From Vicinamibacteria bacterium (GTDB lineage Bacteria; Acidobacteriota; Vicinamibacteria; Marinacidobacterales; Marinacidobacteraceae): 64,000 nucleotides of DNA. A program made the translations under genes and the position numbers. This document shows, in pieces, positions 1 through 64,000 of the stretch. The stretch covers positions 2,488,887-2,552,886 of the forward strand of contig OY729431.1 in assembly GCA_963422395.1 (NCBI GenBank). The letters run 5' to 3'. The notes under the pieces were generated by a model that did no database searches, was not told where the DNA came from, and saw only the letters and a program-made list of their open reading frames with translations. How positions within the stretch are numbered: the stretch's first letter is position 1; each line of letters begins with the position of its first letter.

Positions 1-1263
1 CGAGACCGGCTGAAGCCGCCGCGAGACGAAGAAGGAAGTCAGGTTGGCGATCATGAGCGGCACGATGACCGCGTAGCTCTGGGTGATCTCGAAGATCATG
101 AAAACCGACGCCATCGGCACCCGGATGATGCCGGCGAACGCTGCGCCCATCCCGACCAGCGCGTAGGCCCCGGAACCGGCCGTGAAGTCGAACCACAGGT
201 CGGCCAGCCCGCCGACCACTCCACCGAGCATCGCGCCGAGGAAGATGCTCGGACCGAAGATGCCGCCGGCGTTTCCCGAGGCGTAGGCGATCACCGAGAG
301 CCCGAGGTGGAGCGCGAGCAGTGCAGCCATGGCGCCCATGGGGAGTTCGCCGGCGAGCGCCCGGCCGACCGGGCCGTAGCCGACTTCGAAGAGTCCGGGG
401 AGCATCAACCACGCCGCCGCGACCGCCGCCGCGCCGAGCGCCGGCTGGAACCAGCGCGTCGCAGCGGGGAGGCGGCGGAACACCGCACGCAGCCAGAGCA
501 GCAACCGGACGAAACCCACCGACATGAGCCCGCCCAGTACCCCGAGCACAGCGTAGATGAGGAGTTCCGCCGGATGCCCGAGCCGGTAGGCCGGGACCGC
601 GAAGAGCGGCTCGTCGCCGAGCGAGAGCCGCAGCACCAGCCAGCTGGCCACGGCGCTCAGCACGACCGACCCGAGCACGCGGGCGTGGAGGTTGCCGACG
701 ATCTCTTCGAGCGAGAAGAGAATCGCGGCGATCGGAGTGTTGAAGGCGGCGGCGATGGCGGCCGCCGTGCCCACCGGAATCAGTTGCCGCCGCTTTTCCG
801 CGTCGAGCCGCAGGGCCTCGCCCACCGAGGAAGCGATCCCCGCCCCGATCTGCGCCGAGGGTCCTTCTCGGCCGAGGGGGATCCCGCTCCCCAGAGTGAG
901 CGCCCCGCAGAGGAACTTCCCGAAGGGAACCCGGAAGGGGATCCGGCCGTCGCGGGCGACGAGCGCCGCCTTGGTGTCCGGGATGCCGCTTCCCCGCGCC
1001 TCGCCGAACCAGCGATGCATGAGGAAACCGGCGGCGAGGGCGGCGAGGAAGGGAGCGGCGAAGCGCGCTGCTCCGAGCGCCGGCCCGTGCACCACCGCCT
1101 CGGCGAGCCGCTCGGTCACCACGATGAAGGCGACCACCACGCCGCCCACCAGCGCCCCGATCCCGAGCGTCAGGCCGGTGAAGAATCCTGGGCGTTCCAC
1201 CAGGTCCCGCGAAGAAAGCCAGCCCACAGCGCGGCCGGCGGCAGGCATGAAGCGCTGCTTCAT
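1..1263 (-). CDS. ClC family voltage-gated chloride channel. Partial: the 3' end lies beyond the window start.
   Basis: The minus-strand translation gives MKQRFMPAAG...GSGIPDTKAA...GREGPSAQIG...GIFGPSIFLG...VFMIFEITQSYAVIVPLMIANL. The ClC signature motifs GSGIP, GREGP, GxFxP and FEIT are all present. The ATG at 1263..1261 overlaps the upstream gene's stop (ATGA). The ORF track misses it because it runs off the window edge. Confidence 0.8.
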   Translation of the reverse strand, partial: MKQRFMPAAGRAVGWLSSRDLVERPGFFTGLTLGIGALVGGVVVAFIVVTERLAEAVVHGPALGAARFAAPFLAALAAGFLMHRWFGEARGSGIPDTKAALVARDGRIPFRVPFGKFLCGALTLGSGIPLGREGPSAQIGAGIASSVGEALRLDAEKRRQLIPVGTAAAIAAAFNTPIAAILFSLEEIVGNLHARVLGSVVLSAVASWLVLRLSLGDEPLFAVPAYRLGHPAELLIYAVLGVLGGLMSVGFVRLLLWLRAVFRRLPAATRWFQPALGAAAVAAAWLMLPGLFEVGYGPVGRALAGELPMGAMAALLALHLGLSVIAYASGNAGGIFGPSIFLGAMLGGVVGGLADLWFDFTAGSGAYALVGMGAAFAGIIRVPMASVFMIFEITQSYAVIVPLMIANLTSFFVSRRLQPVS

Positions 1264-2975
1264 CGGGCATTCCCCGGGGAGCGTGCTCTCGGGAGCGAGT
1301 GGAGCGCCACACCGAGAAACACGGTCACGCCGGCGCCGATCAGGTTGTAGTAGAGATAGGAGATCCCCTCGACGCCGAGCGCACGGGGGACGAGGTCGGC
1401 GGTCCAGACCGCGGCGACGCCGCCGAGGACCGCCGGAAATGCGCGGCGGGCACCGCGGGAAGGGAAGACGGCGGCGAGTACGAACGCCCCGAGGATCGGT
1501 CCGTAGAAGTACGACCCCACCCGATTCACCGCTTCCACCGCGGAGCCGAGCCGGCCCATGTAGAGCGCGGCGCTGGTGGCCACCGTTCCCCAGAACAGGA
1601 TGCCCAGGCGCCCGGCTCGCAGGTAGTGCTTCTCGGAAGCGGCCCGGACGCCGGAGCGTTCCCGGAAACGGCGGTAGAAATCCACCACGCTCGCAGTGGA
1701 GAGTGCCGAGAGTTCCGATTCCACCGTGGACATGGCGGCGGCGAGCACCGCGATCAGGATGAGGCCGACGATTCCCGGAGGCAGCTGGGTGAAAACGAAG
1801 GTCGGGAAGACATGGTTCGTATCGCTCCACGGCTCGCCGCGCGCCGCAGAAGCAGCGCGAACGGCTTCGGTGCGGCTCTCCTGCAGGGCCCGGTCGGCGG
1901 CCAGGTAACGCTCACGGACCGCCGGCTCAGCCGCCTCTCCAGCAGCAGCGAAGCGGAGCGCGGCGTCGCGGCGCTCGGCGAAAGCCCGGTCGTAGCGGGC
2001 TTCGGTTTCCGCCATCGCCGCGGGATCGGCAGCGCGGGTTTCGGCGAGGGTCACCGGATCGAAGAGCAGCGGCGGCTTCTCGAATTGGTAGAAGACGAAG
2101 AGCAGCGCCCCGGTGAGCAGGATCACGAACTGCACCGGCAGCTTGGCGAAAGCGTTGAACAGCAGCGACAGCCGGCTCTCGCGCAGCGAGCGGCCGGTGA
2201 GGTAGCGCTGCACCTGGCTCTGGTCGCAACCGAAGTAGGAGAGCATCAGGAAGAGCCCGCCGAGCAGTCCGGTCCAGACGGTGTAGGTGAGCCGAGGATC
2301 GGGATCGAAGGAAAGGGTCTCGAGCCGCCCGGTGGCCCCGGCTAGCCGGAGCGCGTCACCCAGGCCGACCTGTTCCGGCAGACCGAAGACGACGGATCCG
2401 AGACAGAAGAAGATGCCGAGCAGGATGATGAGCATCTGCCAGGTCTCGACCCACATCACCGCCCGCATCCCCCCGAGCGCGGTATAGATGGTGGCGAAGC
2501 CGCCGATCAGGAGCACGGTGAGGGTCTCGTCGAGCGAGAACACCACCGAGAGCACCACCGACGGGGCGTAGATCACCACTGCGCCGGAGAGCGCCCGGCC
2601 GAACAGGAACAAAAGGCTGGTGAGGGAGCGGGTTCCGGGTCCGCACCGCTTTTCCAGGTATTCGTAGGCGGTGAACACCCGCGCCCGGTAGAAGAGCGGC
2701 ACCAGGGTGACGCACAGGATCACCATGGCGATCGGCAGCGCCAGGTAGATCTGGAGGAAGCGCATCCCGTCCACATAGGCCTGCCCGGTAGTGCCCACGA
2801 GGGTGATGGCGCTCGCCTGGGTCGCCATCACCGAGAGGCCCATCGCGTACCAGGGCATGGAACGGCGGGCCAGGAAGTAGTCTTCGAGCCCCCGGTTCCC
2901 CCGGCCGGTGAGCGCGCCGACGGCGACGATCAGGCCGAAGTAGGCCGCGACGACGATCCAGTCGAGGAGCTGCAC
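1260..2975 (-). CDS. Sodium:solute symporter (SSS/SSF family) with a long hydrophilic insertion loop.
   Basis: 571-aa ORF. The N-terminus MQLLDWIVVAAYFGLIVAVGALTGRGN...EDYFLARRSMPWYAMGLS...TQASAITLVG is typical of SSF transporters. It is multi-TM throughout. Confidence 0.85.
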   Translation of the reverse strand: MQLLDWIVVAAYFGLIVAVGALTGRGNRGLEDYFLARRSMPWYAMGLSVMATQASAITLVGTTGQAYVDGMRFLQIYLALPIAMVILCVTLVPLFYRARVFTAYEYLEKRCGPGTRSLTSLLFLFGRALSGAVVIYAPSVVLSVVFSLDETLTVLLIGGFATIYTALGGMRAVMWVETWQMLIILLGIFFCLGSVVFGLPEQVGLGDALRLAGATGRLETLSFDPDPRLTYTVWTGLLGGLFLMLSYFGCDQSQVQRYLTGRSLRESRLSLLFNAFAKLPVQFVILLTGALLFVFYQFEKPPLLFDPVTLAETRAADPAAMAETEARYDRAFAERRDAALRFAAAGEAAEPAVRERYLAADRALQESRTEAVRAASAARGEPWSDTNHVFPTFVFTQLPPGIVGLILIAVLAAAMSTVESELSALSTASVVDFYRRFRERSGVRAASEKHYLRAGRLGILFWGTVATSAALYMGRLGSAVEAVNRVGSYFYGPILGAFVLAAVFPSRGARRAFPAVLGGVAAVWTADLVPRALGVEGISYLYYNLIGAGVTVFLGVALHSLPRARSPGNAR

Positions 2976-3371
2976 CGTCCCCCCGATCAGGGCGCGAACG
3001 CCCGGGAGAACAGAAAGAGGAGGAGGTAGCTGGCGAGCGCGGTCATGAAGACCGCGGCGTAGAGCCGCCTCCAGGAGCGGAAGAAGCCGCTGCCCGCCGG
3101 AGGCGGGCCTTCCGCGTTCTCCGTCAAAAGACCGTTTCGGACGCCAGCGGGCGCGAACGCCGCACCCGGCGGACTCCCGTCAGGAGAGGCGAGGCACGCA
3201 GCGCGTTTTCCATCAGGGGAGTATCGAAGAGGCGGCTAGACTCACCGGCCGATACCGGGCCGCCGGCCGGCTCGTGCCGAGGATTCTAGGGAGCTGTCCG
3301 GAATCGCGGGATCCTTGGCGGTCCCGGCGAAGTACGGAATGGCGAAGCAAGGGGTGGCGAAGGACGGAATC

Positions 3372-6143
3372 ATGAGCATCTCGCCGCAGGCGAAGCGAGC
3401 CGCGCTTACGCCGCGCACTTTTCCGGTTGGCCCCCTCCTGGGCTTGTTCCTCGCGCTCGGGGCGCTCTTGGGAGCGGCGGCCCCTGCCGGCGCCCAGCTT
3501 CGCCCCCTCGCCGAAGACCGCGGCGCGACGGGTCTGGGTCTCAAGCTGCGCAAGATCGCGAGCGGAGTCTCGGTGCTCGCCATCACCGCGCATCCGGACG
3601 ACGAGAACAACGCCCTCCACGCGCTGCTGAGCCGGGGGCTGGGGGCGCGGGTGTCGCTCTTGACGCTGACCCGCGGCGGCGGCGGCCAGAACGAGATCGG
3701 ACCGGAGCTCGGCGATGGCCTGCGGCTGCTCCGGACCGAGGAACTCCGCGCTTCGCACCGGCTCGACGAAGTGGAGCAGTACTTCGGGATGGTGTCCGAC
3801 TTCGGTTATTCGTTCAGCGTCGAGGAGACCTTCGAGAAATGGGGCCGCGAGCAGACGCTCGGCGAGGTAGTGCGAATGATCCGGGCGATCCGGCCCGATG
3901 TCGTCCTCACCCTGCCGCCTTTCGGCACCGGCGGCGGCCAGCACCATCAGGCCGCCGGACGGCTCGCGCACCTCGCGTTCGATGCGGCGGGAGACCCCGA
4001 TCGCTTCCCGGAGCACGCCGCCCTCGGACTCCTCCCCTGGCAACCGCTGCGCCTCTTCGTGGGGGGAGTGGGCGGGGGTTCGGGCGCCGCCGACGGGCGG
4101 ACGGTCGAGATCGAGACCTCGATCTGGGACCCGCTCCTCGGCCGCACCTACGATGATCTCGGACAGGAGGCGCGATCCGCCCACCGCTGTCAGGGGATGG
4201 GGCAGGTCCGGGGAGCAGCGGGGTTTCCGACCCGCCTCGTCGAAACCCGTACCGCGGGTCCCGAAACCGAAAGCGGGGAGGGAATCTTCGCCGGCATTCC
4301 CACCGGGATCGAGCGGCTGGAGGCGTTCCTCGACGGAACGCCCGAGGCGATGGCCGAAGCCGGGGGCTTCCTCGACACGCTCGAGGAAGCAGTAGCAGAT
4401 GCCCAGGCCGCGTTCTCGGCGGTCTCACCCGGCGATTCGCTTCCCGGCCTCCGCCGGGCGCTCGCCTCGGCACGGAAACTGCGGAGGGGGGCGCTTCCCG
4501 AGGGGCTGACCGAGAAGAGCCGCCACGAGATCGAACACCGAGTGGCGCTCCGGGAGCGGCAGCTCGGGGAAGCGCTCGCGCTCGCCCACGGGCTTACCGT
4601 GGACGCGGTCGCCGATGCCGGCGAAGTCGTCCCTGGCGGCCGGTTTGGCGCCGAAGTCTTCGTGAGCGGCAGCGCCGCCGACCCGGTCACCGTAACCGGG
4701 GTCGACCTCGAAGTCCCCGAGGGATGGAGGGTGGCGATGGCGCAGGATGTCCTTTCTCCCCCGCGCGGCGCCGGCCCCCGCCGCCGGCCCCCGCCGCCGG
4801 CGCTCGGACCCGGCGACTTCCCGCGGCCAGCCGGCGCCGGAACCCCGCTGCGGACAGTCTTCGGCGTCTCGGTCCCCGAGGGCGCAGCGCTCAGCCGGCA
4901 GCCCTGGCGAGAGCTCTCCGGACAGGACCGCTTCGCGCCGGCAACGGAAGCGCTCTTCGGGCTGCCGGTGCGGCCGCCGCGGGTGAGAGCGCGGGTCTCC
5001 TTCGAATCCGGGGGTATTTCCGCTTCGGTGCGGCTGCCGCTGGAATACCGCTACGAAGGGGAGTGGGTCGGGACCGAAAAGCAGAAAGAGGTGTCGGTCC
5101 TGCCGCGGGTCTCGGTCGGGGTGACGCCGGAGATCGTGGTGTTCCCCCGCGGGGGCGGCCCCCGGCAGCTCACCGTTTCCGTCGTCCACCGGGGATCGGG
5201 GTCCGCGGAATTCGAGACCGCGCTGCGCGCTCCCGAGGGCTGGATCGTGAGCCCGGCCAGCGGACCGGTTTCCTTTTCCGGCCCCGGCGAAACTCGTCTG
5301 GAGTTCGAGGTGAGCGCGCCCCCGAACGCCGCCGCCGGCCGCTACCCGCTGGAAGCCCTGGCCCAGCCCGCCTCCGGCGGCGCGCCCTTCCGGGAGACCG
5401 TCGAAACCATCGCCTACCACCACATCGAAACCCGCTACCTCTTCCGGCGCGCCGAGGCCGGAGCGCGGGTGCTCGACGCGGCGGTCGCGCCGGTCCGCGT
5501 CGGCTATGTGGAAGGAGTCGGGGACGAGGTGGCGGAGGCCATCGCTCAGCTCGGCGTCCCGCTGACCTTCCTCGACGAAGAAGCGCTCGCTGCAGGCGAC
5601 CTCTCGATTTACGACACGATCGTGCTGGGGGTTCGCGCCTATCTGGCCCGCCCCGACCTGCGGACCCACAACGACCGCCTGCTGGAGTTCGTGGAAGCGG
5701 GAGGCACGCTGCTCGTCCAATACCACAAGTTCGAGTTCAACGCCGCGCAGTGGGGGCCCTACCCCGTTTCCGTCGGACGCGGCCGGGTGACCGTCGAGGA
5801 CGCCCCGATGCAGGTCCTCGTTCCCGACCACCCGGTATTCCTCGCGCCGAACCGGATCGGCGCCGCCGACTGGGACGACTGGGTCCAGGAGCGCGGGCTC
5901 TACTTCCTGGCGCCGGGCGGCGATCCCGCCTATCGGGACCTGCTCGCCTCCGAAGACCCCGTGGAATACAACGCCGGCGAAAAGCGCGGCCTCCTGGTCG
6001 AAGCACGGCACGGCGCGGGCCGCTGGCTCTACCTGGGCCTCGGCATCTGGCGCCAGCTCCCCGCCGGCACTCCGGGCGCCTACCGGCTGCTCGCGAACCT
6101 CCTCAGCCTCGGGTCGCGCTCGGCGGTCGCGACCGAGCCGTGA
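3372..6143 (+). CDS. PIG-L/LmbE-family N-acetylglucosaminyl deacetylase domain fused to a C-terminal ThuA-like (class I glutamine amidotransferase-like) domain. Secreted.
   Basis: The AHPDDE motif (ITAHPDDENNALHALL) is present with the downstream LmbE-like pattern. A signal-peptide-like N-terminus (MSISPQAKRAALTPRTFPVGPLLGLFLALGALLGAAAPAGAQ) begins at the ATG at 3372; the track ORF starts at 3315. The C-terminal region (VGYVEGVGDEV...TLLVQYHKFEF...) resembles the ThuA/GATase1 fold. Confidence 0.65.
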   Translation: MSISPQAKRAALTPRTFPVGPLLGLFLALGALLGAAAPAGAQLRPLAEDRGATGLGLKLRKIASGVSVLAITAHPDDENNALHALLSRGLGARVSLLTLTRGGGGQNEIGPELGDGLRLLRTEELRASHRLDEVEQYFGMVSDFGYSFSVEETFEKWGREQTLGEVVRMIRAIRPDVVLTLPPFGTGGGQHHQAAGRLAHLAFDAAGDPDRFPEHAALGLLPWQPLRLFVGGVGGGSGAADGRTVEIETSIWDPLLGRTYDDLGQEARSAHRCQGMGQVRGAAGFPTRLVETRTAGPETESGEGIFAGIPTGIERLEAFLDGTPEAMAEAGGFLDTLEEAVADAQAAFSAVSPGDSLPGLRRALASARKLRRGALPEGLTEKSRHEIEHRVALRERQLGEALALAHGLTVDAVADAGEVVPGGRFGAEVFVSGSAADPVTVTGVDLEVPEGWRVAMAQDVLSPPRGAGPRRRPPPPALGPGDFPRPAGAGTPLRTVFGVSVPEGAALSRQPWRELSGQDRFAPATEALFGLPVRPPRVRARVSFESGGISASVRLPLEYRYEGEWVGTEKQKEVSVLPRVSVGVTPEIVVFPRGGGPRQLTVSVVHRGSGSAEFETALRAPEGWIVSPASGPVSFSGPGETRLEFEVSAPPNAAAGRYPLEALAQPASGGAPFRETVETIAYHHIETRYLFRRAEAGARVLDAAVAPVRVGYVEGVGDEVAEAIAQLGVPLTFLDEEALAAGDLSIYDTIVLGVRAYLARPDLRTHNDRLLEFVEAGGTLLVQYHKFEFNAAQWGPYPVSVGRGRVTVEDAPMQVLVPDHPVFLAPNRIGAADWDDWVQERGLYFLAPGGDPAYRDLLASEDPVEYNAGEKRGLLVEARHGAGRWLYLGLGIWRQLPAGTPGAYRLLANLLSLGSRSAVATEP

Positions 6144-6499
6144 GCGACCGGTCATTCCTCCTACCTCGCCATCCTCCTCGCCCCGATCCGCGTCTCGGCG
6201 TCGTATCGGCCGCAATTCGGCAGGCGTGACTCCTGGCTCGGGTTTGGACATGCCGATGATGTCGATGATGTATGCCGCGCACGAGGCGGCCGGCGGTATC
6301 ACGAGCCTTCGACCGAAGATGCCGCGTGGTCCTACCGGGTTCCGGATCAGGGCCAGAGCTCCCGCCGGAGCCACAGACTGCTTGCTCTCGACGCCCTTTT
6401 CCACTCGACCGGATTCCGCCCGACGATGACCGCCAACGAAACCGCATCCGGCGAAACCCAAAGCGGGCGGCGGAAGGGGCGCCCGTCGAGGCCGACTCG

Positions 6500-8869
6500 C
6501 TACAGGCGGAAGAGATAGTTCAGCTTCAACGAAAGGCTGCGGTTCTCGACGAAGAAGACGTCCGACCACTCGTCGATCTCGGTATAGACCAGGAAGAGGT
6601 CGGTGCCTGGCTTCGGAATCCAGTGGAAGCGGACATTCGAGGCCAGGTCGTCGGTGGCGTCGTTGTACTGGAAGAGGCCGAGGAGGACCAGGTCGTTCCG
6701 GAAGGCGAGCCGCATCCGGGTCGAGATCAGGTGGGTGTTCAGATCGCCGCCGGGCAGCCGGATCCGGTTGTACTCGTAGCTTCCCCTCACTCCGAAGTTC
6801 CGGGTGATCCGGTAATTGCCGCCCAGCGACCAGAGGTCGCGCGTTCCACCCCAGAAACTACCGAATTCGTAATCGGTGCGGAGCGAGGCGTAGCGGCGGC
6901 GGTAGGTGTTCAGGGAGAACTGGTAGCGCCGGAACGGATACTCCCCAGCGGGGATCCGGACTCCGTTGATCGAGTAGTCATCGGAGGTGAACTCGTACTG
7001 GTCGGTGATCTCGAAGGAGAATTCGTCACCGCTCTCGAGGGCAGCCCGTCCGTTCAGCGTGGCGCGGCGGGTCTCTAGGACACCCTCGAGATTCGCGGTG
7101 CGGTTCAGGTTCGCCGAGAGATGCACCTGCCGTACCCGGGGAATGTCGGGGCGCCGTGAGACCCGCCCGGAGAGAAAGGACTTGCGGATGCCGCGGCGCC
7201 GGACGAAACCGACTCCAGGATCGAAGTTCTTCCCGATCTCGATGAACTTCACGGTTCCCCCGAACCGGTCGTCGTCGTAGGAGAGCCGCCCGCTGGCCAG
7301 GCCCGTGCTGTTCTGGCCCGTCTCCTCGAAGACCCGCGCCCAGACGCCCTCGAAGGTCCAGACATCGCGGAAGTACAGGCTGGTATCCAGTCCGGCGACC
7401 CGATTGAAGCGGACACCGTTGCTCCGGTCGGTGAAGACGGCGCCGACGGTCGAACGCGAGAACAGGTCGCGGCGCACCCGCGCCACGGTGAATCGTTCTC
7501 CGGGAGCGCCGCCAGCGGCGGCGGTGGCCATTCCCATGAGCCCCACGGTGTAGGCGCCCTGTCGGCCGGAGAGCCGGCCGCCGCCCAGGATGGGGACCGC
7601 CTGCCCCTCATCGGAAAGCCCGATTCGGCGGGTGAAGACGATGTCCGCGTCGCGGCGCTCGCCGAAGGAGAAGTTCCGCTGCCCTTCGAGGAAGATCTGC
7701 CGTTTTTCGGGGAAGCGGAGGGAGAATCGGCTGAAGTTGATCTGGAGGTCGTCCACTTCCTCCTGGGCGAAGTCGGTGTTCCAGGTGAAGTCGGCGGTGA
7801 GGCCGGGGGTTACCCCCCACTTCAGATCGAGTCCTCCGTCGGCGCGGCGGGCCTCTCCTTCCCACGCCGCGCCGCCGGACAACGCACCGAGCGCGTAGGG
7901 CCGGATCTCTATGTTCCGCCCCGGCTGGATGCCCTCGAGCCCGCGCAGTTTGCCGAGTTCGGCGGGGCGGTACCAGGTGGAGTCGTTCGAGACGAACGGC
8001 CAGTACACCTCCTCGGTCTTCATCGGCATGTTCCGCTTGAAACCGATGCCGAAGACCAGCGGCTGTCCGGGGAGCGGCGGCCGGAAACGGAGCGACTGGA
8101 ACGGCACCCGCACCTCGGCGGTCCAGCCGCCGGGGACGAACTGGCCGCGGGACTCCCAGACGGTGTCCCAGTCGAGGTTCCGGGTCTCGGGCCCCTGCCC
8201 GTTCTGGCTCATGTCGAAAACGATGCCGTTCGCGTTGGTGGCGAGGAAGACCGCGCTCCGCTGGTCGTCGTAGGCGTCGAGCATGATCGCCACTGCGTCG
8301 TCGCTGCCGATGTTCTCGTCACGGAACATCGTCCGGGGACGGCTTCGCTCGGCCGAGCGCTCCGCATGGGGAACCTCGTGTCCCTGGATGCGGTGCTCAC
8401 CGACCGTACAGAAGAAACCGAAGTAGAGATTCTCGTCGTCGTAGAGCACCCGCACGATCGTGGATTCGGTGGACGGCAACCCCTCGTCGGTCTCGCGCTC
8501 GTAGAAATCGCCGATCGGGCGCGCCCGCTCCCAGGCCGCTTCGTCCAGCCAGCCGTCCACCGAGATCCGTTCGCCGATGCGCTCGGCATGGATCTCCCAG
8601 CTCCTGGCCTCGAGCACCCGCACCCGATCCTCGCGGCTCAGCTGCCGCAGCTCGGCGGCAGTCGGCGAGACCGCCGGCGGCGCCGGCAGCAGGGCGGCGG
8701 CGCTGCGGCGGCCCGCGCCGCCGCCGGTGACCCGCTCCCGATCCTGACCCGCCTCGGAATGCCCCGGCCGCTCTTGACCGGCTCCCGCAGCGGCCAGGAC
8801 CAGGACCGCAGCAGCAGCGAGCACGGCGCGCGCTGCGGCACCCCCGGGCGAAAGGGTCCGCGTCGGCAT
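6500..8869 (-). CDS. DUF5916/CBM9-like outer-membrane beta-barrel protein with a carbohydrate-binding family 9-like N-terminal domain.
   Basis: The signal peptide MPTRTLSPGGAAARAVLAAAAVLVLAAAGAGQ starts at an internal ATG at 8869. A CBM9-like segment reads RVEVRSWEIHAERIGERISVDGWLDEAAWERARPIGDFYE. The C-terminus ends ...LKLNYLFRL, consistent with an OM beta-barrel terminal aromatic residue. Confidence 0.6.
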   Translation of the reverse strand: MPTRTLSPGGAAARAVLAAAAVLVLAAAGAGQERPGHSEAGQDRERVTGGGAGRRSAAALLPAPPAVSPTAAELRQLSREDRVRVLEARSWEIHAERIGERISVDGWLDEAAWERARPIGDFYERETDEGLPSTESTIVRVLYDDENLYFGFFCTVGEHRIQGHEVPHAERSAERSRPRTMFRDENIGSDDAVAIMLDAYDDQRSAVFLATNANGIVFDMSQNGQGPETRNLDWDTVWESRGQFVPGGWTAEVRVPFQSLRFRPPLPGQPLVFGIGFKRNMPMKTEEVYWPFVSNDSTWYRPAELGKLRGLEGIQPGRNIEIRPYALGALSGGAAWEGEARRADGGLDLKWGVTPGLTADFTWNTDFAQEEVDDLQINFSRFSLRFPEKRQIFLEGQRNFSFGERRDADIVFTRRIGLSDEGQAVPILGGGRLSGRQGAYTVGLMGMATAAAGGAPGERFTVARVRRDLFSRSTVGAVFTDRSNGVRFNRVAGLDTSLYFRDVWTFEGVWARVFEETGQNSTGLASGRLSYDDDRFGGTVKFIEIGKNFDPGVGFVRRRGIRKSFLSGRVSRRPDIPRVRQVHLSANLNRTANLEGVLETRRATLNGRAALESGDEFSFEITDQYEFTSDDYSINGVRIPAGEYPFRRYQFSLNTYRRRYASLRTDYEFGSFWGGTRDLWSLGGNYRITRNFGVRGSYEYNRIRLPGGDLNTHLISTRMRLAFRNDLVLLGLFQYNDATDDLASNVRFHWIPKPGTDLFLVYTEIDEWSDVFFVENRSLSLKLNYLFRL

Positions 8870-8883
8870 CCCGAAGAATCGGT

Positions 8884-9909
8884 TTAGGAGGTGCGCGCGA
8901 AACCGGTGGCGATCTCGGCCAACCACGGCTGGATCGCGCCGTAGAGACCGTCGCGGCAGTGGAAACGGTAGAGGTAGGTGCGGCCGTCCACGAAGTTGTA
9001 GATCACCCATTCGAGATAATCGGCGAGCTGGGTCTCGACCGAGTAGAGCACTGCGATTCCCCGGCCCTCCTCGAGGAGGTCGTGACGGAGCATTCGGTAG
9101 TTCTCGCCGAGACCCGCCGCCGCCGCGCTGTAGAAACCCTCGAGGGTCGTTCCCGGCTGCGCCTGGTTCACGGTGACCTCGAGCGTGGCGTGCACGGTCG
9201 CCCCGTCGCTGTCCACCGCGAGCGGCCCGCTACGGAAACCGACGAACAGCGTCTCCCCGGCCTGGCGGAGGAAGTGCGAGCGCGTCCAGCTTCGTGGGTA
9301 ACGGAGCGACAGCTCGAACGCAGCATCCTCGTAGAGATCGAAATGGCTGGCGGATTCGATCGAGAAACCCTGGTACATGCGGTCCAGCGTGGGCCCGTAG
9401 GCGAGCACGCTCCGCGCCTCCCCGGTGGCGAAGACGCCGTAGAGAACTTCTTCGACCTCGATCAACAGCAGGCGGCCGGATTGCGGCCGCCGCTCCCACT
9501 CGAAGCTCCACAAGAACCCCTCGGCGGCGCCGAGCCGGAACGACCTCTCCGAGAGCACCTTCTGCTCTCCGATGTAGAACCGGTCGGCCAGCTCGCGCAG
9601 CGACTGTCCGGCGGGCGCCGGACCGGCCATCACCTGGACCTGGATGCCGTCTCGCTCCGGGACATCCACCGACGGACCGGTGAAGGTGGTCATGCGAAAG
9701 CCGCCCTGCTGGTCCGCCGCCGAGCTCCAGCCCTGCGGCAGCGGCAGCGACACCGCGATGTCCGGCACATAGACGGTGATGAGCCGCTGCTTCGCGGGAT
9801 CGCGGCAGGAGAGCGCAGCGAGCGGCAGGAGCAACAGCGCCGCGGGCGCGAGACGAAACCGAATCGGGAAGGGCCGCGGACGCCGCGTGACTTCACTCAC
9901 ATCGTCCAC
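8884..9909 (-). CDS. Hypothetical lipoprotein.
   Basis: Signal and lipobox LLLLPLAALSC. The likely start is a GTG 7 nt after the guaB stop; the ATG at 9969 would overlap guaB by 52 nt. No recognisable catalytic motifs. Confidence 0.5.
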   Translation of the reverse strand: MDDVSEVTRRPRPFPIRFRLAPAALLLLPLAALSCRDPAKQRLITVYVPDIAVSLPLPQGWSSAADQQGGFRMTTFTGPSVDVPERDGIQVQVMAGPAPAGQSLRELADRFYIGEQKVLSERSFRLGAAEGFLWSFEWERRPQSGRLLLIEVEEVLYGVFATGEARSVLAYGPTLDRMYQGFSIESASHFDLYEDAAFELSLRYPRSWTRSHFLRQAGETLFVGFRSGPLAVDSDGATVHATLEVTVNQAQPGTTLEGFYSAAAAGLGENYRMLRHDLLEEGRGIAVLYSVETQLADYLEWVIYNFVDGRTYLYRFHCRDGLYGAIQPWLAEIATGFARTS

Positions 9910-9916
9910 CGAACCA

Positions 9917-11431
9917 CTACTCCAGCCGGTAGTTCGGCGCTTCCTTGGTGACCACCACATCGTGCGCATGCCCTTCGCGCTGCCCGGCCCCGGTGACCTG
10001 GACGAACTCGGCGCTCTCGGCGAGTTCAGCGATGGAGCGGCATCCGGTGTAGCCCATCCCCGAGCGGAGTCCGCCGACGAGCTGTTCCACCACCCCGGCC
10101 AGCGGCCCCTTCGTCGGAACCCGCCCTTCGATCCCTTCGGGGACCAGCTTCGACGGCTCGCGGCCGGTCTGGTAGTAGCGGTCCGCGGACCCGCCGCTCA
10201 TCGCTCCGAGCGACCCCATCCCTCGATACCCCTTGAAGGTGCGCCCCTGGTAGAGGATCGTCTCGCCGGGGCTCTCGTCGGTTCCGGCGAACAGATTGCC
10301 CACCATCACGCAATCGGCGCCGGCGCCGATGGCTTTCACGATGTCGCCGCTGAAGCGGATGCCGCCATCGGCGATCAGCGGCGGACCGCTCGCCGGGCGC
10401 ACCTGCCGGATCGCGGAGAACTGCGGCATTCCGGTTCCGGCCACCACTCGGGTGGTGCAGATCGAGCCGGGCCCCATGCCCACTTTCACTCCGTCGGCGC
10501 CGGCCTCCACCAGGTCGCGAGCAGCCTCGGCGGTGGCGATGTTGCCGGCCACCAGGTCCACGCCCTCGGGAAGGCGCTCCCGAAGCCGCCGCACGGTACC
10601 GAGGCCGGTCCCGGTGTGACCGTGCGCAGTGTCCACCACGATCGCATCTACCTGGCGCTCGGCGAGGAGTTCCGCGCGGGCCACCGCAGCCTCCCCCACG
10701 CCCACTGCGGCGGCACAGCGAAGACGGCCGAAGTCGTCCTTGGTGGCGTCGGGGTAGGCCATCGCCTTCTGGATGTCCTTGACGGTGAGGAGGCCGGCGA
10801 GCGTCCCGTGCTCGTCGAGGACCGGCAGCTTTTCCACCCGGTGCTCGTGCAGGATGGCCTTCGCCTCGTCGAGGGTGGTGCCGAGCGGGGCGGTATGGAG
10901 GGGCGAGCGGGTCATGAGCTCGGCCACCAGGAGATCGCCGCGGGTCACGAAGCGCAGGTCCCGGCTGGTCAGGATACCCACCAGCCGACCGGTCTCGACC
11001 ACCGGCAGGCCGGAAATCCCGTGGCGCTCCATGAGCCCGAGCGCCAGCTCGACCGGAGCGTCGGGGGGAACGGTGACCGGATCCACCACCATGCCGCTCT
11101 CCGAGCGCTTCACCTTGGCCACCTCGTCGGCCTGCTCTTCGGCGGAGAGGTTGCGATGGATCACGCCGATGCCGCCGAGCTGAGCGATGGCGATGGCGAG
11201 CCTCGCCTCGGTGACGGTGTCCATCGCAGCGCTGACCAGCGGGATGGCGAGGCCGATCCGGCGGCTGAAGCGAGTGCTCACCTCGGTGGCGGCGGGCAGC
11301 ACCTCCGAATACCGCGGCTTCAGCAGAACATCGTCGAAAGTGAGCGCGACGGCCGGACCTCGAGCCGGCTCCCGGGGCAGCTCACGAGGTTCGAGAGCGT
11401 CTGACGAACCCTGCGGATCGGAGGTCGGCAC
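9917..11431 (-). CDS. guaB: Inosine-5'-monophosphate dehydrogenase.
   Basis: [18 protein letters not shown] is present. The CBS pair reads [12 protein letters not shown]...ISGLPVV...[12 protein letters not shown]. The catalytic loop [11 protein letters not shown] is present, and the C-terminus has [12 protein letters not shown] and YRGMGS. The 1092-aa track ORF is an over-extension through secA. The start is assigned to the GTG at 11431, 14 nt after the secA stop; this is uncertain. Confidence 0.9.
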
Positions 11432-11445
11432 GGACAGCGGATCGC

Positions 11446-14232
11446 TCAGGCGGCGTGGCACTTCTTGTACTTCTTCCCGCTGCCGCAGGGGCAGGGCTCG
11501 TTCCTTCCCACCTTCTTCTGGCCGCTCCGGACCGGAATCACTCGCCCGCCACGCGGAGCGGCAGGCGCCGGCGTCCGCAGCCCGCCTCCACCGGGAGCAA
11601 CCGCAGCGATTCCCGAACCGGCAGCTGCGTCCGCAGCGGCTCCGTTTCCCGCTCCGCTGAGGACCAGGCGCGGCGCGGGGCGTGCCGGCGGAGGCGTCGG
11701 AGCGGCGCGAACCGCTTTGAGCACGAACAGCAGCCGCACCGTTTCCCGCTCGATGCGGTCCCACACCTCCTCGAACAGCGAGAACGACTCCTTCTTGTAC
11801 TCGATGAGCGGATCGCGCTGGCCGTAACCGCGAAGGCCGATTCCCTGTTTCAGGTGGTCCATCGAGTACAGATGGTCCTTCCACTGCGCATCGAGGATGT
11901 GGAGCATGATGTAACGCTCCTGGATGCGCATCAGCTCCGCGCCGATCTCCTGTTCCCTTTCGGTGTACCGCGCGGGAATCGCCTCGGCGAGCAGTTCTAC
12001 GACCTCGCCGCGCCCGAGCTCGTCGAAAGGAATGTCGTCTTTCGGTTCCGGAAGAAAGCCGTACTGTCCGCGGATTGCCTCGCGCAGCCCGGGGTAATCC
12101 CAATCGTCGGGATCCACTTCCTTCGAGAGCCGGGAGTCCACCAGGTTTTCCGCGGCGATCGACGCCAGATCGAGAACATATTCCCGCTGATCCTGCCCTT
12201 CGAGGATGCGGCGGCGGAGTCCATAGATGGCGACCCGCTGCTTGTTCATCACATCGTCGTATTCGAGCAGGTGTTTCCGGTAGGAGAAGTTCTGCGCTTC
12301 CACCTGTTTCTGGGCTCGTTCGATCGCCCGGGTAACCATTCCCGCCTCGACGGGAACTCCTTCCTCCATTCCCAGCCGCTGCATGAGCCCGCTCATGCGG
12401 CCGCTGCCGAAGATGCGCATCAGATCGTCTTCGAGCGAAAGGAAGAACCGGGAGCTCCCCGGATCTCCCTGCCGTCCGGAACGGCCCCGCAGCTGGTTGT
12501 CTATCCGCCGGGACTCGTGGCGTTCGGTCCCCACGATGTGCAGACCGCCGAGCTCCACCACCTCGTCGTGCGCCGCCCGGGTCTCTTCCCGGGCCTCGGC
12601 AACCGCGTTTTCCCAGACCTCGCCGGGCGCCTCCGTCCAGTCCACCCCTTCCTTGCGGAGCCGCGCCTTGGCGATCTCCTCGGGACTGCCGCCGAGCAGG
12701 ATGTCCGTGCCGCGGCCGGCCATATTGGTGGCGATGGTCACCGATCCGGCGCGGCCTGCTTGCGCCACGATCTCCGCCTCGCGCTGATGGTACTTGGCGT
12801 TCAGCACCACATGGGGAACCTGCTGGCGCTTCAGCAGCCGCGCGAGCCGTTCGCTCTTTTCGATCGAGGTCGTGCCGACCAGCACCGGCCGGCCCCGGCG
12901 CTGTTCTTCCCGGATTTCCTCGGCGATGGCATTCAGCTTTTCGCGCTCGGTGCGATAGACCACATCGGGATATTCGATGCGGACGAGCTCTCGGTTCGTG
13001 GGAATGGGAACGACTTCGAGCTCGTAGATCTTCTCGAACTCGGCGGCCTCGGTTTCGGCCGTTCCGGTCATGCCCGCGAGCTTCCGATACATGCGGAAGT
13101 AGTTTTGGAAGGTGATCGTCGCGAGCGTCTGGTTTTCCCGCTCGATCTTCACATTCTCCTTCGCTTCGACTGCCTGGTGGAGGCCGTCGGACCAACGCCG
13201 GCCCGGCATGAGACGCCCCGTGAACTCGTCCACGATGACGACCTTGCCTTCCTTTACCGTGTAGTCCTTTTCCCGCTTGTAGAGCGCGTGGGCACGGAGC
13301 GCCTGCAGCAGATGGTGCAGCAAGGTCATCTGCTCGGGCTCATAGAGGTTGTCCACCCGCAGCAGCTCTTCCGCCTTCGGAACACCCTCTTCGGTCAGAG
13401 TGACCGAGCGGGATTTCTCGTCCACGGTGTAGTCCACATCGCGGCGCAGCCGGGGAATGATGCGGTCCACCGTGTAATAGAGATCGGTGGATTGCTCCGC
13501 CGGGCCGCTGATGATGAGCGGTGTCCGCGCCTCGTCGATCAGGATCGAATCCACTTCATCCACGATGGCGAAATGGAACAGACGCTCCACTTCCTTGCCG
13601 TCGCGGCCCCGCTCGGTACGGGGGAAGATGCGGTGGACGAAGTTCTCGGCGCGGAACTTCATGTTGTCGCGCAGATAGTCGAATCCGAATTCGTTGTTCG
13701 TGCCGTAGGTGATGTCCGAGCCATAGGCGGCGCGTCGTTCCTCGTCGCCCAGGTCATGCTGGATGACTCCCACCTCCAGCCCGAGGAACCGATACAGCCG
13801 GCCCATCCAGTCCGCGTCGCGCCGGGCCAGGTAGTCGTTCACGGTGACCACATGGACTCCCATCCCGGAGAGTGCGTTGAGGACGGCCGGCAGAGTGGCC
13901 ACCAGGGTCTTTCCCTCGCCGGTCTTCATCTCGGCGATCCGCCCCTGGTGCAGGATGGCGCCTCCCAGCAACTGCACATCGAAGTGGCGCATCCCGAGGG
14001 TGCGCCGCGCCGCCTCCCGACAGACCGCGAAAGTCTCCGGCATCAGATCGTCGAGCGGCTCGCCGTTTTCGGCCCGCGACCGCAGCGCGGCGATCCGTTC
14101 GGGGAACTGCCGGTCCTCGATCCCGGAGAGTTCCGGCTCGAGAGCACCGACCCTGGCGACGAGCGGCCGCAGCCGCTTCAGCTCGCGCTCCGATTTCTTC
14201 CCGACGATGCTGGTGAGGACCTTCTGGAACAC
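11446..14232 (-). CDS. secA: Preprotein translocase ATPase SecA.
   Basis: 928 aa with a canonical SecA N-terminus ([21 protein letters not shown]). The DEAD motor motifs are present. The C-terminal zinc-binding tail reads [13 protein letters not shown]. Confidence 0.95.
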
Positions 14233-14254
14233 GTAACGATGCCGGGTAAACCGG

Positions 14255-14300
14255 AGAATTCTAGCAGCCTGTGGAAAAAGAGGCGCGAACCCCGAGATCG
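14255..14300. repeat. Solo terminal-repeat remnant of the CTAGCAGCCTGTGGA IS/MITE family.
   Basis: ctagcagcctgtggaaaaagaggcgcgaaccccgagatcgg matches the MITE/IS terminal sequence ctagcagtctgtggatgaagtggcgcgagccccaaggtcgg at about 34 of 41 positions. No partner end was found nearby. Confidence 0.4.
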
Positions 14301-14424
14301 GACCCGTTCTCCCGATGGGAGCCGCCGCGCGGTACCCGGCGGTTTTCCGGGGCGGCCGCTGCCAGCGAGACCGCTCCCACGAGCCGCTTCCGGAGGCGAA
14401 GCGGCGTGCTTCTACCGCGGACCG

Positions 14425-15372
14425 CTACGGGGCGTAATCCACGATGTGGTCGAGCGGGTTCTGCGCCCGCTCGTTCAACCAGACCTCGTAGTGGAGGTGC
14501 GGCGCGCGGCTCCGGCCGGTGTTCCCGACGAGCCCCACCAGCTGTCCCCGGCGGAGGCGCTGATTACGGCGGACATGGACCTGCGACAGGTGTGCGTAGC
14601 GGGTCACGGTGCCGAACCCGTGGGAAACCACCACGAACTTTCCGTAGGTCGCGGAAGCCGAGGTCTCGATGACCAAGCCATCTGCGGTGACCCGCACCGG
14701 AGTTCCGGTATTCGCCGAGATATCCACTCCGTAGTGCCATTCCAGATCGCCGGTGAACGGATCGTTGCGGCGCCCGAACCCCGAGGACAGGTACCCGCGA
14801 ACCGGCCAGATGGACGGAGTTCCCGCCAGCAACCGGCTTTTTTCCCGCATCATCCGTTCGAGGGCGGTTCCCTGCTGGTCCAGCGATGCGATCCGGCCCG
14901 ACAGGTCGTCGATCCGTTCACTCACATAGTCGTATCCCGCAGCGGTCCCCGAGCCGCCGACACCGCCGATCGGATTGGGAATCGGTTCGGCGCCGGCGAG
15001 CACCGCGAGCTTTCGCATCTGCGCCTCGAGCGATTCGAGCCGACCCGCCATCCGCTCGGTGTCCTGTGCATACCCGCGGTTCAGCCGGCGGAGCAGGTTC
15101 CGCTCCTCGGTCAGCGCCCGGGACGCTGGACTCTGGCGGACGAGGAGCCACCCGTAGTGGACGGCTCCGCCGAGTACCGCGACAGCAGCGAGGCGCAGCG
15201 CCCATCGCTTCCAGCCGGCGACCTGGATCTCGCGGGGGGTGTGCGTTCCCGCCCGGAAAACGATGAACCGGGTGGGACCGCCGCCGGTACGGAGAGGCAG
15301 CAGACGCCGGAAGAACTCCCGTACCCGATAAGACTTTCCTCGGAACATGGACTTCGGCAGGATTTGTAACAA
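14425..15372 (-). CDS. M23 family metallopeptidase, a membrane-anchored murein endopeptidase (EnvC/NlpD-like).
   Basis: An N-terminal TM segment is followed by a coiled-coil, then an M23 domain with HYGVD...HLHYEV motifs. An alternative start is MFRGK at 15348. Confidence 0.8.
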   Translation of the reverse strand: MLQILPKSMFRGKSYRVREFFRRLLPLRTGGGPTRFIVFRAGTHTPREIQVAGWKRWALRLAAVAVLGGAVHYGWLLVRQSPASRALTEERNLLRRLNRGYAQDTERMAGRLESLEAQMRKLAVLAGAEPIPNPIGGVGGSGTAAGYDYVSERIDDLSGRIASLDQQGTALERMMREKSRLLAGTPSIWPVRGYLSSGFGRRNDPFTGDLEWHYGVDISANTGTPVRVTADGLVIETSASATYGKFVVVSHGFGTVTRYAHLSQVHVRRNQRLRRGQLVGLVGNTGRSRAPHLHYEVWLNERAQNPLDHIVDYAP

Positions 15373-15506
15373 ATCGACCCTGGCAATTCAAGTTTCGGAC
15401 AGGGCAGCTGCCTTCATCCTCCGGGGCAGCGCTCCCTCGAAACTGCGCCCGAGGGTCGGTGACGACAGCGAAAAAAGGTCACCCGCGGCGCGACCCGAGG
15501 GGAAGT

Positions 15507-17183
15507 TCACTCCCGCCTGTCCGGGGAAGGAGGGGCGGGAGTGCCGAAAGCCTCCGGAGACGGGACATCGGCAGCGGCTCGGAACTGCAGCGCCTCCTCG
15601 AAGTGCGCCGGCTGGAGGACCGTATCGCCGGCGAGATCGGCGATCGTGCGGGCCACTCGGAACGCGCGGGTCACGCCGCGCGCGGACAGGCCGAGGCCGT
15701 CCATCGCCCAGGAAACCAGCGAGCGAAAGGGGCCCGCGCCACAGGCGCGCTTGACTTCCGCGACCGTGGTCCACGGATGCGCCTTCGCCGCCCGAAATCG
15801 CTCGTCGCGGGCATGGCGGGCGCGCCGCACCCGCTCCCGGACCACGGCGCTCGACTCGCCCGGGCCGCCGCTGAGCACATCGCGCGAACGCACCGGGCGC
15901 ACTGTCAGGTGCATGTCCATCCGGTCGAGGAGCGGGCCGGAAATGCGCCCTCGATACCGGGCCACCGCCGCCGGGGTACACCGGCACGGCCGACCGCCAT
16001 CGCCGTGAAAACCGCAGGGGCACGGATTCATGGCCGCCACCAGCTGGAAGGAAGCAGGAAAACGCAACGAATGCCGAACCCGTCCCACCTGGATGTCTCC
16101 GCTTTCGAGCGGTTGCCGCAGGCATTCGAGCACCGGGCGCTGGAACTCGGGGAGTTCGTCGAGGAACAGCACGCCGTGGTGGGCGAAGGTGATCTCGCCC
16201 GGGCTCGGACCCGGCCCGCCGCCGGCCATCGCCGCATACGAGATCGTGTGATGGGGAGCCCGGAACGGCGGACGGTTGCGAATCCGCGGCGATACCTCGC
16301 CGACCGCCGAGCGGATGCGCGCCACATCCATCGCCTGGCAGGGGGTCAACTCCGGCAACAGATCGGGCAGGATGCCGACCAGCAGGGTTTTCCCGCTCCC
16401 CGGGGGACCGATGAAGAGCAGGTTGTGCCGGCCCGCAGCGGCGATTTCGAGCGCCCGCCGGGCGCGCGGCTGCCCCTGCACTTCCGCGAGGTCCACTCCG
16501 GACCGAGGCTCCGGCGGCTGCCGCCGCGGCACATGCGCCGGAGGAAGCGTTTCGGCGGCGAGCAAATCCATCGCAGCGCCGAGACTTTCCGCCGGATAGA
16601 CCCGGAGCCCCGAGGCCAGCGCCGCCTCATCCGCATTTCCAGGAGGCAGGATCGCCATGCTCATCCCCGCAGCGGCAGCCTCCCAGGCGATCGGCAGCGC
16701 GCCGCGCACCGGTCGGAGAGCGCCGTCGAGCGCCACTTCACCGAGCAGCACCGTCTCGGACAGCCGGCGGCGCGGAACCATCCCCTTCGCGACCAGGATC
16801 CCGACCGCCACTGCCAGGTCGAACCCCGCACCCTCCTTGCGCACTCCGGCGGGAGCCAGATTCACGACGATGTGCGCATTTCCGGGATCGAATCCTCCGT
16901 TACGCAGAGCGGTCCGCACCCGCTGCTGCGCTTCCCGGACCACCGGATCGGGAAGGCCCACCATGTGGAAGCTCGGCTTGTCGGCGGGCTGCAGGTCCAC
17001 TTCCACCCGAACCAGCAGACCATCCACCCCGCGAACGGTCCCGGTGCGGGTGACCGCGAGGAGGCGGCCCTCGGCGGCGGTTCGCGGCGGCCGGGGCCCG
17101 CCGCCGGGGCCGGGGGAGCCGTCCGGCGAGGAGGCCGGAGGCGGTATCTCGCCCGAGTCGGGGTGCGAAGAATCGAAGCGCAT
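15507..17183 (-). CDS. comM: YifB/ComM family Mg-chelatase-like AAA+ ATPase.
   Basis: LLVRVEVD...MVGLPDPVVREAQQRV matches the ComM N-terminal Lon-like domain. Walker A FIGPPGSGKT and the C-terminal Mg-chelatase region are present. Starting at ATG 17183 leaves a Pro-rich N-terminal extension. The upstream part of the 659-aa track ORF is probably not coding. Confidence 0.85.
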   Translation of the reverse strand: MRFDSSHPDSGEIPPPASSPDGSPGPGGGPRPPRTAAEGRLLAVTRTGTVRGVDGLLVRVEVDLQPADKPSFHMVGLPDPVVREAQQRVRTALRNGGFDPGNAHIVVNLAPAGVRKEGAGFDLAVAVGILVAKGMVPRRRLSETVLLGEVALDGALRPVRGALPIAWEAAAAGMSMAILPPGNADEAALASGLRVYPAESLGAAMDLLAAETLPPAHVPRRQPPEPRSGVDLAEVQGQPRARRALEIAAAGRHNLLFIGPPGSGKTLLVGILPDLLPELTPCQAMDVARIRSAVGEVSPRIRNRPPFRAPHHTISYAAMAGGGPGPSPGEITFAHHGVLFLDELPEFQRPVLECLRQPLESGDIQVGRVRHSLRFPASFQLVAAMNPCPCGFHGDGGRPCRCTPAAVARYRGRISGPLLDRMDMHLTVRPVRSRDVLSGGPGESSAVVRERVRRARHARDERFRAAKAHPWTTVAEVKRACGAGPFRSLVSWAMDGLGLSARGVTRAFRVARTIADLAGDTVLQPAHFEEALQFRAAADVPSPEAFGTPAPPSPDRRE

Positions 17184-17463
17184 AGGAACATAGACGGGAT
17201 TCGGAGCGATTTCTTCCCACTTTTTTCGGTTGTCGGGAAAAGTCGTCTGTGTGAGAGCAGCCGCGTTCCCGCAGCGGATAGGATTCGCTGCTGCTGCAGG
17301 CGGCTGCGGTCGCGCTCTAGAGCGGCGGGGCGGCGCTTCACTGGAGTCGGTCCCGTCGGCGGTTCGGGCACGGAGGCGCGAACCCGGGCTCTCGAAGAGC
17401 GGCGGCGGGACTGCCGGAGCGCGGCCCTCGCCGGCGGTCCCTGCCCACGACCCCCGCCACGAC

Positions 17464-18195
17464 ATGGACATCCTGACTCTGCTCACCGCCGCGGGCGCCG
17501 GCGTACTGTCGTTCCTCTCGCCGTGCGTGCTCCCCCTGGTTCCCGGTTACATCTCGTTCGTGTCGGGATCATCGCTGAGCGATCTGGCGGGGGGCGCTCA
17601 AGACGCCGCCGCTCGGGGGCGCCGGCGGCGGGTCATCCGGAACACCGTCGCCTTCGTGCTCGGGTTTTCCCTCGTGTTCGTCGCGATGGGCGCTTCGGCG
17701 ACCTACGCAGGACAATGGCTCGCGGGGAACCGGGTGCTGCTCGGCCGGATCGCCGGAACGGTGATCGTGGTGTTCGGGCTCCATGTCATGGGGCTCTTCA
17801 AGATTCCGTTCCTGAATGTGGAGAAGCGCTTCCACTCGAACCGGGAGCCGGTCAGCCTGTTGGGCTCGTTCGGGATCGGATTGGCTTTCGCCTTCGGCTG
17901 GTCGCCCTGTATCGGCCCCATCCTCGCCGGAGTGCTGGTGCTGGCGGCGAGCCGAGAGACCGTGGGGCAGGGCATCGTATTGCTGAGCGTCTATTCCGCC
18001 GGGCTCGGAATCCCGTTCCTGCTCACCGGCATCGCGGTGGACCGATTCTTCGCCCTCTCGGCTCGGGCCAAGCGCCACTTGCGGGTAGTGGAGATCGTCG
18101 CCGGCGCGCTGCTCATCGTGATCGGAGTGCTGGTGTTCACCGACAGCCTGCAGGCGCTTTCGCGTTACCTCACCTTCCTGCCCGTCCTCGGCTGA
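17464..18195 (+). CDS. ccdA: Cytochrome c biogenesis protein CcdA (DsbD-family thiol-disulfide transporter).
   Basis: MDILTLLTAAGAGVLSFLSPCVLPLVPGYISF is the classic CcdA N-terminus with a conserved Cys. The second Cys lies in GWSPCIGPILAGVL. Confidence 0.85.
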   Translation: MDILTLLTAAGAGVLSFLSPCVLPLVPGYISFVSGSSLSDLAGGAQDAAARGRRRRVIRNTVAFVLGFSLVFVAMGASATYAGQWLAGNRVLLGRIAGTVIVVFGLHVMGLFKIPFLNVEKRFHSNREPVSLLGSFGIGLAFAFGWSPCIGPILAGVLVLAASRETVGQGIVLLSVYSAGLGIPFLLTGIAVDRFFALSARAKRHLRVVEIVAGALLIVIGVLVFTDSLQALSRYLTFLPVLG

Positions 18196-18217
18196 ACCTT
18201 CTCCTCGGGGGTATTCC

Positions 18218-18604
18218 ATGCCGCAACTGCTCGCTCTTTCCGCTCTGCTGGCCTTCGGGCTCACCGCTCAGGAACCCTGGGAGGTTCCCGAGGAGGCGCG
18301 CACGACTCCGAATCCGGTGCCGGGCGGCGAGGCGGCCGTTGCCGCCGGCAAGACCGCTTACGACGCTCGCTGCGCCTCCTGCCACGGCGACACCGGCAAG
18401 GGGGACGGGAAGGCCACGCGGTTCATCAAACCCGCGCCGGCAGACATCTCCACCGCCGAGGCTCGGGATCGGATGACCGACGGCGAGATGTTCTACAAGA
18501 TCACCGAAGGCAGGAAACCGATGCCCGGGATGGCGCGAACCCTGAGTGAAGAGGAACGCTGGCAGGTGGTCCACTACCTTCGGACGCTGCAACCGCTCCG
18601 GTGA
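18218..18604 (+). CDS. Class I c-type cytochrome, secreted.
   Basis: Signal peptide plus heme-binding CASCHG (CxxCH). A downstream Met ligand (KPMPGM) is present. 128 aa. Confidence 0.8.
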   Translation: MPQLLALSALLAFGLTAQEPWEVPEEARTTPNPVPGGEAAVAAGKTAYDARCASCHGDTGKGDGKATRFIKPAPADISTAEARDRMTDGEMFYKITEGRKPMPGMARTLSEEERWQVVHYLRTLQPLR

Positions 18605-18636
18605 AACCCCGGAAGTCCGAGAAAGGAGAACGTCTC

Positions 18637-19173
18637 ATGTCCATTGCCAGACTCCCCCACCCGCTTCTCGTCGGCGCTGCACTTCTGACCGCCGGCTGTG
18701 TCGCTCCTCCTCCCGGAGGCGGAGGAAGCGGAGGAGGAATGGCCGCCGAAGCGCCCGATCTGACGCTGATGCTCGTGGACGGCAGCCGGGATTTGAGCCT
18801 GCTCGCGGACGGCGGCGGAAAGGTGGTCCTCGTGGACCTCTGGGCGACCTGGTGTGTTCCCTGCGTCGCCGAACTCCCACACCTGCAACAGCTCTCCGAG
18901 TCGCTGCCGGAGGAGGATTTCCTGATGCTGGGCATCGTGCTGGAATCCGGAGACCCCGAAGATGTCGCGCCGTTCATCGCGGAGAAGGGCCTCAGCTACC
19001 CGAACGTGATGGGGTCCAACGAGGCCCGCGACGCCTTCGGCCCCTTCCTCGGCTATCCGACGAAGTACCTCATCGATCGCAACGGAAAGCTCGTGAAGCG
19101 GTATTTCGGTGCGGTCGGAGAGACCCTGGACGAAGAGATCGGCAAACTCCTCGAGAACGGCACCCTCGACTGA
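18637..19173 (+). CDS. TlpA/ResA-family thiol-disulfide oxidoreductase (thioredoxin-like lipoprotein).
   Basis: Lipobox LLTAGC; thioredoxin active site WATWCVPC. It follows ccdA and the cytochrome gene co-directionally. Confidence 0.8.
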   Translation: MSIARLPHPLLVGAALLTAGCVAPPPGGGGSGGGMAAEAPDLTLMLVDGSRDLSLLADGGGKVVLVDLWATWCVPCVAELPHLQQLSESLPEEDFLMLGIVLESGDPEDVAPFIAEKGLSYPNVMGSNEARDAFGPFLGYPTKYLIDRNGKLVKRYFGAVGETLDEEIGKLLENGTLD

Positions 19174-19241
19174 CCCACACCGCGGCGCTGCCGCGCCCCC
19201 GGCAGCTGCGGCCTCCGCCCCGCGGCTCCACACCTGCTGTG

Positions 19242-19260
19242 CCCGAAGCGAAGCTTCGGG
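19242..19260 (+). terminator. Putative intrinsic terminator hairpin after the ccdA-cyt c-tlpA cluster.
   Basis: An 8-bp perfect stem (cccgaagc / gcttcggg) with a GAA loop lies 70 nt after the tlpA stop. There is no U-tract, which is common at high GC. Confidence 0.25.
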
Positions 19261-19296
19261 TGCGGCGCAGCGGGAGAAAGTGTGAAAGGGGGCCTA

Positions 19297-20160
19297 GCAG
19301 CCCGTGGAAAAACTACCCTAATCGGTGAGGATCAGCGGCCCCGGAGGGGGTGCCGTGATCGGCGCAGTACGGCGTGCGGGCGCGGTCTGCGCGGGAAAAC
19401 CGCCCGACAGGGCGCTATCCAGGCCCAGGCGGGCGGTTCCCGGCTCCGGTAGGCGAAAATGAGAGCGAAAAGCGCGCCGCCGAACGCCGCCGCGCGCCCC
19501 TGCAGTCGTCGCGGCTTGCCGATTCCGCACCGGTGGCGCATCAGCAGCCCGAGGTCGAAGCCCGCTGCCTGGATCAACAGCCGCTTCCCGATGTTCCCCC
19601 GTCCGCGCAAATACAGCCGCCGCATCCCCCCGGTCTCGTAACCGTGCGCAAACGAGCGCTCCACCAACTCGCCCCGCCGGCGCAGCAGGCGCTTCCCGTG
19701 CTCACCACGAACGCGCCGCCGATTCGCAACCACCGCCCGGCGCTCCTCCTCCTTCCCCCGCCAGCTCCAAAGGCCTCGCTTCGGCTCCGATACATACGAA
19801 CGCACCCCCTCCCGCCGCAGACGCAACCGCGTCGCGTTGCTGTGATACTCCTTGTCGCACACCAGCTCTCGCGGACCAGCCGGTTCCCCGACCGCCGACG
19901 CCAGCGCCCCGCTCTCCCGGTCCAACCGCATCGAATCCGGACTCTTCCAGAATCCGGTTCAGCCGCTCGTAGAACGGATCCCCCGCGCTTCGAGGAAGAC
20001 TCGCCGTCGAAGTCCAGGATGTCCGGCGCTGCTCAACCCGACGCAATCCCATAGCCATACACACATACGGCCAAACTGACCCCGCTCGGTCGAGAGCTCC
20101 TGGTTCGCCGGGCGCCTCCCCGATCTTGGGGCTCGCGCCACTTCATCCACAGGCTGCCAG
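19297..20160. mobile_element. Internally deleted IS element (IS5/IS1182-superfamily-like) with terminal inverted repeats CTAGCAGCCCGTGGAAAAA / CTGGCAGCCTGTGGATGAA.
   Basis: The inverted termini lie at 19297 and 20160. Only the C-terminal half of a transposase remains. The right end is about 85% identical to the MITE at 23334..23530, and the left end is about 90% identical to the fragment at 25452..25659. Confidence 0.6.
19332..19931 (-). pseudogene. Transposase C-terminal fragment (DDE transposase, IS5/IS1182-like).
   Basis: ...GKRLLRRRGELVERSFAHGYETGGMRRLYLRGRGNIGKRLLIQAAGFDLGLLMR is the conserved C-terminal region of IS5-superfamily transposases. The N-terminal catalytic half is missing. 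Confidence 0.6.
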
Positions 20161-21561
20161 GAGGCCGGCAGCGAGGAAGGCCGCGGCGGCGGCGAATCCT
20201 CCCAGCAGCGCGTAAGGCAGCTGGGTATTCACATGGTCCACCAGGTCGGAGCCCGAGGCCATCGAAGCGATGATCGTGGTATCGGAGATGGGCGAACAGT
20301 GGTCACCGAAGATGCCGCCGGAGAGCACCGCGCCGGTGACCAGCGAAATGTCGAGCCCGAGTGTCGAAACCGCCGGGATCGCCAGCGGCAGCATGATAGC
20401 GAAGGTGCCCCAGGAGGTCCCCGTCGAGAAGGCCGTCGCCGCGCTCACCGCGAAGAGGACCGCCGGCAGGAGCCAGGCGGGCATCGCCGCTCCCGCGAGT
20501 TCCGCGAGATAGACCCCGGCGCCGAGGTCCCGCGCCACCCCGGAGATCGCGAAGGCGAGCAGCAGCACCGTGACCACCGGCACCATTCCGGAAGCTCCCT
20601 GCACCACCAGGTCCACGCTCTCGGAAAGCCGCAGCACCCGCTGGAAGAGCCCGAGCAGGGCGGCGGCCGCGACGGCGGCGAGAACCGCCCAGAGCACGGA
20701 AACGCCCCCGTCCCCGGCGAGCAGGTCCCCTTCCCCGGTGATCCAGAGCCCGAGGAAGATCATCGCGAGCAGGATCGCCAGCGGAACGACCAGGTTTCGC
20801 GCCCGATGGGGAACGCCAGGTCCGGGGGGCAGTGCGAGCACTTCGGTGGAAACCAGCGGGCGGGCGCCTTTCCGGAGGACCTGGCCGGTCTCCCGCGCCC
20901 GCCGCTGGGCGCGCGCCATCGGGCCGAAGTCCCGCCCCGAGAGGCCGAAGACGAAGGCCAGCGCGAGCGCGGCGAGTGCGTAGAAATTGAACGGGATGCT
21001 GCTCACCAGCACTGAAACGCCGCGTTCGACTCCGAGCGTCCCCAGGACGCCGATCACGAGCGCTCCCCAGCCGTTCATCGGGATCAGGATGCAAACCGGC
21101 GCCGAGGTGGAGTCGGTGAGATAGGCCAGCTTCTCCCGCGAGAGGCGGAAGCGGTCGAACAGGGGCCGCGACACCGTGCCGCTGACCAGGCAGGTGATGC
21201 TCGATTCGACGAAGATGCCCAGTCCGAGCAGCAGGGCGAGCGCCTGGGCGCCCCGCGGCCCGCTGACCAGCCGGCGCGAGGTGACCCAATGGACGAAGCC
21301 GGTGATCCCGCCGGTGCGTCCGACGAGCGCCAGCACTGCACCGACCAGGGTGCTGAAAAGCAGGATGGACGGATTTTCGGAAAATGCGGTGGTGATCCGG
21401 GTCACGGTGGCGGCCAGCGCCGAGAAGGGATTCCCGCCAACGAGGAGCAGCTCGCCGAACACCACCCCGGCCAGCAGCGCCAGCACCGCCTGCCTCGTTG
21501 TCAGGGCGACGAGAATCGCGAGGATCGGGGGAAGGATGCTGAGGAAGCCGAGGTCGTCCAC
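20143..21561 (-). CDS. Na+/H+ antiporter NhaC-family membrane transporter.
   Basis: 472 aa, polytopic, with NhaC-like repeated hairpin regions. Its last six codons (LLAACG*) lie inside the IS terminal repeat. Confidence 0.8.
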   Translation of the reverse strand: MDDLGFLSILPPILAILVALTTRQAVLALLAGVVFGELLLVGGNPFSALAATVTRITTAFSENPSILLFSTLVGAVLALVGRTGGITGFVHWVTSRRLVSGPRGAQALALLLGLGIFVESSITCLVSGTVSRPLFDRFRLSREKLAYLTDSTSAPVCILIPMNGWGALVIGVLGTLGVERGVSVLVSSIPFNFYALAALALAFVFGLSGRDFGPMARAQRRARETGQVLRKGARPLVSTEVLALPPGPGVPHRARNLVVPLAILLAMIFLGLWITGEGDLLAGDGGVSVLWAVLAAVAAAALLGLFQRVLRLSESVDLVVQGASGMVPVVTVLLLAFAISGVARDLGAGVYLAELAGAAMPAWLLPAVLFAVSAATAFSTGTSWGTFAIMLPLAIPAVSTLGLDISLVTGAVLSGGIFGDHCSPISDTTIIASMASGSDLVDHVNTQLPYALLGGFAAAAAFLAAGLLAACG

Positions 21562-21808
21562 GAGTGGGGAACTCCTTTTCGAGTCTGGTTGGCGGAGTCA
21601 GCCTCTCGTTCGGGTACGGCTGAGAGAGGAATCCGCGCTACGGCCCGCACCGAGCGGCCGAGCGTCGGCGGGCCGCCTGCCCACCTTCACGGAGGCGGGG
21701 CGTTGTCCGCGGGCGGCAATCGTTGCATGGCGGCGACGGTACACTCTCCCGCGGATCGGAACCGCCTCCTTCGGGCGGCGCTTCCGGACGATTCGGCGAC
21801 GGAGATCC

Positions 21809-23302
21809 TTGGAAGAACGAAACAAGACGCTACGGCCGGGGAGGGACCGGGGGGCTTCCGACACCGAGCCTGTCCGGCGGTCCGATCGGCAGGCAGGTAG
21901 GCAGCCCGCCGGTGAAGCGAGATCGCCGGAGTCGCGCCGGGACTCGAAACGGCAGGCGAGCCGGGAACGCGCCGGAGGACGAGGACCACACCCCACCGGA
22001 CCGTCTCCGGCTGAGATCGACGGGGTACGCATCGTTCGGGATGCGGCCGGGCTCGAGACGCTCATCGGCGAGGTGCGTGCTCAGGGGGAGTTCGCCCTCG
22101 ACACCGAGTTCATCCCGGAGAATCGCCTCTTCCCTGAACTCGGGCTGGTCCAGATCGCTTCGCCAGGGGTGGAAGCGGTCGTGGACCCACTCGAAATCGA
22201 GGATCTGGGTCCGCTCTTCGCGCTGGTCGCAGATCCCGCGATCCAGAAAGTCGTCCATTCGGGCAAGCACGACTTCGACATCTTCTACGCGCTGGCTTCG
22301 GTCGTGCCGCAGAATGTCTTCGACACCCAGATCGCCGCCGCGGTGATCGGCCACGGCAAGAAGGTGCAGGTTGCGCTCCGGACGCTGGTCGCGGGTTTCG
22401 TGGGCCGCGAGCTCTCGAAACAGGAGCAGATGTCCAACTGGCTGCGGCGTCCGCTGACGCCCCGCCAAGTGGAGTACGCGATCGCCGATGTCCGCTATCT
22501 CCTGCCGCTTCGGGCCAAGCTCATCGCGCGGGCGACCGCGCTCGGCCGACAGGACTGGTTGGACGAGGAGATGAAGCCGCTGACTATCGAGTCCGCTTAC
22601 CAGCTGCCGCCGGTCGAGGAGTGTTACCGCGCCCTCGACGCGCCCGGCCTCACGCCCTCGCAGCGCGGTTCGCTCCGAGAACTGGCCGCTTGGAGAGAAC
22701 GGCGCGCCCGGGCTTCCAACCGACCCCGCGGTTGGATCCTCAAGGACGGAGCGGTCCGCGACCTGGCGCGCCGCCAGCCACGGAACCGGGAACAGCTGTT
22801 GGCACCCTACGAATCCACCGGCGGCCGGCCGCCGAAGGGAGACCCGAGAACCGTCCAGCAGACGCGCGGGGCTCTGCAAAAGAACGCCGAAAAGGTACTC
22901 CGCCTGCTCGAAGCCGGCGCTTCTTGCCCGATTCCCTTCACCGGAACCGGGAAACAGGAGCGCCGCTCCGCTCCCGAGTCGCTGGCCCTGTTGCTGGAGA
23001 CCTGGCTCAAGCTGCGCGCCGCCGAGCACGGAGTCGCCCCCGAACTGCTGGCCACCCAGGAGGAGTTGCGCGCCATCGCTGCCGCCTGGCCGGAAGAGCC
23101 TCCCAGTGCGCGGCCGCTCACCGGATACCGCCGCCGTGTCCTGGGCAACGACTTGCTCCTCATTCTCTCCGGACAGGCGGTCATCCAGGTGGGCGCCAAG
23201 GGGAAACAGCCCGGCGAGCGGCCTCCGATCCGGCTCGCGCGTCTCGGCCGCCTCGGCCGGTTCGTCCTCCGGGACTACGGCAAAGGGAATGGGCCCCGAT
23301 GA
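21809..23302 (+). CDS. rnd: Ribonuclease D (3'-5' exonuclease with HRDC domains).
   Basis: The DEDDy exonuclease motifs FALDTEF, HSGKHDFDIF and YAIADVRYLL are present, with HRDC-like C-terminal repeats. There is no canonical start near the domain. The TTG at 21809 is preceded by GGAG and is proposed, leaving a low-complexity N-terminus. Confidence 0.75.
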   Translation: MEERNKTLRPGRDRGASDTEPVRRSDRQAGRQPAGEARSPESRRDSKRQASRERAGGRGPHPTGPSPAEIDGVRIVRDAAGLETLIGEVRAQGEFALDTEFIPENRLFPELGLVQIASPGVEAVVDPLEIEDLGPLFALVADPAIQKVVHSGKHDFDIFYALASVVPQNVFDTQIAAAVIGHGKKVQVALRTLVAGFVGRELSKQEQMSNWLRRPLTPRQVEYAIADVRYLLPLRAKLIARATALGRQDWLDEEMKPLTIESAYQLPPVEECYRALDAPGLTPSQRGSLRELAAWRERRARASNRPRGWILKDGAVRDLARRQPRNREQLLAPYESTGGRPPKGDPRTVQQTRGALQKNAEKVLRLLEAGASCPIPFTGTGKQERRSAPESLALLLETWLKLRAAEHGVAPELLATQEELRAIAAAWPEEPPSARPLTGYRRRVLGNDLLLILSGQAVIQVGAKGKQPGERPPIRLARLGRLGRFVLRDYGKGNGPR

Positions 23303-23333
23303 ACGAGCTGTCCCCGATCCTCGCACCGGCCCT

Positions 23334-23530
23334 AGCAGCCTGTGGACGAAGTCACACGGCCAAAGGTCGGCGATGCCCAGTCCTCCCGGTGGGGGCCCCG
23401 GCTGAACCGCTTCGCTCGGCGCTGCGATTCCGTCGGAATACACCCGGTATGCCTCCCGAATCGCGCCTTGTCCGCCGGGCGCCTCCCCGACCTTGGGGCT
23501 CGCGCCACTTCATCCACAGACTGCTAGTCC
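23334..23530. mobile_element. MITE (~197 bp) with 21-bp terminal inverted repeats CTAGCAGCCTGTGGACGAAGT / CTAGCAGTCTGTGGATGAAGT.
   Basis: Near-perfect terminal inverted repeats and no coding capacity. The internal sequence matches the right end of the IS remnant at 20090..20160. It sits 31 nt after the rnd stop and 59 nt before the DAACS transporter start. Confidence 0.6.
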
Positions 23531-23588
23531 ATGCTCTCGCCGCTGTCGACCGCAGAACGGCGAAGCCTCTTCCCGCTCCGCTTTCATC

Positions 23589-24893
23589 ATGAAGAACACT
23601 CCCTGGTACCGCAAGCTGTGGGTGCAGATCCTCGCGGGTCTCGCCCTGGGCGTCGTGTACGGCGCCTTCGCCGCCGCCGCCGGCTGGACGGAGTTCACCG
23701 AGGACTTCATCGCGCCGTTCGGGGTGGTTTTCTTCAACGGCCTGCAGCTGATCGCGGTGCCGCTCGTTCTCGCCTCGCTCATCATCGGGGTGTCCTCGCT
23801 CAGCGACATGCGCAAGGTGAGCCGGATCGGCGGAAAGACGATCGCCATCTATGTGGCGACCACCGCGATCTCGGTCACCATCGGCCTCGCCTACGCCAAT
23901 CTGCTGCGGCCCGGCGACCAGGTGCCGGAAGCGCTCCAGCAGGAACTCTCCGAACAGTACCGGGAGGCCGCGGAGGGGCGGGAGGGCCAGGCGGCCCGCC
24001 TGATGGAAGAGCGCGGTCCGCTCAGCTTCCTACTCGACATCGTGCCCTCGAACGCGGTGTCTTCGGCCTCGAACAACCGGAACATGCTCCAGGTTGTGTT
24101 CCTGGCGCTGCTGTTCGGCATCGCGCTGCTCCGGATCCCGCAGGAGAAGGCAGCGCCGCTGATCGGCTTCTTCAAGGGACTCGAAGCGGTCGTCGTCGAA
24201 TTCGTCGGAATCGTGATGCGGATGGCGCCGCTCGGAGTGTTCGCGCTCATCGCCCGCGCCATCACCGGGATGGCCGGAGACGACCCGCAGCAGGTCGCGC
24301 AACTGCTCGGCGCGCTCGGGTTCTACTGCTTCGTGGTGATCGCCGGACTCGCGACCCAGATGCTGGTCGTCTATCCGCTGATCCTGAAGCTCTTCACTCC
24401 GATCCGTTGGCGGCGCTTCTTCCCCGCGGCCGGCCAGGTGCAGCTGGTCGCGTTCTCGACGAGTTCCAGCGGCGCCACTCTCCCGGTGACGATGGATCGC
24501 GCCCAGCGCGATCTGGGAGTGTCCGAGGAGGTTTCGTCGTTCGTCCTTCCGCTCGGAGCCACGATCAACATGGACGGCACCGCGCTCTACCAGGCGGCGG
24601 CGGCGATCTTCATCGCGCAGTCTCTCGGAATGTCCATCGGTCTCGAGGGGCAGCTGGCCATCGTGCTCACCGCGGTGCTCGTCTCGATCGGGACGGCGGC
24701 GGTCCCGGGCGCGGGGATCATCATGCTGGTCATCATCCTGCAGGCCATCGGAGTGCCCACCGAGGGGGTGGCGCTCATCCTCGGAGTGGACCGCATCCTC
24801 GACATGATGCGGACCGCTACGAATGTCACCGGTGACCTGACGGTCGCTTCGGTGGTCGCCGCCTCGGAAAACCAGCTCTCGATCCGGAAGTGA
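23589..24893 (+). CDS. Dicarboxylate/amino acid:cation symporter (DAACS family, GltP/GltT-like).
   Basis: MKNTPWYRKLWVQILAGLALGVVYG. Conserved DAACS hairpin motifs are present. Confidence 0.9.
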   Translation: MKNTPWYRKLWVQILAGLALGVVYGAFAAAAGWTEFTEDFIAPFGVVFFNGLQLIAVPLVLASLIIGVSSLSDMRKVSRIGGKTIAIYVATTAISVTIGLAYANLLRPGDQVPEALQQELSEQYREAAEGREGQAARLMEERGPLSFLLDIVPSNAVSSASNNRNMLQVVFLALLFGIALLRIPQEKAAPLIGFFKGLEAVVVEFVGIVMRMAPLGVFALIARAITGMAGDDPQQVAQLLGALGFYCFVVIAGLATQMLVVYPLILKLFTPIRWRRFFPAAGQVQLVAFSTSSSGATLPVTMDRAQRDLGVSEEVSSFVLPLGATINMDGTALYQAAAAIFIAQSLGMSIGLEGQLAIVLTAVLVSIGTAAVPGAGIIMLVIILQAIGVPTEGVALILGVDRILDMMRTATNVTGDLTVASVVAASENQLSIRK

Positions 24894-24976
24894 GAAGCGG
24901 GAGGGTGGTTTGACCGCTATCGCTCTTCATCTCTCTCGAAGGGCCCCTCTGTCTGGTATAGCCTTGCCCGAGTCGC

Positions 24977-25451
24977 ATGTCCGCTACCAACTTCAACACC
25001 CGCAACGACACTTGGCGCAAACTGATGGCGAACGGCTTGAGTTACCGGGTGCCGAGGTTCCATAAGGGACTACAACTGGGGCCCGGAAGAGTGGGAGGAT
25101 CTCTGGCAGGACATCCTCGCCACCGTCGCACCGGGAGGCGAACCGGCTCATTACTTGGGCTACCTGGTTCTGCGCACCGACGACGAGAAACGCTTCGACG
25201 TCATTGACGGTCAGCAGCGCCTGACCACTCTCAGCATCCTGGTGCTGGCCGGGCTGCGCAGGCTCCGAGACACGATCGAAGCAGAGGAATCAGTCGAGGA
25301 GACGAAAAAGCGCCTCGATGGATTGCGCGGAGCGCACATCGGTTATATGGATCCGGTAACTCTGGTATCGGAAGCGAAACTGAAGCTGAATCGAAACAAC
25401 GACCACTACTTCCAGACCTACCTGATACCTCTGGTTAAACCTTTGCCCCCG
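24977..25451 (+). pseudogene. DUF262 (GmrSD-like, DGQQR ParB-like nuclease N-terminal domain) gene remnant, frameshifted and 3'-truncated.
   Basis: MSATNFNTRNDTWRKLMANGLSYRVPRF, then a 1-nt frameshift near 25061..25066, then DYNWGPEEWEDLWQDILATVAPGGEPAHYLGYLVLRTDDEKRFDVIDGQQRLTTLSILVLAG. These are the DUF262 hallmarks. The ORF ends abruptly where the IS-end fragment begins at about 25452, with the expected downstream domain absent. Confidence 0.6.
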
Positions 25452-25659
25452 CGATGACTGCAGGGGCGCGCGGCGGCGGTCGGCGCCGCGCTTTTCGCCT
25501 ACCGGAGCCGGGAAACGCCCGCCTGGGCCTGGATAGCGCCCTGTCGGGCGGTTTTCCCGCGCAGACCGCGCCCGCACGCCGTACTGCGCCGATCACGGCA
25601 CCCCCTCCGGGGCCGCTGATCCTCACCGATTACAGCAGTTTTTCCACAGGCTGCTAACC
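25452..25659. mobile_element. Truncated IS-end fragment, inverted relative to 19297..19505.
   Basis: About 90% identical to the left ~205 bp of the IS remnant, including the terminus ...cacaggctgctaa at 25659. The homology stops at about 25452. Confidence 0.55.
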
Positions 25660-25687
25660 TGAGGCGGACGTACACTCCGCCCTCGCC

Positions 25688-26563
25688 ATGCCCGAAAACA
25701 CCCTGCTCGACACTCTGGCAGAGGAGGCCCGGCCCCTGATCTCCGGAGAAGACGGCGAGGGCCCCGAACTCGTCCCCCTCGACCCGGAGCACCCGGGATT
25801 CCGCGACCCGGCCTACCGCGCGCGCCGGAATGCCATCGCCCGCCTCGCCTTCGGCCACACACCGGGGGATCCGGCCCCAACGGTCGCCTACACCGACGAA
25901 GAGCACGGCGTCTGGCGGCAGGTGCGGGAGCTGCTCGACCCGCGGCACCGCGTCTCCGCCAATTCCGAATACCTCGAGTGCGCGGCCGCGGCGGCGCTCG
26001 ATCCGGAGCGGATTCCACAACTCGAAGAAGTGAACGCGCGCATCCGTGCGATCAGTGGATTCCGGATGCAGCCGGTGGCGGGGCTGGTCACTGCGCGCGC
26101 TTTCCTCTCGTGCCTGGCGGACCGCATATTCCTCGCCACCCAGTACATCCGCCACCCGAGCCGTCCGCTCTATACCCCGGAGCCCGATGTCATCCACGAA
26201 CTCGTGGGGCACGCCGCATCGTTCGCCCATCCGGCGTATTCCGAGTTGAGCGCACACTTCGGCCGCGCCGCGCGGGCGGCGGACGAGGAGGAGGTCGAGC
26301 GGATCGCCCGGCTCTACTGGTTCACCCTGGAGTTCGGAGCGGCTCTCGAAGACGGTACCCCCAAGGCCTACGGCGCCGGCCTCCTCTCCTCGGTCGGCGA
26401 ACTGGACCGACTCGCCGAGGTCGAGCTGCGCCGCTTCGACTGCCGAACGATGGCGGAGACCCCGTTCGACCCAACGGATTTCCAGCCGTTCTATTTCGTG
26501 GCACCGAGCTTCGCCGCCATGAAGGAGGGAGTCAGCGCATACCTGCGCCGTTACGCCGACTGA
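25688..26563 (+). CDS. phhA: Phenylalanine-4-hydroxylase (biopterin-dependent aromatic amino acid hydroxylase).
   Basis: The iron-ligand region HELVGHA and EFGA motifs are present. The length (291 aa) and pattern match bacterial PhhA. Confidence 0.85.
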   Translation: MPENTLLDTLAEEARPLISGEDGEGPELVPLDPEHPGFRDPAYRARRNAIARLAFGHTPGDPAPTVAYTDEEHGVWRQVRELLDPRHRVSANSEYLECAAAAALDPERIPQLEEVNARIRAISGFRMQPVAGLVTARAFLSCLADRIFLATQYIRHPSRPLYTPEPDVIHELVGHAASFAHPAYSELSAHFGRAARAADEEEVERIARLYWFTLEFGAALEDGTPKAYGAGLLSSVGELDRLAEVELRRFDCRTMAETPFDPTDFQPFYFVAPSFAAMKEGVSAYLRRYAD

Positions 26564-26591
26564 CCGCTCGGGCGCGCCGCGCTCTTTTCCA

Positions 26592-27029
26592 TCACTCGCT
26601 ACCAGACCCTTTCGAGCGCGCAGCACGACCGACCCCGACTCCGACCCCGAGGGGGACGGAAGTCCAGAGTCCTAGTGCCAGAGGGAGACGAAGTCCCTCG
26701 ATCGGAAGGAGGAACGGGCCGTTCAGACGCCCGGTGAGGATCGCCGTGATCAGCCAGGCGCCGGCTCCGAATGTGATTCCGAGCCCGCCACCGAGAACGA
26801 GCCAGTCTCGAAACCTCGACTCGAAGAGAGTCCCCAGCCGAGTTCCGATGTGCACCCAAACCGGGAAGCCGAGCAGTATCCCGAAGGAAACGCCGAAACC
26901 CATCCGCAGCACATCCCACACGGACTCACGCTCTACGGCGACTCCCCACAGAACGAGCCCGATGAAGAAGCCCAACGCCAGGCTCACCCCTGGCCTCACG
27001 ACACTTGGCGCTACTTCGGTTACCGCCAT
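26592..27029 (-). CDS. Hypothetical 4-TM membrane protein, translationally coupled to the upstream Cys-rich protein gene.
   Basis: The start MAVTEV... overlaps the upstream stop (TGATG). It has four hydrophobic helices and Gly-rich turns. Local GC is low. Confidence 0.45.
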   Translation of the reverse strand: MAVTEVAPSVVRPGVSLALGFFIGLVLWGVAVERESVWDVLRMGFGVSFGILLGFPVWVHIGTRLGTLFESRFRDWLVLGGGLGITFGAGAWLITAILTGRLNGPFLLPIEGLRLPLALGLWTSVPLGVGVGVGRAARSKGSGSE

Positions 27030-27322
27030 CAGATCCAACAGGTAGAAAGGCAGTTGCTGAATCGATTCAGACATGCGTTCACTTCTTCGAGGTGTCTGTC
27101 GTAGCACTGTTCCAAGCAATTTTTCGCACCCCAGAACCCGCATTGGCGTGCACATGTCTCAAGGTCATCTTCCGCTGTCCGAAGGCAGTCGGAAAGATTA
27201 CCGCTGCACTCGGCCACACAGTCCTGCGGATTGGGTTGGGCACGACCGACAGCTGGAATTATGAGAAGAAGAAGAAGTCCGACATATGTGAGGGAGAATA
27301 GAAAAATTCGAAAAGTCTTCAT
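27029..27322 (-). CDS. Small secreted cysteine-rich protein (10 Cys, four CX3C motifs).
   Basis: An AGGAGA SD lies 8 nt before the ATG (MKTFRIF...). The signal peptide is MKTFRIFLFSLTYVGLLLLLIIPAVGRAQ. The mature ~69 aa contain CVAEC, CARQC, CLEQC and CLSTC plus two more Cys. Confidence 0.5.
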   Translation of the reverse strand: MKTFRIFLFSLTYVGLLLLLIIPAVGRAQPNPQDCVAECSGNLSDCLRTAEDDLETCARQCGFWGAKNCLEQCYDRHLEEVNACLNRFSNCLSTCWI

Positions 27323-27377
27323 GAGAGTTCTCCTGTTAGGCAGTTTCCGATGATCCATTTGGAAACAGCGGGAATCA

Positions 27378-27786
27378 CTATTCAGTCGAGAGCCGCTGCG
27401 ACAGCATCTCGAATCGTTTCACCTTCGCCTCCGTGAGGCTGGCAAGACGCGCCATCAGCTCAGCCAAATCCTCTTCTTGCATTCCACGCGTGCGAAGCAT
27501 CGACTCGATTTCGCGGAATCTGGTTTCATAGAGGGCTCTGAGGTCGATCTCGGCACTCCTTCTGCTCGGGACGAGGGGAGGACCTGGTCCATCGAAGGCA
27601 ACTGACGCTTCCGTAACCAGCGGCGCGTACGTCCGGGCAGTGGCCTCCGCCTGGCTCTGATCGACAGTCGCAATGGTTGGTGCCACGACCGAAGGGGTCG
27701 AGGTGTTTCCGGTACTGTCGCAACCGGAACCGACCGACAGCGCCGCGAAGATCGCAACGAGAAGGACGAGGGGGTTCTTTCGGAAC
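27378..27786 (-). CDS. Hypothetical lipoprotein with a C-terminal helical domain.
   Basis: Signal and lipobox MFRKNPLVLLVAIFAALSVGSGC. A Ser/Thr/Pro-rich linker is followed by a helical C-terminus. It is the first gene of the low-GC three-gene cassette. Confidence 0.5.
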
Positions 27787-28065
27787 ATGACGAGGGTCTC
27801 CTCTATGGAAAGTGTCAAGCCTTTGCTGATAGTTCGAGAAACCGGCCGAGTCGAGGACAACGGTTGCGAAGAATCACCCATCCTCGTGCGTCCTCGGTTG
27901 GGTCTCTACGAGTACCAACTGGTTTAGCGTGCCCCAATCCAATTTTCAACAGCAGATCCCCCGAAAATATCCTTCAGGCTCGGGATGGACCGGATCGCCG
28001 TATGGATTTGACTTTCGGTCTGGTTGTCGCAAGACTGCAGGTGAGGACCTCGAAGAAGGACGCGA

Positions 28066-29187
28066 GTGGCGGTTTCGGATCTCGAAGATCGGGGTTGCTG
28101 GTTCCGTGGCGCTGCCGGTGAGAATGCGGTCGAAGACGAAGACGAACGGCTCCCCGGAGAGACCGAGGGGCTGCCGGAATCGGGCGACATCATCCCGGAG
28201 CCGCCGGTCCCGGTAGGCGGGGCGGATGACCTGGGCATCGTGGGCCTCTATCTCCGGGACACCCGCCGGTGTGGTCGGCTTACCGGGAAAGATGAACAGC
28301 GGTGCGCCCGCTCCATGCGGAGGAACGCGCGAGGAAATCGAAAAGCCGAGCAGTCGGCCGCAGAGGCGGCCGCGTTCCATGCCAGCCGCCACCGGATGAT
28401 CGAGGGGAGCCTCGGACTCGTCGTTGCGATCGCAAGGGAATACGAACACCTGGGTCTGCCGCTTGAAGACCTCATCCAGGAAGGCAACCTCGGGCTGATC
28501 GCGGCAGTGGACAAGTTCGACCCCGAGCGGAACCTGAGGCTTTCGACCTACGCCGTGACCTGGATCCGAGAAGCGATCTGCCGGGCGCTCTCCCAGAAGT
28601 CCCGGACGATCCGGATTCCGCTCGACAAACTGGCGATTCGCCGCCGAGCGGCTAAAGTGCATGACGAGATAGAACAGCGGTACGGGAACGAGGCGTGCTG
28701 CGGTGGCTCTCGCCGGGCGCATACCCTGGAGGACGACGCCGGGGAACTCGGAGTGGATGCCGAAGTGCTGCGAACGACGATCCGGCTGGTGCCCGACATC
28801 GATCCGCTGGAGGACCGGCCGAGCGGCAGGCCATCCCTCTTGGCGTCGCTGCCAGACCCCCAGTCGCCGAATCCGGCGGACCGGGCTGCGGCTGCGGAGC
28901 AGCAGCAGCGAGTCAGGGACGCGGTTTCCGAACTCCCGCCCCGCCTGCAGTGGATCGTGCGGCGGCGCTATGGGCTTTCCGGCGGAGAAGAAGCCGGCTT
29001 GGCGAAGGTCGGACGCGAAGTGCGACTCTCCGCCGAGCGGGTTCGCCAGTTGCAGCGCCGAGCGCTGCGCCTGCTTCGTGGGATCCACGCTTCTTCTGCC
29101 GCGCGCACGGAACCGATCCGAGGTCGGCCCTCTCGAACCGCTTTGGCCCCTTTCGCCGGAGCGCCGCCCTTCAGATCGCCCGGATGA
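28066..29187 (+). CDS. Sigma-70 family RNA polymerase sigma factor (regions 1.2, 2, 3, 4).
   Basis: Region 2 reads LVVAIAREYEHLGLPLEDLIQEGNLGLIAAVDKFDPERNLRLSTYAVTWIREAI. A region 4 HTH near the C-terminus reads RRRYGL...RVRQLQRRALRLL. The N-terminus is acidic. Confidence 0.8.
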   Translation: MAVSDLEDRGCWFRGAAGENAVEDEDERLPGETEGLPESGDIIPEPPVPVGGADDLGIVGLYLRDTRRCGRLTGKDEQRCARSMRRNARGNRKAEQSAAEAAAFHASRHRMIEGSLGLVVAIAREYEHLGLPLEDLIQEGNLGLIAAVDKFDPERNLRLSTYAVTWIREAICRALSQKSRTIRIPLDKLAIRRRAAKVHDEIEQRYGNEACCGGSRRAHTLEDDAGELGVDAEVLRTTIRLVPDIDPLEDRPSGRPSLLASLPDPQSPNPADRAAAAEQQQRVRDAVSELPPRLQWIVRRRYGLSGGEEAGLAKVGREVRLSAERVRQLQRRALRLLRGIHASSAARTEPIRGRPSRTALAPFAGAPPFRSPG

Positions 29188-30616
29188 CGACTGCAGTGGC
29201 GTCGTCGTCCGGGGCGCCCCCCCGAAAACGACGAGCGGCGCGGACCACCGCGTCGCACACCTCCGCCGCCGGAGTGCCGAGTTCCCGTTCCCGACGCAGC
29301 AGCGCTGCGAGCCGTTTGCGGCCGTAGAGCTCTCCCCGCCGGTCCGAGGACTCGGTGATCCCATCGGTGTAGAGCGCCAGCAGATCGCCGTCCTCGAGCT
29401 GGATATCCTGTTCGAAGTAGCGCGGCGCAGGAAAGAGACCGACCGGGAGGCCCCCGGCCGGGATCTCCTCCGCCGAGCCATCGGCCCGGATCAGCAGCGG
29501 CGGCGGGTGGCCGGCATTGATGTGGATGAGGCGGCGCAGCGGGACATCGAGCACGCCGTAGAACAGGGTGGCGTACCGGCTCTCGCCGACGCTCTCATAG
29601 AGGAGCTGGTTCGTGCGTCCCAGGATCGTCCGCAGCGAGAAGTTCGAGTGGGCGAGCGAGAACACCGAGGCGCGGAGCGCCGCGACCAGGAGCGCGGCGG
29701 GGAGACCCTTGCCCGCTACATCGGCCACCGCGATCCCCCAGCGATCTTCGCCGAGCGCAACGAAGTCGTAGTAGTCCCCGCCGACCTGGGAGCAGGGCTC
29801 GTACACCGCCGCCACTTCGAGGCCGACGAGCGACGGGTTGTCGTGCGGCAGCAGGTCGTGCAGCACCTTTCCCGCCACTTCCATCTCGGAGACCAGCTTC
29901 CGGCCCTCCACCGCCTTCTCGTAGAAGAGGATGCGTTCGATGGCGGGAGCGGTTCCGGCCGCCCAGGCGCGGAGTGCGGTTCGGTCGCGCTCGCCGAAGG
30001 CCGCCGGCCGCTGCGATTCGGCGACGACGGCACCGAGGCGGCGGCCGCCCGCCCCGAGGAGCGGGGCGACGACCGCCGAACCGGTTTCCGGGCTCAGGTC
30101 GGGATCTTCGAACGCCATCCCCCCCTGAGCCGACCCGACGAGCTCCGGCCGACCGCTCTCCATGACCTGAGCCACGACCCCGCCCGCCGGAATCTCGCAG
30201 CCATCCGGGATTTCCGTATCCACCAGCTCGCTGGCGCGGCCACGCGCCCGCCTGCAGATCAGGCTTCCGTCGAGGCCGACGATGGTGAGCGTCGCGCGGT
30301 CGCAACCCGGCAGCACCTGGCGCAGCCCGGCGAGCACGGTGTCCGCGGTGCGCCCGATCTCCAGACTGCGCCCGACCTCCTGGAAGGCTTCGAGCAGTCG
30401 ATCGGCGTTCGTTTCGAGCAGGCCCTCGGCGGTCGCCCCTCGACGGTCATCGCTGGGAAGCCGAGGAGCGGGCACCGCCGCGTCGAGAGGCCCGGCAGCG
30501 AAACGAGAAGGGGGCAGCGCGGTTACCGCATCGCGAAGCAGTAGAACAGGCCGTCGCCTCCGGTTCCCTGGAGGTCCGCCTGCCCGCAGCCGCGCGAGCC
30601 GTGGGCCGAGTTCCAC
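29171..30616 (-). CDS. GAF domain-containing PP2C/SpoIIE-family serine phosphatase.
   Basis: An N-terminal GAF-like region is followed by the PP2C motifs GDYYDF, VADVAGKG and LYTDGITE. The true start is probably downstream of 30616, because the track ORF overlaps the preceding gene by 94 nt. Confidence 0.7.
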   Translation of the reverse strand: MELGPRLARLRAGGPPGNRRRRPVLLLRDAVTALPPSRFAAGPLDAAVPAPRLPSDDRRGATAEGLLETNADRLLEAFQEVGRSLEIGRTADTVLAGLRQVLPGCDRATLTIVGLDGSLICRRARGRASELVDTEIPDGCEIPAGGVVAQVMESGRPELVGSAQGGMAFEDPDLSPETGSAVVAPLLGAGGRRLGAVVAESQRPAAFGERDRTALRAWAAGTAPAIERILFYEKAVEGRKLVSEMEVAGKVLHDLLPHDNPSLVGLEVAAVYEPCSQVGGDYYDFVALGEDRWGIAVADVAGKGLPAALLVAALRASVFSLAHSNFSLRTILGRTNQLLYESVGESRYATLFYGVLDVPLRRLIHINAGHPPPLLIRADGSAEEIPAGGLPVGLFPAPRYFEQDIQLEDGDLLALYTDGITESSDRRGELYGRKRLAALLRRERELGTPAAEVCDAVVRAARRFRGGAPDDDATAVVIRAI

Positions 30617-31191
30617 GAAGAGCCGTCGTCGCCCCCGCCGACCCGGTCGTGGTGCCCCACCCGGGCGCTGCCATCGCCGGCGTTGCTCGTCCAGTCGGCA
30701 CAGGTGGTGTCCCCTTCCCCCTGAAAAGCGGTCCCGTCGGCGGCGGTCCCGGTGATGATGTCGTGGCGGTTCACCTCATCGCCGCGGCCGCTGATGACTT
30801 CGCCCTTCTCGGAGACGGAGTTCTCCTTGCTCAGCAAGTTGGCGTCGCTGTGGAGGCCGGCCCCATCCGCCGCGACCCTCACCCCGTTCGCGTTGTGCCA
30901 GGGGCCCGCGCCGATGCGGTCTCTGGCGTCCACTGCGCCGCTGCCGGTCGTGCTCAGGTAGGCGCGCCAGGTGAGGCCGTCAGCGGCCATCGCCTCGGAA
31001 GCGAGCAGCGCGCAATGCGAATCCGCGCCTTCGAGCCCGCCGAGGTCGGCGCCGTCGCCGGGACCACGGCTGGTGAGGAAGAAAGTCATCTCCTCCTGCG
31101 CAACACGCGCCGTCTCCGGGCTCCCCGAGGAAAATGCGAAAAGCGCCGGAACGCCGGTGGCGACCAACAGGGGCAGTGCGATGCGCTTCAT
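30523..31191 (-). CDS. Hypothetical secreted protein, possibly a C-type lectin-like fold.
   Basis: Signal peptide MKRIALPLLVATGVPALFAFSS. Conserved Cys/Trp spacing (HCALL...TWRAYL...WTS...WNSAHG...YCF) is reminiscent of lectin-like domains. Fold assignment is weak. Confidence 0.45.
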   Translation of the reverse strand: MKRIALPLLVATGVPALFAFSSGSPETARVAQEEMTFFLTSRGPGDGADLGGLEGADSHCALLASEAMAADGLTWRAYLSTTGSGAVDARDRIGAGPWHNANGVRVAADGAGLHSDANLLSKENSVSEKGEVISGRGDEVNRHDIITGTAADGTAFQGEGDTTCADWTSNAGDGSARVGHHDRVGGGDDGSSWNSAHGSRGCGQADLQGTGGDGLFYCFAMR

Positions 31192-31388
31192 GGAAGGCTC
31201 CTTTTCCGGTCGATTCGCCGGACCCGTCATTCTAGGAGTCTTTTCGGGGGTTCGCTCGGGAAGTTACGGATGCCATCCGAGGCAGCCGGGCATGAGCGCC
31301 TCCTCCCCCCGGGGCCGACAGGTCGAACCATTGCCGCAAGGAGCAGATCCGCAGCCACCGCTCCAACTCCACCGGCGGCGCGGATTCC

Positions 31389-32477
31389 TCAGCGAAGCCG
31401 GCGGATCCCGAACCAGAGGAGCGGCAGGATGAAGACCGCCCAGAACATGTAGGTGAGGATCCGGTAGCCGATCCCGATCAGGCCCTCGAGTCCCGCCTGC
31501 GCGAGCAGGACGGCGGCCAGCAGGACGATCGTCGAAGTCACCGGCCGCAGCCAGGGCCTGAGGGCGCGGCCGCTCTCCTCCATGGCGCGGGCGGCCCGCT
31601 CGTTGACTGCGTGGATCAGACTGGTCGCGGTTTCGATCAGGGTGCCGAACAGGATCAACTGGAAGGCGGCCGAAAGCAGCGGCGAGCCGATTCGCTCCAG
31701 CAGCACGAGTGAGGGAACGGTCTCCGCAAGCATTCCCGAGCCGAGCCCGGCGATCGCCACGAAGAAGAGCACGGCGGGGAGGATCCCGATGGGCCCGGCG
31801 AGGATTCCGGCGGTGATCGCGTCGCGCCGGGTCACCAGATGGCGGCCGCAGAAGAGCACCGCCGGCAGCGTGCCCACGTTGTAGGCCATGTATTCCGCTC
31901 CGCCGAGCGCCCAGTCACGGGTCGCGGCGCCGTCCCGGAGGGCGGCCGCGATGTCCGGCCCGAAGGAGCGGAAGGCGGCGAACAGCACCACCCCATAGAC
32001 GGCATAGAGGGCGAGCGACCAGAAGGAGAGGAAGTTCTCTACCGCTGCCGTACCCCGGAGGACCAGCCAGCCCACCGCCAGCATGATGCCGGCTACCCCG
32101 GCGGCATAGGGAAGGCCCAGCGAGCGGGAGGCGATTTCGCCGCCGGCGGCGGCCACCACCGAAACCACCGCCAGCATGGCGGCGAGATAGGTGACTTCGT
32201 AGAGCCAATACCCCCGGCCCAGGAGTTCCCGGGCGAAGCTCCGGTAGTCGTAGGCGCGGGCCCGCCGGGCGATCTCGAAAGTCAGCGCGCAGACCACCGA
32301 CCAGAGCGGCACGGTCACCAGGAGCATCCCCAGCAGGCCCCCCAGGACTCCCTTGCTCAGGAAGAAGTCCACCAGCTCGCGGCCGGTGCCGTACCCGCCG
32401 GCGATGATCATGGACTGGAAGCAGAATCCCGGCAGCAGAATCCTTCGGAACCAGTTGGAACGGAGGGGGTTTCGCAT
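31389..32477 (-). CDS. Hypothetical polytopic membrane protein (transporter-like).
   Basis: 362 aa with about 10 predicted TM helices and no soluble domains. Confidence 0.5.
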   Translation of the reverse strand: MRNPLRSNWFRRILLPGFCFQSMIIAGGYGTGRELVDFFLSKGVLGGLLGMLLVTVPLWSVVCALTFEIARRARAYDYRSFARELLGRGYWLYEVTYLAAMLAVVSVVAAAGGEIASRSLGLPYAAGVAGIMLAVGWLVLRGTAAVENFLSFWSLALYAVYGVVLFAAFRSFGPDIAAALRDGAATRDWALGGAEYMAYNVGTLPAVLFCGRHLVTRRDAITAGILAGPIGILPAVLFFVAIAGLGSGMLAETVPSLVLLERIGSPLLSAAFQLILFGTLIETATSLIHAVNERAARAMEESGRALRPWLRPVTSTIVLLAAVLLAQAGLEGLIGIGYRILTYMFWAVFILPLLWFGIRRLR

Positions 32478-32582
32478 CGGCGGGCCGGGGGGCGGGCACC
32501 GAGGATACCGGCTGCCGAGCCCAGGAAGCTGCGGCCGGACAGGGCCCGCCTCGCCGGGAAGGCGAACCGCTGCCGCCCGGGG

Positions 32583-35018
32583 CTATCCGTGGCGAAGGGC
32601 GGCGATGGGTTGGATGCGGGCGGACCGGCGGGCGGGGATGATGCTGGCTAGCACCGCGGCGCCGAGCACGATGACGAGGGTTGCGACCCAGGACGAAGGG
32701 TCGGACGCCCGCACTCCGAAGAGCAGGCTCTGGAGCAGCCGACTCGCGAACAGCGCTCCGACGAGCCCGGCCGCAAGCCCGATGGCGGCGAGACGCATCC
32801 CCTCGCTCAGGATCAGCCGCGTCAACTCGGCGCGGCCGGCGCCGAAGGCCATCCGGACGCCGATTTCGGCGGTCCGTTCCGCAGCCAGTGCCGACACCAC
32901 GCTGTAAGACCCGGCAGCCGCGAGCGCCACCGCGAGGGCGGCGAACACCGTCAGCAGCAGCGCGAGGAAGCGCGAGTCCTGCAAGGAGTCGGCGAGCACT
33001 GCCTCCATGCTGCGGAAGCCGTCCACCGGAAGCGCCGGATCGAGCTCGTGGGCGGCTTCCCGCACCGGCACCGCCAGCGCCTCGGGCGGCAGCTCCGAGC
33101 GCAGAACCACATGCATCGCGCGCGGCGCGTAACCGGCGGCAGCGGCCGTTTGCGGGTAGTGGAAATAGACTTCGGTGCCGGTCTCGGCCCCGAGTCCGCC
33201 CTGTTTCACATCCTTGGCTACGCCGATCACGGTGAACCAGGGGATCTCGGAGCCGGGGGGCTTCAGCCGCCGTCCGATGGGATCCTGATCGGGCCAGAAC
33301 AGCTCCGCTGCCGTCCGGTTCACGACCGCGACCGGCGTCGCCCCGCCGTCGTCGGAGGGAGTGAAGCCGCGCCCGGCGAGCAGCGGGATCCCCATGGTCT
33401 CGAAGTAACCCGACCCGGCGAACTGCCAGTAATCCATGTTCTGCTCGGGATACCCCTCACTCTCGGGCAGGCCCTCGATCAGGGTGTCGTTCGCGTTCAG
33501 CCGCCGGCGCGGCGGCAGTCCGCTCATCATGGTGACGGCTTCTACCCCGGGAATCCGTTCGATCCGGGCGCTCAGCCGGTCGAGGAAGGCCAACTGGTCC
33601 GTCGACTCCGGGTAATCGGTTTCGGGTAGAAAGGTCTGGAAGGCCGAAAGCTCCGACGGCGCAAAGCCGGGGTCCTCGGCCTGGAGAGCGAAGAGGCTTC
33701 GCACCAGCAGCAGGGAGGAGATCAGCAGCACTGCCGACAGGCCGATCTCGAAAGCCACGAGCCCCTGACGCAGCCGCCGCCGCTTCGGGGTGGTGCGGAG
33801 CCCGCCCGACTGCAGGCTCGCGAGCAGCTGCGCCTCCTGGCGTCCGGTGGCGAGGTAGGCCGCCGGCGCCGCTCCGCTGACGAGACCGGTGATCAGCACC
33901 GCAGCGACGGCGAAACCCAGCACCGGCCACGAGATTCCGATCTCGGCGATCCGGGGGATCCCGCCGGGGTAGGCGGCGACGAGGGCTTCGGTGGCAGCCG
34001 CGGCGAGGAACACGCCGAGGGCGCCGCCGAGGCCGGCGACGATGAAGCCCTCGCCCAGGAACGGCATGGCACTCCGGAAGCGCCCCGAGCCGAGCGCGGT
34101 GCGCACGGCGATCTCGCCGCGCCGCGCCTCCGCCCGCCCGAGAACGAGATTCCCGAGGTTCGCGCAGGCGGCGAAGAGCAACACCCCGGAGAGCGCCAGC
34201 AGCGCGAGCAGTCGGGCGCTGTGCTCGCCGACCACCTCCTCATGCAGATCCACCAGGATCACTGGATGGAACTCGGGATGGGGAGCGTGGGTGTCCTGCG
34301 ACTCCGATCTCCAACGGTCGAGAAGCACCGGCAACTCCGCGCGGGCGGAATCCAGCCCGGCCCCCTCGGCGAGCCGGGCCACCATGATGTAGTTGTGGGA
34401 TCCCCGCCCCGGCAAGTCGGCGGGATCGAGCGCGAGCGGAGTCCAGACCTCGATGCGGTGGTCGAGCAGGTCCACGCCTTTCGGCAGCACACCGATGACG
34501 GTGTGCTGCACCCCGTCCACCAGGAGTCGGGTTCCGAGCACCCCCGGATCGGCGCCGAAGGCCCGCTGCCAGAGACCGTGAGAGAGGACGACGACCGGTT
34601 CGGTGCCTGGGCGATCTTCCTCTTCGCCGAAGACGCGCCCGAGAGCCGCCGAGATGCCGAGGGTGCGGAAGAGGCTGGCAGTGACAGCCGCCTCCTGGGC
34701 CCGGAAGGGCGCCCCGCCTCCCTGAAGCGAGGCCATCCCGGCATTGAAGGCCCCGGCCTCCTCGAAAGAGGAGCTCCACTCGCGGTATTCGAGGTATTCC
34801 GGCGCGGAGATCCAGAACTTGTCGAACCCCATGGTGGGGAACTGCGTCGCGACCCGGACCAGATCGTCGGGCGCCCGGTAGGGCAGCGGGGCGAAGAGCG
34901 CCGTGTTCACCACGGTGAAGACGGCGGTGTTGACACCGACGCCGAGAGCGATCACCAGGACCGCGAAGGCTGCGTAGCCGGGGTTCTTCAACAGCGAGCG
35001 AACGGCGGGGAATTTCAC
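32583..35018 (-). CDS. ADOP-family duplicated FtsX/MacB-like ABC transporter permease.
   Basis: FPAVRSLLKNPGYAAFAVLVIALGVGVNTAVFTVVNTALF is the ADOP N-terminal signature. Two FtsX-like 4-TM modules are separated by large periplasmic domains. The GTG start at 35018 is preceded by AGAGG. Confidence 0.8.
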   Translation of the reverse strand: MKFPAVRSLLKNPGYAAFAVLVIALGVGVNTAVFTVVNTALFAPLPYRAPDDLVRVATQFPTMGFDKFWISAPEYLEYREWSSSFEEAGAFNAGMASLQGGGAPFRAQEAAVTASLFRTLGISAALGRVFGEEEDRPGTEPVVVLSHGLWQRAFGADPGVLGTRLLVDGVQHTVIGVLPKGVDLLDHRIEVWTPLALDPADLPGRGSHNYIMVARLAEGAGLDSARAELPVLLDRWRSESQDTHAPHPEFHPVILVDLHEEVVGEHSARLLALLALSGVLLFAACANLGNLVLGRAEARRGEIAVRTALGSGRFRSAMPFLGEGFIVAGLGGALGVFLAAAATEALVAAYPGGIPRIAEIGISWPVLGFAVAAVLITGLVSGAAPAAYLATGRQEAQLLASLQSGGLRTTPKRRRLRQGLVAFEIGLSAVLLISSLLLVRSLFALQAEDPGFAPSELSAFQTFLPETDYPESTDQLAFLDRLSARIERIPGVEAVTMMSGLPPRRRLNANDTLIEGLPESEGYPEQNMDYWQFAGSGYFETMGIPLLAGRGFTPSDDGGATPVAVVNRTAAELFWPDQDPIGRRLKPPGSEIPWFTVIGVAKDVKQGGLGAETGTEVYFHYPQTAAAAGYAPRAMHVVLRSELPPEALAVPVREAAHELDPALPVDGFRSMEAVLADSLQDSRFLALLLTVFAALAVALAAAGSYSVVSALAAERTAEIGVRMAFGAGRAELTRLILSEGMRLAAIGLAAGLVGALFASRLLQSLLFGVRASDPSSWVATLVIVLGAAVLASIIPARRSARIQPIAALRHG

Positions 35019-35103
35019 TGGGGCGCCTCTCGTTGACCAGATAGAACGATTCCGGCTGGCTGGAGGTTCATCGAGCCGCGGCCTCGCCGTTATGCTCGGC
35101 GGC

Positions 35104-35655
35104 ATGGACATCCGCCGGAGGTTTTCCCGGGGAATCGCCGCGCTCCCGATCCTCCTGGGCGCGCTCCTCCCGGGTACAGCGGCGGCCCATGAGGAATCGG
35201 AGGAGGCGTTGGTCGCGGCCCGGTGGTTCCGGCTCGTCGAGGGACTCGACGGGAGCGAGGCGAGCCGGGAAGCGTTCCTCGCTCTCTATGCCGAAGACGC
35301 GCTCCATATCCAGGGACCCTCCGGACCGCACCAGCGGGGAAGCGCCGCCTACTGGGGACGGGAGAAGGTGGGCCTCCTCGTGGACCGGCTGCTCGCCGAG
35401 TGGACGGACCACTCGATCCGTCCCGAAGTGGCCACCGCCGCCGAGGTCTCGGAGACGGTCTGGGCCGAGGCCCCGGGCCCCTGGGGCGGCCCCTTGGTCG
35501 CCGTCCAGTTCACGATCACCGGCACCCGCGTCGCCGACGAGACCCGCTGGCAGGTTCCGGGAGCGGCCTTCTTCCGAATCCGAGGCGGGGAACTGGTGCG
35601 GGTGCGGATCTACCTGGGACTCGGAGAAGCCGCCGAAGTCGAAATCCAGCGGTGA
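35104..35655 (+). CDS. Hypothetical secreted protein (NTF2/SnoaL-like size and composition).
   Basis: Signal peptide MDIRRRFSRGIAALPILLGALLPGTAAAHE. About 160 aa mature. No catalytic motifs recognised. Confidence 0.45.
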   Translation: MDIRRRFSRGIAALPILLGALLPGTAAAHEESEEALVAARWFRLVEGLDGSEASREAFLALYAEDALHIQGPSGPHQRGSAAYWGREKVGLLVDRLLAEWTDHSIRPEVATAAEVSETVWAEAPGPWGGPLVAVQFTITGTRVADETRWQVPGAAFFRIRGGELVRVRIYLGLGEAAEVEIQR

Positions 35656-35718
35656 ACGCTAGCACTGCCGCGGCTCTATATAGATAGCTTCGACATAGGG
35701 ATAGGATGGAAAGGGAGC

Positions 35719-36726
35719 ATGAAGGAGAGCGTTCGTCCCCGGTGTTACCTTCCGGCGATGCGACGCATCGTTCCCATGTTGTTCCTGGCCACCGCCTGCT
35801 CGGCGCCGCCCGAGATCGCCGATCCACCGGGTGAGCCCGAGACCGACCTGCCGCCCATCCTCGCCCAGAACGCCTTCCTCTACTACCGCGACCTCGCGGG
35901 TGCGGAGGCATTCTACGGAGAAGTGCTCGGATTGCCGCTCGCCGCCGACTTCGGGTTCGCCAAGATGTTCCGGGTTGCGGAATCGGCGTACTTGACCCTC
36001 GTGGACGAAGCCGAGGGGATGCACAGTGCCGACGAGCCGAAGACGGTGGCCTTCGCGCTGATCAGCGAGCGGCTCGCCGCCTGGCAGGAGCGGCTCGACG
36101 CGGCGGGCGCCGACTTCCGCAGCCGTTTCGACCCCGAAACGGCCGACCCGGAGGCGCCGCATCACGGCTTCACGGTGTACGACCCCGGCGGTTACCTCCT
36201 GGAGTTCGAGCGATTCCTGCCCCACCCAGAGAACACCGAGCTGATGCCGATCCTCGATTCCACCGAGCCGCTCGGCGGGGACGGCGCGGCGGCGGGACCG
36301 GGCATGGGGTTCGAGGCCATGATCGTCTGGCTCTACTACCCGGACATCCCGCCGCTCCTCGACTTCTATCGACAGGGGTTCGGGCTGCCGCAGACCGTGG
36401 ATCAGGGATGGGTGAAGATCCTGCGCACTTCGCACGCCGGATTCGTCGGCCTCGTGGACTCGAATCGGGGGATGCACTCCTTCACCGAGGAGAAGGCGGT
36501 CACGGTGAGCTTCTTCGTGGATGCGGTGGAGCCCTGGTTCGCGCGCCTCTCGTCCTTCCCCGGCTACCGCCGGCGGACCGGGATCCTCACCGAGAGCGAC
36601 CGGGTGCAGGTCTTCGTCGGCTACGACCCGGCGAACTACACGATCGAGTTCGACGAGTTCTTCGAGGCCCCCGGAAACGAGGAGTTGCGGGCTCAGCTCG
36701 CAGCGGTACCCCGGCAGAACCACTAG
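35719..36726 (+). CDS. VOC-family (glyoxalase/bleomycin-resistance/dioxygenase) tandem-domain lipoprotein.
   Basis: Lipobox LATAC. Two repeated VOC-like halves are present (AFLYYRDLAGAEAFYGEVLGLPL... and MIVWLYYPDIPPLLDFYRQGFGLPQ...). Confidence 0.65.
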   Translation: MKESVRPRCYLPAMRRIVPMLFLATACSAPPEIADPPGEPETDLPPILAQNAFLYYRDLAGAEAFYGEVLGLPLAADFGFAKMFRVAESAYLTLVDEAEGMHSADEPKTVAFALISERLAAWQERLDAAGADFRSRFDPETADPEAPHHGFTVYDPGGYLLEFERFLPHPENTELMPILDSTEPLGGDGAAAGPGMGFEAMIVWLYYPDIPPLLDFYRQGFGLPQTVDQGWVKILRTSHAGFVGLVDSNRGMHSFTEEKAVTVSFFVDAVEPWFARLSSFPGYRRRTGILTESDRVQVFVGYDPANYTIEFDEFFEAPGNEELRAQLAAVPRQNH

Positions 36727-36787
36727 CTGCGCAGGGGACCGGCAGCCTGCACGGCCGCCCCTCGCGGCGCCGCCGCCGGGCGCGCCG

Positions 36788-38146
36788 TTACATGTAGTCG
36801 GATTGATGGGTCGCGAGATGGTGGACGGCGCGGACCAGGGCATCCACCTCGCCGGGCATGTTGTAGAAGTGGACCGAAGCACGAACCGCGGAGAGATCGG
36901 GTTTCTCCACGGTGCGGATGAAGATCCGCTCGCGGTCCATCACTCCGGCGACGATGTTCTCGGGCGGGACCTCGCCGATGCTGAAGGCGGTGAGCGCCGC
37001 CGCGAGCCGCGGGTCCGCCGCAGTGCGCAGGGTGACCCCGGGAATACCGGAGAGCTCCTCCCGGAGGCGGTCGTTCATCGCACGGATCCGCGATTCGATG
37101 TTCTGCATGCCGATGGTCTGCTGCAGCTCGACCGCGGCGCCGAGGGCCAGCGACGAAGCCGCGTTCCGCTGCCCGCCGAAGTCGTAGATGCGCGCGCCCT
37201 GCTGGTATTCCCCCTTCTCCTCTTCGGCGACCCAGCAGTCGGGCCAGATCCGGTCCTGCAGATCGGACCGCACATAGGCGATCCCGGTTCCGGTGCCGGC
37301 GAGCAGCCACTTCTGCCCCGCACCGGCATAGTGGTCGCAGCCCATCGCACGGAGGTCGATATCCACCATGCCGACCGGATGGGCGCCGTCCACCGAACTG
37401 AGCACTCCGTGCTCGCGCGCCAGGGTGCAGAGCTCACGGACCGGCATCATCGCGCCGGTGGGGTACATGGCGTGGCTGACCACGAGGGCGCGGGTCTTCG
37501 GCCCCATCGCCTTCCGGTAGATGTCCACTACCTGCTCCGGGCTCTCCGGCGGCCAGGGGACATCCACCCATCGGATCCGCAGGCCGTGCCGTTTTTCGAG
37601 GCCGCGGTAGATCTGGATCGGCCAGGGGTGCTCATGCGGGTTCATGAGGACTTCGTCGCCCTCGCGCCAGTCGAGCCCCATGGCGAAAACGCGCATGCCC
37701 TCGGTGGTGTTGCGGACCAGCGAGATCTCGGAGATGTCGGCGCCGAGGAACTCGGCGAGCTGGCCCCGCACCACCTCCCGATCGGCGAAGCGGTAGCCGT
37801 TCCGAGGATCCTCGGAGACCTCGCGGGCGACCCGCTCCATCGTGTCGAGCACGACCCGAGGCGACGGCCCGAGCGTGCCGTTGTTCATGAAGGTCATGCC
37901 GTCGAGCACATTGAACTGCCCGCGAACCTTCCACCAGTAGGCCTCGTCCACGGCTCCGGCGGGAGGGACGAGGTCCCGAAGGGTGCCGGCGACCGACGGA
38001 TCGGGGTTCGCAGCGCCGAGCGCCGGGCGGGCAGCGAACGCGGCGGCGGCAGTGGCAGCAGCAGCAGTGGAAGCGCCGAGGAAGCCGCGGCGGGTCCAGC
38101 CGGCGGCGCCGTCCGTTTCGGGGTTCGGGGTCTTCGGGTTCGGCAT
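36788..38146 (-). CDS. Class V aminotransferase-fold PLP-dependent enzyme with a Tat signal.
   Basis: The twin-arginine motif reads RRGFLGASTAAAATAAAAFA. The class V fold includes the PLP-Lys region AGAGQKWLLAGTGTG. Confidence 0.75.
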   Translation of the reverse strand: MPNPKTPNPETDGAAGWTRRGFLGASTAAAATAAAAFAARPALGAANPDPSVAGTLRDLVPPAGAVDEAYWWKVRGQFNVLDGMTFMNNGTLGPSPRVVLDTMERVAREVSEDPRNGYRFADREVVRGQLAEFLGADISEISLVRNTTEGMRVFAMGLDWREGDEVLMNPHEHPWPIQIYRGLEKRHGLRIRWVDVPWPPESPEQVVDIYRKAMGPKTRALVVSHAMYPTGAMMPVRELCTLAREHGVLSSVDGAHPVGMVDIDLRAMGCDHYAGAGQKWLLAGTGTGIAYVRSDLQDRIWPDCWVAEEEKGEYQQGARIYDFGGQRNAASSLALGAAVELQQTIGMQNIESRIRAMNDRLREELSGIPGVTLRTAADPRLAAALTAFSIGEVPPENIVAGVMDRERIFIRTVEKPDLSAVRASVHFYNMPGEVDALVRAVHHLATHQSDYM

Positions 38147-38447
38147 GTCAGGGTCTCCTCAGGATCTCCGGGAAGCGCACCGACCAGCGAGCACCGCGAA
38201 CCGGAGAGGCCCCGGACGCTATCCGCTCGCGAGCCGAGCCGTCAATGGCCACTCGGGGGCTGCGCCGGGGGAGCTTCGGACAGGCGGTCGCAGGGGAGCG
38301 GACCGAGGCCCCACGGAAAGCTGCTCTTCCCGCCTATAGAAGAGGATGTTGCGCTTGCTTCGCAGGGGCTCGATGGGTGTCCCCGCATGGATGACGATTT
38401 TTGTCCAGGTGATCGAGTATCCTGTCTTGCTTCAGACCCTCTCTGCG

Positions 38448-40700
38448 ATGCCTTCTCGATCTGATCACTATTTCGCGCACAGCGCCCCCTCCGAAAACCC
38501 GTCCTCGTGGCACCGGCTGGACGACCACCTCCGGCACACCGGAGACCGCGCCGCCGGCTTCCTCGAACGGGTCGGGCTCGCCCACTTCGGTCGGGCCGCC
38601 GGGCTCCTCCATGACCTCGGCAAGTACACCGAGAAGTTCCAGCAGAGGCTCCGCGGCGGCCCGCGCGTGAATCATTCGACAGCCGGAGCCAAAATCGCGT
38701 GCGAACGCTATCCAGGCATCATCGGAAAAATGCTGGCATTCGGTGTTGCCGGCCATCACGCGGGACTTGCGAATGGTGTGAACGGCGAGAAAATCACTGC
38801 CCTCGCCGATCGGTTGCGCGAAAACACCCCCGAACTCGACCCGTTATGGAGCCAGGAAATACAACTCCCGCCGCTTGGTCCACCGCAGATCCAGAGCCGC
38901 AGTCGGGAGAACGCCGGATTTTCCGGGTCGTTCCTGATCCGCCTGCTGTTCTCGGCCCTGGTGGACGCAGACTATCTCGATACCGAGGCCTATTACGCAA
39001 GAATCGAGAAAACGAGTCCGAGTCGCGGAGGCCACCCCTCACTCGGAATACTTCGCGACCGCCTCGATGCCCACCTCGAAGGGCTCACCGCGCGGGCCTC
39101 GGCCAGCGAAGTGAACGCGCTCCGCCGCGAAGTGCTGCACCACGCCAGAAAACGGGCAGTGGACACGCCCGGCCTCTTCACTCTCACGGTACCTACCGGC
39201 GGCGGCAAGACCCTCACTTCACTGTCGTTCGCCCTCCACCACGCCGTGCACCACGGGCTCGACCGGATCCTCTATGTCATCCCGTACATGAACATCATCG
39301 AACAGACGGCCGCTGTTTTCCGCGATGTCCTGCAAGACGACGAATCCGAGGGGCCGCACTTCGTGATCGAGCATCACAGCACCTTCGACGAGCAGCGAGT
39401 CGAGAAACGTTCCGGTAAAGAGAAACTCCGTCTCGCGATGGAGAATTGGGACGCTCCCATCGTGGTCACCACCGCCGTCCAGTTCTTCGAGAGCCTTTTC
39501 TCGAACCGCCCGTCCCGCTGCCGAAAACTGCACAACATCGCTGGCAGCGTCGTCGTCCTAGATGAGGCGCAGACTCTTCCCCTCGAATTCCTGCGCCCCT
39601 GCGTCGCCGCGATGGATGAGCTGGCGCGGAATTGGCGCGCCACCGTCGTCCTCTGCAGTGCCACGCAGCCGGCGCTGCGCGAGGAGAGCGGCTTCTGTGG
39701 CGGATTGCGCGAAGTGCGTGAACTCGCACCCCAACCGACTCGGCTCCAGCGAAGCCTAAAGCGAACTCGTATCCACCAAAAAGGCCCGATGGAGGACTCC
39801 GAGATCACCGAACGATTGCGTGGAACGCCGCAGGCACTTTGCATCGTCAACACGCGGGCCCACGCACGGGCTCTGTACGAAGCAATCGAAGATCAGGATG
39901 GGGCCACGCACCTCACCACTTCGATGTGCGCCCGTCACCGTCGGGAGATTCTGGAAGAAGTCCGCTCCCGGCTGACGATCGGTGAACCGATTCGGTTGAT
40001 CGCCACCTCACTGGTCGAAGCCGGGGTGGACCTGGATTTTCCGGTCGTTTGGCGTGAGGAAGCAGGCCTCGAATCCATCATCCAGGCGGCAGGACGATGC
40101 AATCGGGAAGGGAAAGCGCCGTCCGGAGATGTGATCGTGTTCCGTTCGCAAGCCGGTGGTCGAGGATTGCCCGAGATACGGAAGGCCGCAGACGCTGCGC
40201 GCCAGGTCCTCCGGAAGCACCAGGATCCCATGTCTCTGCCCGCCATCCAGGAGTATTTCCAGACGCGCTACTGGATCGAAGGAGATAATGCCTTGGACAC
40301 CAAGGGGATCCTTCCCATGCTCCGTGAACGGAAAAGGAGTCTCGACTTTCCTTTCGAAACGATCTCTCGTGCGTTCTGCCTGATCGAAACACCCATGGCC
40401 CCGGTGATCGTCCCCTACAGAGGCCGAGAGGGGAAAGACAGAACCGCAGACCGCCTGATCGCCGCTCTCGAGCATGAAGAGCGCCCCGGCTGGCTGGCGC
40501 GTAGTCTGCAGCCGTACACGGTCCCCGTTCCGCTGCTCGGCCGGAAATCTCTACTGGACTCCAGGGCCGCCCGGATCATCCGGGAGGCCGATTTCGACGA
40601 ACAGTTCGTCGTCCTCGACAACCGAGACATCTATCGGGCGGACATCGGCCTCACCTGGGACGATCCAAGCTTTCACAGCGTCGAGGGGCTGATCTGTTGA
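38448..40700 (+). CDS. cas3: CRISPR-associated helicase/nuclease Cas3 (HD domain plus SF2 helicase).
   Basis: The HD motifs HYFAHS and LLHDLGKY are at the N-terminus. Helicase motifs VPTGGGKT and VLDEAQ follow. The start is assigned to ATG 38448 (MPSRSDHYFAHS). The track start at 38346 adds non-conserved residues. Confidence 0.95.
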   Translation: MPSRSDHYFAHSAPSENPSSWHRLDDHLRHTGDRAAGFLERVGLAHFGRAAGLLHDLGKYTEKFQQRLRGGPRVNHSTAGAKIACERYPGIIGKMLAFGVAGHHAGLANGVNGEKITALADRLRENTPELDPLWSQEIQLPPLGPPQIQSRSRENAGFSGSFLIRLLFSALVDADYLDTEAYYARIEKTSPSRGGHPSLGILRDRLDAHLEGLTARASASEVNALRREVLHHARKRAVDTPGLFTLTVPTGGGKTLTSLSFALHHAVHHGLDRILYVIPYMNIIEQTAAVFRDVLQDDESEGPHFVIEHHSTFDEQRVEKRSGKEKLRLAMENWDAPIVVTTAVQFFESLFSNRPSRCRKLHNIAGSVVVLDEAQTLPLEFLRPCVAAMDELARNWRATVVLCSATQPALREESGFCGGLREVRELAPQPTRLQRSLKRTRIHQKGPMEDSEITERLRGTPQALCIVNTRAHARALYEAIEDQDGATHLTTSMCARHRREILEEVRSRLTIGEPIRLIATSLVEAGVDLDFPVVWREEAGLESIIQAAGRCNREGKAPSGDVIVFRSQAGGRGLPEIRKAADAARQVLRKHQDPMSLPAIQEYFQTRYWIEGDNALDTKGILPMLRERKRSLDFPFETISRAFCLIETPMAPVIVPYRGREGKDRTADRLIAALEHEERPGWLARSLQPYTVPVPLLGRKSLLDSRAARIIREADFDEQFVVLDNRDIYRADIGLTWDDPSFHSVEGLIC

Positions 40701-40948
40701 ACCGGCAGGGATCCGTTCCAACGCAGCGAGGTGGAGTTGCGGCTTCCCCGGAGACCTCCTGGAATTCGGGTTCCTCACCATGCGAACGAAAAGAGCCATC
40801 CTTCCCAGCCATGACGGGGGCCACCCGCTCCCAACGAGTCGCAGCACGGGGACTGAAACGGATGGCGAGTACCGATGAGGACTGTCGTCCCCGGCTCGCC
40901 CGGGGACTCGGATCGACGGAGAGTACAGAAGTTCGGGGGAGGAAGACG

Positions 40949-41150
40949 ATGCCCGACTCCACTCATGAATGGCCGGAAAGTCCTTCGGACTCTGGAGCGC
41001 CAAGGATTCGAATGCGTGCGCCGGCGGGGAAGCCACCGCATCCTTCGAACCTCTGCCAGAGGCAGCGAACGGGTGACAGTCGCCGGGAAATAAGGCGACG
41101 AGCTACGGAAGGGAACCCCGGTGGCGGTCTCCTTCGACCTGCTACCACCA
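40949..41150 (+). pseudogene. hicA-like mRNA-interferase toxin remnant, with an in-frame stop and a probable frameshift.
   Basis: MNGRKVLRTLERQGFECVRRRGSHRILRTSARGSERVTVAGK*GDELRKGTPVAVSFDLL aligns with the HicA family pattern (LeklGfelvrqkGSH...vtvP.H.gkdl..GTlrsIlkqagL). A TAA interrupts it at 41091..41093. A strong SD (GGGGGAGGAAG) serves an ATG at 40949 that is out of frame with the HicA frame at 40965. Confidence 0.4.
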
Positions 41151-41244
41151 AGAGAGCTTTCCACTGCCGCCGCCTCGACTGCAGCGTACCGGGAACGACC
41201 CCGGAGCGGCTGATGCGGGGCGGACTTCTCGCCGGGGCGGCCTG

Positions 41245-41916
41245 ATGTCGTACGGAGCAAGACTCCATGTGTGGGGCGATTACGCATGTTTCACTCGCCC
41301 CGAGATGAAGGCCGAGCGCGTCTCCTACGACGTCATGACACCGTCGGCAGCGCGTGGAATTCTGGAAGCGATCCATTGGAAGCCGGCGATCCGGTGGATC
41401 GTGGATCGGATCCAGGTGTTGAAACGGATCCGGTTCGAAACGATTCGAAGAAACGAACTCGGAAGCAAGATTCCGGCAGGAAACATCAGCGTCGCGATGC
41501 AGCGCGGCGACACCGGAGGTCTCGCCGTCTCGATCGAAAGCGACCGGCAGCAGCGCGCCGCCACCGTACTGCGCGATGTCGCTTATCTCATCGAAGCGCA
41601 CTTCATCCTCACACCCGTTGCAAACCCAGACGATACTCCGGCGAAACACGCCGCGATGTTCCACCGGCGCGCCGCTCGAGGGCAGTGCTTCCACCGACCG
41701 TATCTGGGGACCCGCGAGTTCCCGGCCCACTTCGCCCCGGTCCCGGATCCGCCGCCATCATCCTCCCTACCGACCGATCAGTGTGATCGTGATCTAGGCT
41801 GGATGCTGCACGACCTCGACTACGCGAATGCCGCGTCGCCCAGATTCTTCCGCGCAACGCTCCGGAATGGCGTGGTGCATGTCCCGCCGCTTGATTCAGA
41901 GGAGGTCAAGGGATGA
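41245..41916 (+). CDS. cas5c: Cas5c (Cas5d), type I-C.
   Basis: MSYGARLHVWGDYACFTRPEMKAERVSYDVMTPSAARGILEAIHWKP is the canonical Cas5d N-terminus. The stop overlaps the cas8c start (ATGA). Confidence 0.95.
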   Translation: MSYGARLHVWGDYACFTRPEMKAERVSYDVMTPSAARGILEAIHWKPAIRWIVDRIQVLKRIRFETIRRNELGSKIPAGNISVAMQRGDTGGLAVSIESDRQQRAATVLRDVAYLIEAHFILTPVANPDDTPAKHAAMFHRRAARGQCFHRPYLGTREFPAHFAPVPDPPPSSSLPTDQCDRDLGWMLHDLDYANAASPRFFRATLRNGVVHVPPLDSEEVKG

Positions 41917-43682
41917 GCATCCTCCAAGCACTCATCCAGCGCTATGAGCGACAGGCAGCACGCGACCAGGCGCCGAAGTACGGCTTTTCGGAGCAGAAAA
42001 TTTCCTATGCAATAGTAATCGATCGGAGCGGTCAGGCCATCGACACGATCGATCTGAGGGATACGAGCGGGAAGAAGCCGCGGCCCAGCAAACGCGAAGT
42101 GCCGAATCCCGTAGTCCGTACCGCCAAAATCCAACCCCAATTCCTGTGGGACAAGACTGCCTATGCCCTTGGAGTCAAGAAAGCCCAAACAGGTTCCGCA
42201 GTCCCCGCCGAACGGGGAGAGTACGATGCTTTCGTTTCCTGCCATCGGAAACTCCTCTCCTGTTCCGAAGATGATGGGCTCCAGGCATTTCTCGCCTTCC
42301 TCGATAACTGGCGGCCCGATCGCTACAGTGACCTCCGGAACAGCGACGACATGTTGGACACCAATGTCGTTTTTCGTTTCGAAGCCGATTCCAAATCGTT
42401 CTTGCACGACCGCCCGGCGGCGCGGGAAATCTGGGTGCGACTTCTGACAGGAAACGAGACCGAGCGACATCTGTGCCTGGTGACCGGCGAGCAACTCTCG
42501 ATAGCCCGGGTGCACTCCAAGATCAAGGGTGTCCGGGGCGCCCAGACTTCCGGGGCATCGATCGTCTCCTTCAACCAGAAGGCATTCAATTCTTTCGGAA
42601 AGGAACAGGGCGGGAACGCGCCGATCTCGGATCGCGCTGCTTTCGCATACACCACCTCACTGAACTCCCTTCTCGCCCGAGGCAGCCGCAATCGAATCCA
42701 GATCGGCGATACGACGACTGTGTTCTGGGCAGACTCCGGAGACGATCCAGAGAGTGCCGAAGCCGCCGATAGCCTGTTCTCTGCGCTCATGGGCGCGCCG
42801 CCGACCGACGAAGAAGAGGCAGCAGTGGTCCGGGACAAAGTCGAAAAATTTCAAGCCGGGCGTCCGGTCGAATCTGTCGAGCCGGGCGTTCAGGAGGACA
42901 CGCGCTTCTTCGTTCTTGGTCTCGCACCCAATGCGGCGCGCCTTTCCGTCCGATTCTGGCATGAAGACACGATCGGCCGCATGGGAGAACGGCTTCGAGA
43001 GCACTGGGGCGATCTTCATATCGAACCGGTCCCTTGGCACACGCCCCCGGATGCTTGGCGGCTCCTGCGCGAGACCGCCATTCAGGGCAAGTCGGAGAAA
43101 ATACCGCCAGTGCTCAGCGGCACGCTCATGAGCGCGATCCTCCGGGGCAGCAGATACCCTCGATCGTTGTTGGCCAATGTATTGCTGCGGATGCGCTCCG
43201 ACGGCAACATCAATGGGTTGCGTGCTGCGATCTGCAAGGCATGTCTCGCCCGCGACCATCGCTTCGGTCTCGAAGAGGAGGCACTCCCCGTGAGTCTAAA
43301 CCCCGACGAAAAAAACCCGGCCTATCGCCTCGGCAGACTGTTCGCCATCTATGAAGGCGTTCAGCAGGCCGCGATGGGACGACGGGTGAACGTGACGATC
43401 AAGGATCAGTTCTACGGATCCGCGTCCGCCACCCCGGCCGCGGTCTTTCCGGTAATCAACCGGAAGGCCGCCCACCACCTCGGATCCCTTCGCAAGGACA
43501 AAGGGGGGTTGGCCGTCTGGTACGAACGACACCTGGACGCGGTATTCGATGGCTTCGAGACGGCGTTCCCGCGCAGCCTCGGGATCGAGGAACAGGGCCG
43601 CTTCACCATCGGCTATTACCACCAGCGGGCAAGCCTCAAAGGGAAGCCCGCCAACGACAGCGTCGAGACGCCGGAGGAATGA
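41913..43682 (+). CDS. cas8c: Cas8c (Csd1) large subunit, type I-C.
   Basis: [14 protein letters not shown]... 589 aa, positioned between cas5c and cas7c, with Csd1-like conserved blocks. Confidence 0.95.
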
Positions 43683-44623
43683 ACATCATGTCAGCAATCC
43701 GTAACCGATACGATTTCGTGTATCTGTTCGACATCTCCAACGGAAACCCCAACGGAGATCCCGATGCCGGAAACCTGCCCCGGCTCGATCCAGAAACCAA
43801 CCAGGGTCTCGTCACCGATGTGTGCCTCAAGCGAAAGATTCGAAATTTCGTCACGATGACGAAGGGGGGCGAACCACCGTATGGAATCTATATCGCCGAG
43901 CGTGCCGTGCTGGAGCGGCTGCAGCAGCGTGCCTGGGATGCGATCGTCCCGGACGCCAGCGACGAAGCTCGGAAAAAGTTGCCGAAAGACGAGGCAAAGG
44001 CGCGAAAACTGACCCGATGGATGTGCGACAATTTCTTCGATGTACGGACATTCGGCGCGGTGATGTCCACGAAGGGCGCCAACTGCGGCCAGGTCCGGGG
44101 GCCAGTCCAGTTCTCGTTCGGCCGATCCGTTGAACCGATCGTCCCGCTGGAGGTTTCGATCACCAGGATGGCGGCGACCACACAGAAGGACGCCGACGAG
44201 AAGGGCGATGTTCGCACGATGGGGCGCAAGTACATCGTGCCGTACGGTCTGTATCGCGCCCACGGCTTCGTCTCGGCATGCCTGGCCGGAAACGGTGCCG
44301 GGGGAACCGGCTTCTCGCAAGAAGACCTGGATCTGGTGTGGACCGCCCTCGAACAGATGTTCGATCACGACCGCTCCGCGGCAAGGGGCGAGATGACAGC
44401 CCGCCGTCTCATCATATTCCGCCACGAGAGCACGCTCGGCAACACCGCCGCCCACCGACTCTTCGACCGCGTCCGGGTTTCGCGGATCCACGAGGAGCAG
44501 GAAGCCTCCCTCGGTGCACCTGCTTCACGGAGCCTGCCCCCGGCACGGTCGTACTCCGATTACTCCGTTGTCGTGGATGCCGAAAACCTTCCTGAAGGGA
44601 TCACGATCCTGGATCGGATCTGA
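43679..44623 (+). CDS. cas7c: Cas7c (Csd2) backbone subunit, type I-C.
   Basis: [51 protein letters not shown] is the Csd2 signature. Confidence 0.95.
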
Positions 44624-45273
44624 TGTGCGGCGAGGACACCGATGCCGCGGCGCCCATCTCCGAGAACGAACTCGTCCCGATTTCCGCTCTTCAACACCTG
44701 CTCTACTGTCCCCGGCAGTGCGCGCTGATCCATGTCGAGCGCCTGTGGATGGAGAATCGATTCACCGCCGAGGGTCGCATCCTCCACAACAAGGTCGAAA
44801 AAGCCGCTTCGGATCGCCGTTTCGGCGTCCAAACCGAGCGCAGCGTTCCCCTGCGATCCTGGCGCCTCGGCGTCTTCGGGATCGCCGATGTGGTTGAAGT
44901 TCACGACGATGGGTGCGTATTTCTCGTGGAGTACAAGCGAGGCCGTCCCAAGCAGCATCGCGCCGATGAAGTGCAACTCTGTGCACAGGCGATCTGTCTC
45001 GAAGAGATGCTGGATCGACAGATTCCCGGAGGTGCCTTGTTCTACGGCCGCACCCGCCGCCGGACGCCGGTCGTCTTCGATGCGGCACTCCGAGGCCTCA
45101 CCGAGCGCACAGCCAGGGGCGCCCGAAAAATGATCGCAACCGGGGTCACGCCCGCTCCGATCTATGAATCCTGGAAGTGCGAACCTTGTTCGCTGAAGGT
45201 CGTCTGTAAGCCCGAAAAAATGCAGCAGACCGCCACAGTCGAATCGTGGCTGGAGGAAGCGCTCGCTGACTGA
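44623..45273 (+). CDS. cas4: Cas4 RecB-like exonuclease with an Fe-S cluster.
   Basis: The N-terminal Cys (LLYCPRQ) and the C-terminal cluster WKCEPCSLKVVC are present, with a RecB nuclease motif. The TGATG overlap with cas7c indicates coupling. Confidence 0.95.
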   Translation: MCGEDTDAAAPISENELVPISALQHLLYCPRQCALIHVERLWMENRFTAEGRILHNKVEKAASDRRFGVQTERSVPLRSWRLGVFGIADVVEVHDDGCVFLVEYKRGRPKQHRADEVQLCAQAICLEEMLDRQIPGGALFYGRTRRRTPVVFDAALRGLTERTARGARKMIATGVTPAPIYESWKCEPCSLKVVCKPEKMQQTATVESWLEEALAD

Positions 45274-45281
45274 GCACCACA

Positions 45282-46322
45282 GTGCGCCGCCATCTGAACA
45301 CGCTCTATGTCACGACCGAAGGGGCGATGCTCCACAAGGACGGAGAGAACGTCGTCGTTCGCGTCGAACGGGAAGAACGATGTCGCGTACCGTTTCACAT
45401 CGTGGATGGGATCGTTTGTTTCGGCGCCGTCGGCGTCACCCCATCTCTGATCGCACACTGCGCGAAATTCGGGATAACCCTGTCTTTTCTGAGTTGGACT
45501 GGCCGATTCTCCGCTCGGGTCGAGGGGCCGGTATCGGGCAATGTGTTACTTCGACGCACTCAGTATCGGCGTGCCGACGACCCTGTAGGAACGGCCGCAT
45601 TGGTGAGAAGTTTTCTGACTGGCAAACTGGTCAACCAGCGGGCTGTAATTCGGCGAGCCCTTCGTGACCATCGGTCGAAACTCACCGCGGACTTCGAACA
45701 ACGACTGGTGACCTGCGAACGACGACTCACCGGCTCGATTCGGCGCGCATCGAAAGGCACCGATACAGATTCTCTGAGGGGAATCGAGGGAGAAGCGGCG
45801 CGCTCGTACTACGGCGTGTTCGAATGTCTGATTCTGCGCGACCGATCATCACTCACATTCGCTCGTCGCTCTCGCCGTCCGCCAATGGATCCGGTCAACG
45901 CATTGCTTTCCTTCCTCTACACACTGCTGGTCCACGACTGTCGCTCGGCACTCGAATCCGTGGGTCTCGATCCCGCAGTCGGCTATCTGCACCGTGATCG
46001 ACCCGGACGACCAAGTCTCGCACTCGACCTGGTAGAGGAGCTCCGTCCAGTCATCGCCGACCGCCTTGCTCTGTCCATGATCAATCGGCGTCAAATTCTC
46101 CCGGGAGATTTCGAGACCGCAGTCAGCGGAGCGGTCAACATGAGCGAGAAAGCTCGCAAGGTATTACTCGTTGCCTACCAAGAACGCAAGCGTGACGAAA
46201 TCACCCATCCATTCCTCGGTGAGAAGACCACTGTTGGACTCGTTCCATTCTTGCAAGCAACAATAATGGCACGCTGTCTGCGCGGAGATCTAGACGCTTA
46301 TCCTCCCTTCCTCTGGAAGTAA
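45282..46322 (+). CDS. cas1: Cas1 integrase.
   Basis: 346 aa. LNTLYVTTEGAMLHKDGENVVV is the Cas1 N-terminus, and the conserved catalytic region is present. Confidence 0.95.
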   Translation: MRRHLNTLYVTTEGAMLHKDGENVVVRVEREERCRVPFHIVDGIVCFGAVGVTPSLIAHCAKFGITLSFLSWTGRFSARVEGPVSGNVLLRRTQYRRADDPVGTAALVRSFLTGKLVNQRAVIRRALRDHRSKLTADFEQRLVTCERRLTGSIRRASKGTDTDSLRGIEGEAARSYYGVFECLILRDRSSLTFARRSRRPPMDPVNALLSFLYTLLVHDCRSALESVGLDPAVGYLHRDRPGRPSLALDLVEELRPVIADRLALSMINRRQILPGDFETAVSGAVNMSEKARKVLLVAYQERKRDEITHPFLGEKTTVGLVPFLQATIMARCLRGDLDAYPPFLWK

Positions 46323-46330
46323 TACAAATC

Positions 46331-46621
46331 ATGCTGATTCTGGTCACCTATGATGTTGCAACTCAGAGCAGCGAGGGGCGACGGCGCCTGCGCCGCATTG
46401 CTCGGCATTGCAAAAACTACGGGCAGCGCGTCCAGTATTCCGTCTTCGAATGTCTGGTGGACCCGGCTCAGTGGACCGCCCTTCGGGCGGCCCTCCTCGC
46501 CGAGATGGATCCTGCCGAAGACAGCCTTCGGTTCTACCGACTGGGGTCGAACTGGAGACCTCGGATCGAGCATGTGGGGGCCAAGCGATCCTACGACCCC
46601 GACGCCCCATTGGTGATGTGA
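46331..46621 (+). CDS. cas2: Cas2.
   Basis: MLILVTYDVATQSSEGRRRLRRIARHCKNYGQRVQYSVFEC. 96 aa. Canonical. Confidence 0.95.
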   Translation: MLILVTYDVATQSSEGRRRLRRIARHCKNYGQRVQYSVFECLVDPAQWTALRAALLAEMDPAEDSLRFYRLGSNWRPRIEHVGAKRSYDPDAPLVM

Positions 46622-46800
46622 TCGGTGCGAACCCGTAGCGGTAGCCACTGACCAAAGCTTTCGCACAATTCGAAAATCATTATATTTCAACGAATTAGAC
46701 GAGCTATTCCACCCTGGTAATAGCTAGACTCCAACGGCTGGAGCAGGTTCGCACAAAGAGGCGGAATCTGCCAAGAGCCACCAGCAGATATATTCCTGCG
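46622..46800 (+). promoter_or_regulatory. CRISPR leader.
   Basis: A 179-bp AT-rich stretch (aaaatcattatatttcaacgaattagacgagctattccaccctggtaatagctagact) lies between cas2 and the first repeat. The array's degenerate repeats are at the distal end, which supports this polarity. Confidence 0.6.
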
Positions 46801-48849
46801 GTCGCCCCCCGCACGGGGGGCGCGGATTGAAACTTCTGGAATCGCACATTGGAGACATTGAATGCGGTGTCGCCCCCCGCACGGGGGGCGCGGATTGAAA
46901 CCGTGAGGCTGTCCAGGATCTCTCCTGCTATGTATGGTCGCCCCCCGCACGGGGGGCGCGGATTGAAACTCCTTTGCCGGCTTGCCGGCGGTTGATGTTG
47001 GAGTCGCCCCCCGCACGGGGGGCGCGGATTGAAACATCGCAGTCCGCGCATTTCCTCGCGTCGCTCTTTGTCGCCCCCCGCACGGGGGGCGCGGATTGAA
47101 ACGCACGCTGGGGCAGGAAAGCCGAAGAGCTCTATGTCGCCCCCCGCACGGGGGGCGCGGATTGAAACTCATCGAACCGGGGGCAAGCCCCCCAAAGGAA
47201 AAAGTCGCCCCCCGCACGGGGGGCGCGGATTGAAACATCGTGTTTTTCCTTTGCCGGCGGGCTGCCGGCGTCGCCCCCCGCACGGGGGGCGCGGATTGAA
47301 ACTGATCAGGATTGACAATCGCTAGCCGACTGCGCGACGTCGCCCCCCGCACGGGGGGCGCGGATTGAAACGAGTGAACGGAACGCCATTCGCGTAGGCA
47401 GCCGAGTCGCCCCCCGCACGGGGGGCGCGGATTGAAACTCGTCTGTACGGCGTGCTGGGCAGCCCGTAGGGCAGCGTCGCCCCCCGCACGGGGGGCGCGG
47501 ATTGAAACTCGTGTACGGGCTGGTCAGCCCGCCCAGCCCAGCGTCGCCCCCCGCACGGGGGGCGCGGATTGAAACAGTGGGGTGCCGCCGCCGCGCAGTC
47601 CGCGCAAAGTCGCCCCCCGCACGGGGGGCGCGGATTGAAACCCTCTCTGGTCGCGATCATCGGCAGTCTGCCGCGTCGCCCCCCGCACGGGGGGCGCGGA
47701 TTGAAACCCCACTTACTGCCACGCTGCCCTACCCCATGCGTCGCCCCCCGCACGGGGGGCGCGGATTGAAACCATATCCGCATCGCATTCCGCGCAGGCC
47801 TTCACGGTCGCCCCCCGCACGGGGGGCGCGGATTGAAACTATTCCATCCGGACTTGGTCCGACACCGCCTTGAGTCGCCCCCCGCACGGGGGGCGCGGAT
47901 TGAAACCACTTCCTGCTGACTGCGGCAGTCGGCATCTTGGTCGCCCCCCGCACGGGGGGCGCGGATTGAAACTTTGTCTCCTCCTCGATTTCCGCCCATC
48001 GGCGAAGGACGTCGCCCCCCGCACGGGGGGCGCGGATTGAAACTCCTTTGGCGGCCGGCGGCCGCCGTGTTGTTTGAGTCGCCCCCCGCACGGGGGGCGC
48101 GGATTGAAACGCTAGGCGGGCGTTGGATTTGCGCCTCCCGCCGCCGGTCGCCCCCCGCACGGGGGGCGCGGATTGAAACGTTGGATGCGGCCCGGACCAA
48201 AGCTCCTTGCATGCGTCGCCCCCCGCACGGGGGGCGCGGATTGAAACCTCCTTTCGGCGGCCGGCGGCCTCCGTGTTTGAGTCGCCCCCCGCACGGGGGG
48301 CGCGGATTGAAACGGTTGCGATTCGTGGAGTATGTCTGCTCGAATCGGGTCGCCCCCCGCACGGGGGGCGCGGATTGAAACCCTTCATCGCAACCGAACA
48401 CCGCCCCCGGCGGCGTCGCCCCCCGCACGGGGGGCGCGGATTGAAACCTTTGGCGCCGGGTTAGGCGCCGGTTTGATTCGCGTCGCCCCCCGCACGGGGG
48501 GCGCGGATTGAAACCAAGTGCACCTTGCCGGAGTGCTTTGAGGACCTGGGTCGCCCCCCGCACGGGGGGCGCGGATTGAAACTTCCTGGATTCGCGGCGA
48601 TGATGCCGTGTTTCCTGTCGCCCCCCGCACGGGGGGCGCGGATTGAAACCGCGCGCGTGTCTGTCCCTAGTGGGGACGAGCTGCGTCGCCCCCCGCACGG
48701 GGGGCGCGGATTGAAACGCCAAAGCATCGCTGACGCTCGCGAAGCCCGCGGTCGCCCCCCGCACGGAGGGCGCGGATTGAAACTCCATGGATTGGCGCCG
48801 AGGAACCGGTGTTCCCGTCGCCCCCCGCGCGGGGGGCGCGGATTGAAAC
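46801..48849 (+). CRISPR. Type I-C CRISPR array: 31 repeats of the 33-bp GTCGCCCCCCGCACGGGGGGCGCGGATTGAAAC and 30 spacers of 32-38 bp.
   Basis: Repeats start at 46801, 46869, 46937, 47003, 47070, 47136, 47204, 47270, 47339, 47406, 47476, 47543, 47609, 47675, 47740, 47807, 47874, 47940, 48011, 48078, 48147, 48215, 48281, 48349, 48415, 48482, 48550, 48617, 48685, 48751 and 48817. The last two carry point mutations (GGAGGG and GCGC). The repeat forms a 7-bp GCCCCCC/GGGGGGC hairpin. Confidence 0.97.
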
Positions 48850-48880
48850 GGGGCACTGAAGAGCGCCGCCCGGATTCTGC

Positions 48881-49261
48881 CTACCCTACCGAATCGGTGA
48901 TCCAGCGGAGGTAGTCGGGGTCGCCGGCCCCAGCCCGGCAGGCGAGGAACTCCGGGGTGTCATAGGAGTGGAGAGCGAGGAGGCGCTGCCGGAGGGATTC
49001 GAGCCGCTCCCCCGTCGTCTTCATCAGGAGGAGCGCCTCGTCCTCGCGCTCGACCTCGCCGCGCCAGCGATAGACGGACCGGATGGGAGAGAGGATGTTG
49101 ATGCAGGCGGCAAGACGCTCGCCGACGAGCGCCTCCGCAAGCCGCTCCGCCTCCTTCCGGCCAGGGGCGGTGGTGAGCGCCAGCCAGGTCTCCGGCCCGC
49201 TGGACGGGGGACTGGATGCCCTCGCCGGGTCGGCACTCGCCGTGCTGGATCGCCGGGACAT
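48881..49261 (-). CDS. cutA: Divalent-cation tolerance protein CutA.
   Basis: ERLAACINILSPIRSVYRWRGEVEREDEALLLMKTT...HSYDTPEFLA matches the CutA1 fold motifs. The real start may be downstream of 49261. Confidence 0.75.
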   Translation of the reverse strand: MSRRSSTASADPARASSPPSSGPETWLALTTAPGRKEAERLAEALVGERLAACINILSPIRSVYRWRGEVEREDEALLLMKTTGERLESLRQRLLALHSYDTPEFLACRAGAGDPDYLRWITDSVG

Positions 49262-49318
49262 CGGAGACCCTGGGGAGTGCAGCTGCTCCGTTGCTTCGAG
49301 CGGGGCGCGCCGACGCCT

Positions 49319-49963
49319 TCAGGCGGCTTCGGCCTGATTCTGCTCTTCCACTTCGGCGCCGAGGGCGGCCGACAGGGTGAAGGTCTCGTGCGCAGCACGC
49401 AGTGCGTCGTCCGGAGTCGGGAGAGTCTCCCCGACCCGGTCGATGCCGCTCCGGGCCTGCTGCCAGCACTCCCGCTGCCGGCTCCCATAGGGATCGAAGT
49501 AGCGAAGGTTGCCGGCGAACTCCGGACGGGCGGCCTCCAGGGCGCGGCGGATGAAACGGTTGCCGTTCATCGAGCCTTCGACCACATAGAAGGCGCCGAG
49601 CGCGGTGCCGGCGGACCACTCGGCCCCTCCGAGCCGCTCCACGAAAGCGGCGACCGCTGCGGAAGGCTTCGGCGCCTCACCATCCGAGAGGCCCTCGAGG
49701 TCCTGCGCCAGGCGGGAAGCGTGGGCGGCAGCCGCCCGGCGGAACGCGCTCCATTCGCCTGACTCCTGCGGGAGCCGGGAATGGAGGGCGCTCAAGAGTT
49801 CCAGCATCCCCGACTGGAAGGCGGCGAAGGCCGGGCGGGACACCTCGCCGCGGACGAGAGAGCGCTGGAACGCCTGGTTTTCGGCGGCGGCGTGGTCCTC
49901 GGCGGTGGCCTGCTTCAGCAGATCGGCGAGGGGAGTCACGGAGGCGCCGTTCGTGCTCGACAT
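49319..49963 (-). CDS. Heme oxygenase (HemO/PigA-like, biliverdin-producing).
   Basis: MSSTNGASVTPLADLLKQATAEDHAAAEN...FQSGMLELLSALHSRL matches the HO helical-fold pattern. The start at 49963 overlaps the stop of a small upstream ORF (TGATG). Confidence 0.65.
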   Translation of the reverse strand: MSSTNGASVTPLADLLKQATAEDHAAAENQAFQRSLVRGEVSRPAFAAFQSGMLELLSALHSRLPQESGEWSAFRRAAAAHASRLAQDLEGLSDGEAPKPSAAVAAFVERLGGAEWSAGTALGAFYVVEGSMNGNRFIRRALEAARPEFAGNLRYFDPYGSRQRECWQQARSGIDRVGETLPTPDDALRAAHETFTLSAALGAEVEEQNQAEAA

Positions 49964-49965
49964 CA

Positions 49966-50124
49966 GGAGAGACGGAAAGCGGACCACGCCGCGGCGGCGG
50001 CGATCCCGAGCCAGACGAGACCCTTGACGAGGAAGAAGAGGAAGGCGGCGCCCGCAGCCCGCTTGGCGATCCGAGAGTTACGGAACCTGCCCCACATTCC
50101 GGTACCGGATTTCGATTCCATGTC
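49966..50124 (-). CDS. Possible small single-TM membrane protein coupled to the heme oxygenase gene.
   Basis: MESKSGTGMWGRFRNSRIAKRAAGAAFLFFLVKGLVWLGIAAAAAWSAFRLS. Its stop overlaps the HO start. The assigned coordinates start at the internal Met; the track ORF (49963..50151) has earlier Met codons. There is no homology evidence. Confidence 0.2.
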
Positions 50125-50224
50125 CGGGCAGGCTAGTCGCGCACGGCTCACGGGTCAACGCCAGCTCGGCGCGCGAGCCTGGCTGCCGACATCCTGCGGC
50201 CCGCCCTGGGTCAAGCGCCCTGGG

Positions 50225-51814
50225 TCAACGAACGCGGCGGAACTCGGTGTCGCCGATCCGGAGACCGGCAGGCTTCCCGGCCGCGTCCAGCCGGAAGCTG
50301 ATCAGCGCCTCGCCGCGCCAGCGGGCGTCCCAGGCGACCCGGAAAGTGTCGAAGTGCCAATGACTGAGCGGTCCTCGGAGGCCCGGACCGTAATCGAGAC
50401 GGAGGGCCTCGCCGTCCAGACGCACCACCGCAGTGCCGCCGAGTTCGTGCTCGTAGGTCCCACCGTAGGCGGCGGAATCGAGGCTCGGTGCCGTGCCGAG
50501 GATCCGGCGGGCGCGCATCTCTTCGAGGGCGGCCGCCTGCGCTTCGGCGAGGCCGTCGTAGAGCGCGAGGAGTTCGGCGCTCCAGTCACGCTCCGGCGAT
50601 CCGAGCAGCGCGTCGAACGCGCGCAGCATCAGCGCGTGGCGGACCTCCACATGATCGCGGTTCCCGAGGACGAAGACCCCGATCTTCTCGTCGCGGACGA
50701 GACCCGCGATCGCCACCATGCCGTCGATGCTCCCGGTGTGGAAATCCACTGCCTGCCCGCCGTAGTCCTGCTGGAACCAGCCGAGCCCGTAGGTCACCCA
50801 ATGGGGCTTCGTGAGCCGCTCCGTCGGATAGAAGCCCGTCCGGTCCACGAGAGACTGCGGCCGGAACATCTCCTCGACCACCGCTTCGCTCAGAATCCGG
50901 GTTCCATCGGCAGCGACTCCGGAGGCGAGGAGCATCCGGAGCCAGAGCGACATCTCCCGGACCGAACTCCACACCGATCCGGCGGCGGCAACGGAGTCCA
51001 CCGAGGCGTTTTCGATGACCACCGTCTCGCCGTCCACGAGGTGGTGCGGCGAGGCGACATTGGCCCGGCGGCGGGCCAGGGAAAGCAGCGGCGCGGTCCG
51101 CTCCATGCCGAGCCGGTCGAAGATGCGGGAGTCCACGAAGTCGTGCCACGGCATTCCCGAGACCCGCTTCACGACCTCGCCGGCGGTCGCGTAGAGCACA
51201 TTCTGGTACACGAATCCGGAGCGCATCGAGTAGGCCGGCTCGACCTGTCGGAGCCGTTCGAGCATCTCCTCCATGTCGGTCTCCTGTCCGTACCAGAAGA
51301 CATCGGTATTCGGGAGCCCGCCGCGATGGGTCAGCAGATCGCGCACCGTCATCTCTCGGCTGACCCAGGCGTCCCGAACCGCGAACTCGGGGAGGTGCCG
51401 GCGCACCGGATCGTCCCAGGCGAGCTTCCCCTCGTCCACGAGCATGCCGACCGCGGCGGCGGTCATCGCCTTCGTGGTGGAGCCGATCGCGAAGAGGGTG
51501 TCGGGGTTCACCGGGTTCGGGCTTCCGAGTTCCAGCACTCCGTAGCCGCGGGCGAAGAGGAGTTCGTCTCCGCGCACCACGGCGACCGCGAGCCCGGTGG
51601 CGCCCCAGTCCGAAACCGCCCGGGCCGCATAGTCGTGGAAGGCCTCGGCATCGAAAGCAGCACTGGATTCATGGACAGCACCGGATTCTCGTCCGGTTTC
51701 GCTTTCTGGGGGCGGGGAGGCGGGCTTCCTCGCGCCCGGAACCGCCTCGGCGGCGGGCGCGGACCCGAGGAAGATCGCCAGCAGCAGCCGGGGGAACGAC
51801 GGGAAGCGGATCAC
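50225..51814 (-). CDS. Secreted serine hydrolase of the beta-lactamase/PBP4* family (class C-like).
   Basis: Signal peptide, then the SxxK motif in FAIGSTTKAMTAAAV. 529 aa. Confidence 0.8.
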   Translation of the reverse strand: MIRFPSFPRLLLAIFLGSAPAAEAVPGARKPASPPPESETGRESGAVHESSAAFDAEAFHDYAARAVSDWGATGLAVAVVRGDELLFARGYGVLELGSPNPVNPDTLFAIGSTTKAMTAAAVGMLVDEGKLAWDDPVRRHLPEFAVRDAWVSREMTVRDLLTHRGGLPNTDVFWYGQETDMEEMLERLRQVEPAYSMRSGFVYQNVLYATAGEVVKRVSGMPWHDFVDSRIFDRLGMERTAPLLSLARRRANVASPHHLVDGETVVIENASVDSVAAAGSVWSSVREMSLWLRMLLASGVAADGTRILSEAVVEEMFRPQSLVDRTGFYPTERLTKPHWVTYGLGWFQQDYGGQAVDFHTGSIDGMVAIAGLVRDEKIGVFVLGNRDHVEVRHALMLRAFDALLGSPERDWSAELLALYDGLAEAQAAALEEMRARRILGTAPSLDSAAYGGTYEHELGGTAVVRLDGEALRLDYGPGLRGPLSHWHFDTFRVAWDARWRGEALISFRLDAAGKPAGLRIGDTEFRRVR

Positions 51815-52660
51815 GGGGAGCAGCCCTCCTCTCCCGGCAACAGCGGGCGGGCAGCGAGCTGGTAGAGCGTCCCCCGATGGTTCCAGCGGGTCGCGTGGTT
51901 CGCGGTGCTGAAGATCTCGAGAAGGCGAGCGGCGGCGACGCCTTCGTGGACGCTGCAGGAAATCCGGGATTCGCCGCCGGTCGGCGGGTCGGGCAATGGC
52001 CAGGGAAGCTCGTTCGCCACCGTCGGATCGGCCGGATGCGGGTTCGAGATCATGTACACCTGCAGCCGGTCGCCCTCATAGGGGGCCGCAGCGGCCGTGA
52101 GGTCGCCGAGCCGCTGGACGAGTGCCTCGATGGGCGCGGCCCGCGGGTCCGTGTGTCGGACGGCGCCGAACGCCTCGATGGAGACCCGGTGGACGCCGCC
52201 GCGCTCTCGCAGGACCACTTGGAGGTTCGGTGCGTCGGCGATGATCGGCCCGGTGCTCGGCTGGGATGTGGAGGATTTCCACCTCGGGAAGCACGGTGGC
52301 CGCCGCCGCCGCGGCCACCGAGTCGAGCTCGGCCGCCGCAAGCTGCGTCATCAGGATGTTCGGGAGGATCGGCCCCGGATAGATCTCCAGGATCGGACCT
52401 TCCGAGTAGAGGACTCCAGAGACGGTCAGCGCATGCAGCGGAGGACGACCGAGTTGGTACTCGATGGGGATGAATCCGCCCGTCTTTTGCACTTCGAGGA
52501 AGATCACGCCGGGATCTTCGGGCAGATCGAACCCCAGGGGACCCGGGACCGGCTTCGGCGGGAGCAGGGTCGCGGGTCCAGGATGGTCGTCCGGTCCGCA
52601 GCCGGAGGCGGCGATCATCACCGGCAGCAATGCGGCAACGATCGGCAGCAAACCGGTCAT
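51811..52660 (-). pseudogene. Hypothetical lipoprotein gene split by an apparent frameshift.
   Basis: ORF 52076..52660 (MTGLLPIVAALLPVMIAASGC..., lipobox) loses plausibility after ...EVEILHIP. ORF 51811..52341 becomes protein-like only from ...IIADAPNLQVVLRERGG. The two frames overlap by about 266 nt, consistent with a single indel near 52240..52260. Confidence 0.35.
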
Positions 52661-52788
52661 CGACAGACCCCTCGGCAGCCCGTGGAGGAAGCGGCGCGAC
52701 CCCCGAGACGGATGCCGCTCGCATACCCGGCACGGCCGTGCGGCTTCGTCCAGGGACTGTTCACCGGCCCCGCGCGCGGGCGGAAGGC

Positions 52789-53889
52789 TCAGAAACCGAT
52801 CCCATCACCGATCGAATCCCTGATCACTCGAGCGAGCCCGTAGAGCCCCGCCGCGAGCAGGCCTCCGATCGCGGCGAGACGGCCTCCGCTGCGAAGAGCG
52901 CTCGATCCGGAGAACAGGCTCGCCGCGGCTCCCGAGCAGAAGAGCGCCAGTACCGCGAGCGCCGACGCGCCGAGGAGGGCCGTCCCCTCCGGGAGCAGGA
53001 GAAGCGGGACCAGCGGAATCGCAGCGCCGGCGCCGAAGCTTGCGAAGGAAGCGAGCGCCGACGCCCACGGTGAGCCCAGGTCGTCCGGATTCAGGCCCAG
53101 TTCCTCCCGGGTGAGCACATCGAGCGCTTTCGCCGGGTCGTCGATCAGCCGCTTGCCGAGCGTCCGCGCCTGTTCCCGTTCGAAGCCGCGCGCCTCGAAG
53201 ATGAGCGCCAGCTCCTCGGCCTCGTCGTCCGGATAGAGGCGCAGTTCTTCTTCTTCGAGCGCGATCTGCCGCTCGAACAATTCGACCCGGGAGCGCGCTG
53301 CGAAGTATTCCCCGGCGGCCATGGACACCGCACCGGCGAGCATCCCGAAGGCGCCGACGAGCAGCGCGGTGTGCGGTTCGGCACCGAGCCCACCGACCGC
53401 GAGCACGAGCGCGGTATTCGACACCAGCCCGTCGCCCAAGCCGAAGACCGCGGCGTGGAGGGCCACCACCCCGCGGGTGTACAGGTGGCGCTGTTCTTCG
53501 CCGAGCAGGTGATGGCGGGGTCCGGTCCGCTCGGGGGCGTCGGCCTCCCGTTCCAGCAGCGCTTCGAGGTTCGACGGCGCCGCGCGGTACAGCGAGAGCC
53601 CCCGCACCTTGAGCGCGGCGAGCGCGGGAAGGAGCGAGCGCGGGCCGATCCAGCGGACGAGAGCCCCCACCAGCCGCACCCGGAAAGAGGCCTCGTAAGG
53701 GCCCGGTGCGGGATCGCCTGCTTCTGCGATCGCCCGCACCCACGCCTGGCTCTGCTCCAGCGCGTCCTCCGAGAGCGCTTCGAAGAGGCGCTGCTTCTCT
53801 CCGGTCTCCACTCCGGCGAGCACCCGGTAGAGCCAGGCCGCCTGGACCTCGCTCTCCCAGCTCTCCCGGAGCGACGCGCGGTCAGCCAT
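52789..53889 (-). CDS. VIT1/CCC1-family iron/manganese transporter with an N-terminal ferritin-like domain.
   Basis: GLGDGLVSNTALVLAVGG...AGAVSMAAGEYFAARSRVELFE...EELGLNPDDLGSPWASALASFASFGAGAAIPLVP are the VIT family motifs. Confidence 0.8.
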   Translation of the reverse strand: MADRASLRESWESEVQAAWLYRVLAGVETGEKQRLFEALSEDALEQSQAWVRAIAEAGDPAPGPYEASFRVRLVGALVRWIGPRSLLPALAALKVRGLSLYRAAPSNLEALLEREADAPERTGPRHHLLGEEQRHLYTRGVVALHAAVFGLGDGLVSNTALVLAVGGLGAEPHTALLVGAFGMLAGAVSMAAGEYFAARSRVELFERQIALEEEELRLYPDDEAEELALIFEARGFEREQARTLGKRLIDDPAKALDVLTREELGLNPDDLGSPWASALASFASFGAGAAIPLVPLLLLPEGTALLGASALAVLALFCSGAAASLFSGSSALRSGGRLAAIGGLLAAGLYGLARVIRDSIGDGIGF

Positions 53890-54832
53890 GCGCCGAAGCC
53901 AGATCCTCGATCATCGGACCCACCGGCGAGTCGTCCAGCCAACGGGAGAAGGCTCGGGACGCCCCGCGCACCCAGGCCGAAGGGAACGGAATCACTCCCA
54001 CCCGAAACGAGCGCAAGCCGGCGCGGAAAGTTCCGTCCTCGACGGAGGGCTGGGAAGCCAGGATCAGGTTCACGAAGCGCTCTCCGAAGAGCGGAGCCGA
54101 AAACGGAAACGACGCCCGCACCTCGAGGTTGTCGTCGAGCATCGCCAACTCGAGACGGAGGCCGGGGTCCAATCCGGAGGCCGCCGATACCTCGGGCCAG
54201 GCAGCAGCCATCCGGGCCCCCATGAGCGAATCGGCGGAGTGCGATTCGACGGAGAGCGTCCGCCGCTCCGCCTCTGCGGCAGACGCGCCGAGCGGGGCCG
54301 CCACCGGAGTCTGGTCGGTGAGCAGCAGGAAGGCGACCGCGACGATGGCGAGCAGGGCAGCGCCGATGGCCGCAACCACCGCGAGCGTGACCAGCGCCGA
54401 GCGGAGGCCCCGCGCCAGGATCGTACCGAGCAGCACCCCGGGGAACATGCCGGCGAGCGGAACGAGCAGCGAGAGGAGCTCAGGAACGTCCAACGCCTCT
54501 AAAGCCCACCAGGACGTGTCGGCCGAACTCAGGGCGACGAGCACTGTGAGAACCGCCCCGAGCGCGAGCGAAGGGAGGAGGACGAAGAAGAAAACGGCGA
54601 GGATGCCGCGCATCCGCGGGAGCGCGAGCGGAACCAGCAGACCGATCGGGGTGAACCAGAGCGCCTGCCGCGCGAGCCCGGAGGTGAGCGAGCCCAGGTC
54701 CTGTCCGGGGAAGCCGAGCTCGGGCCCGGCCGAGGACGCGTACCAGCACCAGGCGGCGAGCCCGAGGAGCGCGCCGAGGTTCCTGAACCCGAACCGCGGG
54801 GGAGTGGTTTCCACCCGGGAATCCTCCACCAC
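53882..54832 (-). CDS. Hypothetical membrane protein.
   Basis: It is tightly packed between the BNR protein gene (1-nt gap) and the VIT gene (8-nt overlap). Several TM helices. No motif match. Confidence 0.45.
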   Translation of the reverse strand: MVEDSRVETTPPRFGFRNLGALLGLAAWCWYASSAGPELGFPGQDLGSLTSGLARQALWFTPIGLLVPLALPRMRGILAVFFFVLLPSLALGAVLTVLVALSSADTSWWALEALDVPELLSLLVPLAGMFPGVLLGTILARGLRSALVTLAVVAAIGAALLAIVAVAFLLLTDQTPVAAPLGASAAEAERRTLSVESHSADSLMGARMAAAWPEVSAASGLDPGLRLELAMLDDNLEVRASFPFSAPLFGERFVNLILASQPSVEDGTFRAGLRSFRVGVIPFPSAWVRGASRAFSRWLDDSPVGPMIEDLASAHG

Positions 54833-57800
54833 TCAGCGAGAGCGCGCCTCGGTCAGAGCCCGCCAGAAGGGAGGCAGCGTCTCGTCGCGAAGGCGCCGGA
54901 ACTCCTCGCGGGCCGTATCGAGCCGTTCGCTCAGCAGCGCATGGACCTCGCGCTGCTGATCGGTGGGGTGGAAATCGGCGCCGTCGTGACCGGCGTCGTT
55001 CGCAAGCGCCCCGAACCTCCCGTAGAGACGCATCGGCGCGCGGAAGGCATCCTCGCGGGAACCGGTGAGACCAGTGTCGAAAAGCCGTCCTTCCACGGCG
55101 ATCACGGTGCCTTCGATCTCGGCCGCGCTCTCGAGCAGCGCCTCGAATACCTCATCCCCTCGGTGGCGTTCCCTCAGACCCTCGAGCTCGCGGCGCATCC
55201 ATTCCAGCTCGTCCACCATCGCCGCCAGCTCGTTCAGCTGCTCTCGGATCGTCATGAGGAATTCGTGTTTCTCGGCGATCTCCGCCAGCGTCCCGGCGGA
55301 CGCCGGATCCTTTCGGACCTCGAAGGAGACCTCGGCGGAGTGCTCGCCCGCGGTGACCCGGGCGGTGTACCTGCCCGGCGGCGCCAACGGACCGCGGTAG
55401 CCGGGGAAGATATCGAGATCCCAAGTACGGATTCGCCGCTCACCGTCTTCGCCGAGCCGCACCCAGTCGAGGTCCGGGGGGCGGGTACGCAGCGTGGCGC
55501 GCTCCGCCGCCTCGTACCGGAGATCCCAGTACTCCCGATGGAGGCCGGCCTGCGCCGATCCTTCGAGTTCGCGGATCACCTCGCCGGCAGCGTCGAGGAT
55601 CTCGATGACCGCGCCCGTCCCTGCCTCCTCGGCGAGCCGCCAGGAGATGCCGGCTCCGTAGGGCGGATTCTGCCCGGTGACGAGGCTCCCGGGCTCCGAC
55701 TTGATCGCCTGGCGGGGAAGGAAGCGATAGGCCGCCGCGGGCGCGAAGACCCGGAGCGGCTCGGAGGGCGGATCGGCCAGCGCCCGCAACGGGCCGATGT
55801 CGTCGAGGATGAAGAAACCGCGTCCGTAGGTCGCCGCCACCAGGTCGTCGAAGCGCTCTTGCACCACGAGGCCGTAGATCGGGGCCGGAGGCATCCCCAG
55901 GCGGAGCGAGAACCAGAACTCCCCGTCGTCCAGACTGGCCCAGACCTGGTTGTCGGTCCCGGCGTAGAGCATCCCGGCCCGCTGCGGGTCCTCGCGGACC
56001 ACATGGACGAAGGAGAAAGGCGACTCGGGGAGGCCGCCGCTGATCCGCTCCCAGCTCGCGCCGAGGTCGCGGGTGCGGAAGATGTGGGGGCGGAAGTCGC
56101 CGGACTGGTGGCGGCTGACCGCGAGGTATGCGGTCTCGGGGTCGTGCCGCCCGGGCTCGATGGACTTGACCCAGCCTTCGATGTCGAGCCCGGGGACGTT
56201 TGCGCTCACATCGCGCCAGTTCGCACCGCCGTCCTCGGTGAGATGGACTCGGCCGTCCACGCTCCCCGCCCAGAGCTGGCCCCGGGCGAGCGGCGATTCG
56301 GCCAGCGCGAAGAGCACCGAGCCGTCGAAGGTGTAGAGGTTGTCCACCGTGACCCCGCCGGAGTCCTGCTGACGCGATTCGTCGTCGGTGGTGAGGTCGG
56401 GGCTGATCTGCCGCCACGACTGGCCGCGGTTTCGGCTCTCGTGGACGAACTGGCTGCCGACCCATGTCGTCCCCGGTTCGTTACGCGAGAGCACCATCGG
56501 GAAGTTCCAGTGCCAGCGCAACTTCACCTCCACGGGAGCCCAACCGTAGGAAGCTTCCGGCCATACCCGGACATCGCGAGTGTGCCCGGTGCGGTCGTCG
56601 TACACCTCGAGGCCACCGTCGTAGCAGCCCGACCAGACGATGTCGTCGTCGGCCGGTTCCGGGGTGGCCCAACCGCTCTCGCAGCCGCCGACCCCCTGCC
56701 AGAGACCGAGCGGGATGCCGCCCCCGCTCGTTCGGCTCGGTCCCCGGTAGGAATAGCCGTCCTGGCGATTCCCGTACACCCGGTAGGGGATCCGGTCGTC
56801 CACGCTCACCTGGTACATCTGGGCCACCGGGGGGACGATCCGCCGCCAGCTCGCACCCCGGTTCGTCGAGAGGCTGCCGCCGCCGTCGTGGGCGACCAGG
56901 ATGCGTTCCGGCAGGTAGGGGTCCACCCAGACATCGTGATTGTCGCCTCCGGCGCGGTAGGAGGTCTCGACCAGGCTCCGCCCGCCGTCCACGCTGGTAC
57001 TGAACAGCACCGAAGCGAAGTAGATCCGGTCCGGATCTCTGGAATCCACCGCGAAGCGGACATAGTAGGGAGCGCGTTCGGCGAGATCGTGGTGGGTGAG
57101 CGTGAGCCGCCAGGAGGCGCCGCCGTCGTCGGAGCGGTAGAAGCCGGGACTTTCGTCTTCGATCAGCGCGTACCAGCGATCCGGGTCGCTCGGGGCGATC
57201 CCGACTGCGATCTTTCCGACCTCGTGCTCCTCCCCACCGGGAAGCGCCGCGATCCGCTCCCAGGTGTCTCCGCCGTCGAGGCTTCGGTACGCCCCGCTGC
57301 CCGGCCCGCCGCTCGAGAGCCCCCCGGTATCGATCTGGAGTTGCCACATCCCGGCGAGCAAGCGCCGCGGGTGGCGAAGATCCAGCGCCAGATCGGAGCA
57401 CCCGGTGTTCTCGTCCACGAAGAGCACGAGCTCCCACGAATCCCCGCCGTCGGTCGTGCGATAGACCCCGCGCTCGGGCTGGGGCGCGTAGGAGTGGCCC
57501 AGCGCGCAGGCGTACACCAGGTCCGGGTCGCCGGGGTGGACGAGGATGCGCGCGATCCGCCCGCTGGCTTCGAGCCCACGATGGTGGAACGACCGGCCGC
57601 CGTCGGTCGAGCGGTAGATCCCGTTCCCCATGGCGAGCGCCGGACGGATGATGAAAGTCTCGCCGGTCCCCGCCCAGACCTGCGCCGGATCCGAGGGCGA
57701 CACCGCGAGCGCGCTGATCGAGGCGGCGTCCTGGTCGTCGAAGACCGGCTTCCAGCTCGTTCCACCGTCGTCCGTCCTCCAGATCCCTCCCGAAGCCGCC

Positions 57801-57982
57801 CCGAAAAACGCCACTTCGGGGTTTCCCCACTCCCCGACCGCCGCGCTGAGTCGGTTTCCGTCCGGCCCGATCGTCCGCCACTTCAGGGCGGGCGCGGTCT
57901 CTTCGCTGATCGGCGGTTGGGCAAATCCGGGGGCGGCGAGCAGCGGGACGAGGAAAAGGATGAGCAGGCAGGCAGCGCGCAT
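54833..57982 (-). CDS. BNR/Asp-box repeat (sortilin/Vps10-like) secreted protein.
   Basis: The signal peptide MRAACLLILFLVPLLAAPGFAQ starts at ATG 57982. Many S-x-D-x-G-x-T/S-W Asp-box repeats are present (TDDGGTSW, STDGGRSF, TTDGGDSW, SLDGGDTW, SDDGGASW, TEDGGANW). Confidence 0.8.
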   Translation of the reverse strand: MRAACLLILFLVPLLAAPGFAQPPISEETAPALKWRTIGPDGNRLSAAVGEWGNPEVAFFGAASGGIWRTDDGGTSWKPVFDDQDAASISALAVSPSDPAQVWAGTGETFIIRPALAMGNGIYRSTDGGRSFHHRGLEASGRIARILVHPGDPDLVYACALGHSYAPQPERGVYRTTDGGDSWELVLFVDENTGCSDLALDLRHPRRLLAGMWQLQIDTGGLSSGGPGSGAYRSLDGGDTWERIAALPGGEEHEVGKIAVGIAPSDPDRWYALIEDESPGFYRSDDGGASWRLTLTHHDLAERAPYYVRFAVDSRDPDRIYFASVLFSTSVDGGRSLVETSYRAGGDNHDVWVDPYLPERILVAHDGGGSLSTNRGASWRRIVPPVAQMYQVSVDDRIPYRVYGNRQDGYSYRGPSRTSGGGIPLGLWQGVGGCESGWATPEPADDDIVWSGCYDGGLEVYDDRTGHTRDVRVWPEASYGWAPVEVKLRWHWNFPMVLSRNEPGTTWVGSQFVHESRNRGQSWRQISPDLTTDDESRQQDSGGVTVDNLYTFDGSVLFALAESPLARGQLWAGSVDGRVHLTEDGGANWRDVSANVPGLDIEGWVKSIEPGRHDPETAYLAVSRHQSGDFRPHIFRTRDLGASWERISGGLPESPFSFVHVVREDPQRAGMLYAGTDNQVWASLDDGEFWFSLRLGMPPAPIYGLVVQERFDDLVAATYGRGFFILDDIGPLRALADPPSEPLRVFAPAAAYRFLPRQAIKSEPGSLVTGQNPPYGAGISWRLAEEAGTGAVIEILDAAGEVIRELEGSAQAGLHREYWDLRYEAAERATLRTRPPDLDWVRLGEDGERRIRTWDLDIFPGYRGPLAPPGRYTARVTAGEHSAEVSFEVRKDPASAGTLAEIAEKHEFLMTIREQLNELAAMVDELEWMRRELEGLRERHRGDEVFEALLESAAEIEGTVIAVEGRLFDTGLTGSREDAFRAPMRLYGRFGALANDAGHDGADFHPTDQQREVHALLSERLDTAREEFRRLRDETLPPFWRALTEARSR

Positions 57983-58082
57983 GGCCGAACGGTAGCAGTC
58001 CGTTCCCCGGACGGTGCTCTCGCGGGTTCCCGGCGAGTACGATGGGCCAGCAGCAGGAAACCTGCTGGAGGAGGAGAACACG

Positions 58083-59792
58083 ATGCCTCGATACTCGACG
58101 CTTCCTCTCTTTGCCGCGGCCTGCCTCTCGGCGGCGGCCGTCTCGGCACAACCCGCCTACGACCTGCTGCTCACCGGCGGCTGGGTGTTCGACGGCAGCG
58201 GAAACCCGGCAGTCCGCGCGGATGTCGGAATTCGGGGCGATGAAGTGGCGGCGGTCGGCCGGTTGGCGGGAAGACCCGGCCACCGGGCGGCACGCACCAT
58301 CGCGGTGGACGGACTCTTCCTCGCTCCGGGGTGGGTGGACCTGCACTCGCACGCCGACCGGTCGCTGGTCGGCGACGATCTGGAAGCGCGCAAGGCGTTG
58401 AATCTGGTGGCTCAGGGGATCACCACGGTGGTTCTGGGCGCCGACGGGCGGAATCCGATCTGGCCGATTCGGGACGAGATCGCCGCCTACCAGAGCCGTG
58501 GGATCGGACTGAATGTGGTCCCGGTAGTGGGACATTCGACGGTGCGGCTCGAAGTGATGGGCGCGGACCACGAACGCCCCGCCGCCGCGGACGAGGTCGC
58601 CCGGATGGCGGAGTTGGTCCGGGAAGGCATGGAGGACGGAGCCTGGGGCCTCGGCGCCGGCCCCGAGTACCGCCCGGCCCGTTTCTCCGAGACCAGCGAG
58701 ATCGTCGCTCTGGCCCAGGTGGTCGCCGAGTACGACGGCTTCTACTACTCCCACCAGCGCAGCCAGTCGCCGATGCCCCGCTGGCAAGTACCGAGTATCG
58801 TGGATGGGCCGACCCTCACCGGGACCGAAGGGATGGCCGAGACCATCCACATCGGGCGCGAGACGGGGATCCGGGTGGTGGGGACCCACATCAAGGCGAA
58901 GGGACCGTCGAGCTGGGGCCAAGCGGCGAAGGATGTGCAGGCGATCCGGGAGGCCCGGCGGCAGGGGGTGCAGGTCTATCTCGATCAATACCCCTTCGAA
59001 ACCTTCGGCGGCGGGCCGGTCGGGGTGATCCCGGTCTGGGGATTCGCGCCGCCGGGGACCGACCGTTCCGGCGGGCTGGACGATCCGAAGTGGCGGACCC
59101 CGGGTCTCCTGAACCTCGAAAACCTCGAAGCGAACCTGGCCGACGAGGCGATCCGCACCGAACTGCTCCACGATCTGGAACAGCAGCTCGACCTCTTCGG
59201 GGGCGCCGACCGGCTGGTCATCGTCCTTTTTCCGGAGGAACCCTCGCTGGTGGGGCGGACGGTCGCGGCCGTCTCGGCGGACGCCGGCAAGAGCGTCACC
59301 GAGACCCTGATCGACTTCGCCCGCACCGGGAATCAGGAACTGCTCCATGGGGTGCTGATCCGCCCGATCGCCGGACACCGTTTCGATGTGGAGACCTACA
59401 TGGTCCAGGACTACACCGCGACCTCCACCGACGCCGGGGTCGCGCTCGAGGCCGCTCCCGGACGCCATCCCCGTTACTGGGGGACCTACCCGCGGAAGAT
59501 CGCCCACTATGTCCGCGAGCGCGGGATCATCAGCCTCCCCTTCATGATTCGATCCTCGACGAGCCTCCCGGCAGCCATCGTGGGGCTGACCGATCGGGGA
59601 TGCCTCCGGGTCGGCTGCAAGGCCGACCTCGTGGCCTTCGACTACGAACGGGTCGAGGACCGCGCGACGATCCTCGATCCGGCCGCCGCTCCGACGGGCA
59701 TCCCATGGGTGCTGGTGGGCGGTGAGGTCGCCATCGAGAACGGCCGAGCCACCGGCGCGCTGGCCGGAGTCGTCATCCGCCGCGGCGGCTGA
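58083..59792 (+). CDS. N-acyl-D-amino-acid deacylase (D-aminoacylase) family amidohydrolase, secreted.
   Basis: Signal peptide MPRYSTLPLFAAACLSAAAVSAQ. The metal-binding HSH motif is in GWVDLHSHAD. D-aminoacylase family blocks DQYPF, VAFD and the C-terminal beta-sandwich are present. Confidence 0.8.
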   Translation: MPRYSTLPLFAAACLSAAAVSAQPAYDLLLTGGWVFDGSGNPAVRADVGIRGDEVAAVGRLAGRPGHRAARTIAVDGLFLAPGWVDLHSHADRSLVGDDLEARKALNLVAQGITTVVLGADGRNPIWPIRDEIAAYQSRGIGLNVVPVVGHSTVRLEVMGADHERPAAADEVARMAELVREGMEDGAWGLGAGPEYRPARFSETSEIVALAQVVAEYDGFYYSHQRSQSPMPRWQVPSIVDGPTLTGTEGMAETIHIGRETGIRVVGTHIKAKGPSSWGQAAKDVQAIREARRQGVQVYLDQYPFETFGGGPVGVIPVWGFAPPGTDRSGGLDDPKWRTPGLLNLENLEANLADEAIRTELLHDLEQQLDLFGGADRLVIVLFPEEPSLVGRTVAAVSADAGKSVTETLIDFARTGNQELLHGVLIRPIAGHRFDVETYMVQDYTATSTDAGVALEAAPGRHPRYWGTYPRKIAHYVRERGIISLPFMIRSSTSLPAAIVGLTDRGCLRVGCKADLVAFDYERVEDRATILDPAAAPTGIPWVLVGGEVAIENGRATGALAGVVIRRGG

Positions 59793-59918
59793 ACTCGGCC
59801 ATCATTCCCCGACCAGCGGCGGTGCACCGCATGAGCCGCCGGATCCAGCGGCGGTTTCGGCAGTCGGATTGTGATGATCTGAAGCGCCGCTTGAATATTA
59901 CATGATAATCTGCAGCAT

Positions 59919-61088
59919 GTGTATGACAGACGCTTGGACCTCCCACCTCCCGGAGCGCGCACCTTCTTCCTCTGGGGGCCGCGGCAGGTCGGCAAGACCA
60001 CATTGCTGCGGCGAAGCTATCCCGAAGCCCGCTGGGTGGACTTGCTGAAGGCCGACGAGTTCCGACGATACGCGACCCGGCCCGAGGCCCTGCGGTTGTC
60101 GCTGCAGGCGGAGGGCGCCGACCCGGCCCGGCAGGTGGTGGTGGATGAAGTGCTCAAGGTTCCCGCGCTGCTCGACGAAGTGCACTGGATGGTCGAGAAC
60201 CTCGGGCTCCGCTTCGCGCTTTGCGCCTCGAGCGCTCGCAAGGTGCGTCGCCGCACCGCCGGGCTCCTCGGCGGGCGGGCGGTGCGACACGAGCTGCGCG
60301 GCCTCACTGCGGTAGAACTAGGCGGCGATTTCGATCTCCGGCGCATGGTGAACCACGGATTTCTGCCCCGCGTGCATCAGGACCCCGAGCCCGTGCTGCT
60401 GGTCGAGTCGTACATCGCCGACTATCTCAAGGAAGAAGTCGCTGCCGAGGGACTGGTTCGCAACCTGCCGGCTTTCGCGGACTTCCTCGAGGCCGCCGCG
60501 ATCGCGGACACCGAGATGGTCAACTTCTCGAATGTGGCGCAGGACTGCGGTGTGAGCAGCCAGACGGCGAAGGCGTACTACGGCATTCTCGAAGACACCC
60601 TGCTCGGGCGGTGGCTTCCGGCCTTCCGGAAACGCCCGAAGCGGCGCGTGCTGCGCGCTCCCAAGTTCTATTTCGCCGATGTCGGCGTCGTGAATCGGCT
60701 CGCGCGCCGCGGCGCGATAGAGCCGGGTTCCGAACTCTTCGGAAAGGCGTTCGAGAACTGGGTCTTCCACGAACTGGACGCGAGCCTGAGCTATGGGGGT
60801 TCGCCCGAGCGGCTCTCCTATTGGCGCCTCGCTGGCGGGACGGAAGTGGACTTCATCGTCGGCGACATGCGAATCGCCATCGAGGCCAAGGCGGCAGCGC
60901 GTGTCGGCTCCCGCCATTTGAAAGGGTTGCGGGCACTCGCCGAGGACCATCCCGAGGTTCGGCGCCGCATCGCCGTCTGCCTCGAACCGCAGGCGCTCGT
61001 GACCGACGACGGCATCGATATCCTGCCGGTGGCCGACTTCCTCGAAAGCCTCGGGAACGGCGACCTGCTGGGGCAGACCGTCCGGTAG
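59919..61088 (+). CDS. DUF4143-containing AAA+ ATP-binding protein (COG1373-like).
   Basis: Walker A FLWGPRQVGKTTLL and Walker B VVVDEV are present, with a DUF4143-type C-terminal region. It is preceded by an AT-rich promoter-like stretch (ttgaatattacatgataatctgcagcatgtgtATG). Confidence 0.8.
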   Translation: MYDRRLDLPPPGARTFFLWGPRQVGKTTLLRRSYPEARWVDLLKADEFRRYATRPEALRLSLQAEGADPARQVVVDEVLKVPALLDEVHWMVENLGLRFALCASSARKVRRRTAGLLGGRAVRHELRGLTAVELGGDFDLRRMVNHGFLPRVHQDPEPVLLVESYIADYLKEEVAAEGLVRNLPAFADFLEAAAIADTEMVNFSNVAQDCGVSSQTAKAYYGILEDTLLGRWLPAFRKRPKRRVLRAPKFYFADVGVVNRLARRGAIEPGSELFGKAFENWVFHELDASLSYGGSPERLSYWRLAGGTEVDFIVGDMRIAIEAKAAARVGSRHLKGLRALAEDHPEVRRRIAVCLEPQALVTDDGIDILPVADFLESLGNGDLLGQTVR

Positions 61089-61292
61089 CAGTCCGTGGAT
61101 GAAATGGCGCGCGCCCTCGTCCACGGACTGCCAGTTTCGAAATTCCGAGGATCGTTTCGAGAAGATGTCTGCAGACTATCCCGGCACGGCCGTCACGATC
61201 GAGGTCAATACCTCGGACACAGCTCGCTATGTCGTCGCACGGGAGGGGCCGGTCCCGGATGATTTGCCACGGAGAAGGGCGTGATCCGATCC

Positions 61293-61657
61293 ATGTCGAA
61301 GCCGATCGTCGTTCCGGTCCATGACTTCATAGGTGGGCCGCTGCGGAAGATGGCGAGCATCTCTACGAGAAGATCGTTCCGCTCCTCGCTCAGGAAACGC
61401 TGGTGGTGCTCTCGTTCGAGGATGTGGAAATCATCATTTCTGCTTTCCTGAACGCTTCCGTAGGGCGTCTCTACGGCGAGTTTCCCGAAGAGACTATTCG
61501 GAAATTCCTTTCTTACGAGGGTCTGCAGAAGGATGATCTGGATATGCTGAAACGAGTCGTGGACAATGCGAAGAAATACTTCAGCAATCCACTCGACTAC
61601 GACCGGGCGTGGACAGAGGAGATCGGGCCGGAGGATGAGGAGCCGGATGTGTCATGA
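61293..61657 (+). pseudogene. DUF4325 (STAS-like domain) gene with a 1-nt frameshift.
   Basis: ATG 61293 gives MSKPIVVPVHDFIGG, which then drifts out of frame. The +2 frame continues AEDGEHLYEKIVPLLAQETLVVLSFEDVEIIISAFLNASVGRLYGEF..., matching the DUF4325 pattern (G..iye.i.p.l....vvLdFegV..issSFl). Local GC is low. Confidence 0.45.
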
Positions 61658-61800
61658 AGAACAGGATACATGACATCCAAGATTACGAATTCCTCCCTGA
61701 ATTTCTCTTTCTGTTCGACACGAATGTATGGATGTATATCCACGATATTTCCTCACCGACGAACAAAGCGCGGCACGCGGCCTCTGCGGCAAGCCGATGA
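61654..61800 (+). pseudogene. PIN-domain-like N-terminal fragment (truncated).
   Basis: MKNRIHDIQDYEFLPEFLFLFDTNVWMYIHDISS. The DTNV motif is the first acidic residue block of PIN nucleases. The ORF stops after 48 aa, where GC rises again. The ATGA overlaps the DUF4325 stop. Confidence 0.3.
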
Positions 61801-62005
61801 GCGAAGCGATCAGCCCGCCGTACCCCGCACCCGGCACGGCAGTGTGGTACGGCTTCGGGAGGAAACGGCAGGCGGCCTCATCAACCTCGCGGAAGCTCTC
61901 GATCCGATAACCGCGCGTTTCGCGACCCGCGCGATGCTCCAGCTACCGCCACGCTCGGGCGGCCCGGGGGCGGGCGCGCAGGGCGCCCGCCCGGGTCTTG
62001 GAAGA

Positions 62006-64000
62006 TCAGAAAGAGTAGCGGACCGCCAGCTCGATCTGGCGGGAAGGCGCGTTGATGTTCGCCGCCAGCGAGTTCTCGTTGTTGCCGAAGCTGGCTGACC
62101 GCAGGTTGCCGTTCGGGACATCGAAGTTCACCCGATCGAAGGCATTCAGCACCTGGAAGACCAGTTCGATCCCGTGGGTCCCGGAAAGGTAGAAATTCTT
62201 CGAGGCGCGGAAATCCACATTCAGGAAAGGCGAGCAGGTGAAGGATCCCACCGGGGCCCGACCGGTGGACTCGCGGTACGAGTTCGCCAGGCCGAGGTCC
62301 AGATTGCGGCATCCATAGGCGTTGGCGGCGGTGAAGCCCGGCGCGAGGTCCCCGGAGTAGCCGTCGCCGTTCAGGTTCGTTCCCGAGTTCACCAGCACCG
62401 GAAGCGGTGAGCGGTAGTCGAGGATCGTCGAAACCCGGATGTCTCCCGGCAGCACGAGGATGCCGCTGCTCACCAGCCGGTGCCGCCGGTCGGTGCCGCC
62501 CGGGTGGGTCGCCCACGCGTACCCCGGAAAGCTGCTGTCCCAGCTCGAGGGCTCGGTGTTCCGGGTCCAGAGTTCGGTGGTCTCGGTCTTGGCGAGCGTA
62601 TAGCTGACGAGGAACTGCCAGCCGTCCGCATAGCGCTTCTCGAACTTGGCGTAGAACGCCTGGTAGTCGTGATCGAGGATCGAATAGGAGGCGTTCACCC
62701 GGTTGAACTGGGGCCAGGGCCGCACGCCGTCCACCGGGTAGTTGATGTTCACGTTCCGCATCGCGTCGGCGCGGGTGGCCACCCGGGTCAGGTCGAGGGA
62801 GAGCGCCATGTCGTCCCGCAACTGATGCGCGAGCCCGAGGTTGAAGTGGTGGGCGTAGGGCTGCTGGTAGCCGTTGTCGAGAGTCGTGATGTTCGGCGGC
62901 GCCGTGGAGAGGAACTCCTCGCGCGAACGGCCGCCGAGCGGGTCGAGGAAGTCGGGGTCGTCGATGATGATCGTCTGCCCCTGGTGCCACCAGCGTTCGC
63001 CGAAGTTGGTGAGGGTGCGGATGTTCTCGAAGAACTTGCCGTAGCCGCCCTTCACCGTGGTGCGTCCGGTGCCGTCGCCCGAGAGGTCGTACACGAAGCC
63101 GATCCGCGGGCCCCAGTTGTTCCGGTCGCCCCTGGCGTCGGCACCCTCGTGGAACGGGATCGGCAGCGGGAACCGGATGTCCCGGATGTCCTCGTTGAAG
63201 GTTCCCACCTGCAGGTCGTAGCGGAGCCCCAGGTTCAGGGTGAGGCGGTCGGTGCTCCAGTCGTCCTGGGTATAGATCGAGAAGTGGTGCACCGGCACCC
63301 GGTCGTAGCGCGGCTGGGTCTGCGTGTACTGGATCGGGTGGGTTTCGGGATCGTTCGGATCGAACGCCTCGTCGGTGTCGAAGGTGAATCGGCCCGAGTA
63401 GTTGCCCACGCTGTCCGCCGCGAAATCGATCCAGTTGTAGTCCACACCGAACTTGATCTGGTGATCCCCGCCGAACCCCTGCTGGAAGAGGGTGAAGTCG
63501 TCCTTGAACTGCCAGCGGGTCTCGGGGCCCATTTGGTCGTTGCAGGATCCGGTGCGCAGGGTGGGCCGCCGAATGTTCATTTCACAGAGGGCGAGGCGCT
63601 CGGAGTTGAAATCGCCGGGATCCCAGGAACCGTGGGAGAACGCCTCGCTGACTTCGTACTTCGAGAAGGCGCGCTGGAAGCGGAACTCGTTCAGCGAGTT
63701 CGCGCCGGTCACCGAAGTGACTCCGAATACCTCGGCGTTCCGCGGCACCGCGAAGTCGAAACCGTCCACGGTGATCCCCCGCGCGTTCAGATTCGGGCGG
63801 TACTCGTTCTCCCAGGCTACCCGCAGCCAGATCGAATGGTCTTCGTTCAGCTGGTGGTTCAACCGGCCGAGCCACATGTAGCGCCACTCGTCCTTCGGGA
63901 AGGTTCCCTCGACCTCGGGGAATACGCCGCCGTTCGAGATCGTGTAGAACAGCTCCTCGTCGGTGCGCTCGAACGCGAAGAAGAAGTGGGTCCGATCCTC
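62006..64000 (-). CDS. TonB-dependent outer-membrane receptor. Partial: the N-terminus lies beyond the window end.
   Basis: The beta-barrel C-terminus ends ...QIELAVRYSF with a terminal Phe. The frame is open through 64000 (EDRTHFFFAFERTDEELFYTISNGG...). Confidence 0.8.
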   Translation of the reverse strand, partial: EDRTHFFFAFERTDEELFYTISNGGVFPEVEGTFPKDEWRYMWLGRLNHQLNEDHSIWLRVAWENEYRPNLNARGITVDGFDFAVPRNAEVFGVTSVTGANSLNEFRFQRAFSKYEVSEAFSHGSWDPGDFNSERLALCEMNIRRPTLRTGSCNDQMGPETRWQFKDDFTLFQQGFGGDHQIKFGVDYNWIDFAADSVGNYSGRFTFDTDEAFDPNDPETHPIQYTQTQPRYDRVPVHHFSIYTQDDWSTDRLTLNLGLRYDLQVGTFNEDIRDIRFPLPIPFHEGADARGDRNNWGPRIGFVYDLSGDGTGRTTVKGGYGKFFENIRTLTNFGERWWHQGQTIIIDDPDFLDPLGGRSREEFLSTAPPNITTLDNGYQQPYAHHFNLGLAHQLRDDMALSLDLTRVATRADAMRNVNINYPVDGVRPWPQFNRVNASYSILDHDYQAFYAKFEKRYADGWQFLVSYTLAKTETTELWTRNTEPSSWDSSFPGYAWATHPGGTDRRHRLVSSGILVLPGDIRVSTILDYRSPLPVLVNSGTNLNGDGYSGDLAPGFTAANAYGCRNLDLGLANSYRESTGRAPVGSFTCSPFLNVDFRASKNFYLSGTHGIELVFQVLNAFDRVNFDVPNGNLRSASFGNNENSLAANINAPSRQIELAVRYSF

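What the first reader, a model, noticed from the sequence alone, without database searches (positions are those of the whole stretch)
27029..27322. Secreted bacterial protein with four CX3C motifs (double twin-CX3C)
The mature sequence QPNPQDCVAECSGNLSDCLRTAEDDLETCARQCGFWGAKNCLEQCYDRHLEEVNACLNRFSNCLSTCWI contains CVAEC, CARQC, CLEQC and CLSTC. Twin CX3C helical hairpins are the hallmark of small Tim chaperones and CHCH-like folds in the mitochondrial intermembrane space. A Sec-exported bacterial protein with two such pairs, presumably oxidised by the Dsb system, is unusual and has no obvious named family.
Basis: partly seen in the sequence, partly recalled or inferred. Interest (0 to 1): 0.6.

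Follow-up and report, generated by a model that had tools for sequence, protein, structure and literature searches.

The report
Five-disulfide helical hairpin, exported, unannotated
This is a real but uncalled bacterial gene for a small exported protein that most likely folds into one long helical hairpin pinned by five disulfide bridges; it belongs to a very rare unnamed family that travels with a four-helix membrane protein, a lipoprotein and an alternative sigma factor, and its function is unknown.

Summary
On the minus strand, 27029-27322 encodes a 97-aa protein with a Shine-Dalgarno site, a conserved signal-peptide cleavage site and a 69-aa mature part carrying CVAEC, CARQC, CLEQC and CLSTC.

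The ten cysteines have mirror-symmetric spacing (4,7,11,4 | 8 | 4,11,7,4), so every pair sums to 74. AlphaFold2 gives one hairpin (helices 4-36 and 39-67, pLDDT 91), not two. The inferred structure is a five-rung nested disulfide ladder.

The same ten-cysteine pattern recurs in all six domain copies found (one copy has a one-residue offset in the innermost pair). No Pfam, NCBIfam, PDB, PHROG or PADLOC family matches. An exhaustive scan of 1.84 billion representative proteins gave three relatives. Matches to small Tim and CHCH proteins are non-significant, so the resemblance is analogy, not membership.

The gene's stop overlaps the start of a conserved 4-TM membrane gene. A lipoprotein gene lies upstream, and an RpoS/RpoD-like sigma gene is adjacent in three loci. 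All four genes have lower GC3 than their flanks.

Two public gene calls extend the 4-TM gene out of frame across the hairpin ORF instead of calling it. I read the protein as the periplasmic partner of the 4-TM protein in a sigma-linked envelope module. That function is inferred from gene context only.

The parts
27921..27949 (-). Promoter-like element TTGAAA-N17-TAAACC at the head of the operon
   Evidence: It is the only match to TTGAMA-N17-TWAAMS in the 64-kb window (0.01 expected). The only matches in L001 and L005 also lie upstream of the lipoprotein gene. The pattern was derived after the fact from these three sites, so this shows conservation, not an independent test.
27378..27788 (-). 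Upstream gene: putative lipoprotein of 136 aa. It has the signal MFRKNPLVLLVAIFAALSVGSG|C, a Pro/Thr/Ala-rich linker and a C-terminal helical region of about 55 aa. A longer ORF from 27881 is possible.
   Evidence: ORF. GAGGAG lies 9 nt before the ATG at 27788. It aligns with the first gene of the L001 and L005 modules; the lipobox cysteine is invariant and identity is 24-27%. No Pfam, NCBIfam or PDB match.
27329..27334 (-). Shine-Dalgarno sequence AGGAGA of the hairpin gene
   Evidence: GGAGG or AAGGAG sits at the same place before the homologous genes in L001 and L005.
27029..27322 (-). Hairpin gene: 97 codons plus TGA
   Evidence: GC is 49% and GC3 0.50, against 0.82-0.87 in flanking genes.
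27239..27322 (-). Sec-type signal peptide, residues 1-28, cleaved after GRA
   Evidence: Read from the sequence. The cleavage site and the following Q-N/P are conserved in P0001 and both L005 paralogues. None of the homologues has a twin arginine.
27131..27229 (-). Helix 1 (mature residues 4-36), carrying C7, C11, C18, C29 and C33
   Evidence: AlphaFold2 model m2f37a88cc07c, pLDDT 91.3. All five cysteines fall within an 80-degree arc of the helical wheel.
27038..27124 (-). Helix 2 (mature residues 39-67), carrying C41, C45, C56, C63 and C67, followed by the conserved C-terminal C-x-I
26592..27029 (-). Downstream gene: 145-aa membrane protein with four glycine-rich TM helices. Its ATG shares one base with the hairpin gene's TGA (TGATG).
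   Evidence: Overlap read. Orthologues are 43-46% identical in L001 and L002 and 30-32% in L005. AlphaFold2 gives four helices. Public records carry it as 160-aa and 175-aa products that start inside the hairpin ORF in another frame.
28066..29187 (+). Divergent gene for a 373-aa RpoS/RpoD-like sigma-70 family factor, co-inherited with the module
   Evidence: Sigma70_r2 and r4. Best NCBIfam matches are RpoS and RpoD models, all far below their cutoffs. Orthologues 46-48% identical sit next to the module in L001 (convergent) and L005 (same strand, downstream). GC3 is 0.75, as in the module and below the flanks.

Best explanation
The ORF is a genuine gene that was not called in the public gene calls I could check.

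Export and folding. Its product is exported by the Sec pathway and cleaved after GRA, giving a 69-residue acidic protein (pI about 4.4) with an N-terminal glutamine. This folds as one antiparallel alpha-hairpin about 45 Angstrom long. On each helix the cysteines follow an 11-residue register (7/18/29 and 11/[A22]/33; 45/56/67 and 41/[E52]/63). They therefore line one face and meet their mirror partners.

Inferred disulfides. The pairing is five nested disulfides: C33-C41, C29-C45, C18-C56, C11-C63 and C7-C67. Only one of these joins consecutive cysteines, so folding in the periplasm would need an oxidase and probably an isomerase.

Proposed role. The rigid rod is the periplasmic partner of the 4-TM inner-membrane protein encoded immediately downstream. 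That protein is translationally coupled, and its loops 1 and 3 are predicted to face the periplasm. The pair works together with the lipoprotein encoded upstream. The three genes form one operon behind a conserved promoter-like element. They are inherited together with an RpoS/RpoD-like alternative sigma factor. I therefore read the whole as a sigma-linked envelope module for stress protection or sensing.

Status of each step. Shown: the gene, its conservation, the cysteine pattern and the gene order. Predicted: the fold. Inferred: the disulfide map, the physical complex and the envelope role. My rough confidence by layer: real gene and single-hairpin ladder about 0.85; cognate partner of the 4-TM protein about 0.6; sigma-linked envelope stress or sensing role about 0.3.
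For: Gene reality:
- Shine-Dalgarno site.
- Codon-position divergence of 0.40, 0.26 and 0.71.
- Homologues P0001 (60% identity, E 4e-20), P0002 and P0003, plus two paralogues in L005.

One hairpin:
- AlphaFold2 single-sequence model, pLDDT 91.3, helices 4-36 and 39-67.
- Mirror sums are constant in five of the six domain copies while the loop length varies (inner Cys-Cys spacing 8-12); in L005b one pair is offset by a single residue (sums 78,78,78,78,79).
- Such symmetry arose in 3 of 200,000 shuffles.
- The cysteines sit within an 80-degree arc on each helix.
- The ten cysteines plus L42 are the only invariant columns.

Partnership with the 4-TM protein:
- TGATG stop/start overlap in the window.
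- The hairpin gene is followed by the 4-TM gene in the window, L001, L002 and twice in tandem in L005.
- The 4-TM family is as rare as the hairpin family: four clusters among 5.8 billion.

Module with lipoprotein and sigma factor:
- Present in the window, L001 and L005 in three different orientations.
- The four genes share lower GC3 than their flanks, in the window and in L001.
- A promoter-like motif is unique to the operon head in each locus.

Other points:
- The hairpin is the most conserved component between the window and L001: 62%, against 46% for the sigma factor, 43% for the 4-TM protein and 24% for the lipoprotein.
- The host has an outer membrane: an outer-membrane beta-barrel gene and SecA are in the window.
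Against: - No experiment or expression data exist for any member.
- The disulfide map comes from register and predicted secondary structure. I could not read distances from model coordinates.
- The fold prediction used a single sequence.
- Only four independent loci exist, probably from related high-GC bacteria, so shared ancestry could explain part of the synteny.
- L002 lacks the lipoprotein and has no sigma gene within reach. P0003 carries the domain in quite another context, with no 4-TM gene nearby.
- The 4-TM protein has only a cytoplasmic loop of about 15 residues. It has no recognisable way to contact a sigma factor, so the link to the sigma factor may be mere co-regulation.
- The 4-TM model is mediocre (pLDDT 69.5), and its fold search was uninformative.
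Confidence: 0.5

Rival explanations
1. A secreted antibacterial peptide with its immunity protein. The disulfide-locked hairpin would be a toxin, as plant alpha-hairpinins are. The small 4-TM protein would protect the producer, and the lipoprotein would help release.
For: - A small exported hyperstable peptide is followed by a translationally coupled small polytopic membrane protein with no enzyme motifs.
- Hairpin/4-TM pairs are duplicated in tandem in L005.
- L002 keeps an intact 4-TM gene beside a truncated hairpin gene, like an orphan immunity gene.
- Atypical GC and very patchy distribution.
- The C1X3C2-Xn-C3X3C4 motif defines the antimicrobial alpha-hairpinins (PMC11591084).
Against: - The operon-type hairpins are acidic, with net charge -2 to -7 and pI 4.2-5.3. 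From my own knowledge, membrane-active bacteriocins and alpha-hairpinins are typically cationic.
- The hairpin is the most conserved module component, not the fastest-evolving one.
- No exporter able to cross the outer membrane lies in the module or its immediate flanks; the nearest candidate, a MacB-like ABC permease, is about 5 kb away (32583-35111).
- No match among plasmids, phages, PHROGs or PADLOC.
- The conserved link to a sigma factor is not typical of bacteriocin loci.
Confidence: 0.17
2. A periplasmic metal-binding or metal-sensing protein. The facing cysteine pairs would stay reduced and bind Cu(I), Zn, Cd or similar ions. Two hairpins might form a four-helix bundle with a thiolate-lined core, as in Csp copper-storage proteins.
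For: - Ten cysteines lie on one face, together with many Asp and Glu residues.
- Reduced small Tim proteins bind Zn through their twin CX3C motif (PMC3759932).
- The L005 paralogues add an N-terminal CXXC motif (CAAC).
- Weak Vanabin-2 matches at E=0.19 in two members.
Against: - The signal peptide is Sec-type, and no homologue has a twin arginine. The protein therefore crosses unfolded into an oxidising compartment, where facing cysteines would be expected to oxidise (inference).
- No DUF326/Csp or other metal-family hit.
- No metal efflux, P-type ATPase or metal-regulator genes in any of the loci.
- No conserved histidine or methionine.
Confidence: 0.1
3. A bacterial homologue or forerunner of the mitochondrial small Tim (twin-CX3C) chaperones. 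It would assemble into oligomers that escort hydrophobic proteins across the periplasm.
For: - The inner four cysteines form a twin-CX3C helix-loop-helix in the compartment equivalent to the intermembrane space.
- The best profile hit in the PDB is a Tim10/DDP protein, aligned over the inner CX3C-loop-CX3C (E=0.24).
- The best single-sequence PDB hit is ATPTG7, a subunit of the Toxoplasma mitochondrial ATP synthase (E=0.73).
Against: - Both hits are non-significant and rest largely on the cysteines.
- PF02953 is not matched by any of the six copies.
- The protein has six more cysteines. It lacks the flexible N- and C-terminal tentacles of small Tims, because the helices are pinned to their ends.
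- The family is confined to a handful of high-GC environmental contigs.
Confidence: 0.03
4. Not a gene. The public annotation would be right, with the 4-TM protein starting at 27074 (160 aa), and the cysteine-rich frame would be a chance ORF.
For: - The source genome's record and an independent assembly-aa and 175-aa products that cover the 3' part of the ORF. Neither calls the hairpin.
- GC3 of 0.50 is unlike that of the host's genes.
Against: - The hairpin frame is conserved with all its cysteines in L001 and twice in L005. Each copy has its own Shine-Dalgarno site and signal peptide.
- The 4-TM orthologues start at the position of MAVTEV and lack the extension.
- The codon-position pattern is that of a coding sequence.
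- Mirror-symmetric cysteine spacing arose in 3 of 200,000 shuffles.
Confidence: 0.02

Closest known systems
Mitochondrial small Tim proteins (Tim9/Tim10/Tim8/Tim13; Pfam zf-Tim10_DDP)
   Same: Both are helix-loop-helix proteins held by juxtaposed disulfides between two CX3C motifs. Both sit in an oxidising compartment between two membranes (PMC3759932).
   Different: - Five rungs instead of two, following an 11-residue register.
- The helices are pinned along their whole length, so there are no free tentacles.
- Sec signal peptide rather than Mia40-dependent import.
- No significant sequence similarity.
- Oligomeric state unknown.
Plant alpha-hairpinins (C1X3C2-Xn-C3X3C4 antimicrobial peptides, 4C and 6C types)
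   Same: Same cysteine motif logic and a disulfide-stapled alpha-hairpin. Versions with 6 to 8 cysteines exist (PMC11591084).
   Different: - Plant peptides are shorter and have two or three disulfides.
- They are usually cationic and cut out of larger precursors (my own knowledge). This protein is bacterial, acidic, has 10 cysteines and its own Sec signal.
- Here the gene is embedded in an operon with membrane partners.
CHCH-domain (twin CX9C) proteins such as Cox17 and Mia40 substrates
   Same: A disulfide-bridged antiparallel alpha-hairpin.
   Different: The spacing here is CX3C, CX6C and CX10C, not CX9C. The Pfam CHCH model matches one of six copies at E=0.016, below its cutoff.
Mosquito salivary SG7/AAPP helical hairpin (PDB 4okv)
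Periplasmic alpha-helical stress and sensor proteins that act with membrane partners (CpxP/Spy/ZraP, CnrX; NlpE and RcsF lipoproteins)
   Same: From my own knowledge, these are small periplasmic helical proteins or disulfide-bearing lipoproteins. They work with inner-membrane proteins and are tied to a transcription regulator. ZraP and CnrX appear among the generic fold hits.
   Different: No sequence relationship. Those proteins lack a cysteine ladder. Their membrane partners are kinases or single-pass anti-sigma factors, not a 4-TM protein. The sigma factor here is RpoS/RpoD-like, not ECF.
Csp copper-storage proteins (DUF326)
   Same: From my own knowledge, these are helical proteins rich in CX3C-type spacing, with cysteines lining the helix interface.
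   Different: Csp proteins are four-helix bundles whose reduced thiolates bind Cu(I), and Csp1 is Tat-exported (my own knowledge). This protein is a two-helix hairpin with a Sec signal and no Pfam match.

Membership tests
Small Tim / Tim10-DDP (PF02953) | Significant match to the family profile | tested here: not met
   PF02953 matched none of the six domain copies at E up to 10. The best PDB profile hit, Tim10/DDP 7w5z_T1, has E=0.24.
Small Tim / Tim10-DDP (PF02953) | One twin-CX3C motif forming two juxtaposed intramolecular disulfides in a helix-loop-helix | tested here: inconclusive
   The motif is present twice, nested, with a fifth pair between. AlphaFold2 predicts a helix-loop-helix. The disulfides themselves are inferred, not observed.
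Small Tim / Tim10-DDP (PF02953) | Hexameric alternating assembly with chaperone activity | not testable with these tools
   This needs biochemistry or a multimer prediction.
CHCH domain (PF06747) | Twin CX9C motifs | tested here: not met
   The cysteine spacings are 4, 7, 11, 4, 8, 4, 11, 7, 4, with no CX9C. Pfam gives E=0.016 for one member only, below the cutoff.
Plant alpha-hairpinins | C1X3C2-X(4-20)-C3X3C4 motif in a helix-loop-helix peptide with two disulfides | tested here: met
   C29X3C33-X7-C41X3C45 fits the published motif (PMC11591084). The motif alone does not show homology.
Plant alpha-hairpinins | Plant origin, short peptide, antimicrobial activity | tested here: not met
   The gene is bacterial. 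The mature protein has 69 residues and 10 cysteines and is acidic. Activity was not tested.
Csp / DUF326 copper storage | Match to the DUF326 profile and a four-helix bundle with a cysteine-lined core | tested here: not met
   No Pfam hit. The model has two helices.
Bacteriocin plus immunity pair | Adjacent, co-transcribed small membrane protein specific to the peptide | tested here: met
   Stop/start overlap and conserved pairing, duplicated in L005. This shows position only; it is not proof of immunity.
Bacteriocin plus immunity pair | Cationic or amphipathic toxic peptide with a dedicated export route out of the cell | tested here: not met
   Net charge is -2 to -7. No exporter in the module or its immediate flanks; a MacB-like ABC permease lies about 5 kb away at 32583-35111. 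No PADLOC or PHROG match.
Tat-exported cofactor protein | Conserved twin-arginine motif in the signal peptide | tested here: not met
   NRRTLMK appears only if the upstream ATG at 27358 is used. That ATG has no Shine-Dalgarno site. The motif is absent from P0001 and both L005 paralogues.

The most novel reading that the evidence does not exclude
The four genes could form a new kind of envelope signalling unit. The five-disulfide hairpin would report the oxidative-folding or redox state of the periplasm, or would be a ligand. It would be held by its cognate 4-TM protein and a lipoprotein, and the unit would control or be controlled by a dedicated RpoS/RpoD-like sigma factor. No such arrangement has been described for group-2-like sigma factors. 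An even bolder reading, at a probability of roughly 0.03, is that this is a bacterial relative of the small Tim chaperones.
Probability: 0.15. Interest if true: 0.7.

Novelty: new variant of a known kind. Interest (0 to 1): 0.45.

Why it matters
Disulfide-stapled alpha-hairpins are known from eukaryotic compartments and secretions: small Tims, CHCH proteins, plant alpha-hairpinins and insect saliva proteins. I found no bacterial family of this kind in the libraries or papers searched.

- Oxidative folding. This hairpin has five nested rungs on an 11-residue register. Four of its five predicted bonds join non-consecutive cysteines, so it would be a demanding natural test substrate for bacterial oxidative folding.
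- Protein engineering. It would also be a compact, probably very stable scaffold.
- Gene calling. Gene callers replaced the gene with an out-of-frame extension of its neighbour, probably because it is small and low in GC. Families of this kind may therefore be under-counted in protein databases.
- Biology. The conserved link to a 4-TM protein, a lipoprotein and an alternative sigma factor points to an uncharacterised envelope module. The family is very rare, which limits its general importance.

Tried and rejected
- Tat export via the upstream ATG at 27358: rejected. There is no Shine-Dalgarno site and the motif is not conserved.
- A regulatory RNA hairpin between the lipoprotein and hairpin genes: rejected. 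Folding z-scores are 0.36, -1.47, 1.03 and -0.02. No Rfam family matches anywhere in the window.
- Family assignment by Pfam, NCBIfam, PHROGs, PADLOC or PDB sequence search, for the hairpin, the 4-TM protein and the lipoprotein: nothing significant.
- Fold searches. The hairpin matches only generic alpha-hairpins. The 4-TM model gave nothing usable. The afdb50 library was unavailable.
- Looking for more loci: no relative was found in genome contigs, metagenome contigs (two scans), viral contigs, plasmids or phages. The first attempt failed because the alignment was too divergent.
- Identifying the organism with an exact 40-mer: not found among GTDB species representatives.
- Paralogues elsewhere in the window: none, using a local HMM on six-frame translations.
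- Literature searches for a bacterial twin-CX3C family, or for a cysteine-rich periplasmic partner of a 4-TM protein, found nothing relevant.
- The first word-index protein search missed even P0001. Only the exhaustive HMMER scan found the relatives.
Full report
**1. Observation**

The minus strand from 27322 to 27029 encodes MKTFRIFLFSLTYVGLLLLLIIPAVGRAQPNPQDCVAECSGNLSDCLRTAEDDLETCARQCGFWGAKNCLEQCYDRHLEEVNACLNRFSNCLSTCWI, followed by TGA. AGGAGA lies 6 nt upstream of the ATG. An in-frame ATG at 27358 has no such site.

The four CX3C motifs are there. The mature part, however, has ten cysteines, at 7, 11, 18, 29, 33, 41, 45, 56, 63 and 67. Their spacings are 4,7,11,4 | 8 | 4,11,7,4, so each symmetric pair sums to 74. 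In 200,000 shuffles of the mature sequence, at least four CX3C motifs occurred in 1.8%. Mirror symmetry occurred 3 times.

**2. Is it a gene?**

Yes.

- An exhaustive HMMER scan of 1.84 billion representative proteins found three relatives:
  - P0001: 96 aa, 60% identity, E 4e-20, all ten cysteines conserved.
  - P0002: 48 aa, covering the second helix only.
  - P0003: 247 aa, with two tandem copies of the same ten-cysteine pattern.
- Two further paralogues came to light through the neighbouring gene.
- Differences between the window and L001 genes fall 0.40, 0.26 and 0.71 on codon positions 1, 2 and 3.
- Every copy has its own Shine-Dalgarno site.
- Every copy has a signal peptide ending in a small-x-small site (GRA, AAA, SAA, ARA), followed by Q-N or Q-P.
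- None of the homologues has a twin arginine, so export is by Sec. The NRRTLMK string created by the upstream ATG is not conserved.

**3. Structure**

AlphaFold2 on the single sequence gives pLDDT 91.3 and two helices, 4-36 and 39-67.

- The break at residues 37-38 coincides with the centre of the cysteine symmetry (74/2).
- On each helix the cysteines lie within an 80-degree arc.
- They follow an 11-residue register: 7/18/29 and 11/A22/33 on helix 1, and 45/56/67 and 41/E52/63 on helix 2.
- From this I infer five nested disulfides: C33-C41, C29-C45, C18-C56, C11-C63 and C7-C67. A sixth, non-cysteine rung is A22/E52.
- I could not read distances from model coordinates, so the map is an inference.
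- The symmetry holds in five of the six domain copies while the inner Cys-Cys spacing across the loop varies from 8 to 12; in the sixth, L005b, a one-residue insertion shifts the innermost pair (sums 78,78,78,78,79; inner spacing 7).
- The ten cysteines and L42 are the only invariant columns.
- The open end of the hairpin is the best conserved part outside the cysteines: the N-terminal Q-N-x-P-D-C and the C-terminal C-x-I. The loop is variable.
- The operon-type members are acidic, with pI 4.2-5.3.

**4. Known families**

- No Pfam, NCBIfam, PHROG or PADLOC model matches.
- The best single-sequence PDB hit is ATPTG7, a subunit of the Toxoplasma mitochondrial ATP synthase, at E=0.73.
- The best profile hit is a Tim10/DDP protein at E=0.24, aligned over the inner CX3C-loop-CX3C.
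- Scanning the six copies one by one gave CHCH at E=0.016 (one copy), Vanabin-2 at E=0.19 (two copies), and no small Tim model.

The resemblance to small Tims (PMC3759932), plant alpha-hairpinins (PMC11591084) and the SG7/AAPP hairpin (PMC7948415) is therefore one of design. Demonstrable descent is not shown.

**5. Context**

- **4-TM gene.** The TGA of the hairpin gene shares a base with the ATG of a 145-aa gene (26592-27029). It has four glycine-rich TM helices. By the positive-inside rule its N- and C-termini and loop 2 are cytoplasmic, and loops 1 and 3 (10-15 residues) are periplasmic. This is my inference from the alignment.
- **Rarity of the 4-TM family.** It is as rare as the hairpin family: four clusters among 5.8 billion. 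In every locus the 4-TM gene follows a hairpin gene:
  - L001: hairpin, then 4-TM.
  - L002: half-hairpin, then 4-TM.
  - L005: hairpin, 4-TM, hairpin, 4-TM.
- **Lipoprotein gene.** Upstream lies a gene with a lipoprotein-type signal, a low-complexity linker and a helical C-terminal region (27378-27788). It is conserved in L001 and L005 at 24-27% identity, with the lipobox cysteine invariant.
- **Sigma factor gene.** A sigma-70 family gene whose best matches are RpoS and RpoD models, all below cutoff, lies next to the module. It is divergent in the window, convergent in L001 and co-directional in L005. The orthologues are 46-48% identical.
- **Composition.** The four genes share depressed GC3.

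| Locus | Lipoprotein | Hairpin | 4-TM | Sigma | Flanking genes |
|---|---|---|---|---|---|
| Window | 0.67 | 0.50 | 0.71 | 0.75 | 0.82-0.87 |
| L001 | 0.76 | 0.69 | 0.76 | 0.76 | 0.82-0.90 |

- **Promoter-like element.** TTGAMA-N17-TWAAMS occurs once in the window (27921-27949, 0.01 expected). It occurs once each in L001 and L005, always ahead of the lipoprotein gene. The pattern was derived from those sites.
- **Host.** The host has an outer membrane: an outer-membrane beta-barrel gene and SecA are in the window.

**6. Annotation**

The window's 4-TM protein is in public collections as a 160-aa product that starts at 27074, inside the hairpin ORF in another frame.

An independent assembly is 100% identical over 26265-27467. 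It carries a 175-aa version and no hairpin call.

The hairpin product, whether 97 or 109 aa, is not on record. It also did not come back when its own sequence was part of the query profile.

The orthologous 4-TM proteins lack the N-terminal extension. The gene was therefore missed and its neighbour over-extended, probably because the hairpin gene is short and has 49% GC in a genome of about 68% GC.

**7. Function**

What is shown is the gene, the pattern, the family and the gene order. The fold is predicted. Everything functional is inferred.

My preferred reading is a periplasmic rod that forms a one-to-one complex with its cognate 4-TM protein, together with the lipoprotein, in a sigma-linked envelope module. 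The grounds are the following:

- translational coupling;
- strict co-occurrence with the 4-TM gene;
- duplication as pairs in L005;
- shared composition and a conserved promoter-like element;
- the hairpin being the most conserved part: 62%, against 46%, 43% and 24% for the sigma factor, the 4-TM protein and the lipoprotein.

Rival readings:

- **Toxin and immunity pair.** This fits the gene pair, the duplication and the orphan 4-TM gene in L002. It fits poorly with the acidic charge, the slow divergence, the missing exporter and the sigma link.
- **Metal binding.** This fits the cysteine face. It fits poorly with Sec export into an oxidising compartment and with the absence of any metal genes nearby.
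- **Small Tim homology.** This has no statistical support.
- **Chance ORF.** The conservation excludes this.

**8. Verdict**

This is a new, very rare bacterial variant of the disulfide-stapled alpha-hairpin design, sitting in an uncharacterised conserved module. Interest is moderate.

Noticed in passing
window 26592-27155 (-): Public records over-extend the 4-TM gene to 160 aa (start at 27074) or 175 aa, out of frame across the 3' part of the hairpin ORF. The hairpin gene itself is not called. An independent assembly (L007) is 100% identical over window 26265-27467.
   Followed up: yes
window 46867-48849: A CRISPR array of about 29 repeats, with the unit GTCGCCCCCCGCACGGGGGGCGCGGATTGAAAC and a period of about 66-67 bp. 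It lies downstream of type I-C-like cas genes: Cas3 at 38346-40700 and Csd1/Cas8c at 41913-43682. This region has lower GC3 (0.72-0.74) than most of the window.
   Followed up: partly
window 25155-25457 (+): A 100-aa fragment matches only the N-terminal part of the GmrSD/DUF262 restriction endonuclease (E 1.7e-9). It sits in a low-GC patch between the dicarboxylate symporter and phenylalanine hydroxylase genes and looks like a gene remnant.
   Followed up: no
L002 361-507: A truncated family member of 48 aa has only the second helix, with five cysteines, behind a lipobox-like LLAAC. It is still followed by an intact 4-TM gene. No trace of helix 1 remains in any upstream frame. It may be a decaying gene or a lipidated single-helix variant.
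   Followed up: partly
L005 1536-1838 and 2354-2650: Both L005 hairpin paralogues carry an eleventh cysteine, which makes an N-terminal CXXC (CAAC) just before the ladder. An odd cysteine count implies a free thiol or an intermolecular bond.
   Followed up: no
L003 8001-8744 (P0003): A 247-aa secreted protein has two tandem ten-cysteine hairpin domains and a further cysteine-rich tail. It is encoded directly after a 2971-aa CLIPPER-repeat surface protein, with no 4-TM gene nearby. The first domain is strongly basic (pI 11.5), unlike the operon-type members.
   Followed up: partly
window 28066-29187 (+); L001 10897-11925; L005 3214-4242: The module-linked sigma factors share three invariant cysteines (window residues C80, C172, C211) and an acidic, poorly conserved N-terminal region of about 95 residues. 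They score best against RpoS and RpoD models, and against the sigma domain of MzaA, but far below all cutoffs.
   Followed up: partly
window 29171-30616 (-): A GAF-SpoIIE (PP2C) phosphatase gene abuts the 3' end of the sigma gene, converging on it. This hints at partner-switching control. It is not conserved next to the sigma gene in L001 or L005.
   Followed up: no
window 27921-27949 (-); L001 9442-9470; L005 994-1022: A promoter-like motif, TTGAMA-N17-TWAAMS, is unique in each sequence and always lies upstream of the lipoprotein gene. Its -10 part (TAAACC, TAAAAC, TTAACG) departs from TATAAT.
   Followed up: partly
window 18601-19173 (+): A Redoxin/AhpC-TSA/thioredoxin-fold protein of 190 aa, possibly a TlpA-like periplasmic thiol-disulfide oxidoreductase, lies about 8 kb from the hairpin gene. 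No link to the hairpin gene was established.
   Followed up: no

What the first reader, a model, noticed from the sequence alone, without database searches (positions are those of the whole stretch)
40701..41244. Degraded hicA-like toxin gene inside the cas3-cas5c intergenic gap
I-C operons normally have cas5c directly after cas3. Here a 545-bp gap contains a clear HicA-family sequence (KVLRTLERQGFECVRRRGSHRIL...RVTVAGK*GDELRKGTPVAVSFDLL). It carries an in-frame TAA at the conserved P-H-H position. A strong SD (GGGGGAGGAAG) drives an ATG that is out of frame with the HicA reading frame. No hicB partner is detectable. This is either a relic of a toxin-antitoxin module once embedded in, and perhaps stabilising, the cas operon, or a short 42-aa HicA-derived peptide is still made. 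Toxin-antitoxin and Cas associations are of current interest, for example in coupling abortive infection or addiction to cas maintenance.
Basis: seen in the sequence. Interest (0 to 1): 0.65.

Follow-up and report, generated by a model that had tools for sequence, protein, structure and literature searches.

The report
Eroded CRISPR-controlled HicA toxin cassette
The gap between cas3 and cas5c holds the decayed remains of a HicA toxin gene and of the small CRISPR-like guide RNA that probably kept it switched off. Relatives still carry the complete cassette, so this locus shows how a CRISPR system can lose such a toxin module.

Summary
The 544-nt cas3–cas5c gap holds a HicA-family reading frame (Pfam PF07927, E 3.8e-10) broken by an in-frame TAA at 41091-41093, and no hicB is present.

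Upstream of hicA lies a degenerate mini-CRISPR (repeat-like, spacer, repeat-like). In 10 of those loci its spacer matches a TTC/TTT-flanked site (GTC in two) over the predicted -35 box of the promoter just after cas3. Mismatches cluster at spacer positions 6 and 12 (P = 4e-9), as expected for type I Cascade binding.

The window keeps weakened copies of every part except hicB:
- a weaker promoter;
- a target matching 9/12, with mismatches at pairing positions 2, 7 and 11;
- both repeat-like units;
- a hicA pseudogene.

It sits between an intact relative (L084) and a relative that keeps only the promoter and mini-array (L001).

This is a fossil of a Cascade-repressed toxin–antitoxin cargo, the I-C counterpart of the published CreTA, CRISIS and I-D mini-array systems. 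Interest is moderate.

The parts
38346..40700 (+). cas3 (784 aa). Its stop codon marks the left edge of the gap.
   Evidence: ORF. Pfam Cas3-like_C_2, DEAD and ResIII.
40774..40802 (+). Weakened promoter-like element: -35 CTCACC (40774-40779), 17-nt spacer, -10 CATCCT (40797-40802). It corresponds to TTCACA-17-TATCCT in L001.
   Evidence: Read and alignment A1/A4. The L001 counterpart is the only promoter the scan finds there. The window copy falls below the scan threshold.
40760..40783 (-). Decayed protospacer (target) of the mini-CRISPR spacer. It reads GCATGGTGAGGA on the minus strand from 40783. The PAM TTC lies on the minus strand (GAA at 40784-40786 on plus). The site overlaps the -35 box.
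   Evidence: It matches 9 of the first 12 spacer bases. It is the only TTC-flanked site in the whole 64-kb window, on either strand, that reaches 9/12; 0.00125 such sites are expected per 160 nt. Mismatches fall at positions 2, 7 and 11.
40838..40859 (+). psiR1, the first degenerate CRISPR repeat: GTCGCAGCACGGGGACTGAAAC. The last 11 nt, GGGACTGAAAC (40849-40859), are the 5'-handle equivalent and match the array repeat at 9 of 11. The upstream hairpin is largely lost.
   Evidence: Alignment to the array repeat (score 19, weak on its own). The ...GG(A/G)T(T/C)GAAA(C/A/T) motif is at the same place in relatives. The fold is weak, -5.8 kcal/mol.
40860..40883 (+). psiS, the spacer-like segment: GGATGGCGAGTACCGATGAGGACT (24 nt).
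   Evidence: It lies between psiR1 and psiR2. The spacer differs between loci and co-varies with the upstream target.
40884..40917 (+). psiR2, the second degenerate repeat: GTCGTCCCCGGCTCGCCCGGGGACTCGGATCGAC. It has an 8-bp hairpin (40887-40894 pairs with 40900-40907).
   Evidence: It is the best match to the array repeat among 3,676 50-nt windows (1,838 window positions, both strands) outside the array (score 30). The hairpin is predicted here and in every relative. The unit is conserved in alignment A1.
40935..41245 (+). SD GGGGGAGGAAG (40935-40945) followed by ATG at 40949 and a 98-codon ORF. The ORF is out of frame with hicA. It ends in TGA at 41243-41245, overlapping the cas5c ATG as TGATG. 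It is probably a translated leader rather than a protein with its own function.
   Evidence: A homologous SD-ATG and TGATG junction frame a 23-codon ORF in L001/L083. The peptide sequence itself is not conserved.
40965..41159 (+). hicA pseudogene with an in-frame TAA at 41091-41093 (codon 43).
   Evidence: Pfam PF07927 E 3.8e-10. tblastn with relatives' HicA gives E 1e-12. Alignment A5 shows lost conserved residues (FEGVV to LRTSA; IRRQSGLP to VSFDLLPP) and a 1-aa deletion.
41245..41916 (+). cas5c, the right edge of the gap and first gene of the Cascade genes cas5c-cas8c-cas7.
   Evidence: ORF. Pfam Cas_Cas5d, E 8e-46.

Best explanation
The gap is the eroded remnant of a Cascade-repressed HicA/HicB cassette.

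In intact relatives the order after the cas3 stop is:
1. a promoter;
2. a degenerate mini-CRISPR (psiR1-psiS-psiR2);
3. hicA on the same strand;
4. a HicB-fold antitoxin gene on the opposite strand, without a DNA-binding domain and with its own promoter;
5. cas5c.

Inferred mechanism in relatives. Cas5c cuts the mini-CRISPR transcript into a crRNA-like RNA. Cascade loads this RNA and binds the TTC/TTT-flanked site over the -35 box of the very promoter that made it. The match is too short to trigger Cas3 cleavage. Transcription of the guide and of hicA is therefore held low while Cascade is present. If Cascade is lost or blocked by an anti-CRISPR, the promoter opens, the HicA RNase outruns HicB, and the cell arrests.

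State in the window. hicA is dead: it has a TAA at codon 43, has lost its SD and has decayed conserved residues. hicB is deleted. The promoter hexamers are weakened. The guide-target match has dropped to 9/12, with mismatches at pairing positions 2, 7 and 11. No toxin is made and the repression loop is probably broken.

The sequence shows the parts and their decay. Processing of the guide, Cascade binding, repression and toxicity are all inferred.
For: HicA identity and damage.

Mini-CRISPR:
- psiR2 is the best repeat-like sequence outside the array.
- The handle-spacer-hairpin layout is conserved.
- An unbiased self-match search finds the handle-adjacent spacer and its upstream minus-strand target as a top-scoring self-match (ties are the same pair read from the other strand) in L001, L013, L015, L017, L021 and others.
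- Seed matches are 10/10 in seven loci, 9/10 in two and 8/10 in one.
- Spacer and target change together between loci.
- 15 of 19 mismatches fall at positions 6 or 12 (P 4e-9).

Window target: unique in 64 kb.

Promoters. L001's TTCACA-17-TATCCT covers its target. Minus-strand promoters are found upstream of hicB in L013 and L017.

Control. A stand-alone hicA/hicB pair outside any CRISPR locus (L164) has no repeat-like handle, whereas another I-C-embedded pair (L081) does.

Decay series: L084 intact (860 nt), window (544 nt), L001/L083 (319 nt).

Published precedent for the logic: bioRxiv 10.1101/2024.12.27.630466; PMC10120712; bioRxiv 10.1101/2023.03.10.532045.
Against: - There are no expression data. 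Promoters are consensus-level predictions in organisms (mostly uncultured Acidobacteria and Proteobacteria MAGs) whose promoter rules are unknown. In most relatives the -35 is only a TTGCA-type hexamer that the scan tool does not call.
- Four hicAB-carrying loci (L002/L003, which are identical, L019 and L084) show no convincing target, and L012 shows no repeat-like handle in the region searched.
- The TAA could be an assembly error. No closer relative than 77% Cas5c identity was found to check this.
- psiR2, the handle and a uniquely recognisable target are still there, so some residual regulation cannot be excluded.
- psiR1 alone is not statistically distinguishable from chance.
Confidence: 0.8

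Rival explanations
1. The mini-CRISPR in the window still works as a CreR-type regulator. Its crRNA-like RNA guides Cascade to the 40760-40783 site and tunes an internal promoter that feeds cas5c-cas8c-cas7. The hicA relic is only a passenger in the leader.
For: L001/L083, the closest relatives, have promoter, target (15/15 outside positions 6 and 12) and mini-array but no toxin, directly upstream of cas5c. So a cargo-free regulatory state exists. In the window psiR2 and the handle are well kept. The target is the only such site in 64 kb and has the right PAM. The published CreR preprint reports mini-CRISPR-like elements in I-C next to effector promoters.
Against: The three mismatches are at pairing positions 2, 7 and 11, not at the tolerated positions 6 and 12 used in relatives. 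Both promoter hexamers have lost their first T. The psiR1 hairpin, which published I-C work places directly 5' of the Cas5c cut, is weak.
Confidence: 0.2
2. A short HicA-derived peptide is still made and has a function. It would be 42 aa from ATG 40965, or 72 aa from ATG 40875.
For: The reading frame up to the TAA keeps the family's invariant residues, including the GSH motif. An ATG-to-stop ORF exists.
Against: There is no SD before 40965; the GGAG of L084 reads GACT here. The ATG at 40875 lies inside the spacer-like segment. The truncation removes the conserved C-terminal stretch, and nearly invariant residues before the stop are also lost. The strong SD serves a different frame.
Confidence: 0.03
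3. The SD-led 98-codon ORF (40949-41245) is functionally translated. It would act as a leader that keeps ribosomes on the pseudogene stretch and couples translation to cas5c. This can hold together with the best explanation.
For: The SD spacing is ideal, 6 nt. The frame stays open for 98 codons and stops in TGATG on the cas5c start. L001/L083 share the SD-ATG and the TGATG junction around a 23-codon ORF although most of the relic between them is deleted.
Against: An open frame of 98 codons at 64% GC has about a 7% chance expectation (my estimate). The peptide is not conserved between the window and L001. TGATG junctions are not enriched among I-C loci: 4 of 120.
Confidence: 0.2
4. The SD plus ATG is a CreT-like RNA toxin (strong SD, start codon, rare-codon trap) controlled by the mini-CRISPR, as in CreTA.
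For: A strong SD and an ATG lie directly downstream of a mini-CRISPR inside a cas operon, which resembles the CreTA layout described.
Against: No tandem rare or proline codons follow the ATG (ATG CCC GAC TCC...). The codons are not shared with L001 (ATG ACG GAA GAC). The ORF is long and runs into cas5c. In intact relatives the gene at this position is hicA.
Confidence: 0.03
5. The stop codon is a sequencing or assembly error, and hicA is intact in the organism.
For: A single base (TAA versus GAA) separates the relic from an open frame. The source reads cannot be inspected.
Against: Other decay is independent of that base: a lost SD, a 1-aa deletion and substitutions at nearly invariant positions. 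No antitoxin gene is present, so an active HicA should be harmful.
Confidence: 0.03

Closest known systems
CRISIS, CRISPR-supervised immune systems in type I-C (Shu et al., bioRxiv 10.1101/2024.12.27.630466)
   Same: Non-cas cargo sits between cas3 and cas5c. A repeat-like unit gives a crRNA-like RNA with an 11-nt 5' handle. The target lies just upstream of the cargo, with a TTC/TTA PAM and mismatches at positions 6 and 12, and the cargo promoter is repressed by Cascade. The same layout appears in many of the loci fetched here.
   Different: The cargo here is a HicA/HicB pair, which is not among the ten systems described. The repeat-like unit lies before the cargo, in its 5' leader and about 60-80 nt from its own target. 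It does not lie after the cargo next to cas5c. In the window the cargo is dead.
CreTA, CRISPR-regulated toxin-antitoxin RNA pairs (I-B, I-F)
   Same: A degenerate mini-CRISPR inside the cas operon guides Cascade to the promoter of an adjacent toxin. Loss of Cascade releases the toxin.
   Different: The CreT toxins are small RNAs. Here the toxin is a protein RNase (HicA), and a separate protein antitoxin (HicB fold) is also encoded.
CreR, Cas-regulating mini-CRISPRs (bioRxiv 10.1101/2023.03.10.532045)
   Same: A mini-CRISPR without a toxin targets the promoter that feeds the effector genes. The authors note such elements in I-C. L001/L083, and perhaps the window, look like this.
   Different: In this clade the element seems to have been tied to a toxin cargo first and to have been left behind when the cargo decayed.
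Mini-arrays regulating toxin-antitoxin cargo in type I-D (Shmakov et al. 2023, PMC10120712)
   Same: The order is mini-array, then TA cargo, then the effector gene, with the target in the cargo promoter. Related loci retain the mini-array but lack cargo, and 'empty' loci also occur.
   Different: The subtype differs (I-D, cas3 to cas10d). HicA is not named in the text held. The supplements could not be checked.
Canonical HicAB and the DBD-less Class 1/2 HicB (Gerdes 2024, PMC10865869)
   Same: The relatives have a HicA toxin domain and a HicB-fold partner lacking a DNA-binding domain. That paper states that such modules raise the question of how they are regulated.
   Different: The genes are convergent with overlapping 3' ends rather than forming an operon. 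The partner has no Pfam hit. Transcription control appears to be handed to Cascade.
Cas13a-associated HicAB in Leptotrichia (PMC13448076)
   Same: A HicAB module is functionally linked to a CRISPR-Cas system (abstract).
   Different: That system is type VI and the toxin is described as activated by CRISPR activity. It is not repressed by a DNA-binding effector.

Membership tests
HicA toxin (Pfam PF07927) | Sequence match to the family profile above the curated cut-off | tested here: met
   40.2 bits against a cut-off of 27, E 3.8e-10, on the conceptual translation with the stop masked.
HicA toxin (Pfam PF07927) | Uninterrupted reading frame of about 60-80 codons with its own ribosome-binding site | tested here: not met
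   TAA at codon 43. The SD seen in L084 is lost.
HicA toxin (Pfam PF07927) | Conserved GSH motif, which holds the catalytic histidine according to established knowledge of HicA | tested here: met
   S23, H24 and R25 are invariant in alignment A5 and present in the window.
HicA toxin (Pfam PF07927) | Conserved C-terminal stretch (GTLxxIRRQSGL in this subfamily) | tested here: not met
   The window reads GTPVAVSFDLL. I, Q, S and L at nearly invariant columns are replaced.
HicAB toxin-antitoxin module | Adjacent HicB-fold antitoxin gene | tested here: not met
   [not shown]
HicAB toxin-antitoxin module | Toxicity of HicA and neutralisation by HicB | not testable with these tools
   This needs expression experiments.
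Regulatory mini-CRISPR (CreA / CreR / crlRNA) | Two repeat-like units flanking a spacer-like segment in a cas intergenic region | tested here: met
   psiR2 is the top repeat match outside the array. psiR1 is weak alone but lies at the conserved position with the ...CTGAAAC handle.
Regulatory mini-CRISPR (CreA / CreR / crlRNA) | Elements needed for Cas5c processing: a hairpin directly 5' of an 11-nt handle, and a 3' hairpin | tested here: inconclusive
   The handle matches 9/11 and the psiR2 hairpin has 8 bp, but the psiR1 hairpin is weak at -5.8 kcal/mol.
Regulatory mini-CRISPR (CreA / CreR / crlRNA) | Partial match of the spacer to a nearby promoter, next to the subtype's PAM | tested here: inconclusive
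   In the window the match is 9/12 with a TTC PAM over the -35 and is unique in 64 kb. The mismatches fall at pairing positions 2, 7 and 11. In ten relatives the feature is clearly met.
Regulatory mini-CRISPR (CreA / CreR / crlRNA) | Cascade-dependent repression without cleavage | not testable with these tools
   This needs reporter assays and sRNA-seq.
CRISIS (Shu et al.) | Repeat-like unit directly after the cargo and before cas5c | tested here: not met
   In the hicAB clade the mini-array lies 100-150 nt after the cas3 stop and 700-780 nt before cas5c. In CRISIS-type loci it lies 60-100 nt before cas5c.
CRISIS (Shu et al.) | Target just upstream of the cargo with a TTC or TTA PAM | tested here: met
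CreTA | Toxin is a small RNA with an SD, a start codon and a rare-codon trap | tested here: not met
   The codons after ATG 40949 are ordinary and are not shared with L001. In relatives the gene there is hicA.

The most novel reading that the evidence does not exclude
The window is a fossil of a widespread and, in the literature searched, undescribed type I-C accessory module. In it, a protein toxin-antitoxin pair (HicA plus a convergent HicB-fold protein with no DNA-binding domain and no Pfam family) has its transcription control handed to Cascade. The control would work through a crRNA-like guide encoded in the toxin's own 5' leader, which shuts off the promoter that makes it. The series L084, window, L001 would then record how a CRISPR locus sheds its guard toxin and keeps the guide as a plain Cas regulator.
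Probability: 0.55. Interest if true: 0.6.

Novelty: new member of a known kind. Interest (0 to 1): 0.45.

Why it matters
Toxins repressed by CRISPR effectors are thought to make cells dependent on their CRISPR system and to kill cells in which a phage anti-CRISPR has disabled it.

This clade adds a classical protein toxin-antitoxin pair to that list for type I-C. It offers an answer to an open question about HicB proteins without a DNA-binding domain: who regulates them? It also shows a layout in which the guide and the toxin appear to share one self-repressed transcript.

The window shows that such guards are not permanent. The toxin was presumably inactivated first, since losing the antitoxin while HicA was active should be harmful. 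The antitoxin was then lost, and the guide and its target are now drifting apart, while the cas genes and the array stay intact.

The intact relatives are compact constructs for testing Cascade-controlled kill switches.

Tried and rejected
- Rfam scan of 40300-41600 at E up to 1 gave only two weak, unrelated hits and no CRISPR-repeat family.
- The sigma-70 and terminator scan of the window gap found no promoter and only two chance-level minus-strand terminator-like sites outside the gap.
- Pfam on the other five frames of the gap found nothing meaningful.
- A search for the window's own contig or close variants failed three ways. There was no exact Cas5c product on record. There was no match to a 32-nt pattern across the TAA in the metagenome contigs. 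The best Cas5c relatives in both genome and metagenome collections are only 77% identical. The TAA could therefore not be checked against a population.
- An early candidate target, a 7-nt seed match at 40795-40801 over the -10 box, was rejected because its PAM is GAA, not TTC.
- A whole-window search for another target of the spacer found none with an acceptable PAM.
- The idea that the HicB-like family is exclusive to I-C loci was rejected. Two of five sampled members are in I-C gaps. Three lie outside any CRISPR locus; two of those have a convergent hicA next to them (one annotated, one found by translation).
- The idea that stop-start TGATG coupling at cas5c is general in I-C was rejected: 4 of 120 loci.
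Full report
**1. What is in the window**

The window carries a complete type I-C locus. The genes are cas3 (38346-40700), cas5c (41245-41916), cas8c/csd1, cas7, cas4, cas1 and cas2. All are confirmed by Pfam. A CRISPR array follows from about 46867 to 48849, with the 33-nt repeat GTCGCCCCCCGCACGGGGGGCGCGGATTGAAAC.

The cas3–cas5c gap is 544 nt long. Only one of its six frames hits a Pfam family. That family is HicA_toxin: E 3.8e-10, 40.2 bits against a cut-off of 27, covering nt 40971-41117 and running across the in-frame TAA at 41091-41093.

The SD GGGGGAGGAAG (40935-40945) sits 6 nt before an ATG at 40949. That ATG is out of frame with hicA.

**2. Related loci show what the relic was**

Cas5c was used to fetch 80 loci from species-representative genomes and 80 from metagenomes. 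The closest are only 77% (L001/L083) and 74% (L084) identical. The cas3-stop to cas5c-start distance could be measured in 120 loci. It ranges from overlap to 3.8 kb.

Fourteen loci hold an intact hicA of 68-79 codons on the cas strand (Pfam E 4e-17 and 1.5e-13). Thirteen of them have gaps of about 810-910 nt; the fourteenth, L012, has a 3.8-kb gap. On the opposite strand each holds a conserved gene of about 100-118 codons, whose 3' end meets or overlaps that of hicA.

Relatives' HicA proteins align to the window at 40965-41159 through the stop codon (E 1e-12). No remnant of the HicB-like gene is left in the window.

**3. A mini-CRISPR fills the 5' half of the gap**

Upstream of hicA, every cassette-bearing locus examined except L012 has three elements in order:
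- a sequence ending in GG(A/G)T(T/C)GAAA(C/A/T), which is the 3' end of the I-C repeat and hence the 11-nt crRNA 5' handle;
- a variable segment of 24-35 nt;
- a second repeat-like unit, GTCG(C/T)CCC...hairpin...GGGG(A/G)CG(T/C)GGAT.

In the window these are psiR1 (40838-40859), psiS (40860-40883) and psiR2 (40884-40917). psiR2 is the best match to the array repeat among 3,676 50-nt windows (1,838 window positions, both strands) outside the array. psiR1 alone is weak.

**4. The spacer-like segment has a target at the promoter that precedes it**

An unbiased search was run for any 17-mer in each gap that matches another place in the same gap, ignoring positions 6 and 12. In L001, L013, L015, L017, L021 and others, a top-scoring match (ties being the same pair read from the other strand) was the segment directly after the handle paired with a minus-strand site 60-80 nt upstream. 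That site is flanked by TTC or TTT.

Across the cassette clade the seed match (positions 1-5 and 7-11) is 10/10 in seven loci, 9/10 in two and 8/10 in one. The spacer and target sequences differ between loci but change together. For example, L013 has ATGCAGGTCGTTCCC against ATGCAaGTCGTcCCC, and L015 has ATGCACTTTGTTCTC against ATGCAaTTTGTcCTC. Of 19 mismatches within positions 1-12, 15 lie at position 6 or 12 (P = 4e-9). Those are the positions that do not pair in type I effector complexes, as also noted for I-C.

The target covers a -35-like hexamer (TTGCAT, TTGCAA or TTCACA). A TAnnnT box follows 17-18 nt later in most of these loci. In L001 the scan tool calls exactly this promoter, TTCACA-17-TATCCT, and nothing else. 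Minus-strand promoters upstream of the HicB-like gene are called in L013 and L017.

A stand-alone convergent hicA/hicB pair outside any CRISPR locus (L164) has no repeat-like handle. A further I-C-embedded pair (L081) does. The guide is therefore a feature of the CRISPR-embedded copies.

Among 81 loci with gaps of 120-4000 nt, 36 show a handle-adjacent spacer with a match of at least 12/15. In 27 of these the PAM is TTC, TTT or TTA. Most of the rest of these loci have the published layout, with the repeat-like unit just before cas5c.

**5. State of the window**

Every part except hicB is recognisable, and every part is damaged.
- *Promoter.* It reads CTCACC-17-CATCCT (40774-40802). Compared with L001's TTCACA-17-TATCCT it has lost the first T of each hexamer.
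- *Target.* On the minus strand from 40783, next to a TTC PAM, lies GCATGGTGAGGA against spacer GGATGGCGAGTA. This is a 9/12 match. It is the only TTC-flanked site in the whole 64-kb window, on either strand, to reach 9/12, where 0.00125 are expected per 160 nt. However, the three mismatches are at pairing positions 2, 7 and 11.
- *psiR1.* It keeps 9/11 of the handle but little of the hairpin.
- *hicA.* It has the TAA where relatives have E or D. It also has a 1-aa deletion and substitutions at nearly invariant columns before and after the stop (FEGVV to LRTSA; IRRQSGLP to VSFDLLPP). Its SD is lost.
- *hicB.* It is gone.

L001/L083 have lost a further 225 nt or so. They keep the promoter, the target, the mini-array and perhaps about 30 nt of the hicA 5' end. 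L005 shows the opposite path: hicB is kept, while the hicA 5' half and the mini-array are lost.

The window therefore sits between an intact cassette (L084) and a cargo-free regulator (L001). Losing the antitoxin while the toxin was active should be harmful. HicA was therefore most likely inactivated before hicB was deleted. This ordering is an inference.

**6. How it most likely works**

This section is inferred, except for the sequence facts cited.

In intact loci one promoter directly after cas3 drives the mini-CRISPR and hicA. In the loci read, only 37-45 nt separate psiR2 from the hicA ATG, and I saw no convincing promoter there by eye in L007 and L017. Cas5c is expected to release a crRNA-like RNA. 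Cascade loaded with this RNA binds the PAM-flanked site over the -35 box. In the loci read beyond position 12 the pairing drops away after about 12-17 nt, which should prevent Cas3 recruitment. This is the published logic for such guides.

The promoter is thus repressed by its own product, and hicA is held low as long as Cascade is functional. The HicB-fold protein cannot bind DNA and has its own promoter. It would buffer basal HicA. If Cascade is lost or inhibited, HicA (an RNase by family knowledge) would rise and arrest the cell. Read-through towards cas5c would run antisense to hicB and might also raise Cascade expression. This last point is speculative.

In the window no toxin can be made. 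The guide-target pair has probably dropped below the binding threshold. Residual CreR-like control of cas5c-cas8c-cas7 is possible, and I put it at about 0.2.

**7. The strong SD**

The SD-ATG at 40935-40951 opens a 98-codon frame that ends in TGA overlapping the cas5c ATG (TGATG). L001/L083 share the SD-ATG and the TGATG junction around a 23-codon ORF. The peptide is not conserved, and TGATG junctions are not general in I-C (4 of 120).

A translated leader that keeps ribosomes on the relic and couples translation to cas5c is plausible but unproven. A CreT-like RNA toxin is unlikely, because no rare-codon trap follows the ATG and the codons are not conserved.

**8. Comparison with what is known**

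The principle is published in four forms:
- CreTA RNA pairs in I-B and I-F;
- CreR autoregulators, with I-C elements noted;
- mini-arrays controlling toxin-antitoxin cargo between cas3 and cas10d in I-D, including relatives that keep the mini-array without cargo;
- CRISIS, in which I-C cargo between cas3 and cas5c is repressed through a repeat-like unit.

None of the texts I could search names HicA in this role. Supplements were not available. Gerdes's survey of HicA contexts lists HicB proteins without a DNA-binding domain and asks how they are regulated. It reports no CRISPR link for hicAB.

Three points differ from the published systems. The cargo is a protein toxin-antitoxin pair with a convergent HicB that has no Pfam match. 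The guide is placed in the toxin's leader next to its own target. A natural decay series is visible.

I file the family as a new member of a known kind, and the window's copy as its pseudogenised remnant.

**9. Limits**

- There are no transcript, protein or phenotype data.
- All relatives are 77% identical or less in Cas5c, and most are MAGs.
- Promoters are predicted by consensus.
- Five cassette-bearing loci lack a clear target or handle.
- The TAA could not be checked against reads.

Noticed in passing
window 40935-41245: A strong SD and an ATG at 40949 open a 98-codon frame that crosses the hicA relic out of frame. It ends in TGA overlapping the cas5c start (TGATG). The closest relative, L001/L083, has the homologous SD-ATG and TGATG junction around a 23-codon ORF. 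This may be a translated leader coupled to cas5c.
   Followed up: partly
[not shown]
   Followed up: yes
L164 4001-4654; L163; L165: The same HicB-like family also occurs outside CRISPR loci. In L164 it forms a convergent pair with hicA and no repeat-like handle lies upstream. The cassette therefore looks like a mobile toxin-antitoxin unit that some I-C loci captured and placed under a guide.
   Followed up: partly
L024, L030, L037, L045, L046, L048, L050, L070, L104, L123-L133, L142 (cas3-cas5c gaps): Many other I-C loci show the published CRISIS layout. A GTGGATTGAAAC handle and spacer lie 60-100 nt before cas5c, and a TTC-flanked minus-strand target lies 13-55 nt after the cas3 stop. The cargo between them ranges from about 0.2 to 3.6 kb. 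Several loci with 1.5-2 kb of cargo share the spacer TAAAGTAGTTAGATTAG.
   Followed up: no
L024 3652-4001 and L028 3642-4001: Short gaps of about 350 nt encode a peptide of about 60 aa with a hydrophobic C-terminal stretch (...LLLWCVVSVLGSVLLVWLGR). In L024 the ORF lies between a TTC-flanked target and a repeat-like unit. In L028 the search found no guide-target pair. This may be a small membrane toxin under Cascade control.
   Followed up: no
L005 3384-4001: This locus shows the reverse decay path. The HicB-like gene is intact, but hicA has lost its 5' half and no mini-array is detectable.
   Followed up: partly
L084 2140-3001; L002/L003; L019: hicA and the HicB-like gene are intact and a mini-array is present, but no convincing target was found upstream. 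In L084 the expected site reads CTGCAT|GAG (PAM CTC) with only 6/10 seed matches. Either regulation is relaxed or the target lies elsewhere.
   Followed up: partly
L082 4195-7508: In this long-read metagenome contig the cas3 and cas5 genes flanking the HicB-like gene are split into fragments and hicA is not called. This is either assembly frameshifts or a decaying locus.
   Followed up: no
window 40697-41245: One forward frame is open across the entire gap, 182 codons from a TTG overlapping the cas3 stop to the TGA overlapping the cas5c start. It is probably a GC-rich chance ORF, like many others in the ORF list, but it is the same frame as the SD-led leader.
   Followed up: no

What the first reader, a model, noticed from the sequence alone, without database searches (positions are those of the whole stretch)
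46970..48280. Four spacers target the same or near-identical protospacer region, consistent with primed acquisition
Spacer 3 (46970..47002, tcctttgccggcttgccggcggttgatgttgga), spacer 7 (47237..47269, atcgtgtttttcctttgccggcgggctgccggc), spacer 19 (48044..48077, tcctttggcggccggcggccgccgtgttgtttga) and spacer 22 (48248..48280, ctcctttcggcggccggcggcctccgtgtttga) share the core tcctttg(c/g)cggc...gccggcgg with small substitutions and register shifts. Spacers 10 and 11 (47439..47475 and 47509..47542) are also about 70% similar to each other. Repeated sampling of overlapping, slightly diverged sites is the signature of primed adaptation against an evolving invader, or of escape mutants.
Basis: seen in the sequence. 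Interest (0 to 1): 0.5.

Follow-up and report, generated by a model that had tools for sequence, protein, structure and literature searches.

The report
Related CRISPR spacers sampling one hairpin module
A normal type I-C CRISPR array has repeatedly stored different versions of one short hairpin-containing DNA module from an unidentified invader, and a sister strain with no shared spacers has done the same, so this is recurrent sampling of a repeated or variable element and not one site chased by escape mutants.

Summary
Spacers 3, 7, 19 and 22 share TCCTTT + a GC hairpin, and so do spacer 25 and spacer 6 (reverse orientation). Eleven comparisons score >=24 against 0.36 expected from dinucleotide shuffles.

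The spacers are not near-identical copies of one protospacer. Hairpin stems differ with compensating changes, lengths differ by 1-3 nt, and the 3' flanks fall into several classes.

A sister strain (97-99% nt identity around the array, 57 spacers, none shared) holds ten more distinct members of this family. It also holds relatives of spacers 10/11, 15 and 17. About 2% of spacer pairs are related, within and between the two arrays, versus 0.1-0.2% in control arrays.

Best reading: an active I-C system keeps capturing copies or alleles of one structured intergenic module. The module is a T-rich tract (TTT/TTC PAMs; Shine-Dalgarno-like on the other strand), a 6-8 bp GC hairpin and a T-rich tail. 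It would sit on a polymorphic, probably small or hot-spot-dominated mobile element.

Priming may contribute, because related spacers lie somewhat closer together than chance. It cannot be shown, because no protospacer turned up in phage, plasmid, viral, genome or metagenome searches.

This is an ordinary system with a moderately unusual spacer repertoire.

The parts
38346..46621 (+). Type I-C cas operon: cas3 38346-40700, unassigned 182-aa ORF 40697-41245, cas5c 41245-41916, cas8c 41913-43682, cas7c 43679-44623, cas4 44623-45273, cas1 45282-46322, cas2 46331-46621
   Evidence: NCBIfam hits above the curated cut-offs for Cas5c, Cas8c/Csd1, Cas7/Csd2, Cas4, Cas1c, Cas2 and the Cas3 HD and helicase domains
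46622..46800 (+). Leader, AT-richer, between cas2 and the first repeat
   Evidence: Read directly from the sequence. The degenerate repeats lie at the opposite end of the array, so new spacers enter at this end
46801..48849 (+). CRISPR array: 31 repeats of 33 nt and 30 spacers of 32-38 nt. The last two repeats (48751-48783, 48817-48849) each carry one mismatch
46970..47002 (+). S3, family A: TCCTTTG + hairpin GCCGG-CTTG-CCGGC + GGTTGATGTTGGA
   Evidence: passes the lenient terminator scan
47169..47203 (+). S6, family A in reverse orientation: TCATCGAACC + GGGGGCAAGCCCCC + CAAAGGAAAAA. Closest relative is T49 of the sister strain
   Evidence: (score 50 with T49)
47237..47269 (+). S7, family A, register 10 nt upstream of S3: ATCGTGTTTT|TCCTTTG + GCCGGCGGGCTGCCGGC. 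It shows TTT immediately upstream of the TCC start used by S3 and S19
48044..48077 (+). S19, family A: TCCTTTG + GGCGGCC-GGC-GGCCGCC + GTGTTGTTTGA
48248..48280 (+). S22, family A, closest to S19 (86%; one substitution, two indels, register shifted by 1 nt)
48448..48481 (+). Its start is the register expected directly after a TTC PAM
47439..47542 (+). S10 (47439-47475) and S11 (47509-47542), family B. They differ by an in-frame 3-nt indel. The reverse strand reads GLPSTPY versus GLTSPY, so the target is probably coding. Sister-strain T6 is a third allele
   Evidence: S11-T6 score 45; the translation was read by eye
47036..47069 (+). S4, family C. It shares (AT)CGCAKTCCGCGCA with S12 (47576-47608) and S15 (47773-47806), with unrelated flanks. 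S15 has a 30/34 relative, T7, in the sister strain
48583..48816 (+). S27 (48583-48616) and S30 (48784-48816), family D: 76% identical over their whole length, register offset 1 nt
47907..47939 (+). S17: the same site as sister-strain spacer T31 (32 of 33 nt identical, different ends, different neighbours), so captured independently

Best explanation
The related spacers are independent captures of different copies and/or alleles of one short structured intergenic module, made by an active type I-C adaptation module (Cas1-Cas2-Cas4). The source would be an unidentified, polymorphic mobile element, or a family of them, that repeatedly challenges this species.

Module, on the spacer strand:
- a T-rich tract, (T)TTTTCCTTT(G/C). 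It supplies TTC and TTT PAMs and reads (C/G)AAAGGAAAAA, Shine-Dalgarno-like, on the other strand
- directly followed by a 6-8 bp GC hairpin whose stem and loop vary
- then a T-rich tail containing TTGA.

Shown:
- the similarity is real and non-random
- every member keeps the hairpin despite different stems
- the members are not the same sequence
- a second strain of the same species with a completely different array has sampled the same families.

Inferred:
- the source is foreign DNA
- the module occurs in several copies per element (at least five flank classes, four of them seen in both strains) as well as in several alleles per copy
- it is over-sampled because the element is small (capture-recapture suggests on the order of 130-170 effective sites, roughly 4-6 kb if sampling were even) or because the module is an acquisition hot spot
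- partial cross-matching between copies may add priming on top.
For: The system is a complete I-C locus with a polarised array.

Similarity exceeds shuffles by about 30-fold.

All 16 family members fold into a 6-8 bp GC hairpin at the same place, with several different stems (GCCGG, GGGGG(G), GGCGG(CC), GGCGCC, GCCGGC) and many different loops (alignment). Distances between the conserved flanks differ by 1-3 nt, so the region is non-coding (read).

Sister strain L020 is 97.4% and 98.8% identical in the flanks. It has 57 spacers and shares none with the window. It nevertheless holds family A members T4=T5, T17, T21, T26, T39, T41, T49, T50, T53 and T55b, plus relatives of S11, S15 and S17.

Rate of related pairs: 2.07% within the window array, 2.03% within L020 and 1.91% between them. 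Control arrays give 0.2% within L046/L047 (same synteny, 76% nt identity) and about 0.1% between either strain and those controls. Seven of the nine arrays with the identical repeat from other phyla show no pair at this level.

The first 29 of the 31 repeats are identical, so the differences between spacers were not made inside the array.

Overlapping members give TTT upstream of the TCC-starting spacers, and TTC upstream of T17; S25's start register also fits TTC. TTC is the canonical type I-C PAM. TTT is a documented alternative for acquisition, and TTC, CTC, TCC and TTT are functional for interference (Rao et al. 2017, PMC5602111, read).

The same paper describes a strong I-C acquisition hot spot that depends on the internal sequence of the protospacer. 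[quoted passage not shown]

Spacers of the two strains are more structured than those of control arrays even without family A (mean z -0.55 versus -0.10, p = 0.005).
Against: No protospacer was found, so the foreign origin, the copy number per element and the element's size are all inferred.

The split into paralogous copies versus alleles rests on 6-13 nt of flank per spacer.

Capture-recapture assumes even sampling. Strong hot spots on a large phage would give the same numbers.

The module's features (hairpin, T-tract, SD-like motif) are generic. Some of the resemblance could therefore be analogy between unrelated intergenic sites. A metagenome scan with the module pattern returned the same architecture upstream of unrelated bacterial genes.
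Confidence: 0.55

Rival explanations
1. Primed adaptation against escape mutants. An older spacer partly matches a mutated invader, Cas3-driven priming loads new spacers, and these include re-captures of the mutated site.
For: Related spacers lie closer in the arrays than random (p = 0.011 and 0.033). S6/S7, S10/S11, T49/T50 and T39/T41 are adjacent or nearly so. S22 (older) and S19 (newer) are 86% identical. Type I-C systems prime robustly. A multi-copy module would let one spacer partly match several sites.
Against: Most members differ by whole stems, indels and flanks, not by the seed or PAM point changes typical of escape. Family members are spread over the whole array and were acquired independently in two strains. 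Priming usually yields spacers spread over kilobases around the priming site, not repeated captures of the same 35 nt (Rao 2017; otherwise general knowledge). Strand and position relative to a priming site cannot be examined without a target.
Confidence: 0.25
2. Analogy, not homology. The spacers come from unrelated terminator/RBS regions. In GC-rich DNA, T-rich PAMs concentrate next to such hairpins, so the captured sequences look alike.
For: The module's parts are generic. A metagenome scan for TTTTCCTTTCGGCGG-loop-CCGCCG returned 22 loci from unrelated organisms. In many of them the module lies just upstream of an ATG on the other strand. Three of the six window members pass a lenient terminator scan.
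Against: Two control arrays of related GC-rich organisms with the same cas type (129 spacers) show almost no such spacers. Flanks beyond the PAM are conserved: TCCTTT is exact in 12 of the 14 members that cover it (TCCTTC and TCCTCT in the others), and the 3' classes recur in both strains. The stem GGCGG/CCGCC is shared by 10 of 16 members. Non-hairpin families (S10/S11/T6, S15/T7, S17/T31) recur between the strains as well. That needs a shared source.
Confidence: 0.12
3. Chance resemblance caused by GC-rich composition.
For: The spacers are 63% GC. One other GC-rich array (L006) shows mildly raised scores that come from CG-rich low-complexity sequence.
Against: Dinucleotide-preserving shuffles give 0.36 comparisons >=24 against 11 observed, and never reach 46. 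The same families recur in a second array.
Confidence: 0.01
4. Duplication of spacer-repeat units inside the array, followed by mutation.
For: The sister strain has three adjacent exact duplicates: T4=T5, T37=T38 and T51=T52.
Against: The first 29 of the 31 repeats in the window array are identical, so in-array mutation is negligible. It cannot produce 15-30% divergence with compensating stem changes in the spacers between those repeats. Members also differ in register and orientation.
Confidence: 0.02
5. The module is a repeat of the host's own chromosome (REP-like), captured as self spacers.
For: Only 64 kb of a contig of about 2.9 Mb could be inspected.
Against: No copy of TCCTTTG+GC-run, or of any spacer, occurs in the 64-kb window or in the about 83 kb of related host loci held. 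The best match is 17 of 18 nt. The genome-collection scan with a general module pattern found nothing. Perfect self-targets would be toxic for an intact I-C system (general knowledge).
Confidence: 0.05

Closest known systems
Type I-C (Dvulg/Csd) CRISPR-Cas loci with GTCGC...ATTGAAAC repeats
   Same: Gene order cas3-cas5c-cas8c-cas7c-cas4-cas1-cas2 followed by the array. 33-nt repeat with a GC hairpin and an ATTGAAAC 3' end. Spacers of 32-38 nt, a broad length range as described for Legionella I-C. The identical repeat is found in Verrucomicrobiota, Kiritimatiellia and Proteobacteria MAGs.
   Different: Nothing essential. There is an extra unassigned 182-aa ORF between cas3 and cas5c.
Primed adaptation and the acquisition hot spot in the Legionella pneumophila type I-C system (Rao et al. 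2017, PMC5602111)
   Same: PAM use (TTC canonical, TTT alternative), slipped and flipped spacers, and a hot spot that depends on the protospacer's internal sequence and possibly on ssDNA structure. Here the over-sampled module is a hairpin next to TTT/TTC.
   Different: That work mapped millions of laboratory acquisitions onto a known plasmid. Here the target is unknown. The pattern is seen in natural arrays and involves many sequence variants of the site, not one hot protospacer.
Recurrent targeting of one episome (LME-1) by different L. pneumophila strains and CRISPR types (Rao et al. 2016, PMC5071653; listed, content recalled from my own knowledge)
   Same: Different strains with different arrays converge on the same mobile element, indicating a recurrent challenge.
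   Different: There the element is known and the spacers are spread over it. Here about 18% of all spacers fall on one 45-50 nt module type and the element is unidentified.
Repeated short intergenic motifs of phage genomes, such as stoperators and start-associated sequences of mycobacteriophages (recalled from my own knowledge, not tested here)
   Same: A short motif present many times in one mobile genome, next to gene starts. This would explain several related but non-identical protospacers per element.
   Different: No sequence relation was tested or is expected. Whether the present module is multi-copy on one genome is inferred only from flank classes.

Membership tests
Type I-C CRISPR-Cas locus | Signature genes cas8c (Csd1), cas5c and cas7c (Csd2), with cas3, cas4, cas1 and cas2 in one operon | tested here: met
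   NCBIfam hits above cut-off: TIGR01863 572 bits, TIGR01876 192 bits, TIGR02589 360 bits, TIGR03640 (Cas1c) 499 bits
Type I-C CRISPR-Cas locus | Adjacent array of direct repeats with a GC stem and an ATTGAAAC 3' end | tested here: met
   31 repeats of 33 nt directly downstream of cas2. That this repeat type is typical of I-C is from my own knowledge, supported by its co-occurrence with I-C cas genes in the loci
Type I-C CRISPR-Cas locus | 5'-TTC PAM upstream of protospacers | tested here: inconclusive
   No protospacer was found. From overlapping related spacers the upstream triplet is TTC for T17, S25's start register fits TTC, and the triplet is TTT for the TCC-starting members. Both are documented I-C PAMs
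Primed-adaptation signature | New spacers map to the same replicon as an older, partly matching spacer, with a strand bias and a distance gradient | not testable with these tools
   No target in phages, plasmids, IMG/VR, GTDB genomes or JGI metagenomes. The 13:3 orientation bias of family A can be explained by where T-rich PAMs lie
Primed-adaptation signature | Related spacers acquired in bursts, so adjacent in the array | tested here: inconclusive
   Mean distance between related spacers is smaller than in permutations (p = 0.011 and 0.033). The number of pairs within 2 positions is not significant (p = 0.32 and 0.055), and the family spans the whole array
Same protospacer with escape mutations | Spacers collinear and near-identical, differing by a few point substitutions (seed or PAM) | tested here: not met
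   Identities are 71-86%, with indels, exchanged stems, different loops and different 3' flanks
Intrinsic (Rho-independent) terminator | GC-rich hairpin followed by a T-run on the transcribed strand | tested here: inconclusive
   The hairpin is present in 16 of 16 members. A lenient scan (at least 5 T in 8) calls S3, S19 and S25 on the spacer strand. The tails (GGTTGATG, GTGTTGTTTGA) are not clean T-runs, and the other strand has an A-rich tail
Intrinsic (Rho-independent) terminator | Position at the 3' end of a gene | not testable with these tools
   The genomic context of the source is unknown

The most novel reading that the evidence does not exclude
The two strains record an undescribed small (a few kb), fast-evolving mobile element of an Acidobacteriota-like host. 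Its genome would carry several copies of a hairpin + ribosome-binding-site cassette. Alternatively, or in addition, this I-C adaptation complex has an intrinsic preference for capturing hairpin-forming DNA next to T-tracts, i.e. structure-directed spacer choice. Either would explain three things: 18% of 87 spacers fall on one module, nearly half of all spacers have a relative, and the spacers as a whole are unusually structured.
Probability: 0.25. Interest if true: 0.6.

Novelty: new member of a known kind. Interest (0 to 1): 0.35.

Why it matters
If the reading is right, the array is a compact record of a long arms race between one bacterial species and one polymorphic element absent from every sequence collection searched. 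The 26 module-bearing or otherwise recurrent spacer sequences can serve as probes to fish that element out of the source metagenomes.

The data also give a natural example of a structured, T-flanked site being heavily over-sampled by a type I-C system. That bears on the open question of what makes an acquisition hot spot, which Rao et al. 2017 raised but did not resolve.

It does not change what is known about CRISPR mechanisms.

Tried and rejected
1. Self-targeting. No spacer and no module copy occurs in the masked window or in the held host loci of relatives.

2. Known phages and plasmids. All 30 window spacers and all 54 distinct sister-strain spacers were run by blastn (word 11, E <= 10). 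Only chance-level hits appeared. Two hits to small phage records looked suggestive. One turned out to be a conserved-looking coding stretch and the other the coding region of a microvirus pilot gene, without the module.

3. Eight IMG/VR pattern scans:
- S19/S22 core, S3/S6 core, a general module pattern, the CGGCGG sub-family pattern, the S17/T31 core and the T14/T24 core gave 0 hits.
- The S10/S11 pattern gave 2 hits, at about the number expected by chance. One lies in a tail-fibre-like ORF that shares GLPSPYT. I did not rely on it.
- The S4/S15/T7 pattern gave 4 hits with no support from other spacers.

4. A genome-collection scan with the general module pattern gave 0 hits.

5. The metagenome scan gave 22 loci that match only the pattern part. 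No other spacer hits them.

6. Chance or composition was rejected by shuffles and control arrays.

7. An idea that many spacers retain part of the TTC PAM (starts TC/TTC, ends GA) was not significant against controls.

8. Rfam found nothing in the window.

9. Exact-protein look-ups for Cas1, Cas7, Cas8c and Cas5c found no contig. Only Cas2 and CutA did.

10. A literature search for the repeat sequence found nothing.
Full report
**What is there.**
The finding lies inside a CRISPR array at 46801-48849 on the + strand. The array has 31 copies of the 33-nt repeat GTCGCCCCCCGCACGGGGGGCGCGGATTGAAAC and 30 spacers of 32-38 nt. Only the last two repeats carry a mismatch, so the leader is the 179 nt next to cas2.

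Directly upstream lies a complete type I-C operon: cas3, an unassigned 182-aa ORF, cas5c, cas8c, cas7c, cas4, cas1 and cas2. All the cas genes hit their NCBIfam models above the curated cut-offs.

The host is GC-rich (about 68%). It is probably an Acidobacteriota member, for two reasons. The window encodes an ADOP-family duplicated permease (TIGR03434, 805 bits). The nearest named Cas2 relatives are annotated as Acidobacteria MAGs. This is an inference, not a determination.

**Check of the observation.**
I compared all 30 spacers on both strands by local alignment.
- Eleven comparisons score >=24, against a mean of 0.36 (maximum 3) in 200 dinucleotide-preserving shuffles.
- S19/S22 score 46, whereas no shuffle exceeded 30.
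- Overlap identities are 86% for S19/S22, 83% for S3/S7, 71% for S3/S19 and 72% for S10/S11.

The family is larger than reported. S25 belongs to it, and S6 is the same module captured from the opposite strand. There are also other families:
- S10/S11 differ by an in-frame 3-nt indel.
- S4/S12/S15 share CGCAKTCCGCGCA in otherwise different sequence.
- S27/S30 are 76% identical.

**Anatomy of the family.**
On the spacer strand every member reads as follows:
- T-rich tract ending in TCCTTT(G/C)
- a GC hairpin of 6-8 bp
- a T-rich tail containing TTGA: GGTTGATG..., GTGTT(GTT)TGA or GGTTTGA...

On the other strand the first part reads (C/G)AAAGGAAAAA, which is Shine-Dalgarno-like. S7 continues it as AAAGGAAAAACACGAT. 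If S7's PAM is TTC, this gives an ATG eight bases after AAGGA; that step is inference.

All six window members and all ten distinct sister-strain members fold into the hairpin. The stems, however, differ (GCCGG/CCGGC, GGGGG/CCCCC, GGCGGCC/GGCCGCC, GGCGCC/GGCGCC), with both arms changed together. The loops also differ. The distance between the conserved flanks varies by 1-3 nt, so the region is not protein-coding.

A lenient terminator scan calls S3, S19 and S25 on the spacer strand. The tails are not clean T-runs, so I call the module 'terminator-like' and no more.

**These are not versions of one protospacer.**
Even the closest pair, S19/S22, differs by one substitution and two indels. The other pairs differ in whole stems, loops and 3' flanks.

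The first 29 of the 31 repeats are identical, so the differences cannot have arisen inside the array. They were present in the source DNA.

**A sister strain gives the key control.**
The window's Cas2 is encoded, residue for residue, on one other retrievable contig: ENA ERZ21742408 ctg4073l, locus L020.

L020 has the same operon and the same downstream genes (CutA, haem oxygenase). It is 97.4% identical over the cas genes and leader and 98.8% over the downstream flank. That makes it another strain of the same species.

Its array has 58 repeats and 57 spacers, and not one spacer is identical to a window spacer. Yet it contains ten more distinct family A members: T4=T5, T17, T21, T26, T39, T41, T53 and T55b on one strand, and T49 and T50 on the other. 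It also contains:
- T6, a relative of S10/S11
- T7, 30 of 34 nt identical to S15
- T31, 32 of 33 nt identical to S17 but with different ends and different neighbours.

The proportion of spacer pairs scoring >=24 is as follows:
- 2.07% within the window array
- 2.03% within L020
- 1.91% between the two
- 0.2% within the arrays of two related organisms with the same synteny (L046/L047, 129 spacers, about 76% nt identity)
- about 0.1% between either strain and those controls.

Seven of the nine arrays from other phyla with the identical repeat have no pair at this level. One array (L016) holds a near-duplicate adjacent pair. One GC-rich array (held as L006/L012) has a few borderline, mostly low-complexity matches.

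In total, 42 of the 87 spacers of the two strains have a relative, and 16 (18%) fall in family A. S25 is not counted in these 16.

A third sample (Logan run ERR11641160) carries the window's own two oldest spacers. The window strain is therefore seen more than once.

**What this implies.**
By their 3' flanks, family A members fall into at least five classes. Four of these occur in both strains, and several occur as two alleles within one array (for example T17 and T26). This was read.

The simplest account is a module present in several copies on one kind of mobile element, which itself exists as many sequence variants. Both strains keep sampling it.

I treated flank classes and the other families as 'sites'. 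The window array then has about 27 sites, L020 about 47, and they share 7-9. A Chapman capture-recapture estimate gives roughly 130-170 effectively available sites.

The spacers' own base composition implies about one TTC or TTT per 25-40 bp, counting both strands. On that basis the estimate corresponds to only about 4-6 kb of evenly sampled target. This is my own arithmetic.

So either the element is small, or a larger one is sampled very unevenly. With about six module copies on a 40-kb phage, roughly 1% of spacers would be expected from the module, not 18%.

**PAM and orientation.**
Overlapping relatives reveal the bases upstream of some members. The members that start at TCC are preceded by TTT. 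T17 is preceded by TTC, and S25's start register also fits TTC.

In the Legionella type I-C system, TTC accounts for about 90% of acquisitions and TTT is a genuine alternative PAM. Slipped and flipped spacers make up several percent. TTC, CTC, TCC and TTT all support interference in Bacillus halodurans I-C (Rao et al. 2017, PMC5602111).

The 13:3 orientation bias of family A is therefore what one would expect from T-rich PAMs lying on one side of the hairpin. It does not by itself indicate priming.

The same paper describes a dominant acquisition hot spot that depends on the protospacer's internal sequence. It speculates about ssDNA secondary structure, and the present module fits that idea.

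The spacers of these two strains are more structured than those of control arrays even when family A is left out (mean z -0.55 versus -0.10, Mann-Whitney p = 0.005).

**Priming.**
None of the 84 distinct spacers has a credible match in any of these:
- the phage or plasmid collections
- eight IMG/VR pattern scans
- a scan of 185,579 species genomes
- the JGI metagenome scan
- the held host DNA.

The metagenome scan returned 22 loci that match only the generic part of the pattern. In many of them the hairpin sits just upstream of AAAGGAAAA and an ATG on the other strand (for example ...CGGCGGTTGCACCCGCCGAAAGGAAAACAGAAATGAAAAAG). This supports reading the module as a hairpin + ribosome-binding-site unit. 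It also shows that the architecture is generic.

Indirect evidence on priming is mixed. Related spacers lie closer together in the arrays than in permutations (p = 0.011 and 0.033), and S6/S7 and S10/S11 are adjacent. However, the excess of near-adjacent pairs is not significant, and the family extends over positions 3-25 and 4-55.

I conclude that priming may contribute. One route is cross-matching between module copies. But the dominant signal is recurrent, independent sampling of a variable, repeated module.

**Comparison with what is known, and novelty.**
The locus is a regular type I-C system. The identical repeat occurs in Verrucomicrobiota, Kiritimatiellia, Alpha- and Gammaproteobacteria MAGs.

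Repeated targeting of one element by different strains is known, for example LME-1 in Legionella (Rao et al. 2016, listed, content from my own knowledge). So are acquisition hot spots.

Three things are unusual here: the share of the repertoire devoted to one 45-50 nt structured module, the number of its variants, and the absence of the source from all collections searched.

I rate this as a new member of a known kind, with moderate interest. The most novel reading still open is an undescribed small element with a repeated hairpin/RBS cassette, or structure-directed spacer capture. I give it about one chance in four.

Noticed in passing
window 46834-48816 and L020 9808-13606 (all spacers): Spacer ends are biased in these two strains but not in 251 control spacers from related or identical-repeat arrays. 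Without family A: the first base is almost never A (3/68 versus 82/251, p = 3e-7). The fourth base from the 3' end is a pyrimidine (57/68 versus 133/251, p = 3e-6). The second from the end is G (33/68 versus 72/251, p = 0.003). This could reflect a trimming or integration preference, or the make-up of the target.
   Followed up: partly
window 40697-41245 (+): A 182-aa ORF lies between cas3 and cas5c, overlapping both by a few bases. It has no Pfam or NCBIfam hit. It is conserved in the sister strain (183 aa, L020 3658-4209), and a 212-aa ORF occupies the same position in L047.
   Followed up: partly
L003-L019 (genome collection loci): Exactly the same 33-nt repeat occurs in arrays of Pontiella (Kiritimatiellia), Akkermansiaceae and Chthoniobacteraceae (Verrucomicrobiota), and in Alpha- and Gammaproteobacteria MAGs. 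Their cas genes are only about 65-76% identical to the window's. The repeat is therefore far more conserved than the genes, or it moves between phyla.
   Followed up: partly
window 47036-47069, 47576-47608, 47773-47806; L020 10204-10237: S4, S12, S15 and T7 share the 13-15 nt motif (AT)CGCAKTCCGCGCA. In S4 and S12 the flanks are otherwise unrelated, which suggests a second short repeated motif on the target.
   Followed up: partly
L020 11281-11313 and 11549-11583: Spacers T23 and T27 cover the same 28 nt from opposite strands. T23 contains TTC at positions 3-5, and T27 ends exactly at that TTC. This looks like a flipped and slipped pair of captures from one prespacer site.
   Followed up: no
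L020 10006-10102, 12222-12324, 13166-13266, 13434-13535: The sister array has three adjacent exact spacer duplicates (T4=T5, T37=T38, T51=T52) and one repeat with a 1-nt insertion (seven G instead of six).
   Followed up: no
L054 1211-1402 (Logan ERR11641160): A third sample carries the window's two oldest spacers (S29, S30) with the same two degenerate terminal repeats next to CutA. The window strain or a close relative is therefore present in another data set.
   Followed up: yes
L021, L031, L036, L039 (JGI metagenome contigs): In an unrelated organism (GC about 0.5) the same hairpin + AAAGGAAAA + ATG(AAAAAG...) unit recurs two to three times per locus, about 1.3 kb apart in L031, L036 and L039 and about 1.8-1.9 kb apart in L021. 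This suggests a tandem gene family, each copy preceded by the same leader hairpin.
   Followed up: no
window 32583-35111 (-): An ADOP-family duplicated permease (TIGR03434, 805 bits). This family is typical of Acidobacteria and was used here only as a hint to the host's phylum.
   Followed up: partly
L046 8300-14700 and L047 8300-12250: Related organisms from one ENA sample (ERZ19489113) carry very long arrays (about 84 and 49 repeats) in the same genomic position (cas2 ... CutA, haem oxygenase). Their repeats differ by 1-2 nt from the window's, and they show no spacer families.
   Followed up: partly
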